This document shows positions 1 to 64,000 of a stretch of DNA of 64,000 nucleotides, piece after piece. Below the pieces are notes generated by a model. The model was not told the origin of the DNA, ran no database searches, and saw only the letters and a list, made by a program, of their open reading frames with translations. The position numbers and the translations under genes are program-made. Where the stretch lies: the sequence record LR745206.1, one strand, 5' to 3'. How positions within the stretch are numbered: the first letter of the stretch is position 1; every line of letters starts with the position of its first letter.

Positions 1-747
1 TATATTTTTTGTAAAATCATCAACTTGTTTAATAATTGATAACTGTCTATTATTTTGTTTTATTTCTTCGCTGATATTATTTTCTATTTGACTTCTTATA
101 TTTCTTATGAAGTCATTCAATATTTCATTTATATTTAATTCAGTTCTTCTACTTCTAAGATATTCTTTCTTAGGTATAGAGATATTTCTATAATCATGAT
201 TTTTTATTCCTATACTAGGATTTGAATCTATATTATGTAATGTTTTATAAGTTCTACTAACAATAGTATCCGAAACCTTAACATCATAAAATGTCATATC
301 AGAGTCCCTATTTTCGCTTATTGATAGATTCAAAGTTACACTTTTAACGAATATTCTACTATTATCTATGTTAATAACACCAATTCCATAACCAGGAATA
401 CTATTTGATGTTGTTAAACTTCCCATTGGTTGGAATAAATATGACCCATCGATATTTAAAGCTACTTTATATTCATAACTACTATTCTCATATCTAGAAC
501 GTGTATAATAGCTATCTCTACGATAGGTATCATTATTCCCATAATAATTATCATAATCATTTTCTATTCTAGAGATTCTACACCAATGTGGTGTTTTTAT
601 TGATCTTATTTTATCTCCAAGTGTTTCAACAATAGGTTTTGGTGTTTCAATTTGTTTTGTTGTTTCAATTGGATTTTTATCGCGCGATGTTGTATCCGAA
701 TATAATCCGCCCCATCCTAAATTTTTAAATATATCACGAAATGCCAT
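1..747 (-). CDS. hypothetical protein, 3'-truncated by window edge (MAFRDIFKNLGW...)
   Basis: Manual translation: ATG at 747, frame open to position 1; absent from ORF track; contains RRTELNINEILN variant of the R-D-x-K-I motif. Confidence 0.75.
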   Translation of the reverse strand, partial: MAFRDIFKNLGWGGLYSDTTSRDKNPIETTKQIETPKPIVETLGDKIRSIKTPHWCRISRIENDYDNYYGNNDTYRRDSYYTRSRYENSSYEYKVALNIDGSYLFQPMGSLTTSNSIPGYGIGVINIDNSRIFVKSVTLNLSISENRDSDMTFYDVKVSDTIVSRTYKTLHNIDSNPSIGIKNHDYRNISIPKKEYLRSRRTELNINEILNDFIRNIRSQIENNISEEIKQNNRQLSIIKQVDDFTKNI

Positions 748-807
748 CAATTATCATTTAAAATAAAATACAACCCAAATGGGTTGTATTTTATAAATAT
801 TTTATTA

Positions 808-1059
808 TTACTTAGAAAAAGTACCAGCCACCATTTGTGTTTCAATTTCCTTTGCTCTTAAAATAGCAGCTTCTTTATTTTTGAATCCTGTTTCAATCAT
901 TTTCTTACCAGCAAATATACCGATTGTTGTTGATTGACACTTTCTAATCTTTTCTTTACTACCGACAGCAGTTACATAACCAAATACTAGCTTTTGTCTG
1001 ATTCTTAATCCACCAACTTGAGCAATTACTTTACCAATGTCATTTTTTCCTAGTCCCAT
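808..1059 (-). CDS. hypothetical protein
   Basis: ORF track; TATATTTG box at 1093-1100 upstream on minus strand. Confidence 0.7.
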   Translation of the reverse strand: MGLGKNDIGKVIAQVGGLRIRQKLVFGYVTAVGSKEKIRKCQSTTIGIFAGKKMIETGFKNKEAAILRAKEIETQMVAGTFSK

Positions 1060-1123
1060 TTTTTCTTTTCTTTTTTAAGTGATTAATTTCTACAAATATA
1101 TATAAAGTATTTTAATTAAACTA

Positions 1124-1438
1124 TTATTTTTTCAAAATATTATTAATTAATCTATTTCTTTTTTCTTGTTTTGTTTCTGGTTCACCAATAGCTCTTACAT
1201 TAACATCAACAATATCAGTATCATTTGGTAATTGTTTTGTTGATTTTACCCATTTCCAGTCACCTGGTGTCATTTTAGTTTTTTCTTGTTTATGACATAC
1301 ATTACATTTTCGCCACCTTGGTAGTACCTTCCCTTCTATATTACTTCTATCAGAATGTAATCTAACATTCCAATACCTCCATGTGTGTTTACATGTGAGT
1401 TGTTTAAAGTAGAATTTTATTACTTGTAAAATACCCAT
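1124..1438 (-). CDS. hypothetical protein with CxH/CxxC pairs and C-terminal R-x-x-x-I-x-x-IL tag
   Basis: CKH...CNVC; ends KRNRLINNILKK. Confidence 0.7.
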   Translation of the reverse strand: MGILQVIKFYFKQLTCKHTWRYWNVRLHSDRSNIEGKVLPRWRKCNVCHKQEKTKMTPGDWKWVKSTKQLPNDTDIVDVNVRAIGEPETKQEKRNRLINNILKK

Positions 1439-1719
1439 TAGATATTTATTCTTTTGTATTTATTTGATTCAACCCAACTTATTTTGAATCGAGCTGTTCC
1501 ATAGTATCTATTATTGACGAAGCATTCCAATAGATTGGTTTTTTTATTAAAATTAAATTTAACTTTCTTTTTATCACTAGCACCAACAATTTGTGCTACT
1601 TCTAATACGAATATCTTTTTATGTGGTTGAAATTGTGTTTTGAAATTTCCCATAGTTCCTCTAATAGAAATATAGGTTTGCTCAGATTCATTTTCAATTA
1701 AATTTTTTATAAAATCCAC
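1438..1719 (-). CDS. hypothetical protein
   Basis: ORF track; TATATTTG box at 1740-1747. Confidence 0.7.
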   Translation of the reverse strand: MDFIKNLIENESEQTYISIRGTMGNFKTQFQPHKKIFVLEVAQIVGASDKKKVKFNFNKKTNLLECFVNNRYYGTARFKISWVESNKYKRINI

Positions 1720-1763
1720 ATTTTATGATTTAGTTACTGCAAATATAATAAAAAAAATTCAAT

Positions 1764-2255
1764 TTATAACATATCTTTTAATCCTACTAACATTTCACAA
1801 GAAAGACCAGATCTATCTCTAAGATTTACTTCGGTTGATATGTTTTTACCAAAATAGTTAATATCAACTTTTATATAAGCTCTAACAGAAAATCCAGATG
1901 ATGATTTTGACATCTGAACACTTGTTATCTCAGGAAATTGAATTTTTAAATCATTTGTGTATTTCCTTTCTAAGGATTTTTGCTCAACCCTTGTTATTGA
2001 TTTTGGTACATCTATATGATCTAACTCTCTACACTTATTAATCAATTCTTTTGATAGACCCAATTTAGTACCAACTGAGAAATCTATACTTGATGATCTA
2101 GCACCTGTATCGAACTTTGCTTTTACCTCAACTGTTTTACCTTCTCTAGTTAGAGATATTTTGTGTATACCATAGTAAATTTTATCTTTACTAGTATAAT
2201 CCCACTCAACATCACTTGATGATACCCAATCGTTGAATTTTTCTAAATATATCAT
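1764..2255 (-). CDS. retropepsin-like protease (RimK-associated 'ATP-dependent Zn protease' family)
   Basis: KAKFDTGARSSSID (DTG aspartyl motif) and VNLRDRSGLSCEMLVG; N-terminal MIYLEKFND tag. Confidence 0.8.
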   Translation of the reverse strand: MIYLEKFNDWVSSSDVEWDYTSKDKIYYGIHKISLTREGKTVEVKAKFDTGARSSSIDFSVGTKLGLSKELINKCRELDHIDVPKSITRVEQKSLERKYTNDLKIQFPEITSVQMSKSSSGFSVRAYIKVDINYFGKNISTEVNLRDRSGLSCEMLVGLKDML

Positions 2256-2270
2256 TAAGTATATATTATT

Positions 2271-3137
2271 TTACTTACACCATTTATCCACCATCAAGGT
2301 AACTAACCTAAAGAATTTTTTTCTATATTTTGGTAGCCTTTGGTTTATTTTATTTTCAATCAATTTTTTATTTTTCTCTATATCAGTTAATTCTTCTTCA
2401 TTGTAATTATTGAAAGTTGATCTAAATGCCTTTTTAATATATGATTTGATATATGTGAATATGCTATCATATTCATCTTTATAAAAATCTTTTGTGAAAA
2501 CAAATTGGTGGAATAATCTATTTATTTGGCTCTCAGTAAGATGGTTCTCAAACCTAAATTCTTTATCATAAACATACCAAGTCCAAGAAGTATCTGGTGA
2601 TTGTGATAGGAATTTTTCAAATAGATTATATATGTCACTTGGTGTTGGGTTATCTAAAAGGTTGAAATGTAGATAATCTGATATAAATTTATCAAAACTA
2701 ACATAATATCCGTGATATCTTGATTCAAACTCGTTAGTGTCTAATAAGTAGAATATACTTTGCGCGACAATTAATGGGTCATTCTTTTTAAGAATTTTCA
2801 ATTTACTATTTGAAACATGAAATATATCTTTATAGAAGAATTCTTTAACAATTGAATAATCTAGATGTTTTAATTCATGTAGAAATGTTGAATAATCTCT
2901 TCTATCAGAAAGAAGTATAGTCAACTTCTTTGTTGAAGTGTCTTTTTTGAATTGACCATCCAGTTTCTTCACCTTACCAATCTTTAGTGTGAATGGGAAA
3001 TTACCCTTTTTGTTCTTGTATATAAATATGAACTCATTTTTATCACTTGATGATATCTCATTAAAGTATTTTTTAGCTTGTTCTTCCAAATCAGACTTTA
3101 TTCCAAATTTCTCATTAAATGATTGAATATATTTCAT
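2271..3137 (-). CDS. putative HExxH metallopeptidase-like virion protein
   Basis: Likely start MKYIQSFNE at 3137 (track start extends through promoter); FLHELKH plus downstream NEFESR. Confidence 0.5.
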   Translation of the reverse strand: MKYIQSFNEKFGIKSDLEEQAKKYFNEISSSDKNEFIFIYKNKKGNFPFTLKIGKVKKLDGQFKKDTSTKKLTILLSDRRDYSTFLHELKHLDYSIVKEFFYKDIFHVSNSKLKILKKNDPLIVAQSIFYLLDTNEFESRYHGYYVSFDKFISDYLHFNLLDNPTPSDIYNLFEKFLSQSPDTSWTWYVYDKEFRFENHLTESQINRLFHQFVFTKDFYKDEYDSIFTYIKSYIKKAFRSTFNNYNEEELTDIEKNKKLIENKINQRLPKYRKKFFRLVTLMVDKWCK

Positions 3138-3185
3138 GTAGATATATATTAAATAATTTATTATATTTGTAAAAATAAATTTTAA

Positions 3186-3383
3186 ATGAATAAGTTTAAT
3201 AAAGGACAAAAGATATTCTATTTCTTTATGGATAGTCCTTGTCAATCAACGGTAAGTGATTTTTATATAAAGGACAATGATGTTTTTTATATCGATGCTT
3301 TATTTAATAATATAAAGGAGTGTTATGTTTTCAACACTAAGAAAGAATGTGTTGAATACCACAAGAAAAAGTGGTTAGTCTAA
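3186..3383 (+). CDS. hypothetical protein
   Basis: ORF track; TATATTTG at 3162-3169. Confidence 0.6.
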   Translation: MNKFNKGQKIFYFFMDSPCQSTVSDFYIKDNDVFYIDALFNNIKECYVFNTKKECVEYHKKKWLV

Positions 3384-3692
3384 TAGTCTACCTAATTTAT
3401 ATTCTCTGTTTAATTGTTGGAAGTTTTTAACTTTCTCAAGAAGATCGATACATTTAATATGTTTATCATCCATCTGACACCATTGATATTCATTTGATTC
3501 TGATTCTGTGTGTGAATATCCCAATTCATATTTTGATCCGAACATATTAATAGTGAAGAATTCACCACTCTTGTTATCTACACTATCGAATGCCTCAAAA
3601 TCTATATCAATACCAATTTCTTTACCATCACCACACTTTTCATTAAAGATAACGTCTGATAAGTATTTCCATGTTTTATCAAAATCTAACAT
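3375..3692 (-). CDS. hypothetical protein, C-terminal tag
   Basis: ends NREYKLGRLLD. Confidence 0.7.
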   Translation of the reverse strand: MLDFDKTWKYLSDVIFNEKCGDGKEIGIDIDFEAFDSVDNKSGEFFTINMFGSKYELGYSHTESESNEYQWCQMDDKHIKCIDLLEKVKNFQQLNREYKLGRLLD

Positions 3693-4033
3693 AGTATATT
3701 GTTCAGTTTTTCATCCCGTATAGAAATTGAAATATCAGTGATATCAATTTCCTTAACACTTGTTAATAGATTATATATCTCGTTTCTATCATTTCTTAAT
3801 CTGTTTATAACAGCTTCCTCTCCTAGATGGTTGTACATAGAAACCTCATTCAACGTAAACACATCTTTTTGAAACATTTTACTGTTTATTGTATAATAAT
3901 TTGATAATCGTGTTAATACACTAAGCTTATTGAACTCATCAATCATATAACTAATCTGATTTCTTAGTTTTATCACTTCTTTATATCTATTCTTTCTGAA
4001 TATTTTATCAAGTATTGATTGTTTTAGCTTCAT
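3686..4033 (-). CDS. hypothetical protein, C-terminal tag
   Basis: Likely start MKLKQ at 4033 just after TATATTTG (4038-4045); ends IRDEKLNNILC. Confidence 0.7.
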   Translation of the reverse strand: MKLKQSILDKIFRKNRYKEVIKLRNQISYMIDEFNKLSVLTRLSNYYTINSKMFQKDVFTLNEVSMYNHLGEEAVINRLRNDRNEIYNLLTSVKEIDITDISISIRDEKLNNILC

Positions 4034-4069
4034 CTCACAAATATAATAATTAAAATTAATATATACAAT

Positions 4070-4273
4070 ATGAAAAATTTGAAAACATTTGAAGCATATG
4101 ATTATGAATATGAAAACTTTACACATAGTGATATGGAATATGTTAAAGATTTATATAGTGAAGGTATGACAGATCCAAAAGATATTGCTAGAGAAATGGA
4201 TTGGGATGATAATATTGATGAGCGAACAGTTATTCAGATAATTAAAGCTCTTAAAAATACTGGTGAAATTTAA
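4070..4273 (+). CDS. hypothetical protein, N-terminal tag
   Basis: MKNLKTFEAY; TAATATATA at 4057-4065. Confidence 0.7.
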   Translation: MKNLKTFEAYDYEYENFTHSDMEYVKDLYSEGMTDPKDIAREMDWDDNIDERTVIQIIKALKNTGEI

Positions 4274-4824
4274 TGAAATATTTAAAAAAATTTGATAGTA
4301 TAAATGAATCCATGAGTAGGGATGGTATGATAAATGTTATCAGAAACATTTTAAAGGAGGTTAATTCTAATACAGAATTGGATAGAAAAACAATGGATAC
4401 AGTAGTCCGTGGATTTGCTGATAAGCTATTTCCAAATGAACCAGATAAAGATTCTTTTTATAATAGTATAATTGGTGAAATTGAGTTTGAATCTAGAAGT
4501 GAAGTTGTTATGATAGATGGTAGAAGTGGTGGGCCAGTAATAGCATATAAACATGACGTTGATAATGATAAGATTTCTTTAACCAACGGTTATTTTTCAG
4601 GAACAGCTTATATTGGTGGTGAAGATGATGAGGATAGGGGAGTAGAGGATTATAGCTCACCTTTTCACAAAGGACAAGTTATACCAAATGATAATTTTGA
4701 TGATGTTGAGGAAATGGACTTTCAATATTCTAGATCAATACCAGATAATATAGTTAGAAAAAATTTAGATGATTATGTTAGTAAAAATTATAATGGTAAG
4801 ATAGTTAAGATTATTTACCATTAA
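4273..4824 (+). CDS. hypothetical protein, N-terminal tag
   Basis: MKYLKKFDSINES. Confidence 0.75.
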   Translation: MKYLKKFDSINESMSRDGMINVIRNILKEVNSNTELDRKTMDTVVRGFADKLFPNEPDKDSFYNSIIGEIEFESRSEVVMIDGRSGGPVIAYKHDVDNDKISLTNGYFSGTAYIGGEDDEDRGVEDYSSPFHKGQVIPNDNFDDVEEMDFQYSRSIPDNIVRKNLDDYVSKNYNGKIVKIIYH

Positions 4825-5239
4825 GCAAATCAGCTAATATAAAATCCCTTTGTATTTCTCTAGGGAATAGTTTTATTATATCCATCTTACTCTTTATTTT
4901 ACGAGCATCCCTACTATTTGAATCATGTACTAATCCAATATATTCTTTCAATGAGGATGATTGTAACCAGACCTTTCTTATAATATCTTTTTCCGTTAAC
5001 ATCCAAACTTTTAAGTTTTCATGCATTTCAAGAATATAAAATGTGCTCCATTTTGGATGTTCAATCTTTTTCTCTGTGTATATCCACTTTTTTAGTGTAT
5101 AATCATATTTTGATTTCCTTTCCATTATATCAGGCACCATATTTTTCTTCCGTGTATTAGAGTCATAATCTTCTTTATGGAATTGACATTTACGGAAACC
5201 CATTTCTGATATTTTTCTTTTTAGGTTCATGATATGCAA
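4811..5239 (-). CDS. hypothetical protein, C-terminal tag
   Basis: ends QRDFILADLLNGK. Confidence 0.7.
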   Translation of the reverse strand: MHIMNLKRKISEMGFRKCQFHKEDYDSNTRKKNMVPDIMERKSKYDYTLKKWIYTEKKIEHPKWSTFYILEMHENLKVWMLTEKDIIRKVWLQSSSLKEYIGLVHDSNSRDARKIKSKMDIIKLFPREIQRDFILADLLNGK

Positions 5240-5273
5240 ATTTAACTATTATAATTAATATATACAAAAGGTT

Positions 5274-6287
5274 ATGAAATATTTGAGAACATACGAGGAA
5301 ATAGACTGGGGTAAATTAAACCCATTTAGTAAATCAGAGCCAAAAGTGGTTTTAACAAAGGCTGAAAAAATGTCTGATGAATTGAACAAACTAAAGGAAG
5401 TTATTGAAAATAAAAAACTAACTATACCGAGTGAAATAGATTCATTGAAATTTACTGGTGATATACCAAAGGGTACAAAAGATGAGGATAGATTTTGGCA
5501 CAAACACTCAGTTATAGAAACGCATTTCAAAAGAGAGTTTATAGAAAAATCATTATCCGGAACTGATTTAGATTTAAAAAGTATAGTTGGTGATCATAAA
5601 ATAACATCACAGGTATTGTGGAGTGATGATGATAAAAATATAAGCTATATAGAGTTTAAGATAGAGTTTGAACTAATTGGTAAATTTAAAGATGTTGGTA
5701 CCATGGGTTATAGTTATATCAGGATTTTCAAAAACATGATCAAAGAAAGGAAGGGTGATGAAAACTGCTTCTGTATAAGATTTGAATATGGTAGAAGAGA
5801 TGGTAGATATGAAGGTCAGACATTGAAAGATTATATAAGTAAATCACTATTCTCTTTAAAAAATCATATTATATTTGAGTTGAAAAAATTACACCTTTTA
5901 ATAAACAAGTCACTTGAATCAATAGAGAAGGATAAAAGGAAAGAGGTGTTGATAAGTAAAATAGAATCAATAAAAGAATGTTTCTATGATATAATTGATA
6001 TAAGTGAAAATCATGATATTTTTATTAAAGATTCTGGTGAAATACATTGCGAGTTTAAAATTAAAGGAATTATAGTTAAAAATCAACAAAAATCTAAAAG
6101 CGGTAGTAGCAAAGGATATAGCACTGTTTATATAGATTTTGATGAAGCTAAATTTGATCTGAATGATGTATTATTTAAAGTTTTTGGTAGTTTAATGGAA
6201 GCTAAACCTAGGGTAAATGATATTGTGCCTGGTGCTGAGTTTAAAATAGAATTATCCAAGGATGAAATTAAAGTGTTAATATCCTAA
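5274..6287 (+). CDS. hypothetical protein, N-terminal tag, F-x-[DE]-[LI]-x-D paralog family
   Basis: MKYLRTYEE; IKECFYDIIDIS; TAATATATA at 5256-5264. Confidence 0.75.
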   Translation: MKYLRTYEEIDWGKLNPFSKSEPKVVLTKAEKMSDELNKLKEVIENKKLTIPSEIDSLKFTGDIPKGTKDEDRFWHKHSVIETHFKREFIEKSLSGTDLDLKSIVGDHKITSQVLWSDDDKNISYIEFKIEFELIGKFKDVGTMGYSYIRIFKNMIKERKGDENCFCIRFEYGRRDGRYEGQTLKDYISKSLFSLKNHIIFELKKLHLLINKSLESIEKDKRKEVLISKIESIKECFYDIIDISENHDIFIKDSGEIHCEFKIKGIIVKNQQKSKSGSSKGYSTVYIDFDEAKFDLNDVLFKVFGSLMEAKPRVNDIVPGAEFKIELSKDEIKVLIS

Positions 6288-6302
6288 ATTAATATATAAC
6301 AT

Positions 6303-7235
6303 ATGAAATATCTATTACCGTATAAAATATATGAATCCTATGATGAGGATTGGTCAGGATTGAGTAGGGAGAGAAAAATGGGTAAATTATTACACCTATA
6401 TTCTTCTATCCCATTAAGAAAGGAAAAAGCATCAGAAGTTATTAAATCTATTGTTAAGTACTCAAAAAAGAATTTTAGTATTTATGATAAAAAAGTGATA
6501 ACACCATGGAATAAACTACATGATAGATTAAGATTCAATGATTATTTTAACTCATTATTATCTTCAAAAGATACAAGAGGTCATAATTTCGAAGGATTAA
6601 TCGCCGGGTTATTTGATGGTGAGATACAATCGAGAGGATCTAGAGCTGATATTATTCTTAAAGGTGGTGAAAGGTGTAGTATAAAATTCATTGATAGTAA
6701 ATCAGAAGCACCTGTATTGGGATCAATTTACGCCTCAATAAAAGATAGACCAGATATTTTGGAAAAAATTGGAGATAGAAGTATCTATGAAATATTTAAC
6801 ACAATTTCAGTCGATGAAGAAAAATTTAGAGAAGAGATATTTGATTTAGCATTTGGTGGTGTTGATTTATTCCTAATAGGATATGCTACTAGATCATCCC
6901 AAATAGAGTTACATGTTATTAAATTCGAAAATATGAAAGAAAATGTGTGTGCTGGATTGGTTGTTGCTCCAAAGGTCAAATCAGCAAAATGGAGTGTTAG
7001 AATATCATCATCAGCATATAGAAATGATGATACACTTAAAATTAAAATACCAACGATATCGATGGATCAATTGGATTCACTATGGAGCCAAGGAACTAGA
7101 AAATGGTCAAAAACTATATTCGGTAATAGTATAACAAATAGATTAAGAACTGATGTTATAGAGGACATAATAGATGATAAAGAAGAGATTGTTAATAATC
7201 TGGAAATTGATATATTAAAAACAAATAAAGAATGA
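6303..7235 (+). CDS. putative PD-(D/E)xK restriction-endonuclease-like nuclease
   Basis: GHNFEGLIAG...SRADII...CSIKF arrangement (E, D, x-x-K); N-tag MKYLLPYKIYES. Confidence 0.45.
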   Translation: MKYLLPYKIYESYDEDWSGLSRERKMGKLLHLYSSIPLRKEKASEVIKSIVKYSKKNFSIYDKKVITPWNKLHDRLRFNDYFNSLLSSKDTRGHNFEGLIAGLFDGEIQSRGSRADIILKGGERCSIKFIDSKSEAPVLGSIYASIKDRPDILEKIGDRSIYEIFNTISVDEEKFREEIFDLAFGGVDLFLIGYATRSSQIELHVIKFENMKENVCAGLVVAPKVKSAKWSVRISSSAYRNDDTLKIKIPTISMDQLDSLWSQGTRKWSKTIFGNSITNRLRTDVIEDIIDDKEEIVNNLEIDILKTNKE

Positions 7236-7603
7236 TGAGAAAACTTAAACTTTATAGGGAATTCTTAGGAACACCTACAAAAAATTATTCTTATATGGAA
7301 GCAAAAATGCAAGAATTGTCAGATTTAGTTAATGATGTGCTAAAAAGTGATTATGGGACTGGTGCTAGTTTTGAATATGACTTAACAGATAGTGATTTGG
7401 AAGTAACTCTAGTTTTAGACCATGAGCATGAGGTAGAGGATTCAATAACATTAGAAATACTTTTTGATTTAGACTCTTTAATGTTGGGTATATATCTAGG
7501 TCATGAAGAAGACTTTCACCTCAATTCAATCGAAGAAGGATTGGATATGATTGAGAAGAAAATTTATGATGTTCTTGGTATATCTGAGAAGAAAAAGAAC
7601 TAA
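7232..7603 (+). CDS. hypothetical acidic protein, N-terminal tag
   Basis: MMRKLKLYREF. Confidence 0.7.
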   Translation: MMRKLKLYREFLGTPTKNYSYMEAKMQELSDLVNDVLKSDYGTGASFEYDLTDSDLEVTLVLDHEHEVEDSITLEILFDLDSLMLGIYLGHEEDFHLNSIEEGLDMIEKKIYDVLGISEKKKN

Positions 7604-7604
7604 T

Positions 7605-8492
7605 ATGGAACACTTAGAATCATATAATGAGGGTTTGTTTAATTGGAGAAGAAAAAGTGGTAAAAAACCTTTATTTAGAAAATTTTCCAAAGATGATGTC
7701 TATTTAAAGACTGTGAGTTATACTAAAAGGGTAGGTCCTTCCAAATTGAATGATAATAATACCTTTTATGCTTTAAATTTCCCAGAAATGGGACTTTCTT
7801 TTATTAAAGAACATATAATTAAAAGTAGAAATAATTTCAGATATGGTGATAAAGGTGTGTTTGGTAAATTTGGTGGGTATAGTTGGGATCCAAACGCATT
7901 TAGACCATCTTCTAATGTTGATAGTACATCTACTTGGTATGATGTTGGTAATACATTTATAAATCTCAGAAAGATAAGTGATGAGTTGGGGTATAAGGTA
8001 AACCAAGCTGTTCATATACCATCAAAACAGATAGATAGTAAGATAGTTGAGATAGTAAATGCTGCTTTTTATAACAAAGTTTCTGGATTATCACATTATA
8101 TAGATGAGTGTTTAACACTTCTATATAAAGTGGAAGGTGATGATTCTTATTATCAAATAGGACAAATCGATAAATTGGAAGGTAAGTCTGATAAAAATAT
8201 AGTCGATGAAGTTATTGAGGAGAATTTTTTAGAACTTATGGATGATGGATTAATTAGTTTCTCTTCTCAAAAGTTCACAAATAAGAATAATGTTGCTTAT
8301 AAGTGTTTGGTTAAAGTCTCTAAAGATATGACACCTGAAATTCTATTTAAAATATCAGAATGTTTATTGGTAGCGGCAAGAAGATTAAGTGATATGAATA
8401 TTGATATTGATATAAAATCTATGCAACACACAGAGGATAGAAATACGAAGACAGGAACAACTGATATTGAGTTTACTGCTATTCAGAGATAA
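7605..8492 (+). CDS. hypothetical protein, N-terminal tag, F-x-E-L-x-D-x-G paralog family
   Basis: Likely start MEHLESYNEG at 7605; IEENFLELMDDG. Confidence 0.7.
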   Translation: MEHLESYNEGLFNWRRKSGKKPLFRKFSKDDVYLKTVSYTKRVGPSKLNDNNTFYALNFPEMGLSFIKEHIIKSRNNFRYGDKGVFGKFGGYSWDPNAFRPSSNVDSTSTWYDVGNTFINLRKISDELGYKVNQAVHIPSKQIDSKIVEIVNAAFYNKVSGLSHYIDECLTLLYKVEGDDSYYQIGQIDKLEGKSDKNIVDEVIEENFLELMDDGLISFSSQKFTNKNNVAYKCLVKVSKDMTPEILFKISECLLVAARRLSDMNIDIDIKSMQHTEDRNTKTGTTDIEFTAIQR

Positions 8493-9036
8493 ATCCCAAA
8501 TCTATTAATCTATTAATATGATCGAATCCAAATTCACTAGGATTCATCTGATTCAATTCTTCTATTGTAAACCATTTAGCATCTTGTGCATCATCCATAC
8601 CCTTAACACCATTCCCATATTTACCAGGTATCTCAACAGTGAAAGAATGACTCTTTACCCAAGATGTCTCATCATTTCTTGGATCCCTATTTCTATCATC
8701 ATAAATACCAATTAATTTGAAATCTGAATCTTTAGTAATATTAGATAAGTCTAATCCAGTTTCTTCGAGAACTTCTCTTTTAGCAGCATCCAATTCTGTC
8801 TCTAATCCAGGTTCCCATTTAGAACCTCTTGTTGACTTTGTATCCACAAATCCACCAGGTATACTCCATTTATTTGGCTCTGCTGATGCTAGTTTTGATC
8901 TCTGTACAAGTAAGACTTGTTGAAAACCATCAACTGTCCTAGTCACGATAGTATCAGATGTTGGATTTGGACCAACATATCTTAATTTACTTCTGAAAGT
9001 TTTATCGAATGATTCGAATTTTTTGATAAATACCAT
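8479..9036 (-). CDS. Nudix hydrolase (ADP-ribose pyrophosphatase/NrtR-like)
   Basis: WSIPGGFVD...ETELDAAKREVLEETGL Nudix box; RDPR; GMDDAQDAKWF; N-tag MVFIKKFESF. Confidence 0.9.
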   Translation of the reverse strand: MVFIKKFESFDKTFRSKLRYVGPNPTSDTIVTRTVDGFQQVLLVQRSKLASAEPNKWSIPGGFVDTKSTRGSKWEPGLETELDAAKREVLEETGLDLSNITKDSDFKLIGIYDDRNRDPRNDETSWVKSHSFTVEIPGKYGNGVKGMDDAQDAKWFTIEELNQMNPSEFGFDHINRLIDLGFISE

Positions 9037-9064
9037 ATCATATATATTAAAAATATGGTATAAC

Positions 9065-9391
9065 TTATGAGTAATAATTTGTTACTGGTTTCCCAATCTC
9101 ACGAGCATATTCTAACTCACCTTGTACACCTGTTGAATTCTTAACAGCATCTTCATCAAAGTTTACTAGTATTATTTCATCACACCATCTTATAAATTCT
9201 AAATCTATTTTCTTCCACATTTCCCAATTACCATCTAATCCCCCGATTACTGCTATTGGATGTGACATACTAATAGGTGAAAAAACAATATCACCATTTC
9301 TAATTAAATCAGCAGCAACTTCATTTGCTAATTGAAAACTCTTCTCTTCGTATCTAGAATACGGTATTGCTAAATATATTTTTCTATCCAT
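9065..9391 (-). CDS. DUF1937 / nucleoside 2-deoxyribosyltransferase-like protein
   Basis: KIYLAIPYS...VFSPISMSHP...WCDEII...STGVQGELEYA pattern. Confidence 0.7.
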   Translation of the reverse strand: MDRKIYLAIPYSRYEEKSFQLANEVAADLIRNGDIVFSPISMSHPIAVIGGLDGNWEMWKKIDLEFIRWCDEIILVNFDEDAVKNSTGVQGELEYAREIGKPVTNYYS

Positions 9392-9454
9392 ATCTAATAT
9401 ATCTCTGAAATTAAAAAAGTCTAAACTTTTTAATAAAAAACCGTATATTTGTAA

Positions 9455-9883
9455 ATGGGTAAATTATATAGTGTTTGTTTAATTAGTAGAACACAAATGA
9501 GAGATATGAGATTGGATTCAATTTTGAATGATGGTGTATTCAACTCTGATACTTACATACATAATGGTGATTTTACATACATTTTTGAATTGAACAATAC
9601 ACTTAGTTCGGACATAACTAAGAATACACTTGTTTATAAGACACTAGGTGGTGCGTTAAGACTTAAAAACAAATTGAGTGATGATTGGGTTATGAAGTTA
9701 AGATATGCTGTTAGAGGTGATGATGGCTCTTGGATTAGAAACCTTAAAAATGATGATAATCATGAGATTGTTATTATTGATATAACTGAAAAATGGGATT
9801 CCTTGATCGATAGTAGAATCGAAATAAAAAGACAATTATTCGAAAAGGAAGTTAGTAGATTAAAATCAAAGAAGTCCAAATAA
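9455..9883 (+). CDS. hypothetical protein with R-D-x-R-L-x-x-IL motif near N-terminus
   Basis: MRDMRLDSILND; TATATTTG at 9444-9451. Confidence 0.7.
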   Translation: MGKLYSVCLISRTQMRDMRLDSILNDGVFNSDTYIHNGDFTYIFELNNTLSSDITKNTLVYKTLGGALRLKNKLSDDWVMKLRYAVRGDDGSWIRNLKNDDNHEIVIIDITEKWDSLIDSRIEIKRQLFEKEVSRLKSKKSK

Positions 9884-10291
9884 CAAATAACTTATTTGTA
9901 TAATTACACCAACAATCATAAAAATTGTCCTATTCCTGTACGTCATTATCTTTGTTAATTTAGCTGTTGATGTTGTTGATTGTGATCTCCACTTCATCGG
10001 ATAAATTCTATCATCTAATCTATTTCTAGTATGATAATATGTGCCGTTATGGAAGAAGCTAAAAATAAGAGCCATTCCTAATACATTTAGTAAAGCTATC
10101 CATCCAATTTTACAAAATAAAATTAAACCAATCATAATTAATATAATTCCTCGTTGTGATGCGAATATTGGGTGTATCTCATAATCATTCTTTGACTTTG
10201 AGGTATTTTTAAAATGCCAGTAAAACCCTTCTCTGAATCCTTCTAATACCGAATATAGTATCCAAAGTAAATTTGTTATTAATACAATCAT
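9866..10291 (-). CDS. membrane protein
   Basis: Three to four hydrophobic segments. Confidence 0.65.
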   Translation of the reverse strand: MIVLITNLLWILYSVLEGFREGFYWHFKNTSKSKNDYEIHPIFASQRGIILIMIGLILFCKIGWIALLNVLGMALIFSFFHNGTYYHTRNRLDDRIYPMKWRSQSTTSTAKLTKIMTYRNRTIFMIVGVIIQISYLLFGLL

Positions 10292-10293
10292 AA

Positions 10294-11307
10294 TTATTTA
10301 TTTTCTATTTTTACTCTAAAATAAAGTTCATAAATCTCAAAGTTTTTAGTTTCACTTCTTATGAATCCTTTTTTAGTAACAATCTTTTGTGTTTTTATAT
10401 CTTCATACCAATAAAGAATGGTTATTAGATCCCGTACCGTATCTTGTCCTGGTATCTCTTCCCTTATTTTATAACCATTATCCTTTCTTTGTCCACTTAC
10501 TGGTATTAATTTAACATTTTCTGATTTTATCTTATTAAAAAATTTACCAACCCAGATATTAAATATTGACATTAATTGTTCTTTATTATCAGATTTACCA
10601 TGACTGATGGCTTTTTTAATAACCCACTCTGATGGTAGTAATTCACCATCACTCAATTCAGGAAATATATTTATATCAGTGTGTGTCGGTAGGCTTCTGA
10701 GAGCTATTTTTAGTTCATGTAGGTCTCCTCTCCAAGAATTATCAAAATTAATAGAATATCCTTCTATATTTTGACCATCTAAAGATCTGAATCTCTCAGT
10801 ATCATTTCTTGTTGGTTCAATTTGTAAACCCCCAATAATATTAGCTATATCTTCATAATCAATAGGTGATCCATTATCTTCCTTATCAAAAATAACTCTT
10901 ATTTCGACATGATTAACACTTCGTATTGAGTAATAAACATTAGCCTTATCAGAAAGCATCGATTTCACCCTATGTATAGAATTATAAATGGAATCTATTA
11001 TATCTATATCTGATTCAAAATATATACTACCATCCCAATTTCTAACATCACCTTTCCCACCATTAGATATAGATTCCTCTGTTATTTCTCTATCCAATTC
11101 TATTTCTATACCTGGGTAATAGTTTTTAACATCACTTTTTCTTCTATGTGGATAACCAGTTGATGTTGATATATAAACTTGATCTATTAATAAAGTATAT
11201 CCATTATCTACTAAGTCAATAAATATCTCCTCGATATTATTATCATCAATATTTATTCTTGATAATAATTCTTCCTTACTTTCAACTATCTGTGAAAATT
11301 TTCTCAT
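10294..11307 (-). CDS. hypothetical protein, N-terminal tag, F-x-D-L-x-D-x-G paralog family
   Basis: MRKFSQIVES; IEEIFIDLVDNGY; TAATATATA at 11313-11321. Confidence 0.75.
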   Translation of the reverse strand: MRKFSQIVESKEELLSRINIDDNNIEEIFIDLVDNGYTLLIDQVYISTSTGYPHRRKSDVKNYYPGIEIELDREITEESISNGGKGDVRNWDGSIYFESDIDIIDSIYNSIHRVKSMLSDKANVYYSIRSVNHVEIRVIFDKEDNGSPIDYEDIANIIGGLQIEPTRNDTERFRSLDGQNIEGYSINFDNSWRGDLHELKIALRSLPTHTDINIFPELSDGELLPSEWVIKKAISHGKSDNKEQLMSIFNIWVGKFFNKIKSENVKLIPVSGQRKDNGYKIREEIPGQDTVRDLITILYWYEDIKTQKIVTKKGFIRSETKNFEIYELYFRVKIENK

Positions 11308-11341
11308 AGCTCTATATATTAAAACTATTTGATTTAAAATG

Positions 11342-11368
11342 AAAAACCCACCTTTTGGGTGGGTTTTT
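11342..11368 (-). terminator. intrinsic terminator downstream of RNA ligase
   Basis: AAAAACCCACC-5 nt loop-GGTGGGTTTTT inverted repeat. Confidence 0.85.
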
Positions 11369-11369
11369 C

Positions 11370-12458
11370 TTAGTTAATTTCCTCTCCGGTTTCTTTGTAT
11401 GCTGGATTGATTATTTTCAATCTTAGTTTCGTACCATCTCTAGCATCTCTATCAATGTATGGTCTAAGTACGACACCCTCACGAATATGTACTTCTTTAC
11501 CAGAAACCAATTCTTTACCTTTACAGAACTCAACCACATCTTTTGGAAGGATGTAGTCGATTCTGGACTTACGGATTCCCCTTTCTTCATCTTCAAAGAT
11601 TACCACTTCTTTTTCATCTAAATAAAGAGTACCATCGTATACCACTGGTACCCAGAGTTCACGGAACTCACTTGGTAATTTGTCGTAAGGCATTGATTCA
11701 CCATCAATCCTAACATCAAAGATTCTGACTGTTGGTTTGTCTTGACCATAGTTATATCCCCCTTGAACAGGAATAACTTCACCAAATACTTGAATCACAC
11801 CACTATTAAAGTTTCTTGTGATTCGACCAACAACATCATCATTTTTAGCCGCAATCCAATATGTATTCGTGTCTGTCTCTTCAATTGCTAATCCAGACTT
11901 TAACATACCTTTTGAAGATACGATTGTTTCACAATTTTCTATCTCGTGAGCGAGAATGAATTGAGAACCGTGTACCTTTTCGGTGATTACAACCCTTTCA
12001 TTCTTAACAAGTTCGTTAACATAAACGTTAGCATGTTCACAGTCATGATTACCAATATGTGGCATGTCAAAGCTTTTCACTTTACCTGCTAATTGTGTTG
12101 GGATAGGCGGTTCGTATTTAGTAATTCCTAATTTATCTGAAACATCTTCACCAATGGTGTATGATTCAAAATCAGGTATTAAATGTTTAGGAATGATAAT
12201 ACCACAAGATATTTCATTTCTAAGACGAACTGACTTTACACGATCTTTATCTTGACCAACAAGGTATTTTTCAAATTCAAGTTTGATATCACCACTAAGA
12301 ATTGACTTCTCTGGGGTGAATATTACCTCGTCTCCTGTCTTATAGAGACCTTTTTGTACTACAACTTGATAAGTTCCCACTTTACCAAGTTCAAGAGTGT
12401 CTGCGTTTTGATGAACGAATAACTCTATTTTTTCCTTTGATACTTTCCAATTACTCAT
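11370..12458 (-). CDS. ATP-dependent RNA ligase, DRB0094/Rnl5 family
   Basis: N-terminal OB-like HQNADTLE...VVVQKG; motif I TEKVHGSQ; FGEV, IFDV, REGVVLRP, LKIINPAY. Confidence 0.85.
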   Translation of the reverse strand: MSNWKVSKEKIELFVHQNADTLELGKVGTYQVVVQKGLYKTGDEVIFTPEKSILSGDIKLEFEKYLVGQDKDRVKSVRLRNEISCGIIIPKHLIPDFESYTIGEDVSDKLGITKYEPPIPTQLAGKVKSFDMPHIGNHDCEHANVYVNELVKNERVVITEKVHGSQFILAHEIENCETIVSSKGMLKSGLAIEETDTNTYWIAAKNDDVVGRITRNFNSGVIQVFGEVIPVQGGYNYGQDKPTVRIFDVRIDGESMPYDKLPSEFRELWVPVVYDGTLYLDEKEVVIFEDEERGIRKSRIDYILPKDVVEFCKGKELVSGKEVHIREGVVLRPYIDRDARDGTKLRLKIINPAYKETGEEIN

Positions 12459-12568
12459 AATTAATTATTATTTTTTGTTTAACACTTTTTTCGAGTCCGT
12501 GTCGCACAGTTGGAAAGGTTCGAGCCCTCAGGAAATTAACTAACCCAGATTTGCATCTGAGAAACTTA
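12459..12568 (-). promoter_or_regulatory. structured 5' leader of RNA ligase gene (candidate cis-regulatory RNA)
   Basis: TATATTTG at 12575-12582; GC-enriched leader with CUCAGAU-GCAA-AUCUGGG GNRA hairpin and further stems. Confidence 0.45.
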
Positions 12569-12665
12569 TAAGTACAAATATAGTAAAAGTTTTTAATTAA
12601 ACTAAAAAATATTATTTATTTTTCACAAAGATACAAATCTATTAATTTAATATATACATTTGTAT

Positions 12666-13085
12666 ATGATAGAAAAATTTGATGAATTTGGAGAACCTAA
12701 AAGGGGCAAATTCAATATAAAGGAAATATTATCCAAGGGTAAAGATTTTACCAAAGGTGTTTGGGATGCTGTGAAGAGAGAGAAAAGAGAAACTGCTCAA
12801 GCATTAGGTATCTTACAAAGAATGGTTAAGGGTGAAAAAGTAACAGAGAAGGAAAAATTGTTTCTTAAAAGACAAAGTAAAGATTTAGCAAAGATATTAC
12901 CATTGATAGCCATTCAAGGAATACCTGTTCCAGTTCCTATTACACCATTTTTAATAGCATTAGGTAATAAATATGGATTCTCTATCTTACCTACTTCTCA
13001 AGAAGTTTTAGGTAAAGAGATAGAAAGTGAAAGAAGTGAAAAAGAAAATAAACTAAAAGGATTTGATAATTTTGGAAGTGAATAA
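12666..13085 (+). CDS. LETM1-like domain protein
   Basis: ILQRMVKGEKVTEKEKLFLKRQSKDLAKILPLIAI...LPTS resembles LETM1 core; TAATATATA at 12648-12656. Confidence 0.45.
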   Translation: MIEKFDEFGEPKRGKFNIKEILSKGKDFTKGVWDAVKREKRETAQALGILQRMVKGEKVTEKEKLFLKRQSKDLAKILPLIAIQGIPVPVPITPFLIALGNKYGFSILPTSQEVLGKEIESERSEKENKLKGFDNFGSE

Positions 13086-13116
13086 AAAAGTCCACCAATT
13101 GGTGGACTTTTTTATT
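13081..13116. terminator. bidirectional intrinsic terminator
   Basis: Perfect 16-bp inverted repeat AATAAAAAAGTCCACC-AATT-GGTGGACTTTTTTATT between convergent genes. Confidence 0.9.
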
Positions 13117-13118
13117 CA

Positions 13119-13859
13119 TTACTTTTTCATTACTTCCTTCTTGTAGTAATCATCAAAACCATCCATCAAACCAGTTATTGAAGTACTTTTATCTGTTATG
13201 ATAATTTCATCAATAAATCCAAAGTCTAAAGCTTCTTGTGAGTTTAACCAATGGTCTCTTCTAGCACTTTCTAATACCTCATCGAATGTTTTGCCACTAT
13301 TTTCAGCTAACATCTTAAATAAGATATAATTATATTTCTCAGATTCTAAGTGTGAAATACGATTATCTTCAACGTGTCCTTGTGCACCACTTGATACTTG
13401 GTGTATCATTACCTTTGAAAAATTCAAAGAAGATCTTTTACCTTTTGTACCGGATGATAATAAAATAGACCCCATCGATGCTGCCATCCCTGTATTAACA
13501 GTCATTACATCAGATTTGATATATCTCATAACATCAACCATACTTAAACCACTCTTAACTGATCCACCAGGTGAATCAATGTGCATAGTTATATCTCTTA
13601 CATCATTTTGATCAAGATACATCAATTGAGCTTGTACAACTGTTGACATATTATCATTAACAACACCAGCAACCCATAATAATCTATCTCTCATTAAACG
13701 TGAGAAAATATCCATTTGTGTTACCCTCATTTCTCTTTCTTCGAGAATGTATGGTGTCATACTGTTTGTATTTTCTAATTGTTTTTGGTAGTAGTGTAGA
13801 TTCATTGAAGATAATCCTTCACTCATCGCATACTTTTTAAAGTCTTTTCCGTGATCCAT
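13119..13859 (-). CDS. clpP: ATP-dependent Clp protease proteolytic subunit (paralog 1)
   Basis: DIFSRLMRDR, IDSPGGSV, GMAASMG (Ser), MIHQ (His), RRDHWL (Asp). Confidence 0.95.
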   Translation of the reverse strand: MDHGKDFKKYAMSEGLSSMNLHYYQKQLENTNSMTPYILEEREMRVTQMDIFSRLMRDRLLWVAGVVNDNMSTVVQAQLMYLDQNDVRDITMHIDSPGGSVKSGLSMVDVMRYIKSDVMTVNTGMAASMGSILLSSGTKGKRSSLNFSKVMIHQVSSGAQGHVEDNRISHLESEKYNYILFKMLAENSGKTFDEVLESARRDHWLNSQEALDFGFIDEIIITDKSTSITGLMDGFDDYYKKEVMKK

Positions 13860-13871
13860 ATTTATTTATAT

Positions 13872-14353
13872 TTAATTTAAAATTTCATCGATAGTTTCAT
13901 CTCTTCTATACTTTTTTTCGATAGTTGTTGAGATATCACCAATTATTGATTCCAATGTTTTATTAGTTTCTTCGATCTTTTTGTTTCTTTCTAGATCAAT
14001 TAAGAAATTATATATCTTCTCAATAGTATCTTGATTGGTATCAATTAAAGTTTCGTACTTATCATACCCTCTATCCTTTTCTGATTGGAAAACTAACTCA
14101 TAGTTATAAACACATGGTTTAAACCATCTAGCTTGCTCAAACCTTCTTATTGATACAGAGAAACAATTTATTTTCTCTCCAGATTTTGCGTCTATTGAGT
14201 TTGTTTCGATTAGTTGAAATTTTTACCAGATTTTGTTTCTTCTTGAGAATTGCTTTTTAGTCTAGTTCTTTCTGAACTCTTTATTGATAGAAATATACTA
14301 TCCAATAGCTTTTTTGAATTTTCTTTTGTTATAAAGTCTTTGTTTAATTCCAT
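13872..14353 (-). CDS. frameshifted hypothetical protein (47-aa frame 0 plus 116-codon -1 frame ending in C-terminal tag)
   Basis: ATG at 14353 stops at 14210; ATG-less -1 frame opens at 14222 and ends RRDETIDEILN; junction A_AAT_TTC at 14222-14216. Confidence 0.6.
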
Positions 14354-14443
14354 TTTAGATTATATTAAAATACACTATTCATATTAATAATAGTTTAAAA
14401 AGTTTAATTGTTAATTAATTACTTTATGCTTATATTTGTAATT

Positions 14444-14755
14444 ATGAAAAAAAGTTTAATACTTAAAGGTAAGAAAGAAATAGATATTTTATTTGAAACT
14501 GGTATTCCTGTTTCAAGTGAGTTAGTTTTTGCCAAAGTTTTAAATTCCGACTCTACTAAATTTCTTTTTGCTGTTTCATCCAAGAAGTTCAAAAGAGCTG
14601 TTGATAGAAATAGAATAAAAAGATTGATGCGTGAAGTTTCCCGAAAATTGGTAAGTGTTGGTAATATCAAGATTGCTTTCATCTACACAGGAACAACTTT
14701 ACCAACATATTCAGAAATTGAATCCTCAATAAACACAATAGTTAGTAAGTTATGA
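14444..14755 (+). CDS. rnpA: ribonuclease P protein component
   Basis: LKGKKEIDILF, FAVSSKKFKRAVDRNRIKRLMRE (RNR motif); start after TATATTTG at 14431-14438. Confidence 0.9.
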   Translation: MKKSLILKGKKEIDILFETGIPVSSELVFAKVLNSDSTKFLFAVSSKKFKRAVDRNRIKRLMREVSRKLVSVGNIKIAFIYTGTTLPTYSEIESSINTIVSKL

Positions 14756-15108
14756 TGTTTAGGGTCATAGGTGGTGTATCTTATCATATATTATGTGATA
14801 GGATACCTATACCATTTCCATTCAGTAAAAGAGGTGAACAACCACCAATAATAGTATTACATGATAATGAAGTTTGTTTAATACGTGATATGGATTTCCA
14901 TTATAATGAAAATACCATAATAACTCTATCATGGTTAATAGAGGATACTAATAAAAAATCTAATGTAAATTGGAGGGATTTAATTTACCAAAAACTCTGG
15001 ATAGAATATTACACAGAGGTTATAAAATTAATGACATCCTATCAAAGGGAAGTTACGATTGATAATATCCTTAGAAAAGAAATTGATTATCAGTATTGGG
15101 TATGTTAA
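14752..15108 (+). CDS. hypothetical protein, C-terminal tag
   Basis: QREVTIDNILRKE near C-terminus. Confidence 0.65.
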   Translation: MMFRVIGGVSYHILCDRIPIPFPFSKRGEQPPIIVLHDNEVCLIRDMDFHYNENTIITLSWLIEDTNKKSNVNWRDLIYQKLWIEYYTEVIKLMTSYQREVTIDNILRKEIDYQYWVC

Positions 15109-15128
15109 TTTTTTTGTATATTTGTAAT

Positions 15129-15470
15129 ATGAAATTAGAAAAATTATGGCAATCAGCATCAACGGAAGCTGATTGGTTGCGGTATTATGGACACCGAGAC
15201 ACCAGAATGTCTGAAAAGTTCGAAGATGAAAAATTCTATGATAGAATTATTAGTATTGGATATACTAAAGTAGTAACTCCTATTTGGGAGAGATGTGCTA
15301 TGGGTCATATAAGTTCTGATAAACCTGTTATGGAATCAACAGTAGAAGATTTATTCTTCACATCAGGACCAAGAAATCATTCAAATAATGTTTACACTCC
15401 TTTGGAGTATCTTATCGGGAAAAAAATTGGTACTGAACAATTAGTTAAGATTATTAAAAATTATAGCTAA
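15129..15470 (+). CDS. hypothetical protein
   Basis: Start MKLEK after TATATTTG at 15117-15124. Confidence 0.7.
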   Translation: MKLEKLWQSASTEADWLRYYGHRDTRMSEKFEDEKFYDRIISIGYTKVVTPIWERCAMGHISSDKPVMESTVEDLFFTSGPRNHSNNVYTPLEYLIGKKIGTEQLVKIIKNYS

Positions 15471-17991
15471 TACCCAAACCAATATTCACCCCTATTTTAT
15501 ATTCATTTAGATTGACAGTTTTATCAATCATTCTCTGTGTTGTTTTATAAGTAGGGTTTAGTATATTCTTTACTGATAAATTTATTCCAAATTTATCATT
15601 TATTGTATTTATAACTGTTAAATTCATAGTATTAACTGTATTTTCATAAACATCACCCATTTCTTGTATACCAACACTCCACAATCTAGGACCATATAAG
15701 TTATATGATAGTGTTATAATTGTTTCAGTATTTTTCCAATTCTTAACATAAGAAACATCTAAGTTAAATAATATTGGAGATGCTCCTTGTAAAGGTCTTA
15801 TTGTATTGGTTTGTATAGTACCTGATGTTGTATCTATTTTAGCTACTGATTGTAAAAGTGTTAAGTTAGCACCTAATCTAAAATCACTAGTTGAATCAAT
15901 TTTGAATAGTTTTTTATATTCGAGTTCTAAACCATAGATATAAGCATAATCAGCATTCATAAAACTTTGTAACTGACCAGATGCAGTAGCTAACATTGTT
16001 TTCTCTATTGGGTTTTTAATATACTTACCAAAAACAGTCACACCAATTAAATCAGAAGATTTATTATATCTCTCATATCTTAAATCAGCATTATAGTTAT
16101 CACTATTTCTTAAATTAGGATTTCCTATTGTTTTCATACCAGCAAAAACCTCTGTGTATTCAAATGGAGCAACTTCTCTAAATCCAGGTCTTGATAGTGT
16201 CTTACTAGTTGTAAATCTTAATATATCATTTTTACTCAAATTGAATTTGAAATTAGCGGATGGTAAAATTGAGATACTATCTAATAGATTACCTCTGAGA
16301 TAAATAGGTTGTTGTTGATCTCTATAAGTTATAGATTGTAATGACTTTTCCATTCTAGCACCTATATTAAAAATAAATTTATCAGATTTATATCCAAGTA
16401 AAAGGTATGTAGAGTGTATTTTAACACTAGCATCATACTTAGAGGCTGGGTTAATAATCTTAATAGATTGTGAGTTACTTTCTAAGTTATAATCCGGGTT
16501 ATTAATATCATTCATTAAGTTAGCATTATCAAAATTATAAATTGTTTGTTCATAATCGAAATTCCTAACCTTGTTTTTATAATCATAACCAACATCAAAT
16601 CTAACTTTTTTTAGGGTATAATTTAGATTTAATCTAGTAGCCAATTCTGTTTCATTCAAAGAGGAACTAAATCTATGGTTGTCTAATATATCAATATCAT
16701 TTATTCTATATTCACCCACATCATTATAAAGATACACTAACTGTCTTCTGTTGTCTTCTGTGCTTTTTATTTTGGCATATGAAACTCCCCAATCAACACC
16801 GAAATTATTGAATTTACTTTCACCGGATAATTGATTTATAAAAAGTGATCTTTTAGTTGGTGTATATCTTCTCGTATAAATACTATCTAAATAATCAAAA
16901 TGATAACCATCTGTTTCTCTAAAAGAGTTTGAATTTGATTGTATGAATAAACTATTGAATCTGATATCATGCTCTTTATAACCATAATATAAAGATGCTA
17001 ATCCTGAATAGTCTTGTCTTTGAGTATAGTTTTTATAACCATAATCTATCCTTTCAATACCTTGCGCATTAGCAGTTCTTATCTTACCATATTCATAAGC
17101 AAACTTATTTTTTTGATAAGCGTTTAATAAGAATCCAAATTTATGAGAATTTTTTTTATAATAATTACCAAACAATATATTACTATTGTAATTAATTGGT
17201 GTCTTTTGTATTGGGTTAAAGTTAACATCATCAAAAGATCCAAATTTTCTAAAACTTTGTGAGTTACCTTCTGTTCCTAAGTTAATCTTTAATAAAAATT
17301 CATTTGGATAATCTTTTGTTCTTATATCAAGTGAGCCCCCAGCAAAATCACCATAAGTATTACTACTATAAGACTTTGTGACATTTAAATTTTTAATTAT
17401 CTGTGTAGGAAATATATCCATTGGCATCATTTTACTATCTGGATCAATTGATGGTAATGGAAGTGAATTAAGATATGATGTATTATATCTATCACCCATA
17501 CCTCTTATAAATATGTAATTTGATTGTGTTGATATACCGGTAACTTTAGTTAATCCTTCAGCAACATTTGAACTTCCACTCTTCTGTAATTCTTTTGAAC
17601 CTATATTTTGTGTGACTTCTGTTGTATTTTTTCTATCCATTAGAAGTATATTTTCAGATTCTCTATTCACTTTAAACTCAACAGAAACTTCTCCTAGATT
17701 AAGTGATTGTGACATCATCATATGATTATATGTAGTTTCACCACTAACAACTAAATGTATAGTATCGGTTTTATACGATATAAAACTAAAGATTAAATCA
17801 TATTCACCATTTTCTAATTGTAGTTTATAATTACCATCAAAGTCAGAAGTGGTACCGGTATTGGTACCACTTACTCTGACATTAACTACTGGTAATCCAG
17901 ATGGTTCATCATCTGATGTTATTTTCCCAACTACTTGTGAGTGAGAAAATAGATATGTTATTGATAATAGTAAAGTTATTAAGTATTTCAT
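15454..17991 (-). CDS. TonB-dependent outer-membrane receptor (Bacteroidota type, N-terminal carboxypeptidase-regulatory-like domain)
   Basis: Signal peptide MKYLITLLLS; GTTSDFDGNY domain; plug SNVAEGLTKVTGIS...IRGMGDRYN; barrel TLSRPGFRE, GNPNL, NYNADLRYE, VKNILN; terminal Phe (YNF). Confidence 0.92.
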   Translation of the reverse strand: MKYLITLLLSITYLFSHSQVVGKITSDDEPSGLPVVNVRVSGTNTGTTSDFDGNYKLQLENGEYDLIFSFISYKTDTIHLVVSGETTYNHMMMSQSLNLGEVSVEFKVNRESENILLMDRKNTTEVTQNIGSKELQKSGSSNVAEGLTKVTGISTQSNYIFIRGMGDRYNTSYLNSLPLPSIDPDSKMMPMDIFPTQIIKNLNVTKSYSSNTYGDFAGGSLDIRTKDYPNEFLLKINLGTEGNSQSFRKFGSFDDVNFNPIQKTPINYNSNILFGNYYKKNSHKFGFLLNAYQKNKFAYEYGKIRTANAQGIERIDYGYKNYTQRQDYSGLASLYYGYKEHDIRFNSLFIQSNSNSFRETDGYHFDYLDSIYTRRYTPTKRSLFINQLSGESKFNNFGVDWGVSYAKIKSTEDNRRQLVYLYNDVGEYRINDIDILDNHRFSSSLNETELATRLNLNYTLKKVRFDVGYDYKNKVRNFDYEQTIYNFDNANLMNDINNPDYNLESNSQSIKIINPASKYDASVKIHSTYLLLGYKSDKFIFNIGARMEKSLQSITYRDQQQPIYLRGNLLDSISILPSANFKFNLSKNDILRFTTSKTLSRPGFREVAPFEYTEVFAGMKTIGNPNLRNSDNYNADLRYERYNKSSDLIGVTVFGKYIKNPIEKTMLATASGQLQSFMNADYAYIYGLELEYKKLFKIDSTSDFRLGANLTLLQSVAKIDTTSGTIQTNTIRPLQGASPILFNLDVSYVKNWKNTETIITLSYNLYGPRLWSVGIQEMGDVYENTVNTMNLTVINTINDKFGINLSVKNILNPTYKTTQRMIDKTVNLNEYKIGVNIGLGISYNF

Positions 17992-17998
17992 ATTTTTA

Positions 17999-19294
17999 TT
18001 ATTTTGTCCAATTTTGTAACCAATTTGTTTCAACAGCTCCGATATAATTTGTTGATGTAAACCAAGAGTCTGATGTTGATACATCATACCCACTATAAAC
18101 AACTCCTATCTTACCAATTAGGTTAGGGTTATTTGTACTATTAGTAACATCATTTTCAAATAGTGAACAAGAGTTAAAGTTAACACCATTATTATAAACA
18201 ATTGAGTTTTTCAATACCAATTCACCATTTGTCATATTATCTATTGTGATTGCTTCTGAAACATTTATTCCTTTGTTAGGAAAGTTAACAACAATAGCGT
18301 TGTATATTTTACCCTTTGTACCTTCTCTTAGTCTCATACCTGAGTTAGCATTATCACCATCATTGGCTCCAATTAAAGTTAGATTTGATAGTGTCGGGTT
18401 TGAGAAAGGTGATACTGAGTTATTATCTCCATTATTATCTGCCTCAATTCCTCTATCACCAGATAATCCATCTTGTTCAGCTACCCAGAATTGTCCTTTG
18501 CCTCTCCATCCATGTGTCCAGTCAAAAGAATCATCACCATTCCCGGTTGAAACAGCATATTTGATATTTACTGTTCCACCAAAGAATTCAATTCCATCAT
18601 CAGCTCCTTTATAAGCTTGTATGTATTCAACTGTTGTTCCTGACCCAACACCGTTGAAAGAAAATCCATTTAATTCATTATCAGTACCGAGTATTTTACC
18701 AGCATATTCTACTCTAACATATCTTAATACTCCTGAGTTATCAGAATCATTAGTACCTCCATAAGTTCCTGTACCACCCTCACCTTCGGCAGTAGATCCT
18801 GTGTTTATTTGTGCGTATCCATTTAATATTATACCACCCCAATCACCAGGATTTGGATTTGATTTTATAGTTGTAAAAACAATTGGTGAATTCTGTGTAC
18901 CATTTGCGTTTATTTTACCACCTCTTAATATAGATAAAAATGGTGTAGTTCCATCATCAGCAGCCCATATAGTTGTACCAGATTCGATTGTTAATTCAGC
19001 ACCACTTGATACAAAAACTCCACCTGATAGTAACCATTTAGTGTCACTTGTTAGTGTGTAATTTTCATTAATTGTTCCTTGTATTTGTTTATAAACATCA
19101 CCACCAATAACAACATCAGTTATTGTATAAGGTGCGTATTGACAACTACCATCATCTGTTGTTGCATCTTGGTTATAATTTAGTGATTGTGGATCCGTAC
19201 ATCCATATTTTTCTTTATGACAGGATGTAACTCCAAAAATTATTATTAATCCTAATATCATTGATAAAATTGTTTTCATTTTTCTCATTTTCAT
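17999..19294 (-). CDS. lipoprotein with GCTD...DDGSC repeat and right-handed beta-helix (TBDR partner)
   Basis: Lipobox VTSC; GCTDPQSLNYNQDATTDDGSC; WGGIILNG, LRYVRVEYAG, DDGIEFFGG, GDDSFDWTHG. Confidence 0.8.
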   Translation of the reverse strand: MKMRKMKTILSMILGLIIIFGVTSCHKEKYGCTDPQSLNYNQDATTDDGSCQYAPYTITDVVIGGDVYKQIQGTINENYTLTSDTKWLLSGGVFVSSGAELTIESGTTIWAADDGTTPFLSILRGGKINANGTQNSPIVFTTIKSNPNPGDWGGIILNGYAQINTGSTAEGEGGTGTYGGTNDSDNSGVLRYVRVEYAGKILGTDNELNGFSFNGVGSGTTVEYIQAYKGADDGIEFFGGTVNIKYAVSTGNGDDSFDWTHGWRGKGQFWVAEQDGLSGDRGIEADNNGDNNSVSPFSNPTLSNLTLIGANDGDNANSGMRLREGTKGKIYNAIVVNFPNKGINVSEAITIDNMTNGELVLKNSIVYNNGVNFNSCSLFENDVTNSTNNPNLIGKIGVVYSGYDVSTSDSWFTSTNYIGAVETNWLQNWTK

Positions 19295-19343
19295 TTTTTT
19301 GTTTTATGATTTATATATTCACAAAGGTCTAAAAATATACCTA

Positions 19344-19390
19344 TTTTCATGTCATGAAAATGCTAACAAATTAACTGTATTTGTTAGCAT
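19344..19390. promoter_or_regulatory. two adjacent palindromic operator candidates upstream of the lipoprotein-TBDR operon
   Basis: TTTTCATG-T-CATGAAAA (19344-19360) and ATGCTAACAAAT-7 nt-ATTTGTTAGCAT (19360-19390), both perfect. Confidence 0.5.
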
Positions 19391-19421
19391 ATATTTAACA
19401 TTAAATTTGTATATTTATACA

Positions 19422-19775
19422 ATGAAAAAAATGATTCAGTGTGCCAAAATATTTTTTTTTGGGGAGTTAAATAGATGTGATTATAATATTCCGGTTATTG
19501 GTGAATTTGTAGTTGTTAAAAAGTTATTTTATTGGAATGGTTCATTCCATAAACATTGCCCTAGAAAAGATCCTATGAGTAAGCCTTGGTTCTTCACAAT
19601 AAAAAAAGGAGATATATTTGAAATAATTGATATTGAAGAAATAGATGGTGATTGGTTGATATATATGATAGATAAATCTGGTGATCAAATAAATATAAAA
19701 TATTTTGAATCTAGAAAATATTGGCAAACAAAATCCGATATTAGGAATAATATATTAAATAAATTAGGAATATGA
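19422..19775 (+). CDS. hypothetical protein, C-terminal tag
   Basis: Likely start MKKMIQ at 19422; ends IRNNILNKLGI. Confidence 0.7.
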   Translation: MKKMIQCAKIFFFGELNRCDYNIPVIGEFVVVKKLFYWNGSFHKHCPRKDPMSKPWFFTIKKGDIFEIIDIEEIDGDWLIYMIDKSGDQINIKYFESRKYWQTKSDIRNNILNKLGI

Positions 19776-20179
19776 GTCCAGGTAGAAATAATAATGATAT
19801 ATTAACTATTGGTTCTACACAAGCTGTAGGAAGTTACATTGAGGATAAGGAGACAAATTATGAATGGATGGATTACCTTTGTATTTTACTCAAAAGTGGT
19901 AACTATATAACTATTGATGTTGATAATACTGTTGAGTTGAAAAAACCAGATAGGGTATTCGGTCAAAAGTTTGAAAATAGATTCTTCAAATTGAGAGTTG
20001 GTATTAAACCAGGTACTATGTGGACAAAAACATTTGATTATGAGGTTGAGGATTATCAACGTATATTAGTAGATGATGATATAATTTATCGACTAGAGAA
20101 TACAATTGAACCAAACCCAACCTATATAAATGAAATGAAAGCTGAGTTAAGATCATTACAAATTAATAAAATAGTATGA
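19772..20179 (+). CDS. hypothetical protein, C-terminal tag
   Basis: ends LRSLQINKIV. Confidence 0.7.
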   Translation: MSPGRNNNDILTIGSTQAVGSYIEDKETNYEWMDYLCILLKSGNYITIDVDNTVELKKPDRVFGQKFENRFFKLRVGIKPGTMWTKTFDYEVEDYQRILVDDDIIYRLENTIEPNPTYINEMKAELRSLQINKIV

Positions 20180-20400
20180 AGATAGGAGATAGAGTTGTTT
20201 TAAAAGAAAGAGTTGAAATGCACAACATAACATATGAAATTGGTCACCAATTTATAATAGTCGGTTCTGATGATATGCGTGGGTTTGATTTAAGGGATGA
20301 TGATGGTAATATGCTATGTGAAACTAGATTTGTTAAAATGGGATTATTACCTTTATCTGAAATAAGAGATAGAAAAATTGATAAAATATTAAAAAAATGA
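20176..20400 (+). CDS. small SH3-like hypothetical protein, C-terminal tag
   Basis: MKIGDRVVL...; ends IRDRKIDKILKK. Confidence 0.7.
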   Translation: MKIGDRVVLKERVEMHNITYEIGHQFIIVGSDDMRGFDLRDDDGNMLCETRFVKMGLLPLSEIRDRKIDKILKK

Positions 20401-21035
20401 TACCAAGTTTAGAAACTATTATAGAAAGATCTGGAATACACCCAAGTCGTGTGTTTAACGTCTATATCTTTGGATCCCAGGTATATGGGACTGCTAATAA
20501 AGATTCCGACTGGGATATAATTATGGTTGCTAATAACTCAGTGGAATCAACCGAGATAAGGAGAGGATTATTCAATATTCATGTCTATACACCAAATAAA
20601 TTTCAAGCTGATTTGGACTGGCATCGTATAAATAATTTAGAGTGTATTTTCGCACCAGATTGGGCTAAATTAAAAGAAAGTATTAAGTATAATTTTAAAT
20701 TAGATACACCTAAACTTAGACATGCAACATCACATATAAGCTCAAATTCTTGGGTAAAATGTAAAAAGAAATTATTAGTCGCTGATGATTATTACACAGG
20801 AATTAAATCCTTATTTCATTCAATAAGAATACCGATGTTCGCCACACAAATCATGCAACATGGGAAGATAGTTGATTTTTCTTGTGCTAACTGGATTTGG
20901 GACAAAATAACATTCCAAGATAAACCAATTTATATGAGGAATAAATTGAAGTGGACTTGGGATGAATTAGATAAAGAGTTCAGAGAAGTAAGAAACAATA
21001 TACTAACTGATTTCAGATCGGTAACTACAAAATGA
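20397..21035 (+). CDS. DNA polymerase beta-superfamily nucleotidyltransferase
   Basis: YIFGSQVYGTANKDSDWDII (GS..DxD) plus helical C-terminal region. Confidence 0.85.
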   Translation: MIPSLETIIERSGIHPSRVFNVYIFGSQVYGTANKDSDWDIIMVANNSVESTEIRRGLFNIHVYTPNKFQADLDWHRINNLECIFAPDWAKLKESIKYNFKLDTPKLRHATSHISSNSWVKCKKKLLVADDYYTGIKSLFHSIRIPMFATQIMQHGKIVDFSCANWIWDKITFQDKPIYMRNKLKWTWDELDKEFREVRNNILTDFRSVTTK

Positions 21036-21157
21036 TTATAAGTATTAATAGACTACCATCAGATGGTAAATTTTATAAGTTTAATAAATTAAAGGTTAGA
21101 CATATTATGTCTAAAAGATCTAAACGTATGAATAAAATAATTGGTATGTTTCTATGA
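21032..21157 (+). CDS. 41-aa hypothetical protein
   Basis: Manual ORF; ATGA overlaps with both neighbours; ends KRSKRMNKIIGMFL. Confidence 0.55.
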   Translation: MIISINRLPSDGKFYKFNKLKVRHIMSKRSKRMNKIIGMFL

Positions 21158-21393
21158 GTGAGGAAGAATATAAGAAAATGTTAGAAGAGTTATCTAATAA
21201 AAGGTTTTCTAATAAAAGAATGGTTACTATTAAACCAAGTGGATCCGTTTCCTTATCTGGTCATATATCTGGTGGTATAAATATGGATTTTGCTAGCTTA
21301 TACCCATCAACACAAAGAATGCACTTCCCTACTAAACAAAGTCGGAGAAAGAAGAAAATTCAGAAAGTATTTGATTTAGATAATCCGGTTTAA
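21154..21393 (+). CDS. hypothetical protein
   Basis: ORF track; RRKKKIQKVFD tag variant. Confidence 0.6.
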   Translation: MSEEEYKKMLEELSNKRFSNKRMVTIKPSGSVSLSGHISGGINMDFASLYPSTQRMHFPTKQSRRKKKIQKVFDLDNPV

Positions 21394-21732
21394 TTTGGAT
21401 TCTCTTTTTATTTTGATTATATCATCAGGTGATATTACCAACCTAACGGGATTTATTGTTTCTATCTTCTTGTCAAATGTGTCAAATGTTTGAATCTTAA
21501 TAATATGATTATCACAATATGTATTTCTTTTATCATATCCTATTATTTCATAAGTGAATTTTTTATTACCTGACCAACTTCTATAAATATAACATTTTGA
21601 TCCTATTGGATACCATTTTTCTAATATTGATAATTGGATATTTGTTGGTGTGTGATTGAATCTTAAAGCAGATTCTCTTGAGTGGTCTTCATAATTCCAC
21701 CAAATCAATGATTTTTTACCAAAAGTACTCAT
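21376..21732 (-). CDS. hypothetical protein, C-terminal tag
   Basis: ends KRESKLNRII. Confidence 0.7.
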   Translation of the reverse strand: MSTFGKKSLIWWNYEDHSRESALRFNHTPTNIQLSILEKWYPIGSKCYIYRSWSGNKKFTYEIIGYDKRNTYCDNHIIKIQTFDTFDKKIETINPVRLVISPDDIIKIKRESKLNRII

Positions 21733-21985
21733 TAAATTTATTTATTTTATATTTTCTAATTTCTCTTCTTTTCTCAATATCATACCAACACATTGATATG
21801 CTATCGGATTCCGTTGTTGTAAAATGTTCACCACATTCACAAGAATAAGCAAGTGATTTGTAAAAAAATGATATTTTAGGTGATGTTGAAAACCCAGACC
21901 ATGAATTGATATTTAGATTAGATACACAACCACAAACTGGACAATCTATACTATCTTTTAACATACATTTGACAGTCATTACCAC
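21716..21985 (-). CDS. zinc-ribbon protein
   Basis: CPVC...CECG; IRKYKINKF near end. Confidence 0.6.
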   Translation of the reverse strand: MVMTVKCMLKDSIDCPVCGCVSNLNINSWSGFSTSPKISFFYKSLAYSCECGEHFTTTESDSISMCWYDIEKRREIRKYKINKFNEYFW

Positions 21986-22268
21986 AAAGTGTTACTACAC
22001 CTATACGTTTATATTCTTTACCCTCATATTCATCAACCTTATCGAGTAATTCTTCTGGTATATGTACGATTGCTCCCATTAAAGTACAACCTTTATCACC
22101 CTCTACAGCAACATTATAATAATTACCATTCATTTTAATTCTTATAATATCCCAACCACCAACATAATCTAAATCTAGATCAACATCAAATCGTTGACCA
22201 AATTCAACTACTTGGATACCACTTTGATAAAGTGTACCATATGAAAATAATTTAACAGTTTTACTCAT
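21951..22268 (-). CDS. gamma-glutamylcyclotransferase (GGACT/AIG2-like)
   Basis: LFSYGTL and VDEYEGKEYKR motifs; start after TATATTTG at 22273-22280. Confidence 0.8.
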   Translation of the reverse strand: MSKTVKLFSYGTLYQSGIQVVEFGQRFDVDLDLDYVGGWDIIRIKMNGNYYNVAVEGDKGCTLMGAIVHIPEELLDKVDEYEGKEYKRIGVVTLCGNDCQMYVKR

Positions 22269-22286
22269 TTCACAAATATACAAAAA

Positions 22287-22310
22287 AAAGAGGACTTTTA
22301 CATCCTCTTT
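22287..22310 (-). terminator. intrinsic terminator after NAMPT
   Basis: AAAGAGGA-8 nt-TCCTCTTT followed by a T run on the minus strand. Confidence 0.7.
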
Positions 22311-22330
22311 ATCTTATATTTATTTTCTCT

Positions 22331-23992
22331 TTATGCTTTTAATGGTGCATATTTAGTTAATAACTCTTGTTTAATTTTGATGATTCTATCACTAGCTGGA
22401 TAATTGTGATTATCTGGTGTTTTAAGTGATAATGGCATTTTCTTCATCTGGTCTTTAATTCTATCTTTGATAGTAATAAAGTTATCATCTTGTCCTTCAC
22501 CAAATGGTTTGTAAATATTCTCACCATTAAAATACTCAACCATCATATCAACACCATCCTCATTATTAAACACAATAGTTTGTTTTTTATCCAATGCTTC
22601 CTTTGTTCTTAGTAATTTGAATGGTCCTGGTAGTGTACCTTTACCCAAACTCTCACTAAATTTAACAACTGGTTTATCTTCATGTCCAACAGATGATAAC
22701 GCGTATTTAGCAGATAAGTTATCACGTTTTAATTCATTACGTAAACCACCACCTTGTCCAAATAATCCCCAAGTATAGAAGGCGTACCCATGGTCGATTA
22801 GGAAATCAATTTCATCTAAAATATCCTCAAAATTCTTACCATCACCATCAAGAAAATGTAATAATGTACCACATTTCCAAGTACCGGTTCTTGTTGTCAT
22901 TTCTGTATATAATCCAGATTCAACACCGATTTCACAAACTTCCAGAATTTGATCTTTAGTTGTATATCCTTCCTTTGAAGAATCTGGTCTAGCAACAATT
23001 ACTTTGTTACTTCCATCTTCTTTACTTTTTATTGCTAGTGGTAGTAGATAGTTTCTAACTGCAAATTTAGCGTCATAACAATCATCAACCATTGAGATAA
23101 TCTCACCATCTTTGCAACTATCATAAATTGCTTTATAACAATCGAATTCCTTTTCAAATGATTGTACATTTCTATGAGCCAATGCGTTAACTGATGAAAA
23201 TATACCTGGTACTTCACCAGCATTTTTCCAAGCTTGGTAAGCTCCTGAGAATGTATCTGTTCCACCAAATGTATATAAGTGAACCATTCCTAATTCTTCT
23301 GATTCATTTGATGTCATACCAGCTCTGTCTCCAAAATCAGTAATCATAATAGATGCGTAGAAATTTAAGTCGGCTTCTGACATATCAGGATCAACTTTAA
23401 GAATTCTTTCTTTAATTCTGTTTAAGAAGTGTTCGTCTTGAGTAACTCTTTCGGTTCTGGACCAAACTTGTAGAATTTTAGATTCGAACCAAGCTCCTAA
23501 TACACCCATACCATCAACACTTGATGTTATCTCGATAGCTGGTTCATTTGGATATAGAACGGATCCTTCTTTGACAGCTCTAATTTGAATTGGTGGTCTT
23601 CCATTGAATTCATCAACAACTCTTCTCCAAATTTCTTCCGGAAATTCATATTCTTTGAATCCATTTGTTGTTACTTTAGCGTGTGCTAAAAAACGTTTAG
23701 TTTCATCAATTTCATCATGAGTGATTGGTTCGTAGAATAGTTCTTCTAGAATTCTTTGTAACCCAATAAAGACAATTCTATTATCATCTTCTTTGAATAT
23801 TACTGGGTTAATTTTATTTAATTCTCTTCTGAAAGTTACGTAATAAACAGACTTCTCTTTTGCTTCAACACTTTCAAATTTATTAGAACCTATTGTGTAG
23901 GCATCACCCAATAGTAATCTTGGTGTTTTGTATATTTTTCGACCAGGTAAAGTAACCTCTCTATTTTCAACTTTTTCTTGTAAATAATCCAT
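22331..23992 (-). CDS. nadV: nicotinamide phosphoribosyltransferase
   Basis: LLLGDAY, ITDFGDR, FGGTDT, ALAH, VVDC-like MVDDCYD, VARPDS, GDG, GQGGGL, KGTLPG motifs of the NAMPT family. Confidence 0.85.
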   Translation of the reverse strand: MDYLQEKVENREVTLPGRKIYKTPRLLLGDAYTIGSNKFESVEAKEKSVYYVTFRRELNKINPVIFKEDDNRIVFIGLQRILEELFYEPITHDEIDETKRFLAHAKVTTNGFKEYEFPEEIWRRVVDEFNGRPPIQIRAVKEGSVLYPNEPAIEITSSVDGMGVLGAWFESKILQVWSRTERVTQDEHFLNRIKERILKVDPDMSEADLNFYASIMITDFGDRAGMTSNESEELGMVHLYTFGGTDTFSGAYQAWKNAGEVPGIFSSVNALAHRNVQSFEKEFDCYKAIYDSCKDGEIISMVDDCYDAKFAVRNYLLPLAIKSKEDGSNKVIVARPDSSKEGYTTKDQILEVCEIGVESGLYTEMTTRTGTWKCGTLLHFLDGDGKNFEDILDEIDFLIDHGYAFYTWGLFGQGGGLRNELKRDNLSAKYALSSVGHEDKPVVKFSESLGKGTLPGPFKLLRTKEALDKKQTIVFNNEDGVDMMVEYFNGENIYKPFGEGQDDNFITIKDRIKDQMKKMPLSLKTPDNHNYPASDRIIKIKQELLTKYAPLKA

Positions 23993-24002
23993 AATATATT
24001 TT

Positions 24003-24980
24003 TTAATTTAATTCTTTCTCGAAATATTTCATCAGTTTACCAAAGAAATCTAGATGTTCTGATATAATTACCTTAGAATATTTTTCTTCACTTGATAATT
24101 CATCAATAGATACCCATTTAACTTCTTCGATATCATCAGCAGCTTTAGCGTGACCCCACTTTTTCTCAAATAGGAATAGTGTACTGAATATTTCACTATC
24201 TTCTTTAAGATGTCTCCAATCCTTTATTTTACCACTACAAATGTACTTAGCATCTTTTGATTGACCAACTTCAAGACCTCTACCAGTTTCTTCTCCTAGT
24301 TCTCTGATAGCAGCAGATTCATAATCTTTATCAGTTACATCAACATGACCACCAACAAATCTTAATTTATCTTCTCCTGGTTTACGACCTAAAAGTATTG
24401 TATTATTTGATTTATCAAATACAACAACATCTACACAAGGCATTATAACCGGAAATCTACCAAAGTTTGCGTATATAACACCCTTTCTGAAATCTTCTGT
24501 ATGTCCAACTTCTCTAGCTACCTCTTCACGTATTGAGCTACCTGAGATTTTATCTTGATCATTATTACCAACCAACTCTACTGTTTGGTAACGACCATGA
24601 TAAAATGGAACAAACGAATCCCTAGCACCATATAATAGTGTACTTCTATTCCCGAAAGGTTCTGATATTTTACCATCTAAAATGGTTGACCAAGTTTTAT
24701 TATCTCTTTGGTCTCTAAGTGGGAGGATTGTAACGTCCGGATATTCTTGTTGAATCATTGATTTCCTGGTAGCGAAATCTAATGGGTTTCTTTTAGTTTG
24801 TTCCACAACAGGAACTCCTAAAAATATAATAACTTTTTTGTGATTATCACAAACTTTGTCTATCAAATGTCTATGAACATCATGTAGTTTTGGAACTTGC
24901 ATCCTAGCTACAAGAACACCTACTTCATAATCAGAAACATTAATCACAGACGGTATATTTAATTCTATCTTCTCTACCAT
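24003..24980 (-). CDS. nadM: bifunctional NMN adenylyltransferase / Nudix hydrolase (NadM-Nudix, NatV-like)
   Basis: ARMQVPKLHDVH, RNPLDFATRK, ISGSSIRE; C-terminal FVGGHVD...AAIRELGEETG. Confidence 0.88.
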   Translation of the reverse strand: MVEKIELNIPSVINVSDYEVGVLVARMQVPKLHDVHRHLIDKVCDNHKKVIIFLGVPVVEQTKRNPLDFATRKSMIQQEYPDVTILPLRDQRDNKTWSTILDGKISEPFGNRSTLLYGARDSFVPFYHGRYQTVELVGNNDQDKISGSSIREEVAREVGHTEDFRKGVIYANFGRFPVIMPCVDVVVFDKSNNTILLGRKPGEDKLRFVGGHVDVTDKDYESAAIRELGEETGRGLEVGQSKDAKYICSGKIKDWRHLKEDSEIFSTLFLFEKKWGHAKAADDIEEVKWVSIDELSSEEKYSKVIISEHLDFFGKLMKYFEKELN

Positions 24981-25063
24981 AATGATTTAATTTAGTTTAA
25001 ATACAAATATAATAATTTTTAATGGTTTTTCACATATAATATATAAATTAAATTAAAATAGTA

Positions 25064-26059
25064 ATGAAAAAATCAATTAATGTCTTAAGCATAGATGGTG
25101 GTGGTATAAGAGGTGTTTTACCTGCTGAGATATTAATATATGTTGAGAAGAAATTATCAGAATTATATGGTAAAGAAACCAGACTATCAGATCACTTTGA
25201 TTATATAGCTGGTACATCAACGGGTGGTATTCTAGCGTCATTGTATTGTTTTCCTGATGAAGATGGTAATCCAAAATACTCAGCTATTGATGCTTCAAAT
25301 CTTTATATGGATCATGGTAATTATATTTTTAAGAAAGAATTTCGTTGGTTTTTCACTCTCGGTGGACTTATTGGACCAAGATATAGACCAAATAATTTAG
25401 AGAAATTATTTAAGGTTTATTTCGGTGATGTTAGAATTAAAGAATCAACTACCAATCTTATGTTACCATCAATTGATACTACACAAAGAGATATTTATTT
25501 TTTCAAAAGTTATAAAGGTAAATTAAATGAGAATCATAATATGATGTTTAGAGAAGCTGTTAGATCAACATCAGCAGCTCCTACTTATTTTAGACCGAAT
25601 CATTTAATGGTTGATGGTGATGATAGAAGTTTAATTGATGGTGGTATGGGAGTAAATAATCCAACAGTATCAGCTTATATCGAGGTTAAGAAAATATATC
25701 CTGATGCTAAAATAATAAATGTTTTATCTATTGGTACAGGACCATTGGAATTACCATTTAAATATAAAGTTGCTAAGAGGTGGGGTGTTATTAGTGCTGG
25801 TAAAATATTTGATATAAATTTAAATAGTATGTCAGACGCAGTTGATTATCAAATGAATACATTATATGAAAAAGGTGATTTAGTTGGTGATTATTTGAGA
25901 ATAAATCCGGAATTATTCGGTGCTAAATCAAAGATGGATGGAGCTTCAAAGAAAAATTTAAATATGTTAAAAGAAGCTGGGAAGAAATCATTAGAATTAT
26001 ATAAAAATGACATAGATGAATTCTTAAAAAGGACTACAATTAAGAAGAAGAAAAACTAA
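25064..26059 (+). CDS. patatin-like phospholipase
   Basis: DGGGIRG, GTSTG (GxSxG), DGG; TAATATATA at 25037-25045. Confidence 0.93.
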   Translation: MKKSINVLSIDGGGIRGVLPAEILIYVEKKLSELYGKETRLSDHFDYIAGTSTGGILASLYCFPDEDGNPKYSAIDASNLYMDHGNYIFKKEFRWFFTLGGLIGPRYRPNNLEKLFKVYFGDVRIKESTTNLMLPSIDTTQRDIYFFKSYKGKLNENHNMMFREAVRSTSAAPTYFRPNHLMVDGDDRSLIDGGMGVNNPTVSAYIEVKKIYPDAKIINVLSIGTGPLELPFKYKVAKRWGVISAGKIFDINLNSMSDAVDYQMNTLYEKGDLVGDYLRINPELFGAKSKMDGASKKNLNMLKEAGKKSLELYKNDIDEFLKRTTIKKKKN

Positions 26060-26295
26060 TCTAATATCTTCCTCAATTTCCATTCTCGATAAACATCTAA
26101 TGTAATAAATAATCTATCTGAATGTATTCCAACTGGTGAGTTGGTATCAACATGAATCAATTCCAAAACAATTCTATCATCAGACATTTCAATAGCATCA
26201 TTGACACTATACTTATCACCAATAATAAGGTTATATTTTTGCCCATATAGTTCATCCTTTGAACAAATTAGAATATCTCCCTTATTATATTTCAT
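26056..26295 (-). CDS. hypothetical protein, C-terminal tag
   Basis: ends YREWKLRKILD; TATATTTG at 26300-26307. Confidence 0.7.
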   Translation of the reverse strand: MKYNKGDILICSKDELYGQKYNLIIGDKYSVNDAIEMSDDRIVLELIHVDTNSPVGIHSDRLFITLDVYREWKLRKILD

Positions 26296-26350
26296 TTTAC
26301 AAATATAACAATTTTAAAATAAAAAAACCTCAAATTTTGAGGTCTTTTTT

Positions 26351-26521
26351 TTAGTTTTCTAATACCTTATCGATATTTGATTCCCTAACCTTAGATTTAA
26401 TCCAAGAAGGTTCATTTTCCAAATCTTCTTCTGTGATTCCCAATTGGTTCATAAATACCTCTAATAGATATTTTTTGTTTTCCCAATTATAAGATGGTCT
26501 TGATTCTGATACTTCGTCCAT
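26351..26521 (-). CDS. 56-aa hypothetical protein, C-terminal tag
   Basis: Manual ORF MDEVSESR...VRESNIDKVLEN, below track cutoff. Confidence 0.7.
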   Translation of the reverse strand: MDEVSESRPSYNWENKKYLLEVFMNQLGITEEDLENEPSWIKSKVRESNIDKVLEN

Positions 26522-26586
26522 AATTAATAAATTTATTTTTTATTTATATTTGGTTAAACCAAAAAGTTTTATATTATATAACTTAC

Positions 26587-27294
26587 ATGAGTAAAAAAGT
26601 TCCGGTTATAAATCAAGTGATATTACCAAATGGTCAAATAGGCATAACAGTTGATGATGGTAGTAGATTACCTGGTGATATAAAAGATGTTTCGGAAATT
26701 AAATATGAGAGATCCGAAATACCAAAAGAATTAATAAATGAGTGTGAGTTGTTATCAGTTGATGGTGAAACACATTTTATCTTTGATAATAAAGTAACGT
26801 CTAATATAAAATCACAATATCTGGATAGTACAGAAGAGATAAGAGATTTCAATCTAACTGAAATACTATCAAATGATGATAAATATCATGTTGGTTCAGA
26901 GTTATATTTTCGTGAATTACCATCTAGGTTTTCATATTATGATACCGAAACTAAACTAATAGGTAGATATAATAGGTATAATTACATTATAAACTTTATA
27001 AAAAATATTGGATTTGAACCATCTCAATCTAATTTTGGTCCAGAATTTGAACAATCATTTATTTTAGAGATATTCGATTCTGGTGAGTTATATAAATATA
27101 TAATTAGAATAAGACCTAATTTATTTATTAAAATATTGTATTTACCAAATGGTGGTAACCAGACGATATCATATGATGGCTTCTTCAAAAAGAATAAAAT
27201 ATTTGAATCCATAGAAAAAACTTGCCCAAGTGGGTATAAGTCAATAATAAGAGATGAAAAGATAAAAGTTATATTAAATGAAAAAGAGGACTAA
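26587..27294 (+). CDS. hypothetical protein with two tag copies
   Basis: Internal IRDFNLTEILS and C-terminal IRDEKIKVILNE. Confidence 0.7.
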   Translation: MSKKVPVINQVILPNGQIGITVDDGSRLPGDIKDVSEIKYERSEIPKELINECELLSVDGETHFIFDNKVTSNIKSQYLDSTEEIRDFNLTEILSNDDKYHVGSELYFRELPSRFSYYDTETKLIGRYNRYNYIINFIKNIGFEPSQSNFGPEFEQSFILEIFDSGELYKYIIRIRPNLFIKILYLPNGGNQTISYDGFFKKNKIFESIEKTCPSGYKSIIRDEKIKVILNEKED

Positions 27295-27306
27295 AGTCCT
27301 CTTTTT
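27281..27306. terminator. bidirectional intrinsic terminator
   Basis: AAAAAGAGGAC-TAAA-GTCCTCTTTTT between convergent genes. Confidence 0.85.
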
Positions 27307-27308
27307 TT

Positions 27309-28112
27309 TTATTTAAGTAAATTCCAAAATTCTTTGAAATGTTTAATTCTATCATCAATTCCATTATAACCACCATTAACTCTTTTGGTTACTTGTTTAA
27401 CAACATCATCACTTGATCCTTTATCACAAGTTGACCAAAGGTTGTTATTGTTGAAAAAGAATGCTGCTGATGCTAATGGATATTTAGTAGCTACTGTATC
27501 TGGATTTGATATTATATCTTCTCCTATAAATGATCCAAATTTCGTATAATTACTTTTACCAGTTAATTGTATATATCCTCTACCTCTAAATTTATATCCT
27601 TCTTTAGTTGATTCATCACCATTACCCATCCTATTCCCATAAACTCTTGATGCTATTTTTTCTGGATTTTTTGCATAATCATTAGCTAAATCATTTGGGA
27701 AATATTTACCGAATGTTTTTTTAAGACCATTTACTGAATAATTCAAATTTTCGGAAACTGCTCTAAAATTACCTGACTCATGAGCACATTGTGATAAAAA
27801 GTGAGATAATCTAAGTGGTGTTGTTATATTAAAAGCAGCACACACTGATGGTATTTGATCATAAACAACATCAGGTATATGACCTTTTAATTTTTTTATA
27901 TCTAAAATAACATTCACATCATTTGATACAACCTCAAAAAGTTTTGACCAAGTACCATTACCAACTATACCATCTGATACAAGTCCGTTATCTTTTTGAA
28001 ATTTAACAACTGCTGATTCAGTTGCTGGTCCAAAATCACCATCACTATTCAAACCTAATTTAGATTGAATCTTTTTAACCTCTTCTCCTTTACTACCTAT
28101 TTTTAAAAGCAT
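27309..28112 (-). CDS. endolysin: peptidoglycan-binding domain + GH19 lysozyme
   Basis: DGDFGPATESAV/DGIVGNGTW; HFLSQCAHESGNF, ENLNYS, FRGRGYIQLTGKSNY, VNGGYNGIDDR. Confidence 0.93.
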   Translation of the reverse strand: MLLKIGSKGEEVKKIQSKLGLNSDGDFGPATESAVVKFQKDNGLVSDGIVGNGTWSKLFEVVSNDVNVILDIKKLKGHIPDVVYDQIPSVCAAFNITTPLRLSHFLSQCAHESGNFRAVSENLNYSVNGLKKTFGKYFPNDLANDYAKNPEKIASRVYGNRMGNGDESTKEGYKFRGRGYIQLTGKSNYTKFGSFIGEDIISNPDTVATKYPLASAAFFFNNNNLWSTCDKGSSDDVVKQVTKRVNGGYNGIDDRIKHFKEFWNLLK

Positions 28113-28141
28113 AACACCATTTTTATTTTTATATATTTATA

Positions 28142-28867
28142 TCATCTCTTTTTCCTATATTCGATTAAGTTTTTAGCCCCTAAATAAGCGGCTATAATTG
28201 CACCAAATACAATTAGATAGTTACTTGTTATATGACCTTGTGTGAATAGATTATAGTCAAATAATCCATGTATTATAGTTGCACAAACAACACCTAATAT
28301 AGTATATGATATGATTTTTAATTTTGGCTTCTTTATAAAAATTAGCTCTAATAAGGATCTGTTTTCTAGTTTTGAAGGTATTCTACCTTTTGATATCCAA
28401 TAACCCATTATTAACCCACATAAAAAGTGCAAAACCATACATAAGGTGCTTCTTATTAATAATACTTCACCACCATACATAATAGCGTATGTTATATTTT
28501 CTATAAAAGCGAATCCGAGAGCTGATATACCACAATATATCATTGTTGATATTGGTAAATCCCTTTCTTTATTAACTACTCTATTACCTAAATTAAAAGA
28601 TCCCCATTTAACCAATTCTTCAAGAAGTGCTATTTGTATAAATGATAGAATGAAAAAGCTCATATCATCAAAACCCATTGGATTCGTTATACCAGGAAAC
28701 ACTCTGTGTATTGTGAATAACATACCAACACTTATCATACCTATTCCGAAGTAAGTAAATGATTTTTTTAAACTTATTGATCTTAATGGAGTTGTTGACC
28801 ATATTACTAATATGTAAAATACAACTGGTAAAAAAGCAAGTAAGATATAAAGAAGAGATAACATCAT
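28142..28867 (-). CDS. PrsW-family intramembrane metalloprotease
   Basis: Multiple TMs; LEELVK, LGFAFIEN, LHFLC, IHGLFD motifs. Confidence 0.88.
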   Translation of the reverse strand: MMLSLLYILLAFLPVVFYILVIWSTTPLRSISLKKSFTYFGIGMISVGMLFTIHRVFPGITNPMGFDDMSFFILSFIQIALLEELVKWGSFNLGNRVVNKERDLPISTMIYCGISALGFAFIENITYAIMYGGEVLLIRSTLCMVLHFLCGLIMGYWISKGRIPSKLENRSLLELIFIKKPKLKIISYTILGVVCATIIHGLFDYNLFTQGHITSNYLIVFGAIIAAYLGAKNLIEYRKKR

Positions 28868-28897
28868 ATATTATATATCAAAATATAATTTGTACTT

Positions 28898-30298
28898 TTA
28901 GGTACATTCTGGACAATCTGTTACACCACTACCACCACAATCATCACACTCTCTTGTACCGTCACCATCACATCTAGGACAATCTTCCTTATCATCGCCC
29001 TTACCAACTGTACCGTCACCATCACAATTTGAGCAAGTATAACTACCATCACCATCACACTCGTAACAACTTCTTCTACCACTACCATCACAAGAATCAC
29101 AAGAAATATAGTCACCTCCAGTTGATTCTAAAACATATGCACCTGAGCTGTTATTAATTGATAAGGTACCACTTTTGTTCCAAAACTTCAAAGTATCTAA
29201 ATAAGGATATCCTTCATATGTTCCTGGTTTTATATCAACTGTTAGATCTAAATTAACATTTGATCCATCAGGAGATACTACTGCTCCGCTCCCTGCTGAT
29301 CCATTTGTTCTTTTTGTATACCACCCATTTTCTTTAGCATAATCTCTAAATAATTGAACATCAGAATCTTTTGTTGTGTAGATTCTATCCATGAATTTTT
29401 TACCATCTCTTAATTTCCAAAGTAAAGCTCTACCAATTATTTTAGTAGGGTCATCTTCTGATTTAAATATAACAAGAGTACAAACTTCTGGATTTGACAT
29501 ATAAATATCAAAATAGTCTTCATTCACATCAGACATACAAGAACTACCAAGTGTACCATTTCTATTATAGTAGTTTCTATAACTATACCAGTATCCGATT
29601 TTATCACCTGTTATTTCTTCAAATAGTGTGAATTTATCATTGAATTTATCAATAGTTGCTTTGTATAGATTAACAAAATCCTCTATTTCTTTATCAGCGA
29701 ATTTTATATCAGCTGATCCTAATAAGGCTCTTATTGCTCTACCTATTCGTATTTCTTGTCTATTTGTTGACCATACTAATTTTGTTGTCTCATCAACGGC
29801 TCTCAATTTCTCAACATTAATAACCAGGTCTGTATTTGTAAATTTAACCCAAGCAAATGTTTTATTTGACTTTTCAGAAACTACTTTTTTGATAACTTCA
29901 CCAATTTCGTTTTCCTCTGGTTGTACTATTTCTTCGGTTGTTGGTGTAAATCCTAACTCATCGAAAAGCTTTTTATTCTTATATTCACCAGCTTCATTTT
30001 TATTATATGTTAGCCACCCACCGTTTCTACCAACAAATCTAACCGTTTCTTTTCTATCATTTAATATTTGTTGTGCTCTTCTGTCTGGTATAAATGATAC
30101 TGTATCATTTTTATCCATTAATAAATCGAAGTAATTAGATCTAACATCCAAGTCTTTATTTTCTATACCTAGTAGTGATTTTGATATTGGATTTTCTATT
30201 TTTGATAATGCTAATCTGAATTTATCAGAATAAACAACATCAGATTCTAGAATTAAATCCATTGATTCTTTTATAAAGTCTAAATACTTCTTTATCAT
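28898..30298 (-). CDS. N-tagged phage protein with C-terminal DnaJ-type CxxCxGxG zinc-finger array
   Basis: MIKKYLDFIKES; GTLGSSCM, IIGRALLW, FMDRIYT core; six CxxC pairs at C-terminus. Confidence 0.7.
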   Translation of the reverse strand: MIKKYLDFIKESMDLILESDVVYSDKFRLALSKIENPISKSLLGIENKDLDVRSNYFDLLMDKNDTVSFIPDRRAQQILNDRKETVRFVGRNGGWLTYNKNEAGEYKNKKLFDELGFTPTTEEIVQPEENEIGEVIKKVVSEKSNKTFAWVKFTNTDLVINVEKLRAVDETTKLVWSTNRQEIRIGRAIRALLGSADIKFADKEIEDFVNLYKATIDKFNDKFTLFEEITGDKIGYWYSYRNYYNRNGTLGSSCMSDVNEDYFDIYMSNPEVCTLVIFKSEDDPTKIIGRALLWKLRDGKKFMDRIYTTKDSDVQLFRDYAKENGWYTKRTNGSAGSGAVVSPDGSNVNLDLTVDIKPGTYEGYPYLDTLKFWNKSGTLSINNSSGAYVLESTGGDYISCDSCDGSGRRSCYECDGDGSYTCSNCDGDGTVGKGDDKEDCPRCDGDGTRECDDCGGSGVTDCPECT

Positions 30299-30347
30299 CT
30301 TAGTTATTTTTCAGTTTTTATATATATTAAATAATAATTTTTAATTT

Positions 30348-30626
30348 ATGAAATATATTAAATCCTATAAAATATTCGAATCCACTTATAGTATTGATGA
30401 ATACATCTTATCAATTTCAAGTGAGTTAGGTAAATATAATATAACACCAGTTGCTATTAGAACACTATTAGATAATTACTCTGATATAATACAAAATAGT
30501 ATGGAAAATGAGGTAACTCCACATAATTTTGTAAAAAATATTATCAAGGATATGGATTTAAGTAGTGGTGGATTTATATCACAAATGTCACCACCTAGTC
30601 AACCAACCGAGATTAAATATCTATAA
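30348..30626 (+). CDS. hypothetical protein, N-terminal tag
   Basis: MKYIKSYKIFES. Confidence 0.7.
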   Translation: MKYIKSYKIFESTYSIDEYILSISSELGKYNITPVAIRTLLDNYSDIIQNSMENEVTPHNFVKNIIKDMDLSSGGFISQMSPPSQPTEIKYL

Positions 30627-30673
30627 ATAAAACGATATATCTTTTTAATATATACAAAAAGCCAAAGTCTAGG

Positions 30674-31045
30674 ATGAAGATTAAAAGATTTAATGAAATA
30701 TCAGAAGAAGTAAAGATTTCAGAGAATATAGATACTGATATTATGGGTATAACAACTGTTTCTGGGAGAAGAATTCCAACTAATCCAAATAGGAGAACTC
30801 AATATTTTTATGATTATTATACTGGTAAAAGAATAACTGGTAAATCTAAATATGAATTAAACTCAAAAATATTTGATTTGGCTAAAAGGGATGATGAAAT
30901 TGGACTTATCGCTCAATTCTGTTTACAAGTGGAGAGAGATAGTATGAGTATAGATTATAGTATGAGTGGTCAAATGGATAATAAACTAACTAAACTAACC
31001 ACTACACCGGAAAAGGATCAAGAAGATACTAAACCAATTGAATAA
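30674..31045 (+). CDS. hypothetical protein, N-terminal tag
   Basis: MKIKRFNEISEE; TAATATATA upstream. Confidence 0.7.
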   Translation: MKIKRFNEISEEVKISENIDTDIMGITTVSGRRIPTNPNRRTQYFYDYYTGKRITGKSKYELNSKIFDLAKRDDEIGLIAQFCLQVERDSMSIDYSMSGQMDNKLTKLTTTPEKDQEDTKPIE

Positions 31046-31250
31046 TCAAACATCCCATGTTTGTTGGGTGTTCATTCACCATAAAGTCATAATCAATACA
31101 AGCTTCCTTAACTATTTCCTTCATTCTATCACTTAATCCGGTTATAACTTCAATACTATTTCCGTTTTTTTGCATAACTTCCCAGAAGAACGAGTCGAGT
31201 CTTCTAATAACATCTTCATGTCTAACACCGTGTAAGTCTATTTTTTCCAT
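31029..31250 (-). CDS. stand-alone Smr-domain protein
   Basis: KIDLHG...LDSFF...IEVITG signature. Confidence 0.7.
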   Translation of the reverse strand: MEKIDLHGVRHEDVIRRLDSFFWEVMQKNGNSIEVITGLSDRMKEIVKEACIDYDFMVNEHPTNMGCLIIQLV

Positions 31251-31265
31251 TTAATATATATCTAT

Positions 31266-31520
31266 ATGAGATATCTAAAACCATATAAAAAGTTTATAGA
31301 AAATGCTGATGGATCATCAACATCAGGAATGGGTGCTGTTTCTTCTGCTCAACCTGGTGGATTAGCTGGTACAACTGGAACTGATGGATCTGGTGATTTA
31401 GGATTTGTTTTCAAGAAGGAGAAAAGAAAGAAGGGTGATGCTAGTGAGGTTACTGATATAAGAGATCTTGAAAAAGTTGATGTTGAAAAAGTTGATGATA
31501 TAGGATTAAATAAAAACTAA
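31266..31520 (+). CDS. small Gly/Ser-rich protein, N-terminal tag
   Basis: MRYLKPYKKFIEN then low-complexity segment. Confidence 0.7.
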   Translation: MRYLKPYKKFIENADGSSTSGMGAVSSAQPGGLAGTTGTDGSGDLGFVFKKEKRKKGDASEVTDIRDLEKVDVEKVDDIGLNKN

Positions 31521-31546
31521 TATCATTAAGTCAATATATATTATAT

Positions 31547-31867
31547 ATGCTTGATTTAGATAAATATAAAAATAAGAGGTTCAGTAAGGACAAATTCATT
31601 GATAAACGAATAAAAGCTCTCTTTTTATTCTATGATAAAAGGGTCGGTGAATTGAAATTGGGATATAGACAAAGTATAGAACTTCTAAACCACATGATTT
31701 CTGTTTTAGTTGATAGTGAGGAATATGAGTTAGCAGCAGCTTTCAAAAAAAGGAAATTTAGAAAGTGGAGAAAGTGGAGAAAGATTAAAAGACTTTGGTC
31801 ATTTAAATTATTCTATCGTGTTTGGAGATTTAGATTATATAAAATATTTAAAATAAAAATAGACTGA
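31547..31867 (+). CDS. basic hypothetical protein with possible UVR-like motif
   Basis: LVDSEEYELAAAFKKR; weak similarity only. Confidence 0.5.
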   Translation: MLDLDKYKNKRFSKDKFIDKRIKALFLFYDKRVGELKLGYRQSIELLNHMISVLVDSEEYELAAAFKKRKFRKWRKWRKIKRLWSFKLFYRVWRFRLYKIFKIKID

Positions 31868-32114
31868 TTTACATTTGTGTGATCAAATATAATTTCAGTC
31901 TAACTTCTACGAGTTTCAGAACTTCACAATTTCATTCACTCTATCACACATCTTTTAGTTCGGAGTGTTAGTATGATAAACACTTACCTACTGCGGGACC
32001 AACAGATTTATTATCCCATAACCTCGGTAAAGGTTATCCTATTTTTCAGCACGAGTTACCGCAAGTGATTTATATAGGTATATTTTTTATTGATTTCGGT
32101 ATACTTAAACACCT
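31861..32114 (-). ncRNA. candidate structured non-coding RNA
   Basis: ~260-nt gap between convergent genes; own TATATTTG box at 32120-32127; several stems, an 8-bp loop-loop pairing, and a terminal hairpin followed by a U-rich tract. Confidence 0.6.
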
Positions 32115-32132
32115 TACTACAAATATAAGGAA

Positions 32133-32399
32133 TTATTTTGACTTATCCTTACTTTTTGATTTTTTATATTTCTCAGCTTTTTCTGTTATTTCACTAAGAG
32201 ACATACCAAATATCAAAGCAACCATTACTATTAAAAAGGCTATTACACCCACAGCGATAGCAGAAACTGGTATCATCCATATTGGACAAGTTACCCACCA
32301 CCAACTCCAAGAAGCAACAACTCCAATTTCTGCTAATTTTAATACTAGAAATATCAAAAATACAATTATTGGTAAACTCAATGTGTTTTTATTTGTCAT
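32133..32399 (-). CDS. small membrane protein
   Basis: Two hydrophobic helices, WSWWWVTCPIW, basic tail. Confidence 0.75.
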   Translation of the reverse strand: MTNKNTLSLPIIVFLIFLVLKLAEIGVVASWSWWWVTCPIWMIPVSAIAVGVIAFLIVMVALIFGMSLSEITEKAEKYKKSKSKDKSK

Positions 32400-33023
32400 T
32401 TATTTTATACCAATTTTGTTTAAGAAGTTTTCTCTTTTACTAGATTTTGTTTGAAATTTTGGGCAAAAATAGATATCTCGTAATGATTTTATACCAATCT
32501 CACTACAAGCATAACGTCTAGATAGTATATTATCTCTTTTGGATAATAATCTACCAAGAGACATATAATAAAAAATACCATCTTCTTCAACACAATAGAT
32601 TATAGATGAAACTGCCTCTTTATAAGAATCATCTAGCTCCCAACCAGATTCCTCCTCACCAAACCAACCAGCAATTGTTGATATAGTTACTACCAAACCA
32701 GATATAACAAAAATTACCCAAAATGTTACATTAAACCCTGAATAATCATATTGAATGAGTTTATTATCTTCTAGTTTTTGAACTTCATCAAATTGCTTCA
32801 TACCATATACAATTTCATCATTTTTAACTTCTTCGTAGATATAAAGATAATCATTACCCATCTTTATTTCAGTAGAAATATCATAAGTGGTTTTAGTATC
32901 TTCGAAAGAACCGATATATTGGTATGAAATTATGGCTAATGTTAAAAATACAGTCTTCGCTGGGTTTGATTTAATAATATCAAGTAATAATACTGAGATA
33001 AATTTTAAATAGGTTAATATCAT
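32400..33023 (-). CDS. membrane-anchored hypothetical protein, C-terminal tag
   Basis: Two TMs; ends KRENFLNKIGIK; start after TATATTTG at 33045-33052. Confidence 0.7.
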   Translation of the reverse strand: MILTYLKFISVLLLDIIKSNPAKTVFLTLAIISYQYIGSFEDTKTTYDISTEIKMGNDYLYIYEEVKNDEIVYGMKQFDEVQKLEDNKLIQYDYSGFNVTFWVIFVISGLVVTISTIAGWFGEEESGWELDDSYKEAVSSIIYCVEEDGIFYYMSLGRLLSKRDNILSRRYACSEIGIKSLRDIYFCPKFQTKSSKRENFLNKIGIK

Positions 33024-33060
33024 GTGTTTATTTTTGGATAAACACAAATATACTAAAAAT

Positions 33061-33318
33061 TTATATGACTAACAAATCAATTTCAAATTCTGATATACTA
33101 AATTCTTTTTTAAGTATAATATTGTTAAAAAGAGAAAATACTGATTCATACCTTTCATCATTGAGCAGTATATCACATTCTGTGCATTTTAGTTCAGCAC
33201 AATAAGCATCCATGTAGTATATAAACCTACCAACAACTTTTTCATACCTACTATCTATTGGTTCACCTTTTAATTCATTAATAACACATTTTCTAATATC
33301 ATTAGCTAAGTTTTTCAT
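33061..33318 (-). CDS. hypothetical protein
   Basis: ORF track. Confidence 0.6.
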   Translation of the reverse strand: MKNLANDIRKCVINELKGEPIDSRYEKVVGRFIYYMDAYCAELKCTECDILLNDERYESVFSLFNNIILKKEFSISEFEIDLLVI

Positions 33319-33450
33319 AATTAATAAGGTTAAGTTTTTATTAAGTATTTATTAAATTAATATTATGACTTGTTTCTTAATTGAAACAAACAATTAACAA
33401 AAACCCTTTGTTTATCTATTATTGGTTGGTTTATAATTTTTAAAATAAAA

Positions 33451-33918
33451 TTAAAAAATTTCATCAAATTTATTTTTATCCTTCTTTGATATCTTATTTA
33501 CCCTATCCTCATGTCTACCACCTTCAAATTCCGTTTTTAGAAATTCATTCACACAATCAATAGCTTCTTCTACTGAAATATATCTACCTGGTAGTGTTAG
33601 TACATTAGCATCATTGTGTAGTCTTGCCATATTAGCTATTTCAGAGTTCCAACATAGAGCCGCTCTAATACCTTGCCATTTATTAGCTGTCATATTTATT
33701 CCATTACCAGATCCACACACCAATATACCAAAATCACATCTATTCTTCTCAACATCCTCTGCTACTTTATGAGCATAATCTGGATAATCACATCTTTCTT
33801 CTATAAAACATCCTCTATCAAAAATTTCAATTTTATTTTTCTTTGTGTAAAGGTACTTTTTAATTTCCTGTTTTAGTTCAAATCCAGCATGGTCAGAACC
33901 CATAGATATTTTAATCAT
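33451..33918 (-). CDS. rpiB: ribose-5-phosphate isomerase B
   Basis: GSDHAGFELK, DYPD, GILVCGSGNGI, ARLHNDANVL, FEGGRH. Confidence 0.95.
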   Translation of the reverse strand: MIKISMGSDHAGFELKQEIKKYLYTKKNKIEIFDRGCFIEERCDYPDYAHKVAEDVEKNRCDFGILVCGSGNGINMTANKWQGIRAALCWNSEIANMARLHNDANVLTLPGRYISVEEAIDCVNEFLKTEFEGGRHEDRVNKISKKDKNKFDEIF

Positions 33919-33929
33919 AGTATTAGTTT

Positions 33930-34499
33930 TTATTTTATCATTATAGTGAGTGAATACATATTTAAGTTAGTTATCTTATCTATATCACTTATGTTGATGC
34001 TATTTCTATCAAATTGATCAAAAAGTGTCATTCCATCTTTTTTAATTTCTCTTGGAGTATCAGCATTTGTCATATATGATATACTACTTATTGTGTAATT
34101 ATGTTCTGTAAATTCAGGTCCATTGAATTCATCACCAATATGTTTGATAAATCTAATCACATCACCATCAATTTCTGAAAAATTAAACTCCGTTAGATTA
34201 GTATATGCGTAAAAATCACCATATTTTGGCTTGAATATTCTAACATAATCATCTTTTTGTTCAATAATAAAACCATCATCTATTAGATGTGATAAGTAAT
34301 CGGTGATATCTTCTTCAAAACTCTCTTTTATTATCCTAAATTTAAGTAGAGGTTTACCATTAATAGTAACATCACCTTTTGCATTTTTACCTATTTTTTT
34401 AACAACTATCTTCTTGTTCTTGAATCTCCCACCAAGAACGGTATCACCAACCTTAATAGGTATTTTAATCATTTCATCAAATCTATTTAAATGTTTCAT
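33930..34499 (-). CDS. hypothetical protein, N-terminal tag, paralog family
   Basis: MKHLNRFDEM; second IIKESFEE; DYLSHLIDDGF. Confidence 0.7.
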   Translation of the reverse strand: MKHLNRFDEMIKIPIKVGDTVLGGRFKNKKIVVKKIGKNAKGDVTINGKPLLKFRIIKESFEEDITDYLSHLIDDGFIIEQKDDYVRIFKPKYGDFYAYTNLTEFNFSEIDGDVIRFIKHIGDEFNGPEFTEHNYTISSISYMTNADTPREIKKDGMTLFDQFDRNSINISDIDKITNLNMYSLTIMIK

Positions 34500-35470
34500 G
34501 TTCGTATTTTATTTTCTTCTGGATATTCAAATGAGCTAAGTCTATCTAACCAACCATCACCATGTCTTTTAAATGTTGCTGCTTCTTTATATCTTTCTTC
34601 TCTAAATCTTTTTATGGAATTAAATAATGATTTTTGGTCTAATTTATTGGATTTTCTTATCCATCTTTTATTAAACGGGTTATCACTATCACTTATACTG
34701 AGCCCATTATCGTTTAGAGCCTTCCTAAGAACATCTTTCATACCAGTCTTACCTTGATTAACCGAACCATCATAAAGTATGTTAGAAACAGATTGATTAC
34801 TGAATTCACTTAAATTTTGAGCATCCCAATAATTCTTTTTATATATCTTTAATGCTGTTTCGTATGAAAGATTCTCCATATCTTCTTTTGATGGTAACCT
34901 ACCTAAATATTCCATTAATATAGGAGCTGATATTCCGTGGTTAGTACCAACAAATCTTTTACCACCTGATACTTTTATCCAATTTCCGGTATCTCCACGA
35001 TCATTTGAATATCCAGCTTCTACTTGTTTAACAATTCCTTGTGCTTTCTCAAAAGATGATTTTTTATTTCTTTGATTTTGTATATCTCTCAATGTTGAGA
35101 TAACTTCTGTTTTAATATCTGATGATAGATTTTCAGCTTCTACTGAATTACCAGGTATTAAGTATCCAACTGAAGCGAATGCTAGAAAAATAGTTGCGTA
35201 ATTTACTATTAATTTCTTTCTTATATTTTTTGGTAATAATTTAATCTTATCGACTAACTTATAGAAGTATTTTTTAATTTCTTCTTTTGGTAATTTAGAT
35301 ATAAATTTTCTAAGCTTACTCTTTATGGAATTATCTTTAGTTATATCCCACTCATAAGTATTATCACCTGTCCATTTACCCTCTGATTCAACTAATCTAA
35401 AAATATCATCTATAATAGATTGGAACCTCTTCTCTAATAAGAATATATTATAATTACTTAACTTATCCAT
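34496..35470 (-). CDS. GH108 lysozyme fused to N-terminal tagged domain
   Basis: VEAGYSNDRGDTG, GTNHGIS, IYKKNYWD, YDGSVNQG, GWLDR; TAATATATA at 35477-35485. Confidence 0.8.
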   Translation of the reverse strand: MDKLSNYNIFLLEKRFQSIIDDIFRLVESEGKWTGDNTYEWDITKDNSIKSKLRKFISKLPKEEIKKYFYKLVDKIKLLPKNIRKKLIVNYATIFLAFASVGYLIPGNSVEAENLSSDIKTEVISTLRDIQNQRNKKSSFEKAQGIVKQVEAGYSNDRGDTGNWIKVSGGKRFVGTNHGISAPILMEYLGRLPSKEDMENLSYETALKIYKKNYWDAQNLSEFSNQSVSNILYDGSVNQGKTGMKDVLRKALNDNGLSISDSDNPFNKRWIRKSNKLDQKSLFNSIKRFREERYKEAATFKRHGDGWLDRLSSFEYPEENKIRT

Positions 35471-35503
35471 TAAAATTATATATTAATTTCGTATATTTGT
35501 ATT

Positions 35504-36043
35504 ATGACTACATTTATTATAATATTGCTAAGTATCTCACAGATTGTGAGTTTCTATTTGATATTTAAGAAAATTAAACCAATAATTAAACCAGATGGTA
35601 TTCTATTAAAACCAATATCTAAGGAGTTTGTTTATAGTGATATAGATCCTAACTTTAATATAGTTTATGATGTTCTTGAATCTATTAAGATAGAGTGTTG
35701 GGCACTTGAGTTTGAAAAAGAACTTTCAGTGGGTGGTAGTCATGATTACTCATTGAAATTCAAATCACATGATGATACTATAAGAGTAAGAGGAAGGATA
35801 TGTGTTTATGAGGATGGTGATCCTTATTTATCATTTTATATAAATTCTGATGGTTGTTCAATAAGTATTGATAGAAATTCACCAATAAAAGATGATATTA
35901 TTTTATTCTTATGGGATTATATACTTGAGTATCATGAAGGTAAAAGATCAGAGAGTAAAAAATATTATGAGGATGGGTTGAAAAAAATATCATCTAAGTT
36001 GAAAACTCTCAATAGAAGTAGAAGATTGAATGAGATATTATGA
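35504..36043 (+). CDS. hypothetical protein with N-terminal TM, C-terminal tag
   Basis: ends NRSRRLNEIL; TATATTTG at 35492-35499. Confidence 0.7.
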   Translation: MTTFIIILLSISQIVSFYLIFKKIKPIIKPDGILLKPISKEFVYSDIDPNFNIVYDVLESIKIECWALEFEKELSVGGSHDYSLKFKSHDDTIRVRGRICVYEDGDPYLSFYINSDGCSISIDRNSPIKDDIILFLWDYILEYHEGKRSESKKYYEDGLKKISSKLKTLNRSRRLNEIL

Positions 36044-36438
36044 TAAATGGTAAAATATATTTAGTTCAAGCGAATTATGATGATTATGAATCATCATGGT
36101 CTAAGATAATAGGTATTTTTGATAGTATTGACGTTGCTGAAAAACATAAACAAAAATGGGATAATTTTTATAATATAAATAAATCTATTTTTGATGAGCC
36201 TAAAAATTGGAAACCAAATTTAACAGATGGTGATGAAGATGATGATGAATGGATGGAATCAAGAGAATATTGGTCATTAAAATCAAAGTATGATGATATA
36301 TTTCAGTTTAATTCGGTTAGTATAGATGAATTATCAACCAATATTGATTTATTTTTGGATAATGAATTTATAACTGATGCAATGAAAGAATTGTTAATTC
36401 AGTATAATAGAGATTATAAAATAAAAGAAATATTATGA
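36040..36438 (+). CDS. hypothetical protein, C-terminal tag
   Basis: ends NRDYKIKEIL. Confidence 0.7.
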   Translation: MINGKIYLVQANYDDYESSWSKIIGIFDSIDVAEKHKQKWDNFYNINKSIFDEPKNWKPNLTDGDEDDDEWMESREYWSLKSKYDDIFQFNSVSIDELSTNIDLFLDNEFITDAMKELLIQYNRDYKIKEIL

Positions 36439-36878
36439 AAAGAAAGAAAGTATATGTAGATATGGATGGTGTCCTTTGTGACTTCTTCAAAGCTGCGTTA
36501 GAAGCCCTTAGAAAATATCCAGAGCAAAAATATCCACAATCACAATGGGGATTCTTTTTAAAGTTGAAAGAAATACCGGATGCTATTGAATCATTTAGAA
36601 AGTTGGAAGAAAAATATGATGTTTGGATTTTAACAAGACCTTCTTTTAGAAATGTTAACTGTTTTACAGAAAAGGCTCAATGGATTTGGGATCATTTGGG
36701 ATTCGATGTTGTTCAGAGAATGATTCTATGTGGTGATAAATCTCTATTAAAAGGTGATTTTCTAATTGATGATACAAATACAGCTGGTCAATCAGATTTT
36801 GAGGGTGAGTGGATTCATTTTGGATCTGATAAATTCCCAAATTGGAATTCTGTCGTAGAATATTTAATGAAAGATTAA
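36435..36878 (+). CDS. 5'(3')-deoxyribonucleotidase (NT5C-like HAD)
   Basis: VYVDMDGVLCDF, WILT, EKAQWI, KSLLKGDFLIDD. Confidence 0.88.
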   Translation: MKRKKVYVDMDGVLCDFFKAALEALRKYPEQKYPQSQWGFFLKLKEIPDAIESFRKLEEKYDVWILTRPSFRNVNCFTEKAQWIWDHLGFDVVQRMILCGDKSLLKGDFLIDDTNTAGQSDFEGEWIHFGSDKFPNWNSVVEYLMKD

Positions 36879-36908
36879 AACTTTCTAGAATTTCTATATA
36901 TTATTTAT

Positions 36909-37139
36909 ATGGAAAAATTAAATTACCCTGAGCCTGGTAAATTATACAGGCATTATAAAGGTGGTGTGTATGAATTTCTTTTTATGGCACCGCATAGTGA
37001 AACTGGTGATAAATTAGTAATTTATAAATCAGTTTTATTTGGATCCTATCATGCTAGACCTCTTGATAGTTGGAATTCTGATTTAGAAGCAAAAAATGGT
37101 CTAATAACCGGCCAAAAAAGATTTGAAGTTATTAATTAA
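36909..37139 (+). CDS. DUF1653 domain protein
   Basis: YRHYKGGVY...HSET...LVIYK...ARP. Confidence 0.85.
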   Translation: MEKLNYPEPGKLYRHYKGGVYEFLFMAPHSETGDKLVIYKSVLFGSYHARPLDSWNSDLEAKNGLITGQKRFEVIN

Positions 37140-37209
37140 TATCATGTAACATCATGATATACTATTATATAATTTTGCAAAGTCTGAAAATATTCATATA
37201 TTTGTAGTT

Positions 37210-37989
37210 ATGAGAAATAGAATCCTATATTTAGGGGACATACACGGAAATTTTAATTTGATTAGTCAGTATATCAAACACTATGGTATTGAGAATGCTT
37301 ATATAATTCAAGTTGGTGATTTTGGTGTAGGTTTTGCTACTCTAGAAAAAGAAAAAAGAGCTCTAGATTATATCAATCAGGTTCTTGTGAGGAATAATGT
37401 TATGTTGTATGCTATTCGTGGTAATCATGACTTTAAACCTTATTTTGATAATGATCCATTCATGTTCAGTAATATTAAACTTGTAGCAGACTATACTATT
37501 CTAAATCTGGAATTGGATATACTAGGATTAACTGAGGTTAAAAATATTCTTTGTATCGGTGGTGCTGTGAGTGTTGATAGAAAACTTAGACAAACAAAAA
37601 GTCAAAGAGAAGGTAATTATCAAGTTCAACCAGGTCAAAGTTGGTGGGATGATGAAATATTTTTATTGGATAATGAAAAATTAGCAGCAATGAGAAATAT
37701 TGATATTGCTGTTACTCATACCGCACCTGATTATTGTATACCTGATAATAGTAATGGGTTAGGATTCTTTGTTGATAATATTATCAGACAAACTAATGAT
37801 ATGGAATTGAAAACTGATCTATTATTTGAAAGAAGACAAGTAACTGATGCCTTTCATACTCTTAGATTGAATGGTAATGATATCAAACACCATTACTATG
37901 GACATTTTCATAAAAGTGACTTCATAACTATGTATGGTACTAAACATCGATTACTTGGTATCGGTGAACTTTGGGAAGAGAGAGATTAA
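37210..37989 (+). CDS. calcineurin-like metallophosphoesterase
   Basis: GDIHG, GDFG, GNHD, THT, GHFH; TATATTTG at 37197-37204. Confidence 0.9.
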   Translation: MRNRILYLGDIHGNFNLISQYIKHYGIENAYIIQVGDFGVGFATLEKEKRALDYINQVLVRNNVMLYAIRGNHDFKPYFDNDPFMFSNIKLVADYTILNLELDILGLTEVKNILCIGGAVSVDRKLRQTKSQREGNYQVQPGQSWWDDEIFLLDNEKLAAMRNIDIAVTHTAPDYCIPDNSNGLGFFVDNIIRQTNDMELKTDLLFERRQVTDAFHTLRLNGNDIKHHYYGHFHKSDFITMYGTKHRLLGIGELWEERD

Positions 37990-38017
37990 CTTTTCTCTCT
38001 TTTTATTTATAACTAAT

Positions 38018-38212
38018 ATGAGGAGTCAAACTATAATTTATATACGTTGGAAATTAACAGATAGGGTAGAAGTATTTGTTAACTTAGGAAAACTATATCA
38101 TCATTATAATAATGATGAATTGGGTGTGAGTAGGTGGACTCTAGATAGAAAGGATTTGTATGATGGTTATGAGAGTGATATTATAGAGATAAAAAAAATG
38201 TTTGTTAGATAA
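38018..38212 (+). CDS. hypothetical protein
   Basis: Likely start MRSQT within track ORF 37934..38212. Confidence 0.5.
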   Translation: MRSQTIIYIRWKLTDRVEVFVNLGKLYHHYNNDELGVSRWTLDRKDLYDGYESDIIEIKKMFVR

Positions 38213-38695
38213 TTATTCTTTGGTGAAGATTTTTTCCCAAGGAACAATATCATCTGGGTGATATACAATAACATCTACCATAATTTCACTATCTAAATCG
38301 AAAGATATTTTTCTTAATTTAAATTTATATCCGAAATTTTTCATTTTATAGAATGAATCATCCAATTCATTAAAAAAGTCAATTGTTTTTTCCATCTCAA
38401 AATCAGAATCACCAGCCTTTATTATATTTAATAACTGTTCAAATCTAATACGTATTAGATAAGATTGGTATAGTGGATCAGTAATATAATTAATTCTATC
38501 CAATAATTTGAAATTCTTATCAATCAATGTGTGTGAAGAATTCTTCACAGATTTAAACTCACCACCAATATCTACCAACTCCAAGAAGAATTCTCTTATC
38601 TCATCATCTCTATCATAGGATGATTTCATAACAGCATTTGCTACCCAATTTTCGTTTAATTGTTCCAAATCACTATATCTATTTAAATGTTTCAT
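38213..38695 (-). CDS. hypothetical protein, N-terminal tag, paralog family
   Basis: MKHLNRYSDLEQLNEN; IREFFLELVDIGG. Confidence 0.7.
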   Translation of the reverse strand: MKHLNRYSDLEQLNENWVANAVMKSSYDRDDEIREFFLELVDIGGEFKSVKNSSHTLIDKNFKLLDRINYITDPLYQSYLIRIRFEQLLNIIKAGDSDFEMEKTIDFFNELDDSFYKMKNFGYKFKLRKISFDLDSEIMVDVIVYHPDDIVPWEKIFTKE

Positions 38696-39378
38696 AGAAT
38701 TCCTATAAATGTTTTTTCATCATACGTTGTAAATGTTATAAAATTAACACCTACTGATATTTCAACTGATCTATCTATACCTCCGGAGACTCTATCAGAA
38801 TTGTAATCGATTCTATCAATAGTTTTAGATTTTGCCTCAGAATCAAACATTGATTTTAATTCTGTTCTTATATCAGGTGAAATTTCCGTAGTATCTAACT
38901 GAACTGATGATGTTTCAGCATATTCTTCATATTTATTATCAGTTTTTTTAATATCAATAGATTTGGACTTTAAATATCTCTCAACATCTGTTATATTTAT
39001 GAAAATTTCTCTCCATTTTTGACCTCCTATAAATTCATATTTGGAATCACCAACTTCATTTGGTATAGCAACAACAATTAATGATGTATTACTAATAGCC
39101 ATTTTTATTTCATAGTTCTCAATTCTTTCTTTAGCTGATATTATATCTTCAAAATCTTCTATAATAGATTTTAATCTAGTTATTATATTAGATGGGTCTT
39201 GTAAATTATCCAGTATAACACCAAGTCCCCAGGTAAATTTCCATTTTTTATATAAACCGGACCACTTATTACTTTCGACCTTAGGTTCACCCAATACATC
39301 ACAGATATAGGCAAAATTATCCATTATATCTTGGTATTCTGTATCTACGGACTCTAAAAAATTTTTTAAATGCTTCAC
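38692..39378 (-). CDS. hypothetical protein, N-terminal tag, paralog family
   Basis: GTG start MKHLKNFLES; IMDNFAYICDVLG. Confidence 0.7.
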   Translation of the reverse strand: MKHLKNFLESVDTEYQDIMDNFAYICDVLGEPKVESNKWSGLYKKWKFTWGLGVILDNLQDPSNIITRLKSIIEDFEDIISAKERIENYEIKMAISNTSLIVVAIPNEVGDSKYEFIGGQKWREIFINITDVERYLKSKSIDIKKTDNKYEEYAETSSVQLDTTEISPDIRTELKSMFDSEAKSKTIDRIDYNSDRVSGGIDRSVEISVGVNFITFTTYDEKTFIGIL

Positions 39379-39388
39379 AATCTATATA

Positions 39389-40765
39389 TTACTTTTTCTT
39401 AAAGAAATCCCAAAATCCTCTTACCTTCTTTTCTTCTGGTTTCTTTTCTTCTGGTTTTGGTTGATTCTTTTTATTTATCTTCTTCAAAAGATTTATAACA
39501 CCATTTGAATACTTATCACTAACAGATTTGTCAGTATTGTAAATTCTATAATCTTCTTTACTCACATAAAAATATAATGGATTATCCATATCATATTTTC
39601 TATCATTTATAGTATATACTGGTAGTTGATATGTTGGTATTTGTGTGTTTACTACCAAATACCAGTTATCATTTCTATCGAATACCAACCATTTATCTAC
39701 TTTACCAATAAACTGTTTACTTTTAACTATCTCTTCCTCTGTTATTTTACCCTTTTTTAATTTTATACCAACATATAAAATATCATCACTCTTTAAAGCA
39801 TATTCATCTAATATATTTTGTGAAAATCCTGTTAAGTTAACAAAGGTTAGATCATAATTTTTTCTCGTAGCATACATAGCCTTTGGTAAAGAATCACCCA
39901 GTAAAAGCATACCAACATTAGATGAGTAAGTCTTTGAGAAGAAAAGATATATCTCACTCTCATCATCCAAATGCCCATCTGGTAAATTTAAATTATTACA
40001 AACTCTTTCTTTATCAACAACCTTTACCCATGATTTACTAGTACCGATACTTTCACATCCAGGAAATCTCTCATAGAAAGATTTCTTTATACCTTTTATT
40101 AGGTTCAAAATTGTAAAAAGTACACCAAGGAATGTATGATTGTCACTATGTCTTACTTTATCATTATTATCAGAAAAGGCTACATATGATAGATCTTCCG
40201 TATTTAGACTTATACCAAATCTAACCCAACCTTTAGAACTTCTATAATGGTCTAAATAATTATTATCAGGTGTTATTATATTTTTAACATATCTATTATC
40301 AATAACCACCCATTGTTCTGGGTATTTTGAATGATAATTATCCCAATGGCTTTTTGTTTTCAAACACCATGATGGAGAAGCTATCTTTAATATACCTTTA
40401 TGTGTGAAAACTTTGTAATAAGAATATTGTGAATCTTTGTAATATAGTTCTAAATCTTCATCTTTGTCTTTGTCTTCTGCTAGTTCAGTATAGAACATAT
40501 CCAATATTTGATCATAAGATAGTTTGTTTAGTTTATTAACATCAATTTTAGAATTTTTCAAAACATCAAATATAGATTGTATTTCCTCCATATCTTCTAT
40601 CTTATCAACAAACCTAATCTTTGTTAAAATACCGACATATCCATTATTCCCACCACAAATTTCTCTTATTTTAAGATAGTCTTGGTATTCTGGTGAATCT
40701 TGATTTATACCATTTTTATTTAATACAGATTTAGCGTATGCTATGTTTTCATTAATTGATTTCAT
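39389..40765 (-). CDS. hypothetical protein, N-terminal tag
   Basis: Likely start MKSINEN at 40765 after TAATATATA; SWCL...WDNY motif; ends VRGFWDFFKKK. Confidence 0.7.
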   Translation of the reverse strand: MKSINENIAYAKSVLNKNGINQDSPEYQDYLKIREICGGNNGYVGILTKIRFVDKIEDMEEIQSIFDVLKNSKIDVNKLNKLSYDQILDMFYTELAEDKDKDEDLELYYKDSQYSYYKVFTHKGILKIASPSWCLKTKSHWDNYHSKYPEQWVVIDNRYVKNIITPDNNYLDHYRSSKGWVRFGISLNTEDLSYVAFSDNNDKVRHSDNHTFLGVLFTILNLIKGIKKSFYERFPGCESIGTSKSWVKVVDKERVCNNLNLPDGHLDDESEIYLFFSKTYSSNVGMLLLGDSLPKAMYATRKNYDLTFVNLTGFSQNILDEYALKSDDILYVGIKLKKGKITEEEIVKSKQFIGKVDKWLVFDRNDNWYLVVNTQIPTYQLPVYTINDRKYDMDNPLYFYVSKEDYRIYNTDKSVSDKYSNGVINLLKKINKKNQPKPEEKKPEEKKVRGFWDFFKKK

Positions 40766-40831
40766 TATGTATATATTAATAAACAATCGCTAATTATTGT
40801 GTTGGATATTAATATATAAAAATAAAAAGAA

Positions 40832-40975
40832 ATGGCGAAAAAAACCACTACAACAACATCACACAAATTATCTTCTATTAGAAGAAAGAGAAAAGGCGTA
40901 CACTCAAAAAAGAAAAATTCTAAGAGTAAAGGAGCTAAAAACTATAAGAAATCTTACAGAGGACAAGGTAGATAA
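40832..40975 (+). CDS. 47-aa highly basic protein ending YRGQGR
   Basis: Manual ORF MAKKTTTTTSHKLSSIRRKRKGVHSKKKNSKSKGAKNYKKSYRGQGR; TAATATATA at 40810-40818; own terminator. Confidence 0.75.
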   Translation: MAKKTTTTTSHKLSSIRRKRKGVHSKKKNSKSKGAKNYKKSYRGQGR

Positions 40976-40980
40976 TAAAA

Positions 40981-41008
40981 AAAACCCAATCAAAAATGAT
41001 TGGGTTTT
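40981..41008. terminator. bidirectional intrinsic terminator
   Basis: AAAACCCAATCA-AAAA-TGATTGGGTTTT. Confidence 0.85.
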
Positions 41009-41030
41009 TTTATTCAATGATTAAAATCTA

Positions 41031-41462
41031 TTAAGATTCAAGAACTTGAATATCAACGATTTCAATATCAAATTGAATTTCTTTACCAGCTAAAGGATGA
41101 TTACCATCTATAACTACATGAGTCTCTTTTACTTCTTTAACCTTTACAGGTATAGCTTGTCCGTTATCACCAGATGCCTCAAGTGTAAGACCAACCTCAA
41201 CTTCTCCAGGCATTTGCTCTTTTGGTACTTCAACAACCAAATCTTCTCTAAACTCACCATAAGCATCCTCTGGTTTTATAGGCCCAGAAGATATTTTATC
41301 TCCTACATTCTTACCTTCTATGGCTTTTTCGAAGCCAGGTATCATCTGACCAGAACCGAACTGCCAAGTTAATGGATCTCTACCTTCTGAACTATCAAAT
41401 GTTGTACCATCAGTTAATTTGCCTGTATAATGAACACTAACTACATTTCCTTTTTGTATCAT
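41031..41462 (-). CDS. slyD: FKBP-type peptidyl-prolyl isomerase, SlyD-like (no His tail)
   Basis: VSVHYTGKLTDGTTFDSS, GQMIPGFE, IF domain, DGNHPLAGK. Confidence 0.9.
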   Translation of the reverse strand: MIQKGNVVSVHYTGKLTDGTTFDSSEGRDPLTWQFGSGQMIPGFEKAIEGKNVGDKISSGPIKPEDAYGEFREDLVVEVPKEQMPGEVEVGLTLEASGDNGQAIPVKVKEVKETHVVIDGNHPLAGKEIQFDIEIVDIQVLES

Positions 41463-41511
41463 AATATAATTTGTTTTTTATTTGTATTAATAATAAACGA
41501 ATAGTTGTAAA

Positions 41512-41790
41512 TTATTTTACTTTTATTAACAACCATTTCTTTTTATTATCTAGATTTAGATCTATAATATTATTATTCTCTAGTAATCCTATTACCTCCA
41601 AATTATCATCAGGTAGCTTTGTTAAAGTATCATATATCCATTTCTCACCAATTTTATATTGTAATGTATTTCCTAAAAAATCATCAATCTCAAATTCTGA
41701 TGAATATTTTGGTACCTCTATTATTATAATGTCTTTGTATCTAGTCATATTAATTAAATTTTTTAAATGATTTAATATACCTTTTTTCAT
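41512..41790 (-). CDS. hypothetical protein
   Basis: ORF track; true start probably MTRYKD downstream. Confidence 0.5.
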   Translation of the reverse strand: MKKGILNHLKNLINMTRYKDIIIIEVPKYSSEFEIDDFLGNTLQYKIGEKWIYDTLTKLPDDNLEVIGLLENNNIIDLNLDNKKKWLLIKVK

Positions 41791-42229
41791 TAATTATATC
41801 AATACAATTATCTAGATTTATATGTTGAAATTCATGTAACATAGATTTTGATTCATCTATTGTTACCCACTTGAAATCATCAAACTCTGGGAAAGCAGGT
41901 GATACATTTCTATAAACCATAGAATCACATTTTATATCAACATTTTTAAAATCATCATTGACCTTGATATAGAATCCCTTTAGGTACTTATTAGTCTCTC
42001 TGTAACGAACCATTTCCAATTCTTCGACCCTAACCACATTCATTTTATTTAAATCGATATTAGTCTCTTCTAACAATTCTCTTTTAGCTACTTCTAAGTA
42101 GTTATTTTCACCTAAATCCATTCTACCTTTTGGTATTGCCCATATATGATTTTTGAATCCGGTTGGGTGACCAACTAAGAATTTATTATCATTTCTAAAT
42201 AGGTATATTCCACAAGATATTTTCATCAT
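41750..42229 (-). CDS. Nudix hydrolase
   Basis: FLVGHP, WAIPKG...AKRELLEETNI, FPEFDDFKW. Confidence 0.85.
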   Translation of the reverse strand: MMKISCGIYLFRNDNKFLVGHPTGFKNHIWAIPKGRMDLGENNYLEVAKRELLEETNIDLNKMNVVRVEELEMVRYRETNKYLKGFYIKVNDDFKNVDIKCDSMVYRNVSPAFPEFDDFKWVTIDESKSMLHEFQHINLDNCIDIINEKRYIKSFKKFN

Positions 42230-42267
42230 TTATATATAAACTTTTCGTTTTTATTAATTAGAATAGT

Positions 42268-42963
42268 GTGAGAGAATCATTTGATGAATATAAGAAAACA
42301 ATAGAGAATAATTTCTCTAATTTTACATATTTATATGATGGTGATGTTAAATCATCATCAGATGAGTCATATTCTGAAATTGTAACTCATAAAAATACAT
42401 CACCTACTGTTATAATAAATTGTATTATTGATATTTATAATTTAAGTATAAATAATATGATTGGAAACTCAAGTGACTATATAATATCGGATGATTTAAA
42501 GTCACTTAAATCGAATGCTATAAATCATCAAGGTAGTATTTTACACCATCTTGATAATTTACATAAAGAATTAAAATTTGACCCAACTTATATTTTTACT
42601 TCTGTTAATGGTAGGTCTATGTTTTTACCAATAAGAAGTCTACCGACAAATAAACCATTTCCTGATTATTTCTATGAATTACAGAGATATAACAATAAGG
42701 GTTATGATTTATACCTTTGTCCTGTTATTGAAGATTCGGAGGATGAAGTTTCTGTTTATGTAACTGATAAATCCATACAAAGTTTGGTCTATTCAATCCA
42801 AAATATGGATTATGTTGTTGAAGAATATAATGGTTTGTATAGACATACAATAAATTATAATTTTTATGATTGTGATTTTAAGTGTTATAGGTTATTAGTA
42901 AAAGATTTATTGAAAATAAGGGATGATAAAATTAATCAGATATTAGATGATAATAAATTGTAA
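42268..42963 (+). CDS. hypothetical protein, C-terminal tag
   Basis: GTG start; ends IRDDKINQILDDNKL. Confidence 0.7.
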   Translation: MRESFDEYKKTIENNFSNFTYLYDGDVKSSSDESYSEIVTHKNTSPTVIINCIIDIYNLSINNMIGNSSDYIISDDLKSLKSNAINHQGSILHHLDNLHKELKFDPTYIFTSVNGRSMFLPIRSLPTNKPFPDYFYELQRYNNKGYDLYLCPVIEDSEDEVSVYVTDKSIQSLVYSIQNMDYVVEEYNGLYRHTINYNFYDCDFKCYRLLVKDLLKIRDDKINQILDDNKL

Positions 42964-43339
42964 TGATATAGATATTGGAATATCTAAGAGTTTAAATGGG
43001 TTACATAAGTTGAAATCCAATAAATTAGTAAAAGATTTAGTTGAAATTAGTAATATGGAACCTAAAAGAAGCTATATGGTAACATCGATGAATGTTTTTA
43101 ATATAATAGAAAATCATAATAATTTCGAGCCTAGATATTTAGATAAGAAGAATGAACTAACATCTATAAATTTAGTTGGTAGTATATTGGGTATTGATTG
43201 TTATGTAGATCTATACATGAAAGATGATAATATATTACTATATTATGACAAACAATATGCTCGTGATCTAAAGATAGAATCTATATTAGATGGTGTTCCT
43301 GTTAAGGATGAAAAAATTGAAATTAAGGTATATCTTTAA
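42947..43339 (+). CDS. hypothetical protein, possible capsid-fold fragment, with tag
   Basis: YMVTSMNVFNIIE...LVGSILGIDCYVDLYM resembles a gp23 segment; ARDLKIESILDG. Confidence 0.45.
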   Translation: MIINCNDIDIGISKSLNGLHKLKSNKLVKDLVEISNMEPKRSYMVTSMNVFNIIENHNNFEPRYLDKKNELTSINLVGSILGIDCYVDLYMKDDNILLYYDKQYARDLKIESILDGVPVKDEKIEIKVYL

Positions 43340-43624
43340 TTATCTACTTGTATGATTTTTCAAATCATTCCAATGTTGTAATGTTTTGAAAGTAAATAAT
43401 ATTATTATAGCAATGAAAAATCCTATTGCTCCGTAATACCAACCTATTTCAGCGAATCCTTCTTTACCACTAACCAAAACAGCAGTTAACATACCGATAA
43501 TAGCGAAAAGTGGAAACATTCTTTTTAAAGACATAATGAATTTCTTAAATGTGTAACCATCTTGGTGACCACCTTTTACTGGACTAAAGAAGTTTGATAG
43601 TTTGTTTTTAATTTTACCTAGCAT
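43340..43624 (-). CDS. small two-TM membrane protein
   Basis: Two hydrophobic helices. Confidence 0.65.
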   Translation of the reverse strand: MLGKIKNKLSNFFSPVKGGHQDGYTFKKFIMSLKRMFPLFAIIGMLTAVLVSGKEGFAEIGWYYGAIGFFIAIIILFTFKTLQHWNDLKNHTSR

Positions 43625-43633
43625 AATATTTAA

Positions 43634-45625
43634 TTATTTTTTAAATTTAAATTTCTCGAATTTGGCAATAATTTTCTTATTTGTTTTATCAATTATCATT
43701 GAGTCTGCTTTCATTGCCTTACTTAGACCAGCTTCAACAAACTCATCTCTTGTTACTGTTTTTTTATCACCATCTTTATTTAAAAGTTGATATTCAAAGC
43801 TCTCATTCGTGTCTTGTCCTAATAATTCAACACCTTTCGTATCATATTTAACATCACTTCCTGAATTAACAGCATCAATTTTCTCCTTCAAAACATTTAC
43901 AAAATCTCTTGCTATCTTTTTAAGAACATCTACATACTTTTCAGTATCATATGCTATTTTCATCATTCTACTATTATATTTAAGGAAATTAAGACCTGAT
44001 ATATTAGTAATTGATGGGTGACCACCACTGTTTCTTATTATAAGTTCCCAAACTGGTATTTTATTTTCATTTAGTAACTTTTTTTGTTCATCTGTAAGAT
44101 CCTTATATAAAGTATTCATTGCATTTTTCATTTTCTCCTCAGAGATATCAACTTGAACAATTATAGATCCTTCTTTTTTATAAACACAATCTTTATAGAA
44201 AGCTTCTAAATCAGAATATTTAAATCCAACACCTTCGTAACCTTCACCCTCAGCTTTTAACATTTGTTTCCAGTCTTGTGATGTTTCAAATTCTTTTTTG
44301 ATAGATTCTAGAGAAATATAATACTTACTCATCATTGGCTCATATTTAGCTAATACTTCTTTAGCTATCTCACCTAGATTAACGTCTTTAAGTTTTTTCT
44401 CCTTAAATGGGTTACAAGAAACTTGTATAAGACCCATTGGCCAAACTATACAAATAAATTCAGCATCAGGAAAATTCTTAAATGGTGTATACCTATCATA
44501 AGAACCTGGTTTTATCATACTACCACCTCCATATTGCATAAGTATTTTATATTCCTCATCAATATGAATACCCTTAATAGATTTCTTACCAGTAAGTGCT
44601 TTTCTACCTAACCAGGTAACACTATAAACATTCTTTGGTTTTTCTTCTAGATAGTTCTTATCGAATAATCTATCAATATATTTTACATATTCTTCTGTTG
44701 TAATATTCAACCTTTTAGCTAGTTCCTCATCTTGTGAGGCTGGCATATTATTTATACTTTTTAAGATAGCTAATTCTGTTCTACCAACTTCCATAACATC
44801 CCCATCATTACCTTCAACAAATCCATAATCTTTCATTCTTTCGATATAGTTAGTAAGGTTTACTTTTATTTCTTCTGGTGTTGCTAATCTACCAAGTTTA
44901 TCACTTGTTTTTGCGTTATTTATGTAGTTTCTTATGTTATTAAACATTGAGTATAAACTAGGTGTTGAATCTAATACCAAACATTCTAGTATATTTCTAT
45001 TAATGTGATCTCTTTTACTATCCAAAGATGTAACAGTTATTCTTTTATTCTTATATGCTAATAATAACCTATTAACAACAAAACCCATCATATATCTATT
45101 TTTCTGTGGTGTATCACCTTTCTTATAATTGAATATTGAGTTTTGAACATCTTCTGGTTTTATATCATTTCTCAAGAAATCCGCTGAGTCAACTGTTTGT
45201 ATTAACTTTATATCTTGAGCGGTGAATATATCTGAATAAGATACTTCTCCTGATATTATTTCAACATTTGATCTAGCTGATTTGAAATATGTTGATTCGG
45301 TATCCTCAGCACCAACTTGTTTATCATGATGATCGGACTGTATGTGAAACATTGGTTTACCATGAGCAAAATCAACCAATACAGAAAGATTTTCTGGTTT
45401 GTGATTTTTAATAGCATATTCCAATCCACCATATTGTATAATATGACAATCAACTGTTTCTATTTGATAATAATTTTTCAAAAACTCTTTCATAGCTAGA
45501 GCAGATGTAACACCATCAAGATCCTTGTGAAAGTAAATCTCTGCTGTTTTGTGTAATTTAGCTATCTTTGAGATATTTCTCAAACCAACTTCTTCGTTTA
45601 TGAATTGATTATACTTTGATATCAT
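43634..45625 (-). CDS. DHH-superfamily phosphoesterase-like protein with inserted winged helix, N-terminal tag
   Basis: FHKDLDGVTSA, VDFA, SDHHD, GGHPSI; wHTH-like ELAKRLNIT...YIDRLFDKNYL...VTWLGR; MISKYNQFINEE. Confidence 0.7.
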   Translation of the reverse strand: MISKYNQFINEEVGLRNISKIAKLHKTAEIYFHKDLDGVTSALAMKEFLKNYYQIETVDCHIIQYGGLEYAIKNHKPENLSVLVDFAHGKPMFHIQSDHHDKQVGAEDTESTYFKSARSNVEIISGEVSYSDIFTAQDIKLIQTVDSADFLRNDIKPEDVQNSIFNYKKGDTPQKNRYMMGFVVNRLLLAYKNKRITVTSLDSKRDHINRNILECLVLDSTPSLYSMFNNIRNYINNAKTSDKLGRLATPEEIKVNLTNYIERMKDYGFVEGNDGDVMEVGRTELAILKSINNMPASQDEELAKRLNITTEEYVKYIDRLFDKNYLEEKPKNVYSVTWLGRKALTGKKSIKGIHIDEEYKILMQYGGGSMIKPGSYDRYTPFKNFPDAEFICIVWPMGLIQVSCNPFKEKKLKDVNLGEIAKEVLAKYEPMMSKYYISLESIKKEFETSQDWKQMLKAEGEGYEGVGFKYSDLEAFYKDCVYKKEGSIIVQVDISEEKMKNAMNTLYKDLTDEQKKLLNENKIPVWELIIRNSGGHPSITNISGLNFLKYNSRMMKIAYDTEKYVDVLKKIARDFVNVLKEKIDAVNSGSDVKYDTKGVELLGQDTNESFEYQLLNKDGDKKTVTRDEFVEAGLSKAMKADSMIIDKTNKKIIAKFEKFKFKK

Positions 45626-45657
45626 ATTTATTTTTAGTTTGTTTCTTATATATTAAA

Positions 45658-46086
45658 TTAGACAACGTATTTTTTGTCTTGTTTTCTGTGTAAAAATATT
45701 TTAAGGAATGTTCCATTAATTAACTCTTCTGAAATATACCAGCCATATCCATCTAATCTATCATTAGCCACATCAATCAATTCTCTAAATAGTTCAGAAT
45801 CTTTAATATTCTTTAGTTTATGATCATTATCAATGAGTTGGTTCCTGGATCCATCATATAGAGTTGATTTGATTCTTATTTCCATATATGGTATTATTCC
45901 GATTTCAGTCTTTATTCCGCTTCTTTCCACTGAATGTGGATTAATAACAACTGATCTTTCATATTTAAATGTGTTTACATCAAATCCCATATCGGATATA
46001 TCAACAAACATATCATTAACAAAATCTGTGGTTAATCCATTATAATGATCTATTTCATCCGATTCAAAATATTTTAAATATTTCAT
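45658..46086 (-). CDS. hypothetical protein, N-terminal tag, paralog family
   Basis: MKYLKYFES; VNDMFVDISDMGF. Confidence 0.7.
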   Translation of the reverse strand: MKYLKYFESDEIDHYNGLTTDFVNDMFVDISDMGFDVNTFKYERSVVINPHSVERSGIKTEIGIIPYMEIRIKSTLYDGSRNQLIDNDHKLKNIKDSELFRELIDVANDRLDGYGWYISEELINGTFLKIFLHRKQDKKYVV

Positions 46087-47477
46087 TTTTTGATAAATTG
46101 TTGTTTTCCATATCCTTTCATTATTCCTTTTTGATCTCCTTTTTCTTCTGTATCAAATTTAGTATCAAAGAAGTTATCATAATCAGTAACAATTTTAACC
46201 TCAGAATCCATTGCTGCATAAGGTCCTAATTTACCAGAACGATAAACACCACCAAACATATCACCATTTAAATAACCCTCCATAAAATAACAATTATTCA
46301 AGGTACTACCATCAACATTACAATTTAGAACTTTTGAATCATCAGCATCACAATGTTGTAGTTTTGATTTAGTTAGTTGTGACTTAACTATATTACATCC
46401 TATTAGTAAACAGTCATCGAATATACCTTCAACATTACAATTTACCAAATCATATCCTTTTATAGTGGATGTTGATTTTATATTAGCATCAACCACTTCC
46501 ATTGTTTGTGTGGTTGTTACATAATTTATTATACATTCACTCAAACTACTTGAACTATCTACTATATTATGTAATTTATTATAAATCTTATCATAATAAG
46601 CAGATACAACATCATAATTATGATCTTGATCTATTTGTATTTGTATAGTTGGGAAATCAATTATAAAATTATCATAGTTTGATAGGTTTTTATAATTTAG
46701 AATATTTTCTTCTAAATACTCTTCTAGTTTATTTATATCCTCTGATGTAAAATCAGCATCTACTGAATCATACACATTTATTATAAACCTTTCTAGAAAG
46801 TAAATCAACTGACCTAAATTCTTTTCATAATCTTTCCCACCAATATATCTAAACTCCAATCGTTGGCTTTTCTTATCCTCACTCATATGTGTAAAGTTTA
46901 CACCATAATATTTATCATTAGGTAACCTCATGTTGTTTTTAACAACACCAATCGGTATATTAAAGAAATCATATTCTTTATAAGGAATCATCTTCTTTAT
47001 ACTCTTCGCATAAACATTTTCTTTTCTTGATGGGTATGCTCTGTATATTTCATCCTCATCTGTGCTTAATAATAATTTCAAAATATTTAAATCATTCAAA
47101 TCCATATCATCAGCATCAAATGATAAATTGAAGTGTATGGATGATTTCTCATTAGTATATCCATAATTTTGGATAAATTTTATTATCTTAATAAGATAAT
47201 ATTTAGCATCATAAAAAGATAAAGGTCCTGTAACTAACTCAACCATGTTTGATCCACCAGATAAATCTGGTTCAATCTTGAAATTGCTTTCATCAGGTGT
47301 GAAGTTTGAGTGGTACTGTCTAAAACCCCATACTTTAACCGGGTCTAATTCTTGATTTAACATCTCCAATGTTTTATAATAAGATAAATCCTTTAGGTAG
47401 AATTCGAATTCGAATCCAACTTTGGCATACTTAAGCTTATTTGCCTGACTTAGAAATTTATCGGAGTACTTTCTCAT
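46083..47477 (-). CDS. putative amidoligase (COOH-NH2 ligase, Amidoligase_2-like) with C-terminal beta-helix repeats
   Basis: VGFEFEF, IEPDLS, ELVTGPL, SSIHFN, KYYGVNF, RLEFRYIGG; TAATATATA at 47483-47491. Confidence 0.78.
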   Translation of the reverse strand: MRKYSDKFLSQANKLKYAKVGFEFEFYLKDLSYYKTLEMLNQELDPVKVWGFRQYHSNFTPDESNFKIEPDLSGGSNMVELVTGPLSFYDAKYYLIKIIKFIQNYGYTNEKSSIHFNLSFDADDMDLNDLNILKLLLSTDEDEIYRAYPSRKENVYAKSIKKMIPYKEYDFFNIPIGVVKNNMRLPNDKYYGVNFTHMSEDKKSQRLEFRYIGGKDYEKNLGQLIYFLERFIINVYDSVDADFTSEDINKLEEYLEENILNYKNLSNYDNFIIDFPTIQIQIDQDHNYDVVSAYYDKIYNKLHNIVDSSSSLSECIINYVTTTQTMEVVDANIKSTSTIKGYDLVNCNVEGIFDDCLLIGCNIVKSQLTKSKLQHCDADDSKVLNCNVDGSTLNNCYFMEGYLNGDMFGGVYRSGKLGPYAAMDSEVKIVTDYDNFFDTKFDTEEKGDQKGIMKGYGKQQFIKK

Positions 47478-47553
47478 AATGATATATATTAAAAAAGGGG
47501 ATCTATTTTATATTATATATAAAATCGTTAAGAAATCAAAATAAAATTAATCA

Positions 47554-47943
47554 ATGGAATTCTTTTGTGTTTATTGTAGAACTAGAAAAAAGTTCGATAA
47601 GTTTGTAAAAGTTAATCGAATAAAAAATAAATATATTATAGATATAAAGAGGATTGTTGATGAAGAAGAGGTTGACTTCACGGATGATAAAACTTATCTC
47701 AAAATTCTAATCTTTAATAAGATACAGCAAGCTATTGATAAGAAAAAGGATATTTATTATATTCCTGACTTTGATTCAGACTTTTCAATCGAAAAATTAT
47801 TAAACCTCAAAAAGATATTAGGTGATAATAATTTCAATGTACTCATTTTCTATAATGAGTTTAGAAGAAATCCAGAAATAATGGATGATGTTCTTTCAAA
47901 CCTTTCAAAATTTTCAAACAGTCAAATCATTAGAGATTACTAA
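47554..47943 (+). CDS. hypothetical protein
   Basis: ORF track. Confidence 0.65.
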   Translation: MEFFCVYCRTRKKFDKFVKVNRIKNKYIIDIKRIVDEEEVDFTDDKTYLKILIFNKIQQAIDKKKDIYYIPDFDSDFSIEKLLNLKKILGDNNFNVLIFYNEFRRNPEIMDDVLSNLSKFSNSQIIRDY

Positions 47944-47974
47944 TAATTAATATATACTAAAAAAGTATATCATT

Positions 47975-49792
47975 ATGGCTATATTAGGCGGATCACCACT
48001 AGGTCTTATCGGAGTTAGAAGTACACCAAGTAGGGATGGTATGTCAACTTTTAATGGTGGTAAATCACGTAATGTTAATATAAATAGATATAATTCTGGT
48101 AAACCTAATGAAGGTGATGCTAAAGGTGGTATGGTATCACTTTTCACTGGTGGTAGTCGGGTTAAGGCTTGGCCTAACATAGGAAGTATTGGTACTGATA
48201 AAGATTCAACAGGATTAAAAGATGATTATAAAGGAACTACCAGATCAACCTTACATAATAATGATATTTATGATACTAGTGTTTTGAATGTTATTGAAAA
48301 GTTAGCAGGTACATCTGCTGCTTTAAGACCTTCTGATTTCGCTTACTTAAAGGACTTGGGAGTTTTCCCAAATAATAGATTGTTGATTGCTAGAAGATTC
48401 TCCGGTCCTAGACCTGATAATATTTTTAGAAAAAGTACATTACCATTAGCTGTTATGATGTCTTGGAAACCAGAAGGTGAAGATTTTTTTACTATAAGTT
48501 TTGGTGAGCATTGGGAAGATTCAAAAGCAGATTTTACTAGTATATTAACTAGTATGGGTGAAGACTTTATGGGTAAAAATGTTGGTGGTGCTGTTGGTGG
48601 TGCTCTTGGTACCATACCTCTACCTGGATTCACCGAACAGCTACAAAGAAGTGTTTTAACAAAACTAGGTGTCCTTAAAGAAGGATCTGATGCTGATATA
48701 CTACCAGCTGGAAATCCAAATTTAATAAAAATAGCTAAGAAGAGAAAAACTATACCTTATGGTGAAGCTGGTAGTGGATTAAAATGTGATTTTAGTGTTT
48801 CTATGATTTGTGTATATGAGCAAAAATTTATATCAGGTATTGATCCGACAATAGTTTGGCAAGATTTATTAAGTACTATTTTGAAATTTGGTACTTCTGT
48901 TAGTTCTGATTATGGTCTTAGTGATTCATTTGGAGCGAAGATAAATTCTTGGGCTAGAAACCCAAGACAAATGGTTAAGGATTTTGCAGTGGCTCTAAAA
49001 GAAGGGTTGAGTAGTGCTAAAAAAGCATTATTGGACCTATTAGACGCTGATTATCAGAAAAAAATAGATGAAGCTGCTAGTGATTCTGGTGAGGAAGACG
49101 AAAGAACACAATCCCAGAAATTAGAGGATGAGAGAAATGTTGAAAGGGGTAATTTAGAATCTCTTATAGATGGTATAGTTGGTGCTAGTATTGAGACTAT
49201 ATCCGCCACTGTTCGTAAGTATGAACAAGAAATAAGAGGGGTTGTCGGTGCATTAACAGGTGCTCCTACCACACCATGGCACATAACAATTGGAAACCCA
49301 TTGAGGCCTATATTTTGTGCTGGTGATATGTTGGTTGAGGATGTTAAGTTAACAACTGGTCCTGATTTAGCATTTAATGATCTACCAATGAGAGTGACAG
49401 TTGAATTTACGATGAAAAATGCTAGACCTTGGGGTTTACAAGAAATAGCTTCTAAATTTAATACTGGTAATATAAGAGTTGTTAATACTATAAGAGATTT
49501 TGCATCATTAACACCAGAACAAACACTATTTGGTGATCCACTTGAATATGTTGGTGAGACACCAACTGAGATTCAGAGTAATGGTAATTCTGGTGTTAGT
49601 AATAACGTTGCTGGTAATAATAACTTTAATAGTGGTGTGACATCAGAAAATGCTCAAACCGAAGTTATAAATCCGGATGCTGGTTCTGGATCAACCCCAG
49701 ATCCTACAATAAAAGAAGGTACTAATACAATAACACCAGCTCAACAACAAGCAATAAATCAAAATAATGCTCTAAATAATAATACACCATAA
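47975..49792 (+). CDS. baseplate/tail-tube initiator-like structural protein (gp48/gp54-like)
   Basis: PWHITIGNPLRPIFCAGDMLVEDVKL...DLPMRVTVEFTMK tube-like fold; precedes gp53-like gene; TAATATATA at 47948-47956. Confidence 0.55.
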   Translation: MAILGGSPLGLIGVRSTPSRDGMSTFNGGKSRNVNINRYNSGKPNEGDAKGGMVSLFTGGSRVKAWPNIGSIGTDKDSTGLKDDYKGTTRSTLHNNDIYDTSVLNVIEKLAGTSAALRPSDFAYLKDLGVFPNNRLLIARRFSGPRPDNIFRKSTLPLAVMMSWKPEGEDFFTISFGEHWEDSKADFTSILTSMGEDFMGKNVGGAVGGALGTIPLPGFTEQLQRSVLTKLGVLKEGSDADILPAGNPNLIKIAKKRKTIPYGEAGSGLKCDFSVSMICVYEQKFISGIDPTIVWQDLLSTILKFGTSVSSDYGLSDSFGAKINSWARNPRQMVKDFAVALKEGLSSAKKALLDLLDADYQKKIDEAASDSGEEDERTQSQKLEDERNVERGNLESLIDGIVGASIETISATVRKYEQEIRGVVGALTGAPTTPWHITIGNPLRPIFCAGDMLVEDVKLTTGPDLAFNDLPMRVTVEFTMKNARPWGLQEIASKFNTGNIRVVNTIRDFASLTPEQTLFGDPLEYVGETPTEIQSNGNSGVSNNVAGNNNFNSGVTSENAQTEVINPDAGSGSTPDPTIKEGTNTITPAQQQAINQNNALNNNTP

Positions 49793-50298
49793 TGGATATA
49801 AAGTCATTGAATGAATATTTAAAATTTGATAATAATAATGGTCTTTTTGACCTATTTACTTCCACATTTGTTTATAAAAGGAATATACAATTATCTGAGT
49901 ATATAGTGGAAAGGGATAATGAGATGAGACTTGATTTAATATTTCAAAGAATATATAATTTAGAAAGTAATGAAGTGGGTTTATATTTAGGTGAGCTTGA
50001 TGTTTTATTATTTATAAATGGTATAAGCAATCCACTAAATATAAGAGAGGGTATGGTTATAAAATATCCTACTGAAATGGGTGATATACAAGAATTTAGA
50101 GTTGTTAATACGGATGATGATATTAATAACAAAGGTAAGATTAAAGAGAGACTTTCATTCCCTAATAAATCAACAAGAAAAGATAAATCAAGAGAGACCT
50201 TTGTAAAAGATGGATTTTCTTTACCACCGGTTGTTTTAGAAACACCGAGATCTCCAGTTAGTATAAAGAATGGTAAATTCTCTATTGGTGGACTTTGA
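49792..50298 (+). CDS. baseplate wedge protein, gp53/LysM-like
   Basis: YIVERDNEMRLDLIFQRIY...LLFINGISNPLNIREGMVIKYP. Confidence 0.7.
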   Translation: MDIKSLNEYLKFDNNNGLFDLFTSTFVYKRNIQLSEYIVERDNEMRLDLIFQRIYNLESNEVGLYLGELDVLLFINGISNPLNIREGMVIKYPTEMGDIQEFRVVNTDDDINNKGKIKERLSFPNKSTRKDKSRETFVKDGFSLPPVVLETPRSPVSIKNGKFSIGGL

Positions 50299-50317
50299 TA
50301 ATTTTTATAAATAGTCT

Positions 50318-51931
50318 ATGGAAGAAATTAAATCCGTAAGAGTTAGGACTAGTGAATCTAATGATATAAAGGTAACAATATATAAATCCGGTAACAAGAG
50401 AAAGGTTAGTGGGTATAGTTCTGTTAATACGTTAGGTGATAGTGAATATGGTGGTAGTAGATATAGAGATTTGAGTGATGATGAAATCATACAAGACTTT
50501 TTATCTGTTGTATCTAAGAGAGAGAATAAATCATTAGATTTTTATAAAATAGTCCAAAATCCTTGGATGGAAAACCCACCAATGTGGAGAAGTTATGGTA
50601 CTGATCCTTACTATCTAAATAATGGAACAAAGGTTTTTATAAATTGGTTAAATGATGATGATATCAATGCTGGTGGTAAAGAATGGAGTGATGAAAGTGG
50701 TAATGAATTGGATATTAAAAGAGGATTGACATCAAGTACTAAAGGTTTGATTACAAAAACAGTTACTATAAGACCTCCTTCTGGTTCCGGTGATAATGCT
50801 TTAATTGTTAAAGATTCTAATATTAGTGATCTATTCGAAACTGGTCAAAAATTCATAGGTAATACCGTAGATTTAAGTATAATAACACAAGTTATATCAT
50901 ATTGGAAGAATAAAGTTCCTAATTATGAACTTAGTCTATGTAGTCCAAATAATGAATTTTGTAATACCATACCTTATAAAAGTCCTGTTAAGGAAAATTC
51001 ACCAGATGATCCAGAACCTATACCAACGGAAGAATCCACACAAAATGAAAAAAAGATTAAGTTGAATGTTGTTTTACCAACAGAATTATCACTTAGGGTT
51101 AAGGATGACTTGAATGGTTTGAAGGTTTATGTTGGTGATATACCACCTCTTGTTGTTGATGGGTTTGTATTTCAGGATGATTTTAAAAACTTAGACGAAT
51201 TAGATCCAGAGTTCACTGAAAGTGGGTTTGTTGGTGAAGAAGAAACAAATGCGGTTGCTGATGAACCAGATCCACAACAGTTAGAAGAAGAACAGGAAGT
51301 AGGTACACCAACAAGTCCTGTTAGTGGGGCTCCTTTGTCCAATTCTAAATTATTGATATCATCAAAGAGTGGTAGATATTATGTCTTATCAACTAATAAT
51401 GGTGTTGCTGGTCATCGACTTAAAAATGTAATAACCGATTTAGAAAATTATCTAAATAGTAATGGGTTTTCTGGTACTAAATTGGCTAGTAATGGTATAA
51501 TGAGAGATTTAGAATCATCTGCTGTTCCTAGTAACCCAGCCAGAGCCAAGGGTTCATTACATGGAGCTGGATTAGCGATAGATTTAAAATTTACAATACC
51601 AGGTAAGAGTTGGAGTGGTATAGGTGATAATGGTAATTTGTCTAAAGATAGTAAGTTAAATAAAGCTATTTATAATTGGGTAAAATCACAAGGTGATATA
51701 ACTTGGGGTGGTCAATGGGGTAAATCAAAACCAGAAAGTGGTATGGTGCAAGGTTGGGGTATAACTGAATATCACCATTTTGAAATAAAATCATCAAAAA
51801 TAGTCGAATATTGGAAACCATTTAGTGATGAATTATCATCAATTGGATTTGATTATAAAAAGTTAAACACAACAACAAATTTACAAAGTTTATATTTGAA
51901 ATTGTTAGGAAAGGGTGGAGGTTTAGCTTAA
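50318..51931 (+). CDS. baseplate-region protein with C-terminal M15-family Zn peptidase
   Basis: SLHGAGLAIDL (H, D) ...WGGQW...EYHHFE (H); acidic FVFQDDF..LDELDPEF linker. Confidence 0.75.
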   Translation: MEEIKSVRVRTSESNDIKVTIYKSGNKRKVSGYSSVNTLGDSEYGGSRYRDLSDDEIIQDFLSVVSKRENKSLDFYKIVQNPWMENPPMWRSYGTDPYYLNNGTKVFINWLNDDDINAGGKEWSDESGNELDIKRGLTSSTKGLITKTVTIRPPSGSGDNALIVKDSNISDLFETGQKFIGNTVDLSIITQVISYWKNKVPNYELSLCSPNNEFCNTIPYKSPVKENSPDDPEPIPTEESTQNEKKIKLNVVLPTELSLRVKDDLNGLKVYVGDIPPLVVDGFVFQDDFKNLDELDPEFTESGFVGEEETNAVADEPDPQQLEEEQEVGTPTSPVSGAPLSNSKLLISSKSGRYYVLSTNNGVAGHRLKNVITDLENYLNSNGFSGTKLASNGIMRDLESSAVPSNPARAKGSLHGAGLAIDLKFTIPGKSWSGIGDNGNLSKDSKLNKAIYNWVKSQGDITWGGQWGKSKPESGMVQGWGITEYHHFEIKSSKIVEYWKPFSDELSSIGFDYKKLNTTTNLQSLYLKLLGKGGGLA

Positions 51932-51935
51932 CTTA

Positions 51936-52193
51936 TTACCAAGTTCTAGTATTATTAAGTGGTGGATTTACTGGTTGTGGTACAGTTGCAGCAACTATCA
52001 ATAGATTATCTAAAGCTTCCTCGTATGTTGATCCAGTTGCAGATATTTTTACCTCTGGCATAGTAGCCACAAATGAAGCAGTTGCGTATGTAGGCATTGA
52101 AGCTGTTATGCCAGGTCCAATCGAAACCTCTTGTTGACCATTAACATGTGCCGGGTTATAAGATATATTTATAAGATATTTAGGATCTGTCAT
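51936..52193 (-). CDS. small protein with HicB-like motif
   Basis: FVATMPEV...ATGSTYEEALDNL; weak. Confidence 0.4.
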   Translation of the reverse strand: MTDPKYLINISYNPAHVNGQQEVSIGPGITASMPTYATASFVATMPEVKISATGSTYEEALDNLLIVAATVPQPVNPPLNNTRTW

Positions 52194-52230
52194 TTTCTTT
52201 AGTAATTTTTATTTATATATTAATTTCAAA

Positions 52231-53757
52231 TTATATAAAATTATCAAAATCGCTTTTTCTAGCAAGTGTATAAGTGAATGTATCTTTTTCTGTGTTATTT
52301 ATTTGACTATCACATAACATTATAAATTGTTTATATTGTGTGACACTTTTAAATACTTGAGAACCCTCAGAGTAGTTATAAACATTTTCAGAAGTTCCTA
52401 TTTCACTAGATCTTATTATGCTTATAGCAAAATTACCTGTTTCGATTGGTGATTTATAATTGTATCTTTCTACACCTTGATTCCTATGAACTGATGAATT
52501 ATTAAATTTCAAACATTTATAGTTTTTATCATCTTTATGGTATCCTATTTTACACTGATCAACATATTGACCAAGTGATAATATTGCTACATTTTCTGGT
52601 AATAACTCAGTTTTTGGTATAAATCCAGGTGTTGTTGTTATTGAATATTCTGTTAAATCCCAGTTACCATTTTTATTTCTAAAAAATACATATAAAACAT
52701 CATCAAATTTATTAGTAACAACACCATTATCCTTTGTCCTAAGTGATACGATATTTAATGTATAAATATCATTATATATTTTATACCCTTTTGATTCCAT
52801 AAATCTCACCAACTTCTCTATTGTTGGATTAGACTCAACTGTTTTTAAATCTTCTTTAACTGGGATGTTATTTTCCTTTTCTGGATTAGGAACATTATCA
52901 GGTTCTCCATTGGTAGCTGGTGCGACATAAGTATCATCATAGTCAGATTTTGGACCATCCTGTGGTTTGAAATCTTCATCAGTTTTTGTTGTCATGTCAT
53001 TATCACCCTTTGTTGAGTTCCAAGCATCTCCAACTTGTGGATCATCCTCTCTATCAGTCATTTTAACAGTGGTTACTTGGTTATTATCAACTATATTAAC
53101 ATGATGTGAAAGAAATACAGGGTCTCTTAATGCTTTATATTTTAATAATACTGATATGAATGCTGGATTAGGAACAACTGGTGCTGATAAATTACCTAAA
53201 AATGGACCTGCTTGATTACCTAATAGATTATCAACGAATTCATCAAACCAGTCCATCCAATGATTACCTAATATTGCTTGTTGAGCCGCAGTCGCGTCTC
53301 CTATATTAACATTCCTATTATTATCTTTAAGATTTAGATCGATTGTGTTTTCTGTTATATTGATGTTGTTGTACTTATGGTCTATTTTAAGACCTTCTTC
53401 CTCATTAACATATATTTGTGTTTTGTGATCAAATATTAATGATTTCATTGATTTGTAATTATCACCATCTAATGTTTCTAACTTCTTTTCTAAGTTTATA
53501 TTATAATGATCTGAGAATATAAACTCTGGTTTATAGGTATCTCCTTGATCAAATACAACAATTAAAACTTTACCTTTTTCTGGAACATTGAATGTGTTTC
53601 CATTTAAATCTTTCCAAGGAGTTGCCCATGGTAGATCTTCTACTGGTATTTCATCAAAAATATCCAATACTCTAACCTTAACTCTTCCGAGTTTTTTAGG
53701 ATCTGTGTTATCCTCAACAACACCTATATAAGTTTTATTAGGTTCTACTTTATTCAT
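52231..53757 (-). CDS. gp5-like baseplate hub/spike protein (OB-fold) with degenerate YkuD-like C-terminal domain
   Basis: YIGVVEDNTDPKKLGRVKVRV...DLPWATP, VPEKGKVLIVVFDQGD; C-terminal LNIVSLR, NKFDD, TTTPG, GQY, FTYTL. Confidence 0.8.
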   Translation of the reverse strand: MNKVEPNKTYIGVVEDNTDPKKLGRVKVRVLDIFDEIPVEDLPWATPWKDLNGNTFNVPEKGKVLIVVFDQGDTYKPEFIFSDHYNINLEKKLETLDGDNYKSMKSLIFDHKTQIYVNEEEGLKIDHKYNNINITENTIDLNLKDNNRNVNIGDATAAQQAILGNHWMDWFDEFVDNLLGNQAGPFLGNLSAPVVPNPAFISVLLKYKALRDPVFLSHHVNIVDNNQVTTVKMTDREDDPQVGDAWNSTKGDNDMTTKTDEDFKPQDGPKSDYDDTYVAPATNGEPDNVPNPEKENNIPVKEDLKTVESNPTIEKLVRFMESKGYKIYNDIYTLNIVSLRTKDNGVVTNKFDDVLYVFFRNKNGNWDLTEYSITTTPGFIPKTELLPENVAILSLGQYVDQCKIGYHKDDKNYKCLKFNNSSVHRNQGVERYNYKSPIETGNFAISIIRSSEIGTSENVYNYSEGSQVFKSVTQYKQFIMLCDSQINNTEKDTFTYTLARKSDFDNFI

Positions 53758-53763
53758 TAGTTA

Positions 53764-55680
53764 TTATCTTCTTTGTCCACCAGAGAATCCACCACTACCT
53801 CTACCTAGTGCTCCACCAAGTGCTCCTCCTAAAAACCCAACTAAATCTCCTCTCAGATCATAGAAAAATCTATTAGCAAAATTACCAACAGTTCCGGGTT
53901 GAGCATCTGTATATATGTTTTTTGGTGGTGATATAGTACCACCTTGTATAGCTATAAATGTTTTATTCAATGTTCTAGCTAATAATTGGGTTCTTGTATT
54001 GATAGCTGTTTGTAATTCCTTTTTAGCGGAAGCTACAGTTCTATTTAATAGTGTCTTAGCGAATATTTTTGCTTTACTTTTGGAAGATTTCTTCTCATCT
54101 TGTAAATTACCACTATCTAATCCAGTAACATAACTACTTTCTAAGTTATCAGATTCACCATCTATTGGTTCGATTATCTCATTTGTTCCTAAGTTATTTA
54201 TACTATTGAAAATAAATGGTTTAGTTACACCATTCTCTCTTAATTTATTATCACCCACGGTGAAGAAGCTAGGAACTGATGTATCTGATACTGATTGTGT
54301 ACCTCTGGCTCCTGGATTACCTATTTTCCAAATAGATCCTGAATCATAACCTACATATTTACCAAATCCATCACCAGTAGGTATAAATCTCTCAAATTTA
54401 ACACTTGAATATTTATAATCGAATGTTATTGTTGTTTTATCATGTACTGATATATTACCCATATCTATATCACCAGGGTGTGATGTTTGATCAAAAAAGA
54501 ACTGACACTCTCTAAGTGAATAGACATGTCTGGAAACATTATCCTTTATTATTTCTAAATTACCATTACTAACAGCCTTTCTAACTCTATTAAAATTTCT
54601 ACATTCTGATACTATTATATCACAATTAAATCTTAGTAGGTTTTCTGGAACCATTCCTTTACCATTTGGTTTAGACCAATATAATAACTTATATAAGTGT
54701 GATAAAGTACCGACACTTAATGAGACATCTTCTAAAAAATCCAATGTTATAACATCTTTTCTATAATCAGCTAAATATTTAAATGTTCCCGGTTTATTAG
54801 TTTCTATTAAATTTTGCAATCCTGTTATTTTTTGAATATAGTAACTCATATAAGCCTTTTTACCAAGTTGGTATATTGATTTTTGGTTTTCAACACTTGC
54901 TGAGTTTGTATTTGTTCTACTCATTGTTGTTTGTTCTGTATCAATACCAATTGTTCCCTTTGTTTTGAAGAATTTAGTGAATTGTTGTTTAAAATCCTCA
55001 TATACTGGTATACGAGCTGCTAATTCATTAACAGATGTATATTGATTAAGAAAGTCTATAACAGATCCATTCAATAGTGGTGATGAAATACCATCTATCA
55101 CGACCTCAAATCCGAATATAACAGGATCGTTTTGTTCAAATGGTGTTGATGTAAATTGACTCAATCTTAAATCAGATTCACCGTTTAATGGATTCTCTAT
55201 TGGATTAAGACCATCAATAGCTTGTAGTCCGTGTTTGAAATAATCAGTTGATGTATCACCAAATATCATATAGTGATCTCTCATGGAGTATGGTGAGTCT
55301 TTCAATTCTGTACTTGACTTTGGTAAATTAATACTTTCATTAAATCTATCTTTGGTATCTATCTCTATTAAACCATTTGGTGTTATTTTTTGACCCATCC
55401 AATCTTCATATTCATAATTACCAACTTTTATCTTACTTGATATAGCTGTAGATCCATCATCTATTATACCTAAACTTGGTTGTATTAGAACAGGAGGTAA
55501 GAACCCAGTAGTTTTTGAGAAATCTGGATTAATTTGTGTTTGTGGCCAAGGATTATTAGCTATCTTTAAGGCATCATCTCTAACTCCGAATAATTTATCT
55601 TTTATATTACCGAATTTTTCCTTTATTGATGAACCACCTGCCTGTCCACCGAATTTATCTTTTAATGATTTAAATGCCAT
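53764..55680 (-). CDS. putative tail/baseplate structural protein
   Basis: Position in baseplate cluster; YYIQKITGL, ITLDFLEDV, VPENLLRFNCDIIVSE; TAATATATA at 55685-55693. Confidence 0.5.
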   Translation of the reverse strand: MAFKSLKDKFGGQAGGSSIKEKFGNIKDKLFGVRDDALKIANNPWPQTQINPDFSKTTGFLPPVLIQPSLGIIDDGSTAISSKIKVGNYEYEDWMGQKITPNGLIEIDTKDRFNESINLPKSSTELKDSPYSMRDHYMIFGDTSTDYFKHGLQAIDGLNPIENPLNGESDLRLSQFTSTPFEQNDPVIFGFEVVIDGISSPLLNGSVIDFLNQYTSVNELAARIPVYEDFKQQFTKFFKTKGTIGIDTEQTTMSRTNTNSASVENQKSIYQLGKKAYMSYYIQKITGLQNLIETNKPGTFKYLADYRKDVITLDFLEDVSLSVGTLSHLYKLLYWSKPNGKGMVPENLLRFNCDIIVSECRNFNRVRKAVSNGNLEIIKDNVSRHVYSLRECQFFFDQTSHPGDIDMGNISVHDKTTITFDYKYSSVKFERFIPTGDGFGKYVGYDSGSIWKIGNPGARGTQSVSDTSVPSFFTVGDNKLRENGVTKPFIFNSINNLGTNEIIEPIDGESDNLESSYVTGLDSGNLQDEKKSSKSKAKIFAKTLLNRTVASAKKELQTAINTRTQLLARTLNKTFIAIQGGTISPPKNIYTDAQPGTVGNFANRFFYDLRGDLVGFLGGALGGALGRGSGGFSGGQRR

Positions 55681-55705
55681 AAACTATATATTAAATTCTT
55701 TAGCT

Positions 55706-57001
55706 CTAAGACAATGTTCCCCCAATATTACCAGATTGTGCCTTAACTGCTGCTATACCTTTTTCGCTAAGTCTCCACAAAGCCACCGTATTTGGATCAA
55801 CATGATTCTGTTGTATAGCATTTTGTTTAAAATCACTCATCCATTTAACACCTGTCCATATTTGAATATGTCCATATTTCTTACCACCTGTATAACCCAT
55901 AACTATAATATCCCCTATTTGCCACTGGTTTGGGTCTTGTATATATGTACCTTTCCAAGATCCATTTTTTTGTGTTATTCTAACTTTATCTTTGTAGTGT
56001 CCAGTTTTACTAAATGAGGCATTTCCACCACCAGTACCAGGACTTTTGAATGAGAACCAATCAGCATTACCACTTATTTTACCTAAATCTTTTATACCGG
56101 TAAGAGCATATAGAACAGCCTGTGTTCCTTGTGGACAAAGACCATGTATTCCTTTTGTATATCCCTTATTTAAATTTTCATATTTAACCCTAGCGTTCTT
56201 ACCGAGAGTTCTAGCTAATTTACCAGCTAATCTTAATAATTCATCAAAACTACTAACTGGTTTTATATCAACAACTTCTCCTGTGTCGGTATCTTGTAGA
56301 TTTTCAGATTGTTCTTGATCATTTATATTATTACTTATCTCATCTTGTAAAACAAACTCCTGTTCATCCAATCCATCAAAATCTGTTTCTAAAAATTCAG
56401 GATCTAGTTCATCAAGACTTTCAAAATCATCTTGGAATATAAATGAATTAGATTCATCTACTAACACCAATTCTCCAATGTTTGATGGTATATCATTTGT
56501 GTTTGAGGATATTGGAATAAATATTCCATCTCTTTCAACATTGAATGTGAATATTGAATCTTTTGGTGTGCTAGCTGTCGCTGTGTTTATTGGTGTACTA
56601 GATGTTCCTGATCCGTTATTTGGTGTACTAGCAGTAGGATTTGATGTTTGTGTTATAGGTTCTTGTGTGATATTTTCCGTTACTACTCTTGTCCCTAAAT
56701 CAACATTATAAATATTACCAATAACATCAACAATATCTTCAACAATCTCATCAACTAAATCACTTATATGTTCAGCAAATCCCTCATCCCCTTCCACGGT
56801 AAATTCACCAAGTGATGCTATTTCTAATGCGGTTTTTCCATTAACCACATACGTACTTGTTGTTGTGAATGGTTTTGGTAATCCTTTAACCGTAGCAACT
56901 GCTGTATATTTCGGTCCAAGTGTTTTGAATATAATTTCTCCTGTGATATTTCTTTCATTATCACTATTTGGATCTTTTACTGATATTTTATAAACTGACA
57001 T
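55706..57001 (-). CDS. baseplate-region protein with C-terminal CHAP/NlpC-P60-like amidase
   Basis: GLCPQGTQAVL (Cys), GNADWF, QIGDIIV, YGHIQIW (His), WMSDFKQ; acidic FIFQDDF..LDELDPEF linker. Confidence 0.72.
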   Translation of the reverse strand: MSVYKISVKDPNSDNERNITGEIIFKTLGPKYTAVATVKGLPKPFTTTSTYVVNGKTALEIASLGEFTVEGDEGFAEHISDLVDEIVEDIVDVIGNIYNVDLGTRVVTENITQEPITQTSNPTASTPNNGSGTSSTPINTATASTPKDSIFTFNVERDGIFIPISSNTNDIPSNIGELVLVDESNSFIFQDDFESLDELDPEFLETDFDGLDEQEFVLQDEISNNINDQEQSENLQDTDTGEVVDIKPVSSFDELLRLAGKLARTLGKNARVKYENLNKGYTKGIHGLCPQGTQAVLYALTGIKDLGKISGNADWFSFKSPGTGGGNASFSKTGHYKDKVRITQKNGSWKGTYIQDPNQWQIGDIIVMGYTGGKKYGHIQIWTGVKWMSDFKQNAIQQNHVDPNTVALWRLSEKGIAAVKAQSGNIGGTLS

Positions 57002-57002
57002 A

Positions 57003-58796
57003 TTATATTTCTTTTAATTGTGCTACTACTTCTTTACCATTTTCTGATAACTTACTAATGATAATACTATATAATTTACCATTTTTATCAGAGACAGTAT
57101 ATGATTCACCTACATTATATACACTGTTTGGTGGTGTATCATTTGTTATTGGATTTTCATTTATCTCAGAATTATTAACATTATTCTCTTTTGATTTAGT
57201 TGGTATATCCAATTCTTCTGATAATTTATTTAATTCTTTTCTAGCAGCTTTAACCTTTTGTGATAAACTACCTCTTTTCCAAACATATCTAATATCAATT
57301 ATTATCCACTCACCACTTATTCTTTCATTTAGAATACTTGGACTACCAGGTGTTCTTTTAAGATTCTGGAAGTTTATTTTAACCTTTTGGTATTTATATA
57401 AATTATAATTAGCTTGTGGTAATTCTAAATCTACTGTTATTCTAACTAGGTTATCTAAATTAACCCTATTTTGTGTTTCTGAATAATGGTAGTTTTTATG
57501 TATGTTCTCCATATCAGCTCTACCTAGATAATTGGTTGAATAATTATTTTCGAATGACTTTTCATCACCAGGAGCACCTTTTAATGATATAACTTCATCT
57601 TTATTTGTCGTTAATGAATCGACTTTGAATATTAAAAATGATTTTGTGTTACTATCATAATACTTAGTTGTTGTATAGTGTCCTTTGTCAAGTGATTGAT
57701 GTGTTGAATTATTATTTACAACATGTGAGCTAAAATAAAAACTTGTGTTATTCTCTGCTGGATCATTAGTTAATACCAATGGTAATATTTTTTCAGATTC
57801 ACTTTTTGCATCACTTATCTGTGACATACCTTGTGAGTTAATACCAACATCACCAGAAATATCTCTATTCCATTCCTTTTCTATATCAACATAATTAAAG
57901 CACCAATAATGATCAATATAACCTAACATAAATGATGAATCTGAGATATAAGAATGTCCTATTATACTAGATACAAAATCTTTAAATTCCATCCCAGTGT
58001 TTGTCCATTTCATACTATCAGTCGTATTTGTTATATTTGAATTAAATCCTATTTTTAATTCCTTTGATATTGTTTTCAATACTTCAAATGATGTTCCTGT
58101 GTATGATTTATACACAATATTATAAAAGTCTGATAAATCAATGGTTCCTATTATTGTATAAGTCTTATTTTTATTTTCTTGGAAATTTTTTAATTTAAAT
58201 CTCAAATGAATAGATTTTAAATTTTCTGATCCTGAACTTAGAAATATTTCAAATCTAGTATCATCCAAAGGAGCTCCTTCTTTCCTCATCACATCTAATG
58301 TATCAACAAAAGTTATACTAACCATAGGAACAATACCTTCATGAAACAACTCTAGAGATCTAATATCTCTTTCTGGTATTTGAACAGTATTATACCAAAA
58401 GAATGGTGTAAATCCTAATCCAAATCCTATTTCTTTATTATCTTGTTTACTTGTTGTTATATCAAACTCAATTGGTGGTAAAGTTATTGATGGTTTGTCT
58501 ATTTGTGCAATTATTGGTCGATCACCCTCGACTGGTTTTTGCTCTTGTCCCCTAGAGTCTTCCTGTGGTATTATATCCTCTTGTGGTGCTACTTTTATTG
58601 AGAATTCTGTTCCTTGTAACTCATCTGATGATGGTGTTACTGATATAACATAATCACCAGGGGTATCAAATTGTAATCCGGAAAAATCAATTTCACCATT
58701 AACAATATCTTTCTCAGTAATACCAATTATTACACCTGGGCCGCTTTTAACAGTTAGTGTAACTTTTGTATTTATAGACTTTGGTTCTGTTGCCAT
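57003..58796 (-). CDS. baseplate hub protein (gp27/gpD-like)
   Basis: Position next to gp5-like gene; LELPQANYNL..QKVKINF...ISGEWIIIDIRYVW C-terminal hub pattern. Confidence 0.55.
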   Translation of the reverse strand: MATEPKSINTKVTLTVKSGPGVIIGITEKDIVNGEIDFSGLQFDTPGDYVISVTPSSDELQGTEFSIKVAPQEDIIPQEDSRGQEQKPVEGDRPIIAQIDKPSITLPPIEFDITTSKQDNKEIGFGLGFTPFFWYNTVQIPERDIRSLELFHEGIVPMVSITFVDTLDVMRKEGAPLDDTRFEIFLSSGSENLKSIHLRFKLKNFQENKNKTYTIIGTIDLSDFYNIVYKSYTGTSFEVLKTISKELKIGFNSNITNTTDSMKWTNTGMEFKDFVSSIIGHSYISDSSFMLGYIDHYWCFNYVDIEKEWNRDISGDVGINSQGMSQISDAKSESEKILPLVLTNDPAENNTSFYFSSHVVNNNSTHQSLDKGHYTTTKYYDSNTKSFLIFKVDSLTTNKDEVISLKGAPGDEKSFENNYSTNYLGRADMENIHKNYHYSETQNRVNLDNLVRITVDLELPQANYNLYKYQKVKINFQNLKRTPGSPSILNERISGEWIIIDIRYVWKRGSLSQKVKAARKELNKLSEELDIPTKSKENNVNNSEINENPITNDTPPNSVYNVGESYTVSDKNGKLYSIIISKLSENGKEVVAQLKEI

Positions 58797-58829
58797 AATC
58801 TATATATTTGACATCAGTCCTTCTGTAAA

Positions 58830-60440
58830 TTATAAATTTATTTTGATTACTTTATAAGGGTATTTTCTCTTATTGTAGAATTTTTCTCTTTCCTTGAAAT
58901 GTCTATAAAGTATATTATTCATGTTATTGGGATCATAAATATCAACTAGGTCAAATATCATAGCTTTTTCTTTATCACTATGTAAACGAAGAGCTCTACC
59001 GATTGATTGTATTATAATTTGTTCCGACTTAAAAGAATCTGTGAATATAACATTAAATATTGCATTTATCGAAACACCTGTTGATAATGTACCATAAGAT
59101 GCGATTAATACCTTAACATTATCACCGGTATTCTCCATTTCTTTCTTAATGATCTCTCTCTTTTTACCACTAACTCCACCATCAATATAGTAGAAATCTT
59201 TATTTGTTAGTTCTTTTTGTAATTTATTAAATATTTTTTGACCATACTCAATTGTGTGGAATAATAGTAAGGTATTTGTATCACACTTCTCAACTATCTT
59301 TTTTATAAAATCTAACCTTTTATCAGATATGTGTATATAATCCTTTTCTATTTCAAAAGCCTCTTTACCATATCCACCTTTCCTTATTTGTTCCATCCTA
59401 TCCGCAAATTCCAGGTCATTGTGGTTCATTATAACAGCCTTTATCTCCATTGGTGATATAATACCCTTTTTCTTCAATTCATCAGCAGAAACTTCTGTTA
59501 TCTTTGGGCCAAGAACTGCTTGTATTGTTAGTATCTCACACCCTTCATCATCCGGGAAAGTACCAGATACTCCAAATCTAGAATAAGCTTTACCAAAAGT
59601 CTTTTGTAGTATAGTTGTTATTGTCTTGGCTTTTGCTCCGTGTGCTTCATCAGTAACAACCGTGTGAAATTGTTGGAAGAATTCTTTTGGCCATTTTTCC
59701 AAAGATTGATATGTTCCTATATAGATATTAGCATCTTGTTGACCTGAATACTTTCTTGGCCTTTCTGACATTACTTCTTCAACTCTAACATCACAAGGTA
59801 CATGAGTTCCATTTAGTATATGATCTATCTTTTTATCCCTCATCTCATCTAAATTATTAGCACCATTATTATATTCGATGATATTATCATAGAATTGTGT
59901 TACTAATGTTATTGATGGTACAATTATTAAGAATTTAGCCTTAGGATCCATATTCTTTAATGTATAGAACATCACAATTGATATGATTAATGATTTACCA
60001 CCTGATGTAGCAACCTCAGCCATACAATATCTATTTTTTAGAATTTTAAAAGCTGATTCTACTTGATGATCATATGGTTTGAATGGTATCCATTTACCTT
60101 CTTTGGTTTTAACCTTATGTTCTTTGAAGAATTCATCACAGAAACTTTTAACCTTTTCTAGTGTAACATCTCTATTTAAAGGAAAGTCTTCTTTATTTTC
60201 TAATATGAATGGTGCTTCTATTTCTTGGCATCCCCTCATTGCTTCTTTCCAAAGTCCAATATTTATTCTACCATTTCTAAAGTATGTTTGTTGTCCATTC
60301 CACACACCTAATTTAAATGCTGGCATATATCTATAACCTTTAACATGTCTAGTTAGCCACAAACTTAATTGATGGTATTCTATTCTAGTAGCTTCGGTTA
60401 CAACAATTTCCTCTGTTTCCTTTTCATATCTAAACTTCAT
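58830..60440 (-). CDS. uvsW: UvsW-like SF2 DNA helicase
   Basis: ATSGGKS (Walker A), IVPSITLVTQ, TYQSL, TDEAH, GVSGT, YIDGGV, STGVSI, QSIGRALR. Confidence 0.9.
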   Translation of the reverse strand: MKFRYEKETEEIVVTEATRIEYHQLSLWLTRHVKGYRYMPAFKLGVWNGQQTYFRNGRINIGLWKEAMRGCQEIEAPFILENKEDFPLNRDVTLEKVKSFCDEFFKEHKVKTKEGKWIPFKPYDHQVESAFKILKNRYCMAEVATSGGKSLIISIVMFYTLKNMDPKAKFLIIVPSITLVTQFYDNIIEYNNGANNLDEMRDKKIDHILNGTHVPCDVRVEEVMSERPRKYSGQQDANIYIGTYQSLEKWPKEFFQQFHTVVTDEAHGAKAKTITTILQKTFGKAYSRFGVSGTFPDDEGCEILTIQAVLGPKITEVSADELKKKGIISPMEIKAVIMNHNDLEFADRMEQIRKGGYGKEAFEIEKDYIHISDKRLDFIKKIVEKCDTNTLLLFHTIEYGQKIFNKLQKELTNKDFYYIDGGVSGKKREIIKKEMENTGDNVKVLIASYGTLSTGVSINAIFNVIFTDSFKSEQIIIQSIGRALRLHSDKEKAMIFDLVDIYDPNNMNNILYRHFKEREKFYNKRKYPYKVIKINL

Positions 60441-60552
60441 CTCATGTTTATATATAAAATAAGTTTGTTTGTTTATTTTTGTGTTTTTTCGAGGTTTTTT
60501 ATAAGAGGGAGGGCAGAAATAAAGATATATAATTAAAAATTAATTAAAAATC

Positions 60553-60888
60553 ATGGGTATAATATCTTTTTTTAGAAGAATATTTGGTAAAAAGAAAGCT
60601 CCTATAGCTTTAAAGGCTGAGGTTAAAATAGAAACTGTTAAACCAGTGGAAAAGCCAATAGTTAAGGAACAACCAATAGTTAAACAAGTGGAAAAGCCAG
60701 TTGAAGTGAAAACTGAAACAAAAAAAGTAACAGCTAAGGAAATAAAAGCTAAAGTTACTAAGGTTAATACTGATAAACCAGCTACTCCAAAAAAACCAAA
60801 GAATAAACCTAAGGTTAATAACGGTGAAAATAAATCAGCTCCTAAGAAAAAGAGAGCACCGAGGAAACAATCACCAAAAAAGGATTAA
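60553..60888 (+). CDS. Lys/Pro-rich basic low-complexity protein (histone H1-like composition)
   Basis: Amphipathic MGIISFFRRIFG then KPVEKPIV repeats and PKK runs. Confidence 0.65.
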   Translation: MGIISFFRRIFGKKKAPIALKAEVKIETVKPVEKPIVKEQPIVKQVEKPVEVKTETKKVTAKEIKAKVTKVNTDKPATPKKPKNKPKVNNGENKSAPKKKRAPRKQSPKKD

Positions 60889-60891
60889 AAT

Positions 60892-60918
60892 AAAAAACCA
60901 CTCAATGAGTGGTTTTTT
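60892..60918. terminator. bidirectional intrinsic terminator
   Basis: AAAAAACCACTC-AAT-GAGTGGTTTTTT. Confidence 0.85.
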
Positions 60919-61550
60919 TATTCCATTATTTTCTGAATCTTATAATCTCTTAGGTATGATCTAAACTTACCTTCAAAATATTCCTTACCTTTCTCATTAT
61001 CCTTACCCATTCTCTCTATCATCTTATTTAAGAATCTATCAAGTGGTTGATTTGTGTGTAAGTTATTTATATTTAAACCAGGTCCTAAATATCGATTAAA
61101 TATCTTTAGTAGTTTAGTTGAGTTTTGTGTATTTGATTTTTCACTATTATATAATTCTCTTTCTATTTCACAATATAAGTGTTTTATTGCATTAACAGTA
61201 TCCTCATTAGATGTTACCAATTCCATATCCATCTCATTACATTCATGTAATTTTACCCAAAATTTAGCACCACCCAATTCAATGTTATGTTCTCTTTCAA
61301 CCTTCTCAGCTTTTGTTTTAGCCTTTGGTACGGAAAATGTTATTGAACTAAACTGTGATAGACCTTTTCTTATATAAACTCTATCAATTTTAATTACTAA
61401 TCCCTTTGGTAGTTCTATTACTGTTGCGTTATTAAACGGAATATTCATTTTATTGAACATTTCTCTATTTCGGTATTCACCATATAATGTTATTGTCCAA
61501 TTTTCTTCTAACCTTATTAGTGTTCCTATATCTGGGATAAATAGTTTCAT
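60918..61550 (-). CDS. hypothetical protein, C-terminal tag
   Basis: MKLFIPDIGT...; ends LRDYKIQKIME. Confidence 0.75.
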   Translation of the reverse strand: MKLFIPDIGTLIRLEENWTITLYGEYRNREMFNKMNIPFNNATVIELPKGLVIKIDRVYIRKGLSQFSSITFSVPKAKTKAEKVEREHNIELGGAKFWVKLHECNEMDMELVTSNEDTVNAIKHLYCEIERELYNSEKSNTQNSTKLLKIFNRYLGPGLNINNLHTNQPLDRFLNKMIERMGKDNEKGKEYFEGKFRSYLRDYKIQKIME

Positions 61551-61555
61551 ATTTT

Positions 61556-62221
61556 TTATTTTCTTTTTATTAAGATTTCATCAATCATACCATATCTTTT
61601 AGCATCCTGTGCATTCATCCAATAATCTCTATCTCCGTCTTTTTGTACTTTATTATATGTTTGACCAGTTCTATCTGATATTATATCATATAATTCTTTT
61701 TTTAATGAGTTTATTTCTTTGGCTTCTATCTCTATATCGGATGCTTGTTGCATCCACCCACCACCAATAGGTTGGTGTATCATTGTTCTGCTTCTTTTCA
61801 AAGCTTTTCTCTTACCTTTCTCACCAGAACAGAGTATTATAGCACCCATTGATGCTGCTAATCCAGTATTAACTGTAGCTATATCTGGTTTTATGAAATC
61901 CATAACATCAAGTAATCCAAGTCCAGAATAAACTGATCCTCCCGGACTATCAATATAAATTGATATATCATCATCACTTTCTGATTCTAAATAGAGTAAT
62001 TGAGCTTTTATTATATTACAGATGTAATCATCTATCTCAGTTGATAGGAATATTATTCTCTCATCTAATAATTTAGAAAAAACATCAATAGGCATATCAT
62101 TATCACTTAGTACATTTGGTGTGTTATTTTTCTTCTGTATATGTTTGAAATAGTCATTGGTGTATAAACTACCTATTGATTTACTAAGTAGGTAATTTTG
62201 AAAGTCTTTAGATTGATTCAT
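61556..62221 (-). CDS. clpP: ATP-dependent Clp protease proteolytic subunit (paralog 2)
   Basis: DVFSKLLDERIIF, IDSPGGSVY, GLAASMG, MIHQP, GDRDYWM. Confidence 0.95.
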   Translation of the reverse strand: MNQSKDFQNYLLSKSIGSLYTNDYFKHIQKKNNTPNVLSDNDMPIDVFSKLLDERIIFLSTEIDDYICNIIKAQLLYLESESDDDISIYIDSPGGSVYSGLGLLDVMDFIKPDIATVNTGLAASMGAIILCSGEKGKRKALKRSRTMIHQPIGGGWMQQASDIEIEAKEINSLKKELYDIISDRTGQTYNKVQKDGDRDYWMNAQDAKRYGMIDEILIKRK

Positions 62222-62318
62222 TTATCAAAGTTATTTTTTAGTTTTATGTATTTATTATATGAATGTTTATTAAAAGTGGGTTTATGTTTTTAATATATAA
62301 TAAAAAAATAAGTATTAT

Positions 62319-62606
62319 ATGAAAACTAAAGTTGAAATTAATGGATACGAAATCGAGATCGAAGAAAAAGATGGTCTTATTATCGTAAAAGCTGAGAAAG
62401 ACGAAGAAATTGTTGAAGAATTCACAATTGAAATGGAAGAAGGTGAAGAAGGACAAGATGAGGTTCAAGGATTTGAAGACTTCGAAGGTGGTGAAGAAGA
62501 AGGTGACTTTGACGGAGACGACTCAGAAGGTGAAGAATTTGGAGACGAAGACGAATCTAAATTAGAGTCTTTCCAATCTTTTGTTAACAAGAACATAAAA
62601 AAATAA
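62319..62606 (+). CDS. highly acidic small protein
   Basis: E/D-rich tract; ends KLESFQSFVNK; TAATATATA at 62291-62299. Confidence 0.75.
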   Translation: MKTKVEINGYEIEIEEKDGLIIVKAEKDEEIVEEFTIEMEEGEEGQDEVQGFEDFEGGEEEGDFDGDDSEGEEFGDEDESKLESFQSFVNKNIKK

Positions 62607-62616
62607 ATCTTAATTA

Positions 62617-63672
62617 ATGATTAAGAAATTTAATCAATTTCTAGAAAATAACAATTCTAGATACCTGCTATACTATGCTTTCGACTGGGATGATAATATA
62701 TTAAACATGCCGACTGTAATACATATGGATAAGAGGGTTGGTGAATCTTGGGTACCTACTGATGTATCAACTGCTGAATTTGCAGAAGTTCGTGGGTCTG
62801 ATGATTATAGGATATTAAATAACAACCCTGATGAAGCATTCTCTGAATTTAGAGATTTTGGTCCAAGAGGTATGGAAGCGTTTTTGATAGATGTGAAATC
62901 AGCTATTAAACAAAAAAGATTTGGTCCTGCTTGGGATGATTTCATTGAATGTTTGAGTAATGGTTGTGTATTTGCTATAATAACAGCTAGAGGTCATGAG
63001 CCAGAAGCTATTAGATTAGGTATAGAGTGGATAATAGACAATGTTATGACTGAGGAAGAGGTTTATGAAATGTATAATAACCTATTAAAATTTGAATATG
63101 TATTTGATAGAGAAGAGGGTGATAAAATACTTAGAGGTAAACCCTCTGAGAATGTATCATTCCGTAAATACTTAGATCAATGTGATTTGGTTGGGGTTTC
63201 ATCACCATCAAGAGGTGGTGCTCCGGATAATCCAGAAAAGTCCAAAGAAGAAGCTTTGTTGGAATTTAAAGAAAAGGTTAATAATTATGCGTCTAGAATC
63301 GGTGTTAAAGCTAAAGTTGGATTTTCTGATGATGATTTGAAAAATGTTAAACACATCGAAGACCTAATTGATAATTTAAATCATGAACAATTCCCAAATA
63401 TAATTGAATATGTTGTTAAGGGAACAAAAGATCCATCATCTATAACTAAAAAGGTTAGAACTATGAGTGAAGGATCACAAACTACTGGGTTAGAATCGTC
63501 TGTTTTACCGTTTACACAATTTAATAATATGACAAATAAATTGTACCCAAAGGGTCCGGATAATAGGCAAGATGATTTTGCTAATGAGTTTAGAAGACAA
63601 TCTGAGTATTTAGCAAAAACTTCAAAAGAAACTTTAGATAAAAAAAATATTAAAAATAAAAAATCCTCTTAA
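62617..63672 (+). CDS. HAD-superfamily-like protein, N-terminal tag
   Basis: AFDWDDNIL, IITARGH, GFSDDD; MIKKFNQFLEN. Confidence 0.65.
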   Translation: MIKKFNQFLENNNSRYLLYYAFDWDDNILNMPTVIHMDKRVGESWVPTDVSTAEFAEVRGSDDYRILNNNPDEAFSEFRDFGPRGMEAFLIDVKSAIKQKRFGPAWDDFIECLSNGCVFAIITARGHEPEAIRLGIEWIIDNVMTEEEVYEMYNNLLKFEYVFDREEGDKILRGKPSENVSFRKYLDQCDLVGVSSPSRGGAPDNPEKSKEEALLEFKEKVNNYASRIGVKAKVGFSDDDLKNVKHIEDLIDNLNHEQFPNIIEYVVKGTKDPSSITKKVRTMSEGSQTTGLESSVLPFTQFNNMTNKLYPKGPDNRQDDFANEFRRQSEYLAKTSKETLDKKNIKNKKSS

Positions 63673-63684
63673 AGAGGATTTTTT
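63658..63684. terminator. bidirectional intrinsic terminator
   Basis: AAAAAATCCTCT-TAA-AGAGGATTTTTT. Confidence 0.85.
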
Positions 63685-63917
63685 TTATCTATAATTTTAT
63701 TTAATTTCTCATCTCTCACTATTTGCTTCTCATTTAGATGATACCATCCTCTAAAATCATGTATATAATAAACATAATTAATTACTTTACCATTCTCATC
63801 AACATCAGCGGTACAAGTTGAACCAAACATAAATTTTTTAAAACTTTCAAACCATTCAGTAGGTATTTCATAGTCCCTAACATCAGTTCCTCTGTCATAT
63901 AACTCTTTTGCTGTCAT
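63669..63917 (-). CDS. hypothetical protein, C-terminal tag
   Basis: ends VRDEKLNKIIDKK; TATATTTG at 63923-63930. Confidence 0.7.
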   Translation of the reverse strand: MTAKELYDRGTDVRDYEIPTEWFESFKKFMFGSTCTADVDENGKVINYVYYIHDFRGWYHLNEKQIVRDEKLNKIIDKKNPL

Positions 63918-64000
63918 AAGTACAAATATAGTAAACTTAGATGTTATTTCCTAATATATCATGTGATGGATAAGTCTTATATAAAAAATATGATGCAGAA

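What the first reader, a model, noticed from the sequence alone, without database searches (positions are those of the whole stretch)
15454..19294. Intact phage-encoded TonB-dependent receptor + surface lipoprotein operon
Seen: a complete 845-aa TBDR (signal peptide, plug, barrel, terminal Phe) directly downstream of a beta-helix lipoprotein with a lipobox, embedded among phage orphan genes and with the same AT-rich composition. Established: Bacteroidota import nutrients through TBDR-lipoprotein pairs, and TBDRs are common phage receptors. Inference: either an auxiliary uptake module (substrate unknown; organophosphate or nucleic-acid scavenging is plausible for a large-genome phage) or outer-membrane remodelling for superinfection exclusion. 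A full outer-membrane transporter is unusual phage cargo.
Basis: partly seen in the sequence, partly recalled or inferred. Interest (0 to 1): 0.75.

Follow-up and report, generated by a model that had tools for sequence, protein, structure and literature searches.

The report
Megaphage phosphate-type outer-membrane importer pair
A giant bacteriophage carries an intact two-gene outer-membrane uptake module, a TonB-dependent transporter plus its surface "lid" lipoprotein, copied from Bacteroidota, where the same pair belongs to the phosphate-starvation response; the transporter in this genome was already published, so the new part is what kind of pair it is.

Summary
Window 15454-19294 (minus strand) holds a 431-aa beta-helix lipoprotein gene, a 7-nt spacer, then an 845-aa TonB-dependent transporter (TBDT) gene.

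The window is 100% identical to LR745206.1, a curated 634,780-bp megaphage. The pair recurs with the same phage neighbours in independent assemblies, and dN/dS is 0.09-0.20, so it is neither a chimera nor decaying cargo.

It is not a SusC/SusD pair. The lipoprotein belongs to Pfam PF28492 (Beta_helix_4). This is the family of Caulobacter ElpS, Flavobacterium johnsoniae FII (Fjoh_0546) and Bacteroides BT4056, which are non-SusD TBDT "lids". In bacteria the pair sits beside phoB/phoR, pstS, OprP-type porin and a Na/Pi-PhoU gene. Published work shows phosphate-starvation induction in Flavobacterium and Caulobacter.

Best reading (about 0.5): a host-derived phosphorus-scavenging auxiliary module that depends on host TonB-ExbBD, since the phage genome has none. 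Superinfection exclusion is not excluded.

Both phage lineages that carry the pair (this clade and marine Mar_Mega_1-like phages) group together on the TBDT tree. A Pho-box-like repeat lies upstream in relatives but is degenerate in this window.

Novelty is modest. The TBDT in this genome was reported in 2021, and outer-membrane proteins in huge phages in 2026.

The parts
19295..19421 (-). Upstream (divergent) intergenic region of the operon. It holds two palindromes (19343-19361, and about 19366-19392), an ACCTTTG element, and a degenerate copy of the GTTAAC-N6-TTAA repeat at 19383-19401.
   Evidence: Sequence and repeat scan. Partly conserved in L001, L002 and L008. The PWM score of the window's copy is only 3.0 bits and is not significant. 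The regulatory role is inferred, not shown.
17999..19294 (-). Lipoprotein gene, 431 aa plus stop. Beta_helix_4 (PF28492) family, that is, an ElpS / FII / BT4056-type putative TBDT lid.
   Evidence: ORF. More than 7,400 homologues; all 120 listed carry precomputed PF28492; the best bacterial hits are 63-66% identical. The protein keeps every invariant family column. AF2 beta-helix model, pLDDT 90.6.
19220..19294 (-). Signal peptide and lipobox of the lipoprotein (residues 1-25; Cys25 is the predicted lipidated residue).
   Evidence: Cys25 is invariant in alignment A1. Residues 1-24 have low pLDDT. Lipidation and surface export are inferred.
19142..19201 (-). Short Cys-bounded N-terminal module (CTDPxxxNY...DDGSC, residues 32-51) between the lipid anchor and the beta-helix.
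   Evidence: Conserved in most of the aligned family members (mostly Flavobacteriales-like) and in the phage copies. Role unknown.
18032..19129 (-). Right-handed parallel beta-helix body of the lipoprotein (residues about 56-421). It carries the family's invariant acidic motifs (DDGxEFFGG, DDSFDW, GDRGIEADNN).
   Evidence: AF2 secondary structure. PDB Foldseek returns only generic beta-helix matches with TM about 0.3. Invariant columns.
17992..17998 (-). 7-nt spacer between the lipoprotein stop (TAA) and the TBDT ATG; no Shine-Dalgarno-like sequence.
   Evidence: Sequence. Co-transcription is inferred.
15454..17991 (-). TonB-dependent transporter gene, 845 aa plus stop.
   Evidence: Pfam and NCBIfam domains. 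Homologues. AF2 model, pLDDT 88. 325 PDB chains matched at E<=1e-3; all 50 listed are TonB-dependent transporters.
17935..17991 (-). TBDT signal peptide (residues 1-19). Predicted cleavage leaves an N-terminal Gln, as in the Bacteroidota 'Q-rule'.
   Evidence: The sequence reads ...LFSHS/QVVGK. The A2 alignment has Gln as the majority residue at that column. The Q-rule is taken from the abstract of PMC5837995 listed. The cleavage site is inferred.
17680..17934 (-). N-terminal extension: carboxypeptidase-D-regulatory-like Ig-fold domain (residues 20-104).
   Evidence: PF13715 1.3e-18 and PF13620 1.2e-8. Strands 18-92 in the model.
17653..17694 (-). TonB-box-like segment (GEVSVEFKVNRESE, residues about 100-113) in the flexible linker before the plug.
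   Evidence: Aligned with xVxVVxKANRESE in bacterial relatives. Residues 97-105 have low pLDDT. TonB binding was not tested.
17317..17655 (-). Plug domain (residues about 113-225).
   Evidence: PF07715 4.2e-11. Model.
15457..17295 (-). Beta-barrel (residues 233-845) ending in ...GISYNF. The phage clade lacks about 68 aligned residues relative to bacterial relatives; about 36 of them come after residue 254, between the first two barrel strands.
   Evidence: AF2 strands. TIGR01782 covers residues 470-845. Deletion map. Assigning the deletions to extracellular loops is inferred from TBDT topology.

Best explanation
The region is a two-gene operon in a 635-kb megaphage of Bacteroidota.

What it encodes: a surface lipoprotein of the Beta_helix_4 (ElpS / FII / BT4056) family, followed by its cognate TonB-dependent transporter.

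Origin: the pair was taken from a Flavobacteriales/Chitinophagales-like host lineage long ago. It has since been recoded to phage composition and kept under purifying selection.

Proposed mechanism during infection:
1. Both proteins are exported by the host Sec system.
2. The lipoprotein is lipidated at Cys25 and displayed on the cell surface.
3. The transporter is inserted by the host BAM machinery.
4. The lipoprotein sits on the transporter's outer face as a substrate-capturing lid.
5. The host's own TonB-ExbBD energises import.

In bacteria this pair belongs to the phosphate-starvation (Pho) response. The most likely role is therefore to raise uptake of a phosphorus-containing compound of unknown identity. 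That would feed replication of a very large genome in a nutrient-poor habitat. The closest analogy is cyanophage pstS/phoA, but acting at the outer membrane.

Shown: gene integrity, folds, family membership, host origin, synteny, selection, and the absence of phage-encoded TonB/ExbBD.
Inferred: expression, localisation, lid-transporter docking, the phosphorus substrate, and the benefit to the phage.
For: Identity and integrity:
- Domains and folds.
- The lipoprotein keeps all invariant family columns.
- The TonB-box-like segment and the C-terminal Phe are kept.

Genuine phage gene:
- The window is 100% identical to the curated complete genome LR745206.1 (PMC9723777 supplement).
- Same pair, same order and same neighbours (RnpA in both; ClpP in L008; NTP-transferase in both; patatin and NUDIX in L001) in independent contigs L001 and L008; L002 adds a partial copy (the pair plus three upstream genes).
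- Nine phage-clade TBDT clusters at 64-96% identity.
- GC3 is 0.15 for both genes.
- dN/dS is 0.12-0.14 for the lid and 0.09-0.20 for the TBDT.

Host origin:
- Best bacterial hits are Flavobacteriales. The same bacterial locus holds both best hits (P0013 and P0139 on one 5.9-Mb contig).
- NJ trees nest the phage copies among Flavobacteriales/Chitinophagales.

Link to the Pho response:
- Of 73 bacterial loci with a called lid gene, 61 have the TBDT within 4 genes and 30 have a Pho-type neighbour.
- Alteromonas neighbours pass the PhoB and PhoR equivalog cut-offs and include a PstS-type binding protein (PBP_like_2).
- Bacteroidota regulators have PhoB/PhoR as their best family, though below cut-off.
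- An OprP-type porin and a Na/Pi-PhoU gene lie next to the pair.
- A Flavobacterium locus reproduces the published Fjoh_0541/0543-0546 Pfam series.
- Literature: Fjoh_0545 and Fjoh_0546 are induced by Pi depletion only (PMC8115612). ElpS is made only under Pi starvation and is followed by the TBDT cc0171 (PMC2996285). BT4055/BT4056 are proposed as a TBDT-lid pair conserved in 621 genera (bioRxiv 10.1101/2023.03.17.533168).

Dependence on the host: a profile search of the whole phage record finds one lid and one TBDT. It finds no ExbB, ExbD, TonB, PstS, PhoB/R, porin or Na/Pi homologue.

Regulation hint: a GTTAAC-N6-TTAA repeat learned only from 16 bacterial phoB-TBDT spacers is the top hit of the whole L008 locus, 123 nt upstream of the phage lid gene. 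It also recurs at -78 to -89 in the marine clade.
Against: - The substrate of the bacterial family is unknown. No phenotype was found for BT4055/BT4056, and cc0171 is reported as constitutive.
- Only 30 of 73 bacterial loci show a Pho-type neighbour.
- Bacteroidota regulators score below the PhoB/PhoR cut-offs.
- No Pho gene lies near the pair in any phage locus, or anywhere in LR745206 among the families tested.
- The Pho-box-like site is degenerate in this window: 3.0 bits, and 38 of 90 control upstream regions do as well.
- The identity of family members with Fjoh_0546 rests on position and fold, not on a direct sequence comparison.
- There is no expression or localisation evidence for the phage genes.
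- The trees are simple NJ trees. The all-phage clade has 60/60 support for the TBDT but only 41/100 for the lid, and long-branch attraction is possible.
Confidence: 0.5

Rival explanations
1. Outer-membrane remodelling for superinfection exclusion. The phage-made transporter and lid would change the receptor landscape of the infected cell, by masking, replacing or crowding out host receptors. Other phages would then adsorb poorly. Nutrient transport would be irrelevant.
For: - TBDTs are common phage receptors (established knowledge).
- The 2026 huge-phage preprint proposes this role for phage outer-membrane proteins and cites lambda Lom blocking LamB.
- Phage-clade TBDTs are shorter than bacterial ones. 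Most of the missing residues fall between barrel strands in what should be extracellular loops.
- The Pho-box-like site is decayed in this window, which fits control by the phage programme rather than by nutrient status.
Against: - A decoy or mask needs neither a conserved TonB-box-like segment, nor a plug, nor a lid that keeps every invariant family residue. All of these are kept under purifying selection across deep phage divergence.
- The phage TBDT is not unusually diverged relative to its lid (-0.6 SD from the bacterial trend).
- Known exclusion proteins named in the literature read here are small, not full transporters.
Confidence: 0.15
2. An uptake module for a nutrient other than phosphorus, such as a metal chelate, a cofactor or an amino compound. 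On this view the Pho linkage seen in part of the bacterial family does not apply to the phage copy.
For: - The family's substrate is unknown.
- 43 of 73 bacterial loci show no Pho-type neighbour.
- Some loci sit by ECF-sigma/FecR or Fe-S genes.
- The closest solved folds are siderophore, haem and B12 transporters.
- No phage locus places the pair beside Pho genes.
Against: - The closest bacterial relatives of the phage pair (L003, L004, L009 and the Crocinitomicaceae loci) are the ones with PhoB-like regulators, OprP-type porins and Na/Pi-PhoU next door.
- The only experimental data for the family are phosphate-specific: induction was not seen under Fe depletion (nor N depletion in Flavobacterium; ammonium addition had no effect on ElpS).
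- A Pho-box-like repeat lies upstream in phage relatives.
- The fold matches to siderophore transporters are generic TBDT similarity at 10-15% identity.
Confidence: 0.2
3. A SusC-type carbohydrate importer that increases sugar uptake during infection, as suggested when the gene was first annotated in Mar_Mega_1 and LR745206.
For: - Automatic annotation named the Mar_Mega_1 homologue 'TonB-dependent receptor SusC' (PMC9723777).
- The protein shares SusC's N-terminal carboxypeptidase-regulatory-like domain.
- The lid has a pectin-lyase-like beta-helix fold, as many carbohydrate-active enzymes do.
Against: - The SusC/RagA model TIGR04056 matches only residues 20-158, with 52.9 bits against a cut-off of 368.
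- The partner is not a SusD protein.
- No carbohydrate-active enzyme genes recur among the neighbour clusters of the bacterial loci surveyed.
- The beta-helix matches are generic (TM about 0.3, 8-14% identity).
Confidence: 0.05
4. Assembly chimera or bacterial contamination: the two genes are host DNA wrongly joined to a phage contig.
For: - Both genes have close bacterial homologues.
- Some short 'Bacteriophage sp.' records that carry the pair (MT837092.1, MT838075.1) look like bacterial fragments.
Against: - The same junctions with the same phage neighbours occur in independent assemblies from different samples and pipelines.
- LR745206 is a curated circular genome.
- Gene order is reversed relative to Bacteroidota.
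- GC3 is 0.15, against host loci at 34-45% overall GC.
- Identity to the nearest bacteria is only 39-66%.
Confidence: 0.01

Closest known systems
Flavobacterium johnsoniae 'PhoBR operon / PUSIV': TBDT Fjoh_0545 plus lipoprotein FII Fjoh_0546 (Lidbury et al. 2020, PMC8115612)
   Same: - A TBDT with CarbopepD_reg and Plug domains, adjacent to a pectin-lyase-fold lipoprotein.
- Both belong to the Bacteroidota lineage that donated the phage genes.
   Different: - Gene order is TBDT then lipoprotein in Bacteroidota, and lipoprotein then TBDT in the phage.
- The phage has no phoBR, OprP or glycosyltransferase next door.
- The phage TBDT is about 70-100 aa shorter.
- The Flavobacterium sp. family member (L060) is about 41% identical to the window lid.
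- No direct sequence comparison with Fjoh_0546 itself could be made.
Caulobacter crescentus ElpS (CC0170) plus TBDT CC0171 (Le Blastier et al. 2010, PMC2996285)
   Same: - Same gene order as the phage: lipoprotein, then TBDT.
- A surface lipoprotein made under phosphate starvation.
- Alphaproteobacterial loci in this survey (Kordiimonas, Eilatimonas, IMCC14465) have Beta_helix_4, TBDT, then GspC/D/E, as described for elpS.
   Different: - A distant relative: alphaproteobacterial members are 37-38% identical to the window lid.
- ElpS is released by T2SS-dependent proteolysis, and the phage has no T2SS context.
- cc0171 is reported as constitutive.
Bacteroides thetaiotaomicron BT4055/BT4056, one of six non-SusD 'lid' families (Price, Deutschbauer & Arkin 2023, bioRxiv 10.1101/2023.03.17.533168)
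   Same: - A non-SusC TBDT with an adjacent co-oriented pectin-lyase-superfamily lipoprotein.
- Proximity conserved in 621 genera, including outside Bacteroidota.
- This matches the breadth seen here.
   Different: - The lid role there rests on AlphaFold-Multimer with few confident contacts, and no fitness phenotype was found.
- That is a chromosomal pair in gut bacteria, not a phage copy.
Mar_Mega_1 marine megaphage 'TonB-dependent receptor SusC' (SLAVMIC_00007 / UniProt A0A8D9FQQ5; Michniewski et al. 2021, PMC9723777)
   Same: - A phage-encoded full-length TBDT of the same family: 33% identity, TM 0.82/0.86.
- The paper already lists LR745206 as sharing it.
- IMG/VR phage loci with similarly short TBDTs (814-821 aa) also carry the lid upstream.
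   Different: - That paper interpreted it as a SusC carbohydrate importer and did not report the partner lipoprotein or the Pho link.
- The two phage lineages share only about 35% TBDT identity.
Cyanophage Pho-regulon auxiliary genes pstS and phoA (established knowledge, not tested here)
   Same: Host-derived phosphorus-acquisition genes carried by phages and thought to relieve P limitation during infection. In cyanophages they respond to the host's PhoBR.
   Different: Those are a periplasmic binding protein and a phosphatase. This is an outer-membrane transporter with a surface lid, in phages of Bacteroidota. Phosphate dependence is not shown here.
Huge-phage outer-membrane beta-barrel proteins, including the 22-stranded TBDT of Lak phages (bioRxiv 10.64898/2026.10.24.761521)
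   Same: Large-genome phages of Bacteroidota that encode complete TBDTs, some of them transcribed in metatranscriptomes. Phage copies are closest to host homologues.
   Different: That survey does not describe the beta-helix lid family or the ElpS/FII relationship, and it favours receptor interference as the role.
SusC/SusD (archetypal Bacteroidota TBDT-lipoprotein pair)
   Same: A TBDT with an N-terminal carboxypeptidase-regulatory-like domain, working with a surface lipoprotein encoded next to it.
   Different: The pair fails the SusC model (52.9 bits against 368). The partner is a beta-helix, not a SusD fold. The barrel is shorter. The gene order is reversed.

Membership tests
TonB-dependent transporter | Plug domain (PF07715) | tested here: met
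   PF07715 at 4.2e-11, 43.7 bits against a cut-off of 23.9, residues 121-219.
TonB-dependent transporter | Large C-terminal beta-barrel enclosing the plug | tested here: met
   AF2 model with pLDDT 88. 325 PDB chains matched at E<=1e-3, all 50 listed being TonB-dependent transporters; the top hit is PhuR at 2e-29, with target-normalised TM 0.53-0.75. The exact strand number (22) was not counted from coordinates.
TonB-dependent transporter | TonB box before the plug | tested here: inconclusive
   The strand-like segment GEVSVEFKVNRESE lies in a low-confidence linker and aligns with xVxVVxKANRESE of bacterial relatives. Binding to TonB is not testable here.
TonB-dependent transporter | Signal peptide and C-terminal aromatic beta-signal | tested here: met
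   N-terminal hydrophobic helix (residues 2-14) and a C-terminus of ...GISYNF.
TonB-dependent transporter | Energised by a TonB-ExbB-ExbD complex | not testable with these tools
   No ExbB, ExbD or TonB homologue was found in the whole phage record at E<=1e-3. Any energising would have to come from the host.
SusC/RagA-SusD pair | TBDT matches the SusC/RagA model TIGR04056 over its full length | tested here: not met
   Only residues 20-158 match, with 52.9 bits against a cut-off of 368.25.
SusC/RagA-SusD pair | Adjacent SusD-family lipoprotein | tested here: not met
   The partner has no SusD Pfam hit and folds as a beta-helix.
ElpS / FII / BT4056-type lid (Pfam PF28492 Beta_helix_4) with cognate TBDT | Sequence membership in PF28492 | tested here: met
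   The model is absent from the local Pfam copy (0 hits). However, all 120 listed homologues carry precomputed PF28492, at E-values from 1.5e-260 down to 1.9e-142. The window protein keeps all invariant columns.
ElpS / FII / BT4056-type lid (Pfam PF28492 Beta_helix_4) with cognate TBDT | Lipoprotein signal with conserved Cys | tested here: met
   Cys25 is an invariant column and is preceded by a hydrophobic signal.
ElpS / FII / BT4056-type lid (Pfam PF28492 Beta_helix_4) with cognate TBDT | Pectin-lyase-like right-handed beta-helix fold | tested here: met
   AF2 model with pLDDT 90.6. Foldseek hits are AlgG, P22 tailspike, PL6 and GH87, all generic.
ElpS / FII / BT4056-type lid (Pfam PF28492 Beta_helix_4) with cognate TBDT | Encoded next to, and co-oriented with, a non-SusC TBDT | tested here: met
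   A 7-nt spacer in the window. The TBDT lies within 4 genes in 61 of 73 bacterial loci.
ElpS / FII / BT4056-type lid (Pfam PF28492 Beta_helix_4) with cognate TBDT | Same family as the named proteins Fjoh_0546, BT4056 and ElpS | tested here: inconclusive
   Positional equivalence in Flavobacterium and an elpS-like layout in Alphaproteobacteria. The family has members in Bacteroides and Flavobacterium. The named sequences themselves could not be fetched for direct comparison.
ElpS / FII / BT4056-type lid (Pfam PF28492 Beta_helix_4) with cognate TBDT | Surface exposure and docking on the TBDT outer face | not testable with these tools
   No multimer prediction was available. The residues after Cys25 (HKEK) are not an obvious acidic Bacteroides-type export signal (own knowledge).
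Pho-regulon auxiliary metabolic gene of a phage | Host-derived gene in a genuine phage genome, kept by selection | tested here: met
Pho-regulon auxiliary metabolic gene of a phage | Bacterial orthologues belong to the Pho regulon | tested here: inconclusive
   30 of 73 loci have Pho-type neighbours. PhoB and PhoR pass cut-offs in Alteromonas, and are the best hit but below cut-off in Bacteroidota. Induction is shown in the literature for F. johnsoniae and Caulobacter only.
Pho-regulon auxiliary metabolic gene of a phage | Pho-box-type operator upstream of the phage gene | tested here: inconclusive
   The bacterial-trained GTTAAC-N6-TTAA PWM is strong in L008 (16.0 bits, rank 1 of 30,880) and moderate in the marine clade. 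It is not significant in the window (3.0 bits; 38 of 90 controls reach it). That the motif binds PhoB is itself inferred.
Pho-regulon auxiliary metabolic gene of a phage | Expressed during infection and raises P uptake | not testable with these tools

The most novel reading that the evidence does not exclude
An outer-membrane phosphorus importer (a TBDT plus an ElpS-type lid) may be an anciently inherited module of megaphages that infect Flavobacteriales-like Bacteroidota. It would be shared by the subsurface/freshwater LR745206 clade and the marine Mar_Mega_1-like clade. It would originally have been wired to the host's PhoB through a GTTAAC-N6-TTAA Pho box. On this reading the phage reads the host's phosphate status and installs its own uptake machinery at the cell surface. 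In the LR745206 sub-lineage that operator has decayed, which hints at a switch to control by the phage's own programme.
Probability: 0.3. Interest if true: 0.65.

Novelty: new member of a known kind. Interest (0 to 1): 0.45.

Why it matters
If the phosphorus reading holds, phage manipulation of host phosphate acquisition extends in three ways. It moves from the periplasm and inner membrane (cyanophage pstS/phoA) to the outer membrane. It moves from cyanobacteria to Bacteroidota. And it reaches megaphages in deep-subsurface and marine waters.

The finding also corrects a published label. "SusC, carbohydrate uptake" becomes a Pho-type TBDT with a non-SusD lid.

It gives the poorly understood ElpS/FII/BT4056 family an independent sign of importance: a virus has kept the lid and its transporter together over deep divergence.

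The candidate Bacteroidota Pho box is a by-product that could be checked against existing transcriptomes.

Tried and rejected
- **PDB search with the lid profile.** Only noise came back (E about 0.7).
- **PDB search with the TBDT sequence.** No hit at 1e-3.
- **PDB fold search with the lid model.** Only generic beta-helices (TM about 0.3), so no function follows from the fold.
- **Idea that the phage TBDT evolves abnormally fast relative to its lid (40% against 64% identity to bacteria).** Rejected. Bacterial pairs show the same asymmetry (TBDT identity = 0.80 x lid identity - 0.02), and the window clade lies only 0.6 SD below that trend.
- **Search for phage-encoded TonB/ExbBD, PstS, PhoBR, porin and Na/Pi genes across all of LR745206.** Nothing found. 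PhoH and phosphatases were not tested because no profile was available.
- **Search for Pho genes beside the pair in 53 viral loci.** None found.
- **Attempt to reach F. johnsoniae Fjoh_0546 by a homologue search from a Flavobacterium member.** It was not in the top 120, so positional evidence was used instead.
- **Sigma-70 promoter and terminator scan.** No more sites than in shuffles, so uninformative for a Bacteroidota-type host.
- **Pho-box-like PWM on the window itself.** Not significant.
- **tRNA and Rfam scans of the window.** Nothing found.
- **Coordinate errors of my own.** The PHROGs scan was repeated with the correct coordinates; the rnpA dN/dS comparison was dropped.

Full report
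**1. Observation**

The stretch 15454-19294 holds two minus-strand ORFs.

The upstream ORF (17999-19294, 431 aa) starts with a hydrophobic signal that ends in ...GVTSC. Cys25 is an invariant column in an alignment of 40 family members. An AlphaFold2 model built on that alignment is a confident right-handed parallel beta-helix (pLDDT 90.6, pTM 0.85; residues 1-24 are disordered).

The downstream ORF is listed mechanically from a TTG at 18102. The biological start is the ATG at 17991, for three reasons:
- It lies 7 nt after the lipoprotein's TAA.
- It matches the 843-859 aa of the phage relatives.

This protein has the following features:
- CarbopepD_reg_2 and Plug domains.
- A barrel-region match to TIGR01782 (7.5e-50, below cut-off).
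- A confident model (pLDDT 88).
- 325 PDB matches at E<=1e-3; all 50 listed are TonB-dependent transporters.
- A C-terminus of ...GISYNF.

**2. Is it really phage DNA?**

The window is 100% identical to LR745206.1, an unannotated 634,780-bp 'uncultured phage' record. A paper's supplement lists this record as a complete, circularised, curated genome from the Horonobe deep subsurface.

The window also carries phage-type genes: a UvsW-like helicase, a baseplate OB-domain protein, an RNA ligase, NAMPT plus NUDIX, and many orphan ORFs.

The pair is not an assembly accident:
- Independent contigs from other samples and pipelines carry the same two genes, in the same order, with the same neighbours. 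These are L001 (76 kb, ENA) and L008 (Logan); L002 (3.9 kb, Logan) adds a partial copy, with the lid, the truncated start of the TBDT and three upstream genes.
- 16 of 17 ORFs of L001 match the window, the eight non-pair hits printed at 91-96% identity, and 13 of 18 ORFs of L008 match it, at 40-80%.
- Nine 90%-identity clusters of phage-clade TBDTs exist, at 64-96% identity.
- GC3 of both genes is 0.15, against host loci of 34-45% overall GC.
- Pairwise dN/dS among the three phage copies is 0.12-0.14 for the lipoprotein and 0.09-0.20 for the transporter.

Both genes are maintained by selection inside the phage lineage.

**3. What kind of pair is it?**

It is not SusC/SusD. The SusC/RagA model matches only the N-terminal extension (52.9 bits against a cut-off of 368). 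The partner has no SusD signature.

The lipoprotein has more than 7,400 homologues. All 120 listed are precomputed members of Pfam PF28492, 'Beta_helix_4'. That model is newer than the local Pfam copy, which explains the empty local scan.

The best bacterial relatives are Flavobacteriales (Crocinitomix, Putridiphycobacter) at 63-66% identity. The best bacterial TBDTs are 39-41% identical and about 70-100 aa longer. The two best hits come from one and the same bacterial locus.

A scan of one genome per species found at least 580 loci. They span Bacteroidota, Gemmatimonadota, Acidobacteriota, Bdellovibrionota, and Alpha- and Gammaproteobacteria.

I clustered all neighbouring ORFs without prior labels and annotated the recurrent clusters. 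Of 73 bacterial loci with a called lid gene, 61 have the TBDT within four genes and 30 have a Pho-type neighbour. Three layouts recur:
- **Bacteroidota:** PhoR<, PhoB<, TBDT>, lid>. An OprP-type porin and a Na/Pi-cotransporter-PhoU gene lie next door in the closest relatives of the phage copy.
- **Alteromonas and Salinimonas:** phoB, phoR, pstS, (one gene), lid, TBDT, DUF3450, TtpC-like ExbB, ExbB, ExbD, TonB. The regulators pass the curated PhoB and PhoR cut-offs.
- **Kordiimonas, Eilatimonas and IMCC14465:** lid, TBDT, GspC, GspD, GspE.

**4. Comparison with the literature**

These layouts match published systems.

- **Flavobacterium johnsoniae.** The 'PhoBR operon/PUSIV' comprises the following genes (PMC8115612):
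  - Fjoh_0541, a glycosyltransferase (pf04101)
  - Fjoh_0542, OprP
  - Fjoh_0543, PhoR
  - Fjoh_0544, PhoB
  - Fjoh_0545, a TBDT
  - Fjoh_0546, lipoprotein 'FII' with a pectin-lyase fold

  The TBDT and FII are induced strongly by Pi depletion only, and FII is enriched in the Pi-deplete exoproteome. A Flavobacterium locus fetched here reproduces the Pfam series PF04101, PhoR, PhoB, TBDT, Beta_helix_4.
- **Caulobacter.** ElpS is a surface lipoprotein made only under phosphate starvation. Its gene is followed by the TBDT cc0171 and adjoins the gsp genes (PMC2996285). The alphaproteobacterial loci show this layout.
- **Bacteroides.** Price et al. list BT4055/BT4056 as one of six non-SusD 'lid' families. 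BT4056 is 40% identical to Fjoh_0546 and distantly related to ElpS. Proximity of the pair is conserved in 621 genera. The substrate is unknown.

I could not fetch the named proteins for a direct comparison, and F. johnsoniae did not appear in the top 120 hits of a dedicated search. The equivalence therefore rests on position, fold and family breadth.

**5. History in phages**

IMG/VR holds ten further loci with lid-then-TBDT order (L089-L098).
- The lids are 54-61% identical to the window protein.
- The TBDTs are 814-821 aa (one locus, L089, has a 732-aa ORF) and 35-37% identical.
- GC is 29-35%.
- One locus has a tail sheath gene nearby.

BFVD contains exactly one full-length viral TBDT, the Mar_Mega_1 marine megaphage protein. 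It is a homologue at 33% identity with TM 0.82/0.86.

In NJ trees, all phage TBDTs form one clade in 60 of 60 bootstraps. That clade is nested among Flavobacteriales/Chitinophagales. The lid tree agrees in topology, but the union of the two phage clades has only 41% support.

A single old acquisition is therefore likely but not proven, and long-branch attraction is a caveat.

All phage copies have the order lid-then-TBDT. Their Bacteroidota relatives have the opposite order.

The phage-clade TBDTs lack about 68 aligned residues. About 36 of these come after residue 254, between the first two barrel strands, which is presumably an extracellular loop.

The stronger divergence of the TBDT relative to the lid is a property of the family, not of the phage.

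**6. Dependence on the host, and regulation**

I read the whole phage record in 13 separate pieces and searched them with profiles built from the bacterial neighbour clusters. The search found one lid and one TBDT. It found no ExbB, ExbD, TonB, DUF3450, PstS, PhoB, PhoR, OprP or Na/Pi-PhoU homologue. Export, lipidation, barrel insertion and energising must therefore be done by the host.

The TBDT's predicted signal cleavage leaves an N-terminal Gln, as is usual in Bacteroidota.

A Gibbs sampler run only on 16 Bacteroidota phoB-TBDT spacers found GTTAAC-N6-TTAA. The TTAA cores lie 11 bp apart, which is the direct-repeat geometry of OmpR/PhoB-type operators. Results with that matrix:
- **L008:** the best hit of the entire locus (16.0 bits, rank 1 of 30,880) lies 123 nt upstream of the phage lid gene. 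None of 17 control upstream regions reaches that score.
- **Marine clade:** hits at -78 to -89, ranked 4-22 of between about 24,000 and 42,000 positions, depending on the locus.
- **L001:** a weak hit at the homologous place.
- **The window:** 3.0 bits, which 38 of 90 control upstream regions equal or beat.

The operator-like element is thus a feature of the phage lineage but is decayed in this genome. That it binds PhoB is an inference.

**7. Interpretation**

The most likely reading is a host-derived outer-membrane uptake module for a phosphorus compound (confidence about 0.5).

The identity statement has much higher confidence, about 0.9. That statement is: a TBDT plus an ElpS/FII-type lid, from Flavobacteriales-like hosts, selected in phages.

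Rivals:
- Uptake of another nutrient (0.2).
- Receptor-landscape remodelling or superinfection exclusion (0.15).
- SusC-type sugar uptake (0.05).
- Assembly chimera (0.01).

**8. Novelty**

- The TBDT in LR745206 was already listed in 2021, though as 'SusC' and for carbohydrate uptake.
- A 2026 preprint reports 1,603 outer-membrane beta-barrels in huge phages, including transcribed TBDTs.
- No PHROG family matches either protein.

New here:
- The partner lid and its family.
- The Pho-regulon context.
- The reversed gene order.
- The shared ancestry with the marine megaphage copies.
- The absence of a phage TonB system.
- The operator-like repeat.

I rate it a new member of a known kind, with interest 0.45.

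Noticed in passing
window 14408-14755 (+); also L001 14521-14850 (-) and L008 13829-14125 (-): The phage encodes an RNase P protein component (RnpA). It matches PF00825 at 6.3e-13 and TIGR00188 at 43.8 bits, above that model's cut-off of 38.35. The gene is conserved next to the pair in related phage contigs. It has no PHROG family. This is unusual cargo and may relate to tRNA processing in a megaphage.
   Followed up: partly
window 13119-13859 (-): A ClpP-like protease. Its best NCBIfam matches are cellular ClpP models, all below cut-off. It also matches PHROG head-maturation proteases (phrog_94, 5.3e-37). Whether it is a prohead protease or a true ClpP is open.
   Followed up: partly
window 22331-23992 (-), 24003-24980 (-), 25064-26059 (+), 11370-12458 (-), 20397-21035 (+): A cluster of host-like metabolic and RNA genes: an NAMPT-like protein, a NUDIX protein (together suggesting NAD salvage), a patatin-like phospholipase (already noted for this genome in PMC9723777), an RNA ligase and a nucleotidyltransferase.
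   Followed up: partly
IMG/VR loci L109-L136 (e.g. L110 10001-11053, L123 10001-11194): A second group of large phage contigs carries a Beta_helix_4-like protein (32-34% identity) without any TBDT. It sits in a conserved module beside D12 N6-adenine and C5-cytosine DNA methyltransferases. It could be a lid that lost its transporter or a beta-helix protein with another role.
   Followed up: partly
MT837092.1 and MT838075.1 (phages collection; hits H3, H4, H9, H10): Two short 'Bacteriophage sp.' records from human faeces (7.7 and 5.7 kb) carry the pair in the bacterial order, TBDT then lid. They are probably bacterial fragments filed as phage.
   Followed up: partly
L003, L004, L009-L012, L014, L025-L027, L036, L056, L060, L077, L078, L152 (phoB-TBDT intergenic regions): A conserved GTTAAC-N6-TTAA direct repeat lies in the phoB-TBDT intergenic regions; a CCTTTGC element close to the TBDT start is visible in most of them. 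The repeat is a candidate Pho box for Bacteroidota, where the operator is not defined to my knowledge.
   Followed up: partly
L076, L082, L084, L087, L088, L049, L068, L081: In Gammaproteobacteria and Bdellovibrionota the lid-TBDT pair is embedded in a TonB2-type cluster: DUF3450, a long TtpC-like ExbB, ExbB, ExbD, TonB and a roughly 440-aa protein. In Alteromonas and Salinimonas, phoB-phoR-pstS lies just upstream.
   Followed up: partly
L018 and L019 (Aquimarina): Tandem duplication of the whole pair (TBDT, lid, TBDT, lid). The second copies are strongly diverged.
   Followed up: no
window 19343-19361 and about 19366-19392: Two palindromes lie in the divergent intergenic region upstream of the operon: ATTTTCATG/CATGAAAAT, and GCTAACAAAT...ATTTGTTAGC. 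The second is kept, with changes, in L001 and L002. Whether they are operators or a terminator for the neighbouring gene is unknown.
   Followed up: partly
IMG/VR loci L099 and L100 (ExbB-like ORF at 9308-9880, lid-like gene at 10001-11167): Two IMG/VR contigs (127 kb and 68 kb) have an ExbB homologue (9.1e-41) directly upstream of a distant Beta_helix_4 gene (36% identity). No clustered TBDT was found. Whether these contigs are viral was not checked.
   Followed up: no

What the first reader, a model, noticed from the sequence alone, without database searches (positions are those of the whole stretch)
31861..32114. Candidate novel ~250-nt pseudoknotted ncRNA with its own promoter and terminator
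Seen: a GC-enriched gap between convergent genes with a host-type promoter (32120-32127, minus strand). Minus-strand pairings: a 12-bp closing stem AUAAA(U)CACUUGC (32073-32061) with GUAAGUGUUUAU (31987-31976); hairpin AUAACCU/AGGUUAU (32037-32018); GGGAU/GUCCC (32017-32013 with 31999-31995); GAACU/AGUUC (31961-31957 with 31923-31919), whose loop UGUGUGAU (31950-31943) is perfectly complementary to AUCACACA (31883-31876) in the loop of the terminal hairpin AGACUGA/UCAGUCU (31901-31895 with 31867-31861); then a U-rich tract. Two stems need G-U wobbles that work only on the minus strand. It matches no tRNA, tmRNA, RNase P or riboswitch signature I recognise. Inference: a phage sRNA, ribozyme or protein-sponge RNA.
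Basis: partly seen in the sequence, partly recalled or inferred. Interest (0 to 1): 0.75.

Follow-up and report, generated by a model that had tools for sequence, protein, structure and literature searches.

The report
New structured RNA of huge phages
The gap holds a real gene for a roughly 265-base non-coding RNA with an intricate, evolutionarily conserved fold, found once per genome in a group of very large freshwater phages, matching no catalogued RNA family and of unknown function.

Summary
The window is part of LR745206.1, a 634.8-kb "Mahaphage" predicted to infect Bacteroidetes. On the minus strand, about 32116 to 31850, lies a stand-alone RNA gene. It has a Bacteroidetes-type -7 box (TAnnTTTG, 32127-32120) and ends in a hairpin plus U-run.

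I collected 56 loci (49 distinct sequences) from a second huge phage, IMG/VR contigs and aquatic metagenomes. Each has one copy.

Covariation supports eight helices and three long-range loop pairings:
- L3 CGGYAA with L4 UURCCG
- L6 GUCAUAC with the downstream GUAUGAC
- the P7 loop GYGAA with the terminal-hairpin loop UCRCA

The pairs hold in 93-96% of cells, against 27-48% when the partners are slid. No shuffle out of 500 reached this.

His 12-bp closing stem and his pseudoknot partner are accidents of this one sequence.

Rfam 15, ARAGORN and the literature give no match. No reverse transcriptase, Cas, TnpB or tRNA neighbour is conserved, and the downstream gene is often convergent, so the RNA acts in trans.

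Function is unknown. My best guess is a folded scaffold or decoy that binds a protein, or a self-assembling RNA.

The parts
32120..32127 (-). -7 promoter box TATATTTG (Bacteroidetes type, TAnnTTTG). The window has no TTTG at -33.
   Evidence: 39 of 40 distinct promoter regions read TAnnTTTG. The box is always 4 nt before the conserved AAGG. 29 of 40 also carry TTTG 19-20 nt upstream. The box columns are invariant while the sequence upstream diverges.
31850..32116 (-). The whole RNA gene. The predicted 5' end is about 32116-32114 and the 3' end lies in the U-run 31859-31850. Both ends are inferred, not mapped.
   Evidence: CM R1 hits 31987-32118 at 120.8 bits. CM R2 hits 31856-31995 at 93.1 bits. 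There is one copy in the window. No reading frame stays open across the region.
32098..32113 (-). P1, the 5'-terminal hairpin GGUGU/AUACC, followed by the conserved GAAA
   Evidence: 95.9% paired, with two pairs changed on both sides. Coordinates.
32079..32097 (-). J1/2, an A-rich single-stranded linker containing the invariant AAAUA
   Evidence: Alignments A3 and A4.
32038..32078 (-). P2 (CCUAU 32078-32074 with AUAGG 32042-32038) encloses P3 (32067-32050). The 6-nt loop L3, CGGUAA, is at 32061-32056.
   Evidence: All 5 pairs of P2 and all 7 pairs of P3 show changes on both sides. The window subfamily is offset by one column in P2, which lowers the counted pairing.
32018..32037 (-). P4 hairpin AUAACCU/AGGUUAU. 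Its loop L4, UUACCG (32030-32025), pairs with L3 to form PK1, a 6-bp kissing interaction.
   Evidence: PK1 is 100% paired in 46 distinct sequences, with C-G to U-A in 4 and G-C to A-U in 1. RNAalifold picked it unprompted.
31995..32017 (-). P5, GGGAU/GUCCC, with the 13-nt loop AAUAAAUCUGUUG
   Evidence: Always pairable and never varies, partly because my search patterns fixed it. L073, found by another route, reads GAAAAAACUGUUU here.
31962..31988 (-). P6: P6a (GG/CC) and P6b (GUGUU/AACAC), with loop L6 AUCAUAC at 31977-31971
   Evidence: P6a is 100% and P6b 99.5% paired. All 5 pairs of P6b changed on both sides.
31943..31961 (-). J6/7, GAACUAAAAGA (31961-31951), then GUGUGAU (31949-31943), which pairs with L6 to form PK2, an H-type pseudoknot.
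   Evidence: PK2 is 99.4% paired, with 5 of 8 pairs changed on both sides. PK2 was not part of the model that made the alignment.
31911..31941 (-). P7: outer stem GAGU/ACUC, a symmetric purine-rich internal loop GAAU/UGAA, inner stem GAA/UUC, and loop AUUGUGAAG (31930-31922)
   Evidence: The outer stem is 95.5% paired, with G-C to A-U in 13 sequences. The inner stem is 100% paired, with A-U to G-C in 2.
31850..31901 (-). Terminal hairpin (31901-31861) and U-run (31859-31850). Its loop AUCACA (31883-31878) pairs with the P7 loop UGUGA to form PK3.
   Evidence: All 15 stem pairs changed on both sides. For PK3, GUG with CAC occurs in 27 distinct sequences and GCG with CGC in 5, with none discordant. 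PK3 is 94.9% paired on A8.

Best explanation
This is a gene for a stable, trans-acting, highly structured RNA of about 265 nt that belongs to a new family.

Shown:
- It is conserved as one copy per genome in a group of huge aquatic phages.
- It is read from the minus strand, from a conserved host-type (Bacteroidetes sigma-A) -7 box.
- It ends in a hairpin plus U-run.
- It folds into a 5' domain (P1; P2 enclosing P3; P4; P5, with the loops of P3 and P4 paired over 6 bp) and a 3' domain (the P6 hairpin, whose loop pairs with a downstream strand; P7 with a purine-rich internal loop; and a terminal hairpin whose loop pairs with the P7 loop).

Inferred:
- Host RNA polymerase makes it early in infection.
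- The 5' and 3' hairpins protect its ends.
- It works as a folded particle, not by base-pairing to a message and not as a leader of a neighbouring gene.

My committed guess for what the particle does is that it binds a host or phage protein as a scaffold or decoy, with the near-invariant P5 loop and the GCAGUAG junction as the likely contact. I put that at about 0.4. Self-assembly through its loop pairings (about 0.2) and catalysis (about 0.1) are the main alternatives.
For: Identity and spread:
- The window is LR745206.1. A second huge phage, LR756502.1, keeps 197 nt at 81% identity while its flanking genes differ.
- There are 55 pattern-matched loci (48 distinct sequences) plus L073.
- Each locus has exactly one copy.

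Structure:
- The 5' domain is 92.9% paired against 29-48% when partners are slid. 18 pairs have changes on both sides, and 0 of 500 shuffles match.
- The 3' domain is 95.8% paired against 27-40% slid, with 31 such pairs and 0 of 500 shuffles. On the plain MAFFT alignment it is 89.5%.
- PK1, PK2 and PK3 were left out of the covariance models that made the alignments, yet they are 100%, 99.4% and 94.9% paired.
- A blind mutual-information scan puts model pairs at the top.

Strand and non-coding nature:
- G-U pairs outnumber A-C by 268 to 72.
- No frame is open across the RNA.
- Fold z-scores are -3.0 on the minus strand and -1.2 on the plus strand.

Promoter: 39 of 40 distinct promoters carry the -7 box at a fixed distance from P1.

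Trans action:
- The gene downstream is convergent in the window and in most loci, and same-strand in others.
- No reverse transcriptase, Cas, TnpB or Rsr neighbour was seen, and no tRNAs lie nearby.
Against: - There is no transcript evidence, and both ends are predicted only.
- The simple terminator scan did not call the terminal hairpin because it is A+U-rich.
- All homologs come from related phages, so shuffle tests overstate independence.
- The invariance of P5 and part of P4 was forced by my search patterns.
- Nothing points to a particular protein partner. The nearby Smr-like ORF is only syntenic and scores below Pfam's cut-off.
- The arm of the terminal hairpin varies from about 9-11 to about 17-23 layers. 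That sits poorly with a rigid intramolecular PK3.
Confidence: 0.8

Rival explanations
1. The RNA self-assembles without protein. One or both loop-loop pairings (above all PK3, P7 loop with terminal-hairpin loop) form between molecules, hand in hand, giving dimers, rings or larger bodies. phi29 pRNA, ROOL and GOLLD do this.
For: Covariation cannot tell pairing within a molecule from pairing between molecules. In ROOL and GOLLD, kissing loops first found by covariation proved to be bridges between chains (PMC12286853). P7 and the terminal hairpin are neighbours joined by a short linker. The terminal arm varies from about 9-11 to about 17-23 layers while its loop is kept, which is awkward for a fixed contact within one molecule. 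The two loops are complementary to each other rather than to themselves, as in pRNA.
Against: No experiment exists. Internal loops in P7 and in the long terminal arms could bend the helices enough for a contact within one molecule. Helix lengths in the 5' domain are constant, as expected if PK1 forms within the molecule.
Confidence: 0.2
2. It is a ribozyme, either self-cleaving or acting on another RNA.
For: It has a compact, pseudoknot-rich fold with highly conserved junction and loop nucleotides. This is the pattern seen in glmS, VS and RNase P RNAs (my own knowledge).
Against: No Rfam ribozyme model matches, even at E up to 10. No conserved candidate cleavage site or substrate is evident. 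It is not associated with tRNA genes.
Confidence: 0.1
3. It is a base-pairing small RNA that targets phage or host messages through a conserved single-stranded segment.
For: It has its own promoter and terminator, as bacterial sRNAs do. It has conserved unpaired stretches: J1/2, the P5 loop and J6/7.
Against: It is far more structured than known antisense sRNAs. Most conserved loops are used in internal pairings. The complement of the P5 loop is not enriched in the window: 7 matches against 4.7 expected, and 21 of 100 shuffles reach 7.
Confidence: 0.08
4. It is a cis-acting leader or riboswitch that controls the next gene through its terminator.
For: It combines a complex aptamer-like fold with a terminator hairpin. 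In L001, L004 and L008 a same-strand gene starts 20-40 nt after the U-run.
Against: In the window and most loci the next ORF is convergent. Downstream genes differ between loci. No Rfam riboswitch matches. No alternative anti-terminator pairing is conserved.
Confidence: 0.04
5. It is not an RNA at all: a DNA-level site (origin, packaging or recombination site), a degenerate small ORF, or chance symmetry in an A+T-rich spacer.
For: The spacer is A+T-rich, and such sequence forms many accidental hairpins.
Against: There are 49 pairs with compensatory changes. The G-U over A-C excess is strand-specific. Conservation is far above that of the flanking genes. No frame is open.
Confidence: 0.02

Closest known systems
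GOLLD and ROOL RNAs (large 'ornate' phage and prophage RNAs of unknown function)
   Same: Phage-encoded, independently folded, rich in pseudoknots and kissing loops supported by covariation. No known protein partner and no known function (PMC12286853).
   Different: No sequence or structure match in Rfam. This RNA is about 265 nt, whereas GOLLD members often exceed 800 nt and ROOL is several hundred nt (my own knowledge). It is not next to tRNA genes. Its hosts are Bacteroidetes-infecting huge phages.
phi29-family packaging RNA (pRNA)
   Same: A phage RNA with its own promoter, of similar size, carrying two loops that are complementary to each other and covary. In pRNA those loops pair between molecules to build a ring (my own knowledge).
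   Different: No Rfam match. Different helices. Two separate loop pairs of 6 bp rather than one of 4 bp. pRNA belongs to small phi29-like phages of Bacillus, not to huge phages. No link to packaging genes was seen here.
6S RNA, Y RNA and CsrB-type decoy RNAs
   Same: Stable trans-acting RNAs with their own promoter and terminator that work by binding a protein.
   Different: There is no rod with a central bubble (6S), no Ro-binding stem or nearby rsr gene (Y RNA), and no repeated GGA hairpins (CsrB). No Rfam match.
Lysine and purine riboswitch aptamers (kissing loops of neighbouring hairpins)
   Same: Neighbouring hairpins are locked by loop-loop pairing. The lysine aptamer has a 6-bp kiss made possible by a bend in one arm (my own knowledge).
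   Different: This RNA is not a leader, since downstream genes vary and are often convergent. It has none of the riboswitch consensus sequences.
Candidate structured RNAs predicted in IMG/VR (Fremin, Bhatt and Kyrpides 2023)
   Same: The same data source: seven IMG/VR contigs carry this RNA. That screen predicted 10,006 candidates (PMC10690425).
   Different: I could not check whether this RNA is on their list, because no supplementary files are held. The sequence string occurs in no searchable paper.

Membership tests
Any Rfam 15 family (4,227 models) | A covariance-model match at or above the family's gathering score | tested here: not met
   There are 0 matches in the whole window at gathering thresholds. 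At E up to 10, nothing on the RNA strand except a 13-bit plant microRNA hit. Nothing on the RNA itself in 8 homolog loci.
tRNA / tmRNA | Cloverleaf, or a tRNA-like domain plus a tag reading frame | tested here: not met
   ARAGORN finds 0 genes in the window and none at the RNA in 41 loci. The frame that starts at the GCA after P5 is not conserved in length or phase.
Independent transcription unit in Bacteroidetes | A -7 box TAnnTTTG, usually with TTTG near -33, at a fixed distance from the transcript start | tested here: met
   39 of 40 distinct promoters have TAnnTTTG exactly 4 nt before AAGG. 29 of 40 have TTTG 19-20 nt upstream, but the window does not. The promoter consensus itself is from my own knowledge of the Bacteroides and Flavobacterium literature.
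Intrinsic terminator | A stable hairpin followed directly by a U-run | tested here: met
   A hairpin with all 15 pairs covarying, followed by a T-run, is present in all full-length homologs. The simple scan missed it because it has fewer than 3 G-C pairs. Termination itself was not tested.
Cis-regulatory leader / riboswitch | A constant position upstream of a same-strand gene of related function | tested here: not met
   The downstream ORF is convergent in the window and in most loci. Other loci have different same-strand genes.
Guide or template RNAs of mobile or defence systems (omega/reRNA, tracrRNA, retron msr, DRT ncRNA) | An adjacent gene for IscB, TnpB, Cas or a reverse transcriptase, and a variable guide or template segment | tested here: not met
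   The conserved neighbours are small membrane proteins, RpiB, an Smr-like ORF and a Cys-rich protein. Both RNA ends are conserved hairpins. Genes elsewhere in the 634-kb genome were not examined.
GOLLD / ROOL | A match to the family model, a size of several hundred nt or more, and frequent tRNA neighbours | tested here: not met
   No Rfam match, a size of about 265 nt, and no adjacent tRNAs.
phi29 pRNA | A match to the family model, inter-molecular loop pairing, and a role at the packaging motor | tested here: inconclusive
   The model match is not met. Complementary covarying loops are present. Whether they pair between molecules, and any role in packaging, cannot be tested with these tools.
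Self-cleaving or other ribozymes | A match to a known ribozyme model, or demonstrated catalysis | tested here: not met
   No model match. Catalysis cannot be tested here.

The most novel reading that the evidence does not exclude
The RNA is a new self-assembling RNA. Its covarying loop pairs, PK3 above all, join separate molecules hand in hand, so that the largest known phages make an RNA-only ring, filament or cage during infection.
Probability: 0.2. Interest if true: 0.85.

Novelty: new member of a known kind. Interest (0 to 1): 0.68.

Why it matters
Huge phages carry hundreds of genes of unknown purpose, and almost nothing is known about their non-coding RNAs beyond tRNAs and tmRNAs.

This RNA is small enough to make and study in vitro. 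It also carries three covariation-supported long-range pairings, a level of folding normally seen in ribozymes, riboswitches, ribonucleoprotein cores or the recently solved RNA-only assemblies.

It is kept at about 80% identity between two huge phages whose surrounding genes no longer align at the DNA level, so it is under strong selection.

It offers a concrete, testable object: a new fold for structural work, a probe for a host or phage factor that such phages need to control, and a marker gene for this phage group in lake metagenomes. If the loop pairings prove to join separate molecules, it would add a new, compact example to the few known natural RNA quaternary structures.

Tried and rejected
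- **Rfam.** Gathering thresholds on the whole window, and E up to 10 on the region and on 8 homolog loci, gave nothing.
- **ARAGORN.** It found no tRNA or tmRNA at the RNA.
Rejected.
They do no better than shuffles. In L001 and L014 the inner P7 stem changes to GAG/CUC, which keeps P7 and breaks his helix.
- **A tmRNA-like tag frame starting at GCA after P5.** Its length and phase are not conserved.
- **A fourth pairing between J1/2 (CCAA) and the P5 loop (UUGG).** J1/2 varies without compensation (by eye), and the blind mutual-information scan gave no inter-domain pair.
- **The P7 internal loop as a kink-turn.** By eye, GAAU/UGAA is symmetric and does not fit the 3-nt bulge plus tandem G-A pattern.
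- **Targets complementary to the P5 loop in the window.** Not enriched.
- **A conserved protein partner next to the gene.** I found only synteny within related phages.
- **A host homolog.** The one genome hit that is real, L068, has the RNA's 5' part joined to a truncated S5 gene at a contig end. Other contigs of that organism were too short to resolve this.
- **The list of Fremin et al.** No supplements are held.
- **More distant relatives.** Three differently built patterns found the same six IMG/VR contigs. A 5'-hairpin pattern added L073. One pattern found nothing.

Full report
**Where the window comes from**

A blastn search places the window in LR745206.1, an uncultured phage genome of 634,780 bp (100% identity). 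Genomes of this size were described as members of the "Mahaphage" clade. [quoted passage not shown] The window holds no N.

**The observation**

The region lies between two ORFs:
- an 88-aa membrane-protein ORF on the minus strand, 32133-32399
- a 106-aa ORF on the plus strand, 31547-31867, which overlaps the last hairpin

As single-stranded RNA the minus strand folds to -60 kcal/mol, z = -3.03, and no shuffle out of 200 does as well. The plus strand gives z = -1.24.

The GC enrichment is mild. The RNA is 31.8% GC against 29.2% for the window. Its core is 37-38% against 19-28% in the flanking spacers.

**Homologs**

A second huge phage, LR756502.1 (642 kb), keeps 197 nt of the gap at 81% identity while the neighbouring genes do not align and are arranged differently.

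An 18-nt conserved string found six IMG/VR contigs of 26 to 436 kb. Two other patterns found the same six.

A gapped pattern found 58 metagenome loci and 6 genome loci. Of all the loci collected, 17 are G+C-rich chance matches and 55 are real, giving 48 distinct sequences.

A pattern from the 5' hairpin added L073, which differs in the P5 loop. That shows my earlier patterns had forced part of the apparent invariance of P4 and P5.

Among 50,697 phage records only the two huge phages carry the RNA.

Covariance models of the two halves find exactly one copy per locus, including the window: 120.8 and 93.1 bits.

**Transcription signals**

In 39 of 40 distinct upstream regions the box TAnnTTTG lies exactly 4 nt before the conserved AAGG that opens the first hairpin. 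29 of 40 also have TTTG 19-20 nt further upstream, though the window does not. That these are the -7 and -33 elements of Bacteroidetes promoters is my own knowledge of the literature.

All full-length homologs end in a hairpin followed by a T-run. The consensus scan missed it because the stem is A+U-rich.

Both RNA ends are therefore predictions: a 5' end at about 32116-32114 and a 3' end within 31859-31850.

**The fold**

Window coordinates:

| Element | Sequence | Window position |
|---|---|---|
| P1 | GGUGU/AUACC | 32113-32098 |
| P2 | CCUAU/AUAGG | 32078-32074 with 32042-32038 |
| P3 (inside P2) | loop L3 CGGUAA | loop 32061-32056 |
| P4 | AUAACCU/AGGUUAU, loop L4 UUACCG | 32037-32018, loop 32030-32025 |
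| P5 | GGGAU/GUCCC | 32017-31995 |
| P6 | loop L6 AUCAUAC | 31988-31962, loop 31977-31971 |
| J6/7 | GAACUAAAAGA | 31961-31951 |
| PK2 strand | GUGUGAU | 31949-31943 |
| P7 | symmetric internal loop GAAU/UGAA, loop AUUGUGAAG | 31941-31911 |
| Terminal hairpin | loop AUCACA | 31901-31861 |

There are three long-range pairings:
- **PK1:** L3 with L4
- **PK2:** L6 with GUGUGAU
- **PK3:** the P7 loop UGUGA with the terminal loop UCACA

**Tests of the fold**

5' half, plain MAFFT alignment:
- P1-P5 plus PK1 pair in 92.9% of cells.
- With the 3' partners slid by 1-3 columns, pairing falls to 29-48%.
- 18 pairs have changes on both sides, and no shuffle out of 500 reaches the observed values.
- PK1 pairs in all 46 distinct sequences, with C-G to U-A in four and G-C to A-U in one.

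3' half:
- The plain MAFFT alignment gives 89.5%.
- The alignment made with a covariance model containing only the nested helices gives 95.8%, against 27-40% slid.
- 31 pairs have changes on both sides, and 0 of 500 shuffles match.
- PK2 is 99.4% paired (5 of 8 pairs changed on both sides) and PK3 is 94.9%. Neither was in the model.

An alignment-free count for PK3 gives G-U-G with C-A-C in 27 distinct sequences and G-C-G with C-G-C in 5, with none discordant.

The window, L005, L001 and L003 show all four combinations of the PK1 and PK3 variants. At least one of the two changes therefore arose more than once or moved by recombination. This step is my inference.

RNAalifold chose PK1 and PK2 on its own. 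A blind mutual-information scan ranks model pairs at the top and finds no further long-range pair.

G-U pairs outnumber A-C by 268 to 72, so selection acts on the minus-strand transcript. No reading frame stays open across the RNA. The median longest stop-free run is 16-39 codons out of 88.

Right:
- P4, P5 and the terminal stem are right.
- The gene, its strand, its promoter and its terminator are also right.

Wrong:
- His 12-bp closing stem pairs in 52.6% of cells against 53.3% in shuffles.
- His pseudoknot and GAACU/AGUUC helix together reach 79.9% against 79.4% in shuffles. Two pseudoknot pairs form in only 7-8 of 42 sequences.

The residual complementarity exists because two segments both contain UGUGA-like strings: the PK2 strand and the P7 loop. 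Covariation assigns the terminal loop to the P7 loop and assigns UGUGUGAU to the P6 loop.

In L001 and L014 the inner P7 stem reads GAG/CUC. That keeps P7 and breaks his GAACU/AGUUC helix.

**What it is not**

- No Rfam 15 family matches, even at E up to 10, in the window or in eight homolog loci.
- ARAGORN finds no tRNA or tmRNA at the RNA. Only 2 of 41 loci have any tRNA, kilobases away.
- The downstream ORF is convergent in the window and in most loci, and is a different same-strand gene in others. A leader or riboswitch role is therefore unlikely.
- The conserved neighbours give no sign of a reverse transcriptase, Cas, TnpB or Ro protein. They are two small membrane proteins, RpiB, a 73-aa Smr-like ORF (24.2 bits, below Pfam's 25.7 cut-off) and a 466-aa Cys-rich protein.
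- The complement of the P5 loop is not enriched in the window.
- The sequence string occurs in no searchable paper.
- A 2023 screen predicted 10,006 structured RNAs in IMG/VR (PMC10690425), but its lists are not held, so I cannot say whether this one is among them.

**How it most likely works**

Shown: a single-copy, strongly conserved, independently signalled RNA gene with eight helices and three long-range pairings.

Inferred: it is made by host polymerase, is stabilised by hairpins at both ends, and acts in trans as a folded particle.

I favour a protein-binding scaffold or decoy, at about 0.4. The most conserved unpaired nucleotides cluster in the P5 loop and the following GCAGUAG, and the rest of the fold looks built to present them. 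No partner is identified.

The main alternative is self-assembly, at about 0.2, for three reasons:
- P7 and the terminal hairpin are neighbours joined by a short linker.
- The terminal arm ranges from about 9-11 to about 17-23 layers while its loop is kept.
- In ROOL and GOLLD, kissing loops found by covariation turned out to bridge separate chains (PMC12286853).

Catalysis (about 0.1) and antisense action (below 0.1) remain possible.

**Novelty and verdict**

This is a new RNA family within a known kind, the orphan complex-folded RNAs of phages. It is not a member of GOLLD, ROOL, pRNA or any other catalogued family.

The finding is real and worth experimental follow-up. The function is open.

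Noticed in passing
L068 1-700 (CAIRRW010000057.1, MAG 'uncultured Bacteroidetes', 4,793-bp contig): The first ~215 nt are the promoter and the RNA from P1 through P6 and GAAUUAAAAG. The sequence then runs in frame into a ribosomal protein S5 gene that lacks its start, followed by rpmD, rplO, secY, map and infA. The two sequences share only about 15-20 nt (GAAATCGAATTAAAAGAT). This is either an assembly chimera at a contig end or a dead phage-host recombinant.
   Followed up: partly
window 31029-31250 (-): This is a 73-aa ORF with the DLHG motif of Smr nuclease domains (Pfam Smr 24.2 bits, cut-off 25.7), and the only such ORF in the 64-kb window. A 71-74-aa ORF with the same motif lies 0.5-1.9 kb downstream of the RNA on the same strand in 26 of 55 loci. 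In the rearranged LR756502 locus one lies 1.4 kb away on the other side.
   Followed up: partly
window 31266-31520 (+), 30348-30626 (+), 30674-31045 (+), 33930-34499 (-): Several small ORFs here open with a similar N-terminus, M-[KR]-[YH]-[LI]-K-x-[FY]...F. In BLAST clustering, two window ORFs fall in the largest neighbour family, which has 76 ORFs in 43 loci on both strands around the RNA gene. I did not record which window ORFs those two are. No Pfam hit for the three of these ORFs that I scanned.
   Followed up: no
window 33451-33918 (-): The phage carries a ribose-5-phosphate isomerase B (LacAB_rpiB, 197 bits), an auxiliary metabolic gene. It is conserved near the RNA in 18 loci.
   Followed up: no
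window 28898-30298 (-): This 466-aa protein has a C-terminal ~60 residues that are a run of CxxCxGxG repeats, a DnaJ/BSD2-like zinc-finger pattern (weak Pfam hit only). It is conserved in 21 loci.
   Followed up: no
window 31547-31867 (+): This 106-aa ORF overlaps the RNA's terminal hairpin on the opposite strand and ends in a very basic tail (KRKFRKWRKWRKIKRLW). It has no Pfam hit and may not be a real gene.
   Followed up: no
L073 642-905 (-) (IMGVR_UViG_3300035670_013255): This family member was missed by all patterns built on P5. Its P5 loop reads GAAAAAACUGUUU instead of RAUAAAUCUGUUG, so the family is wider than the 55 pattern-matched loci and P5 is not strictly invariant.
   Followed up: yes
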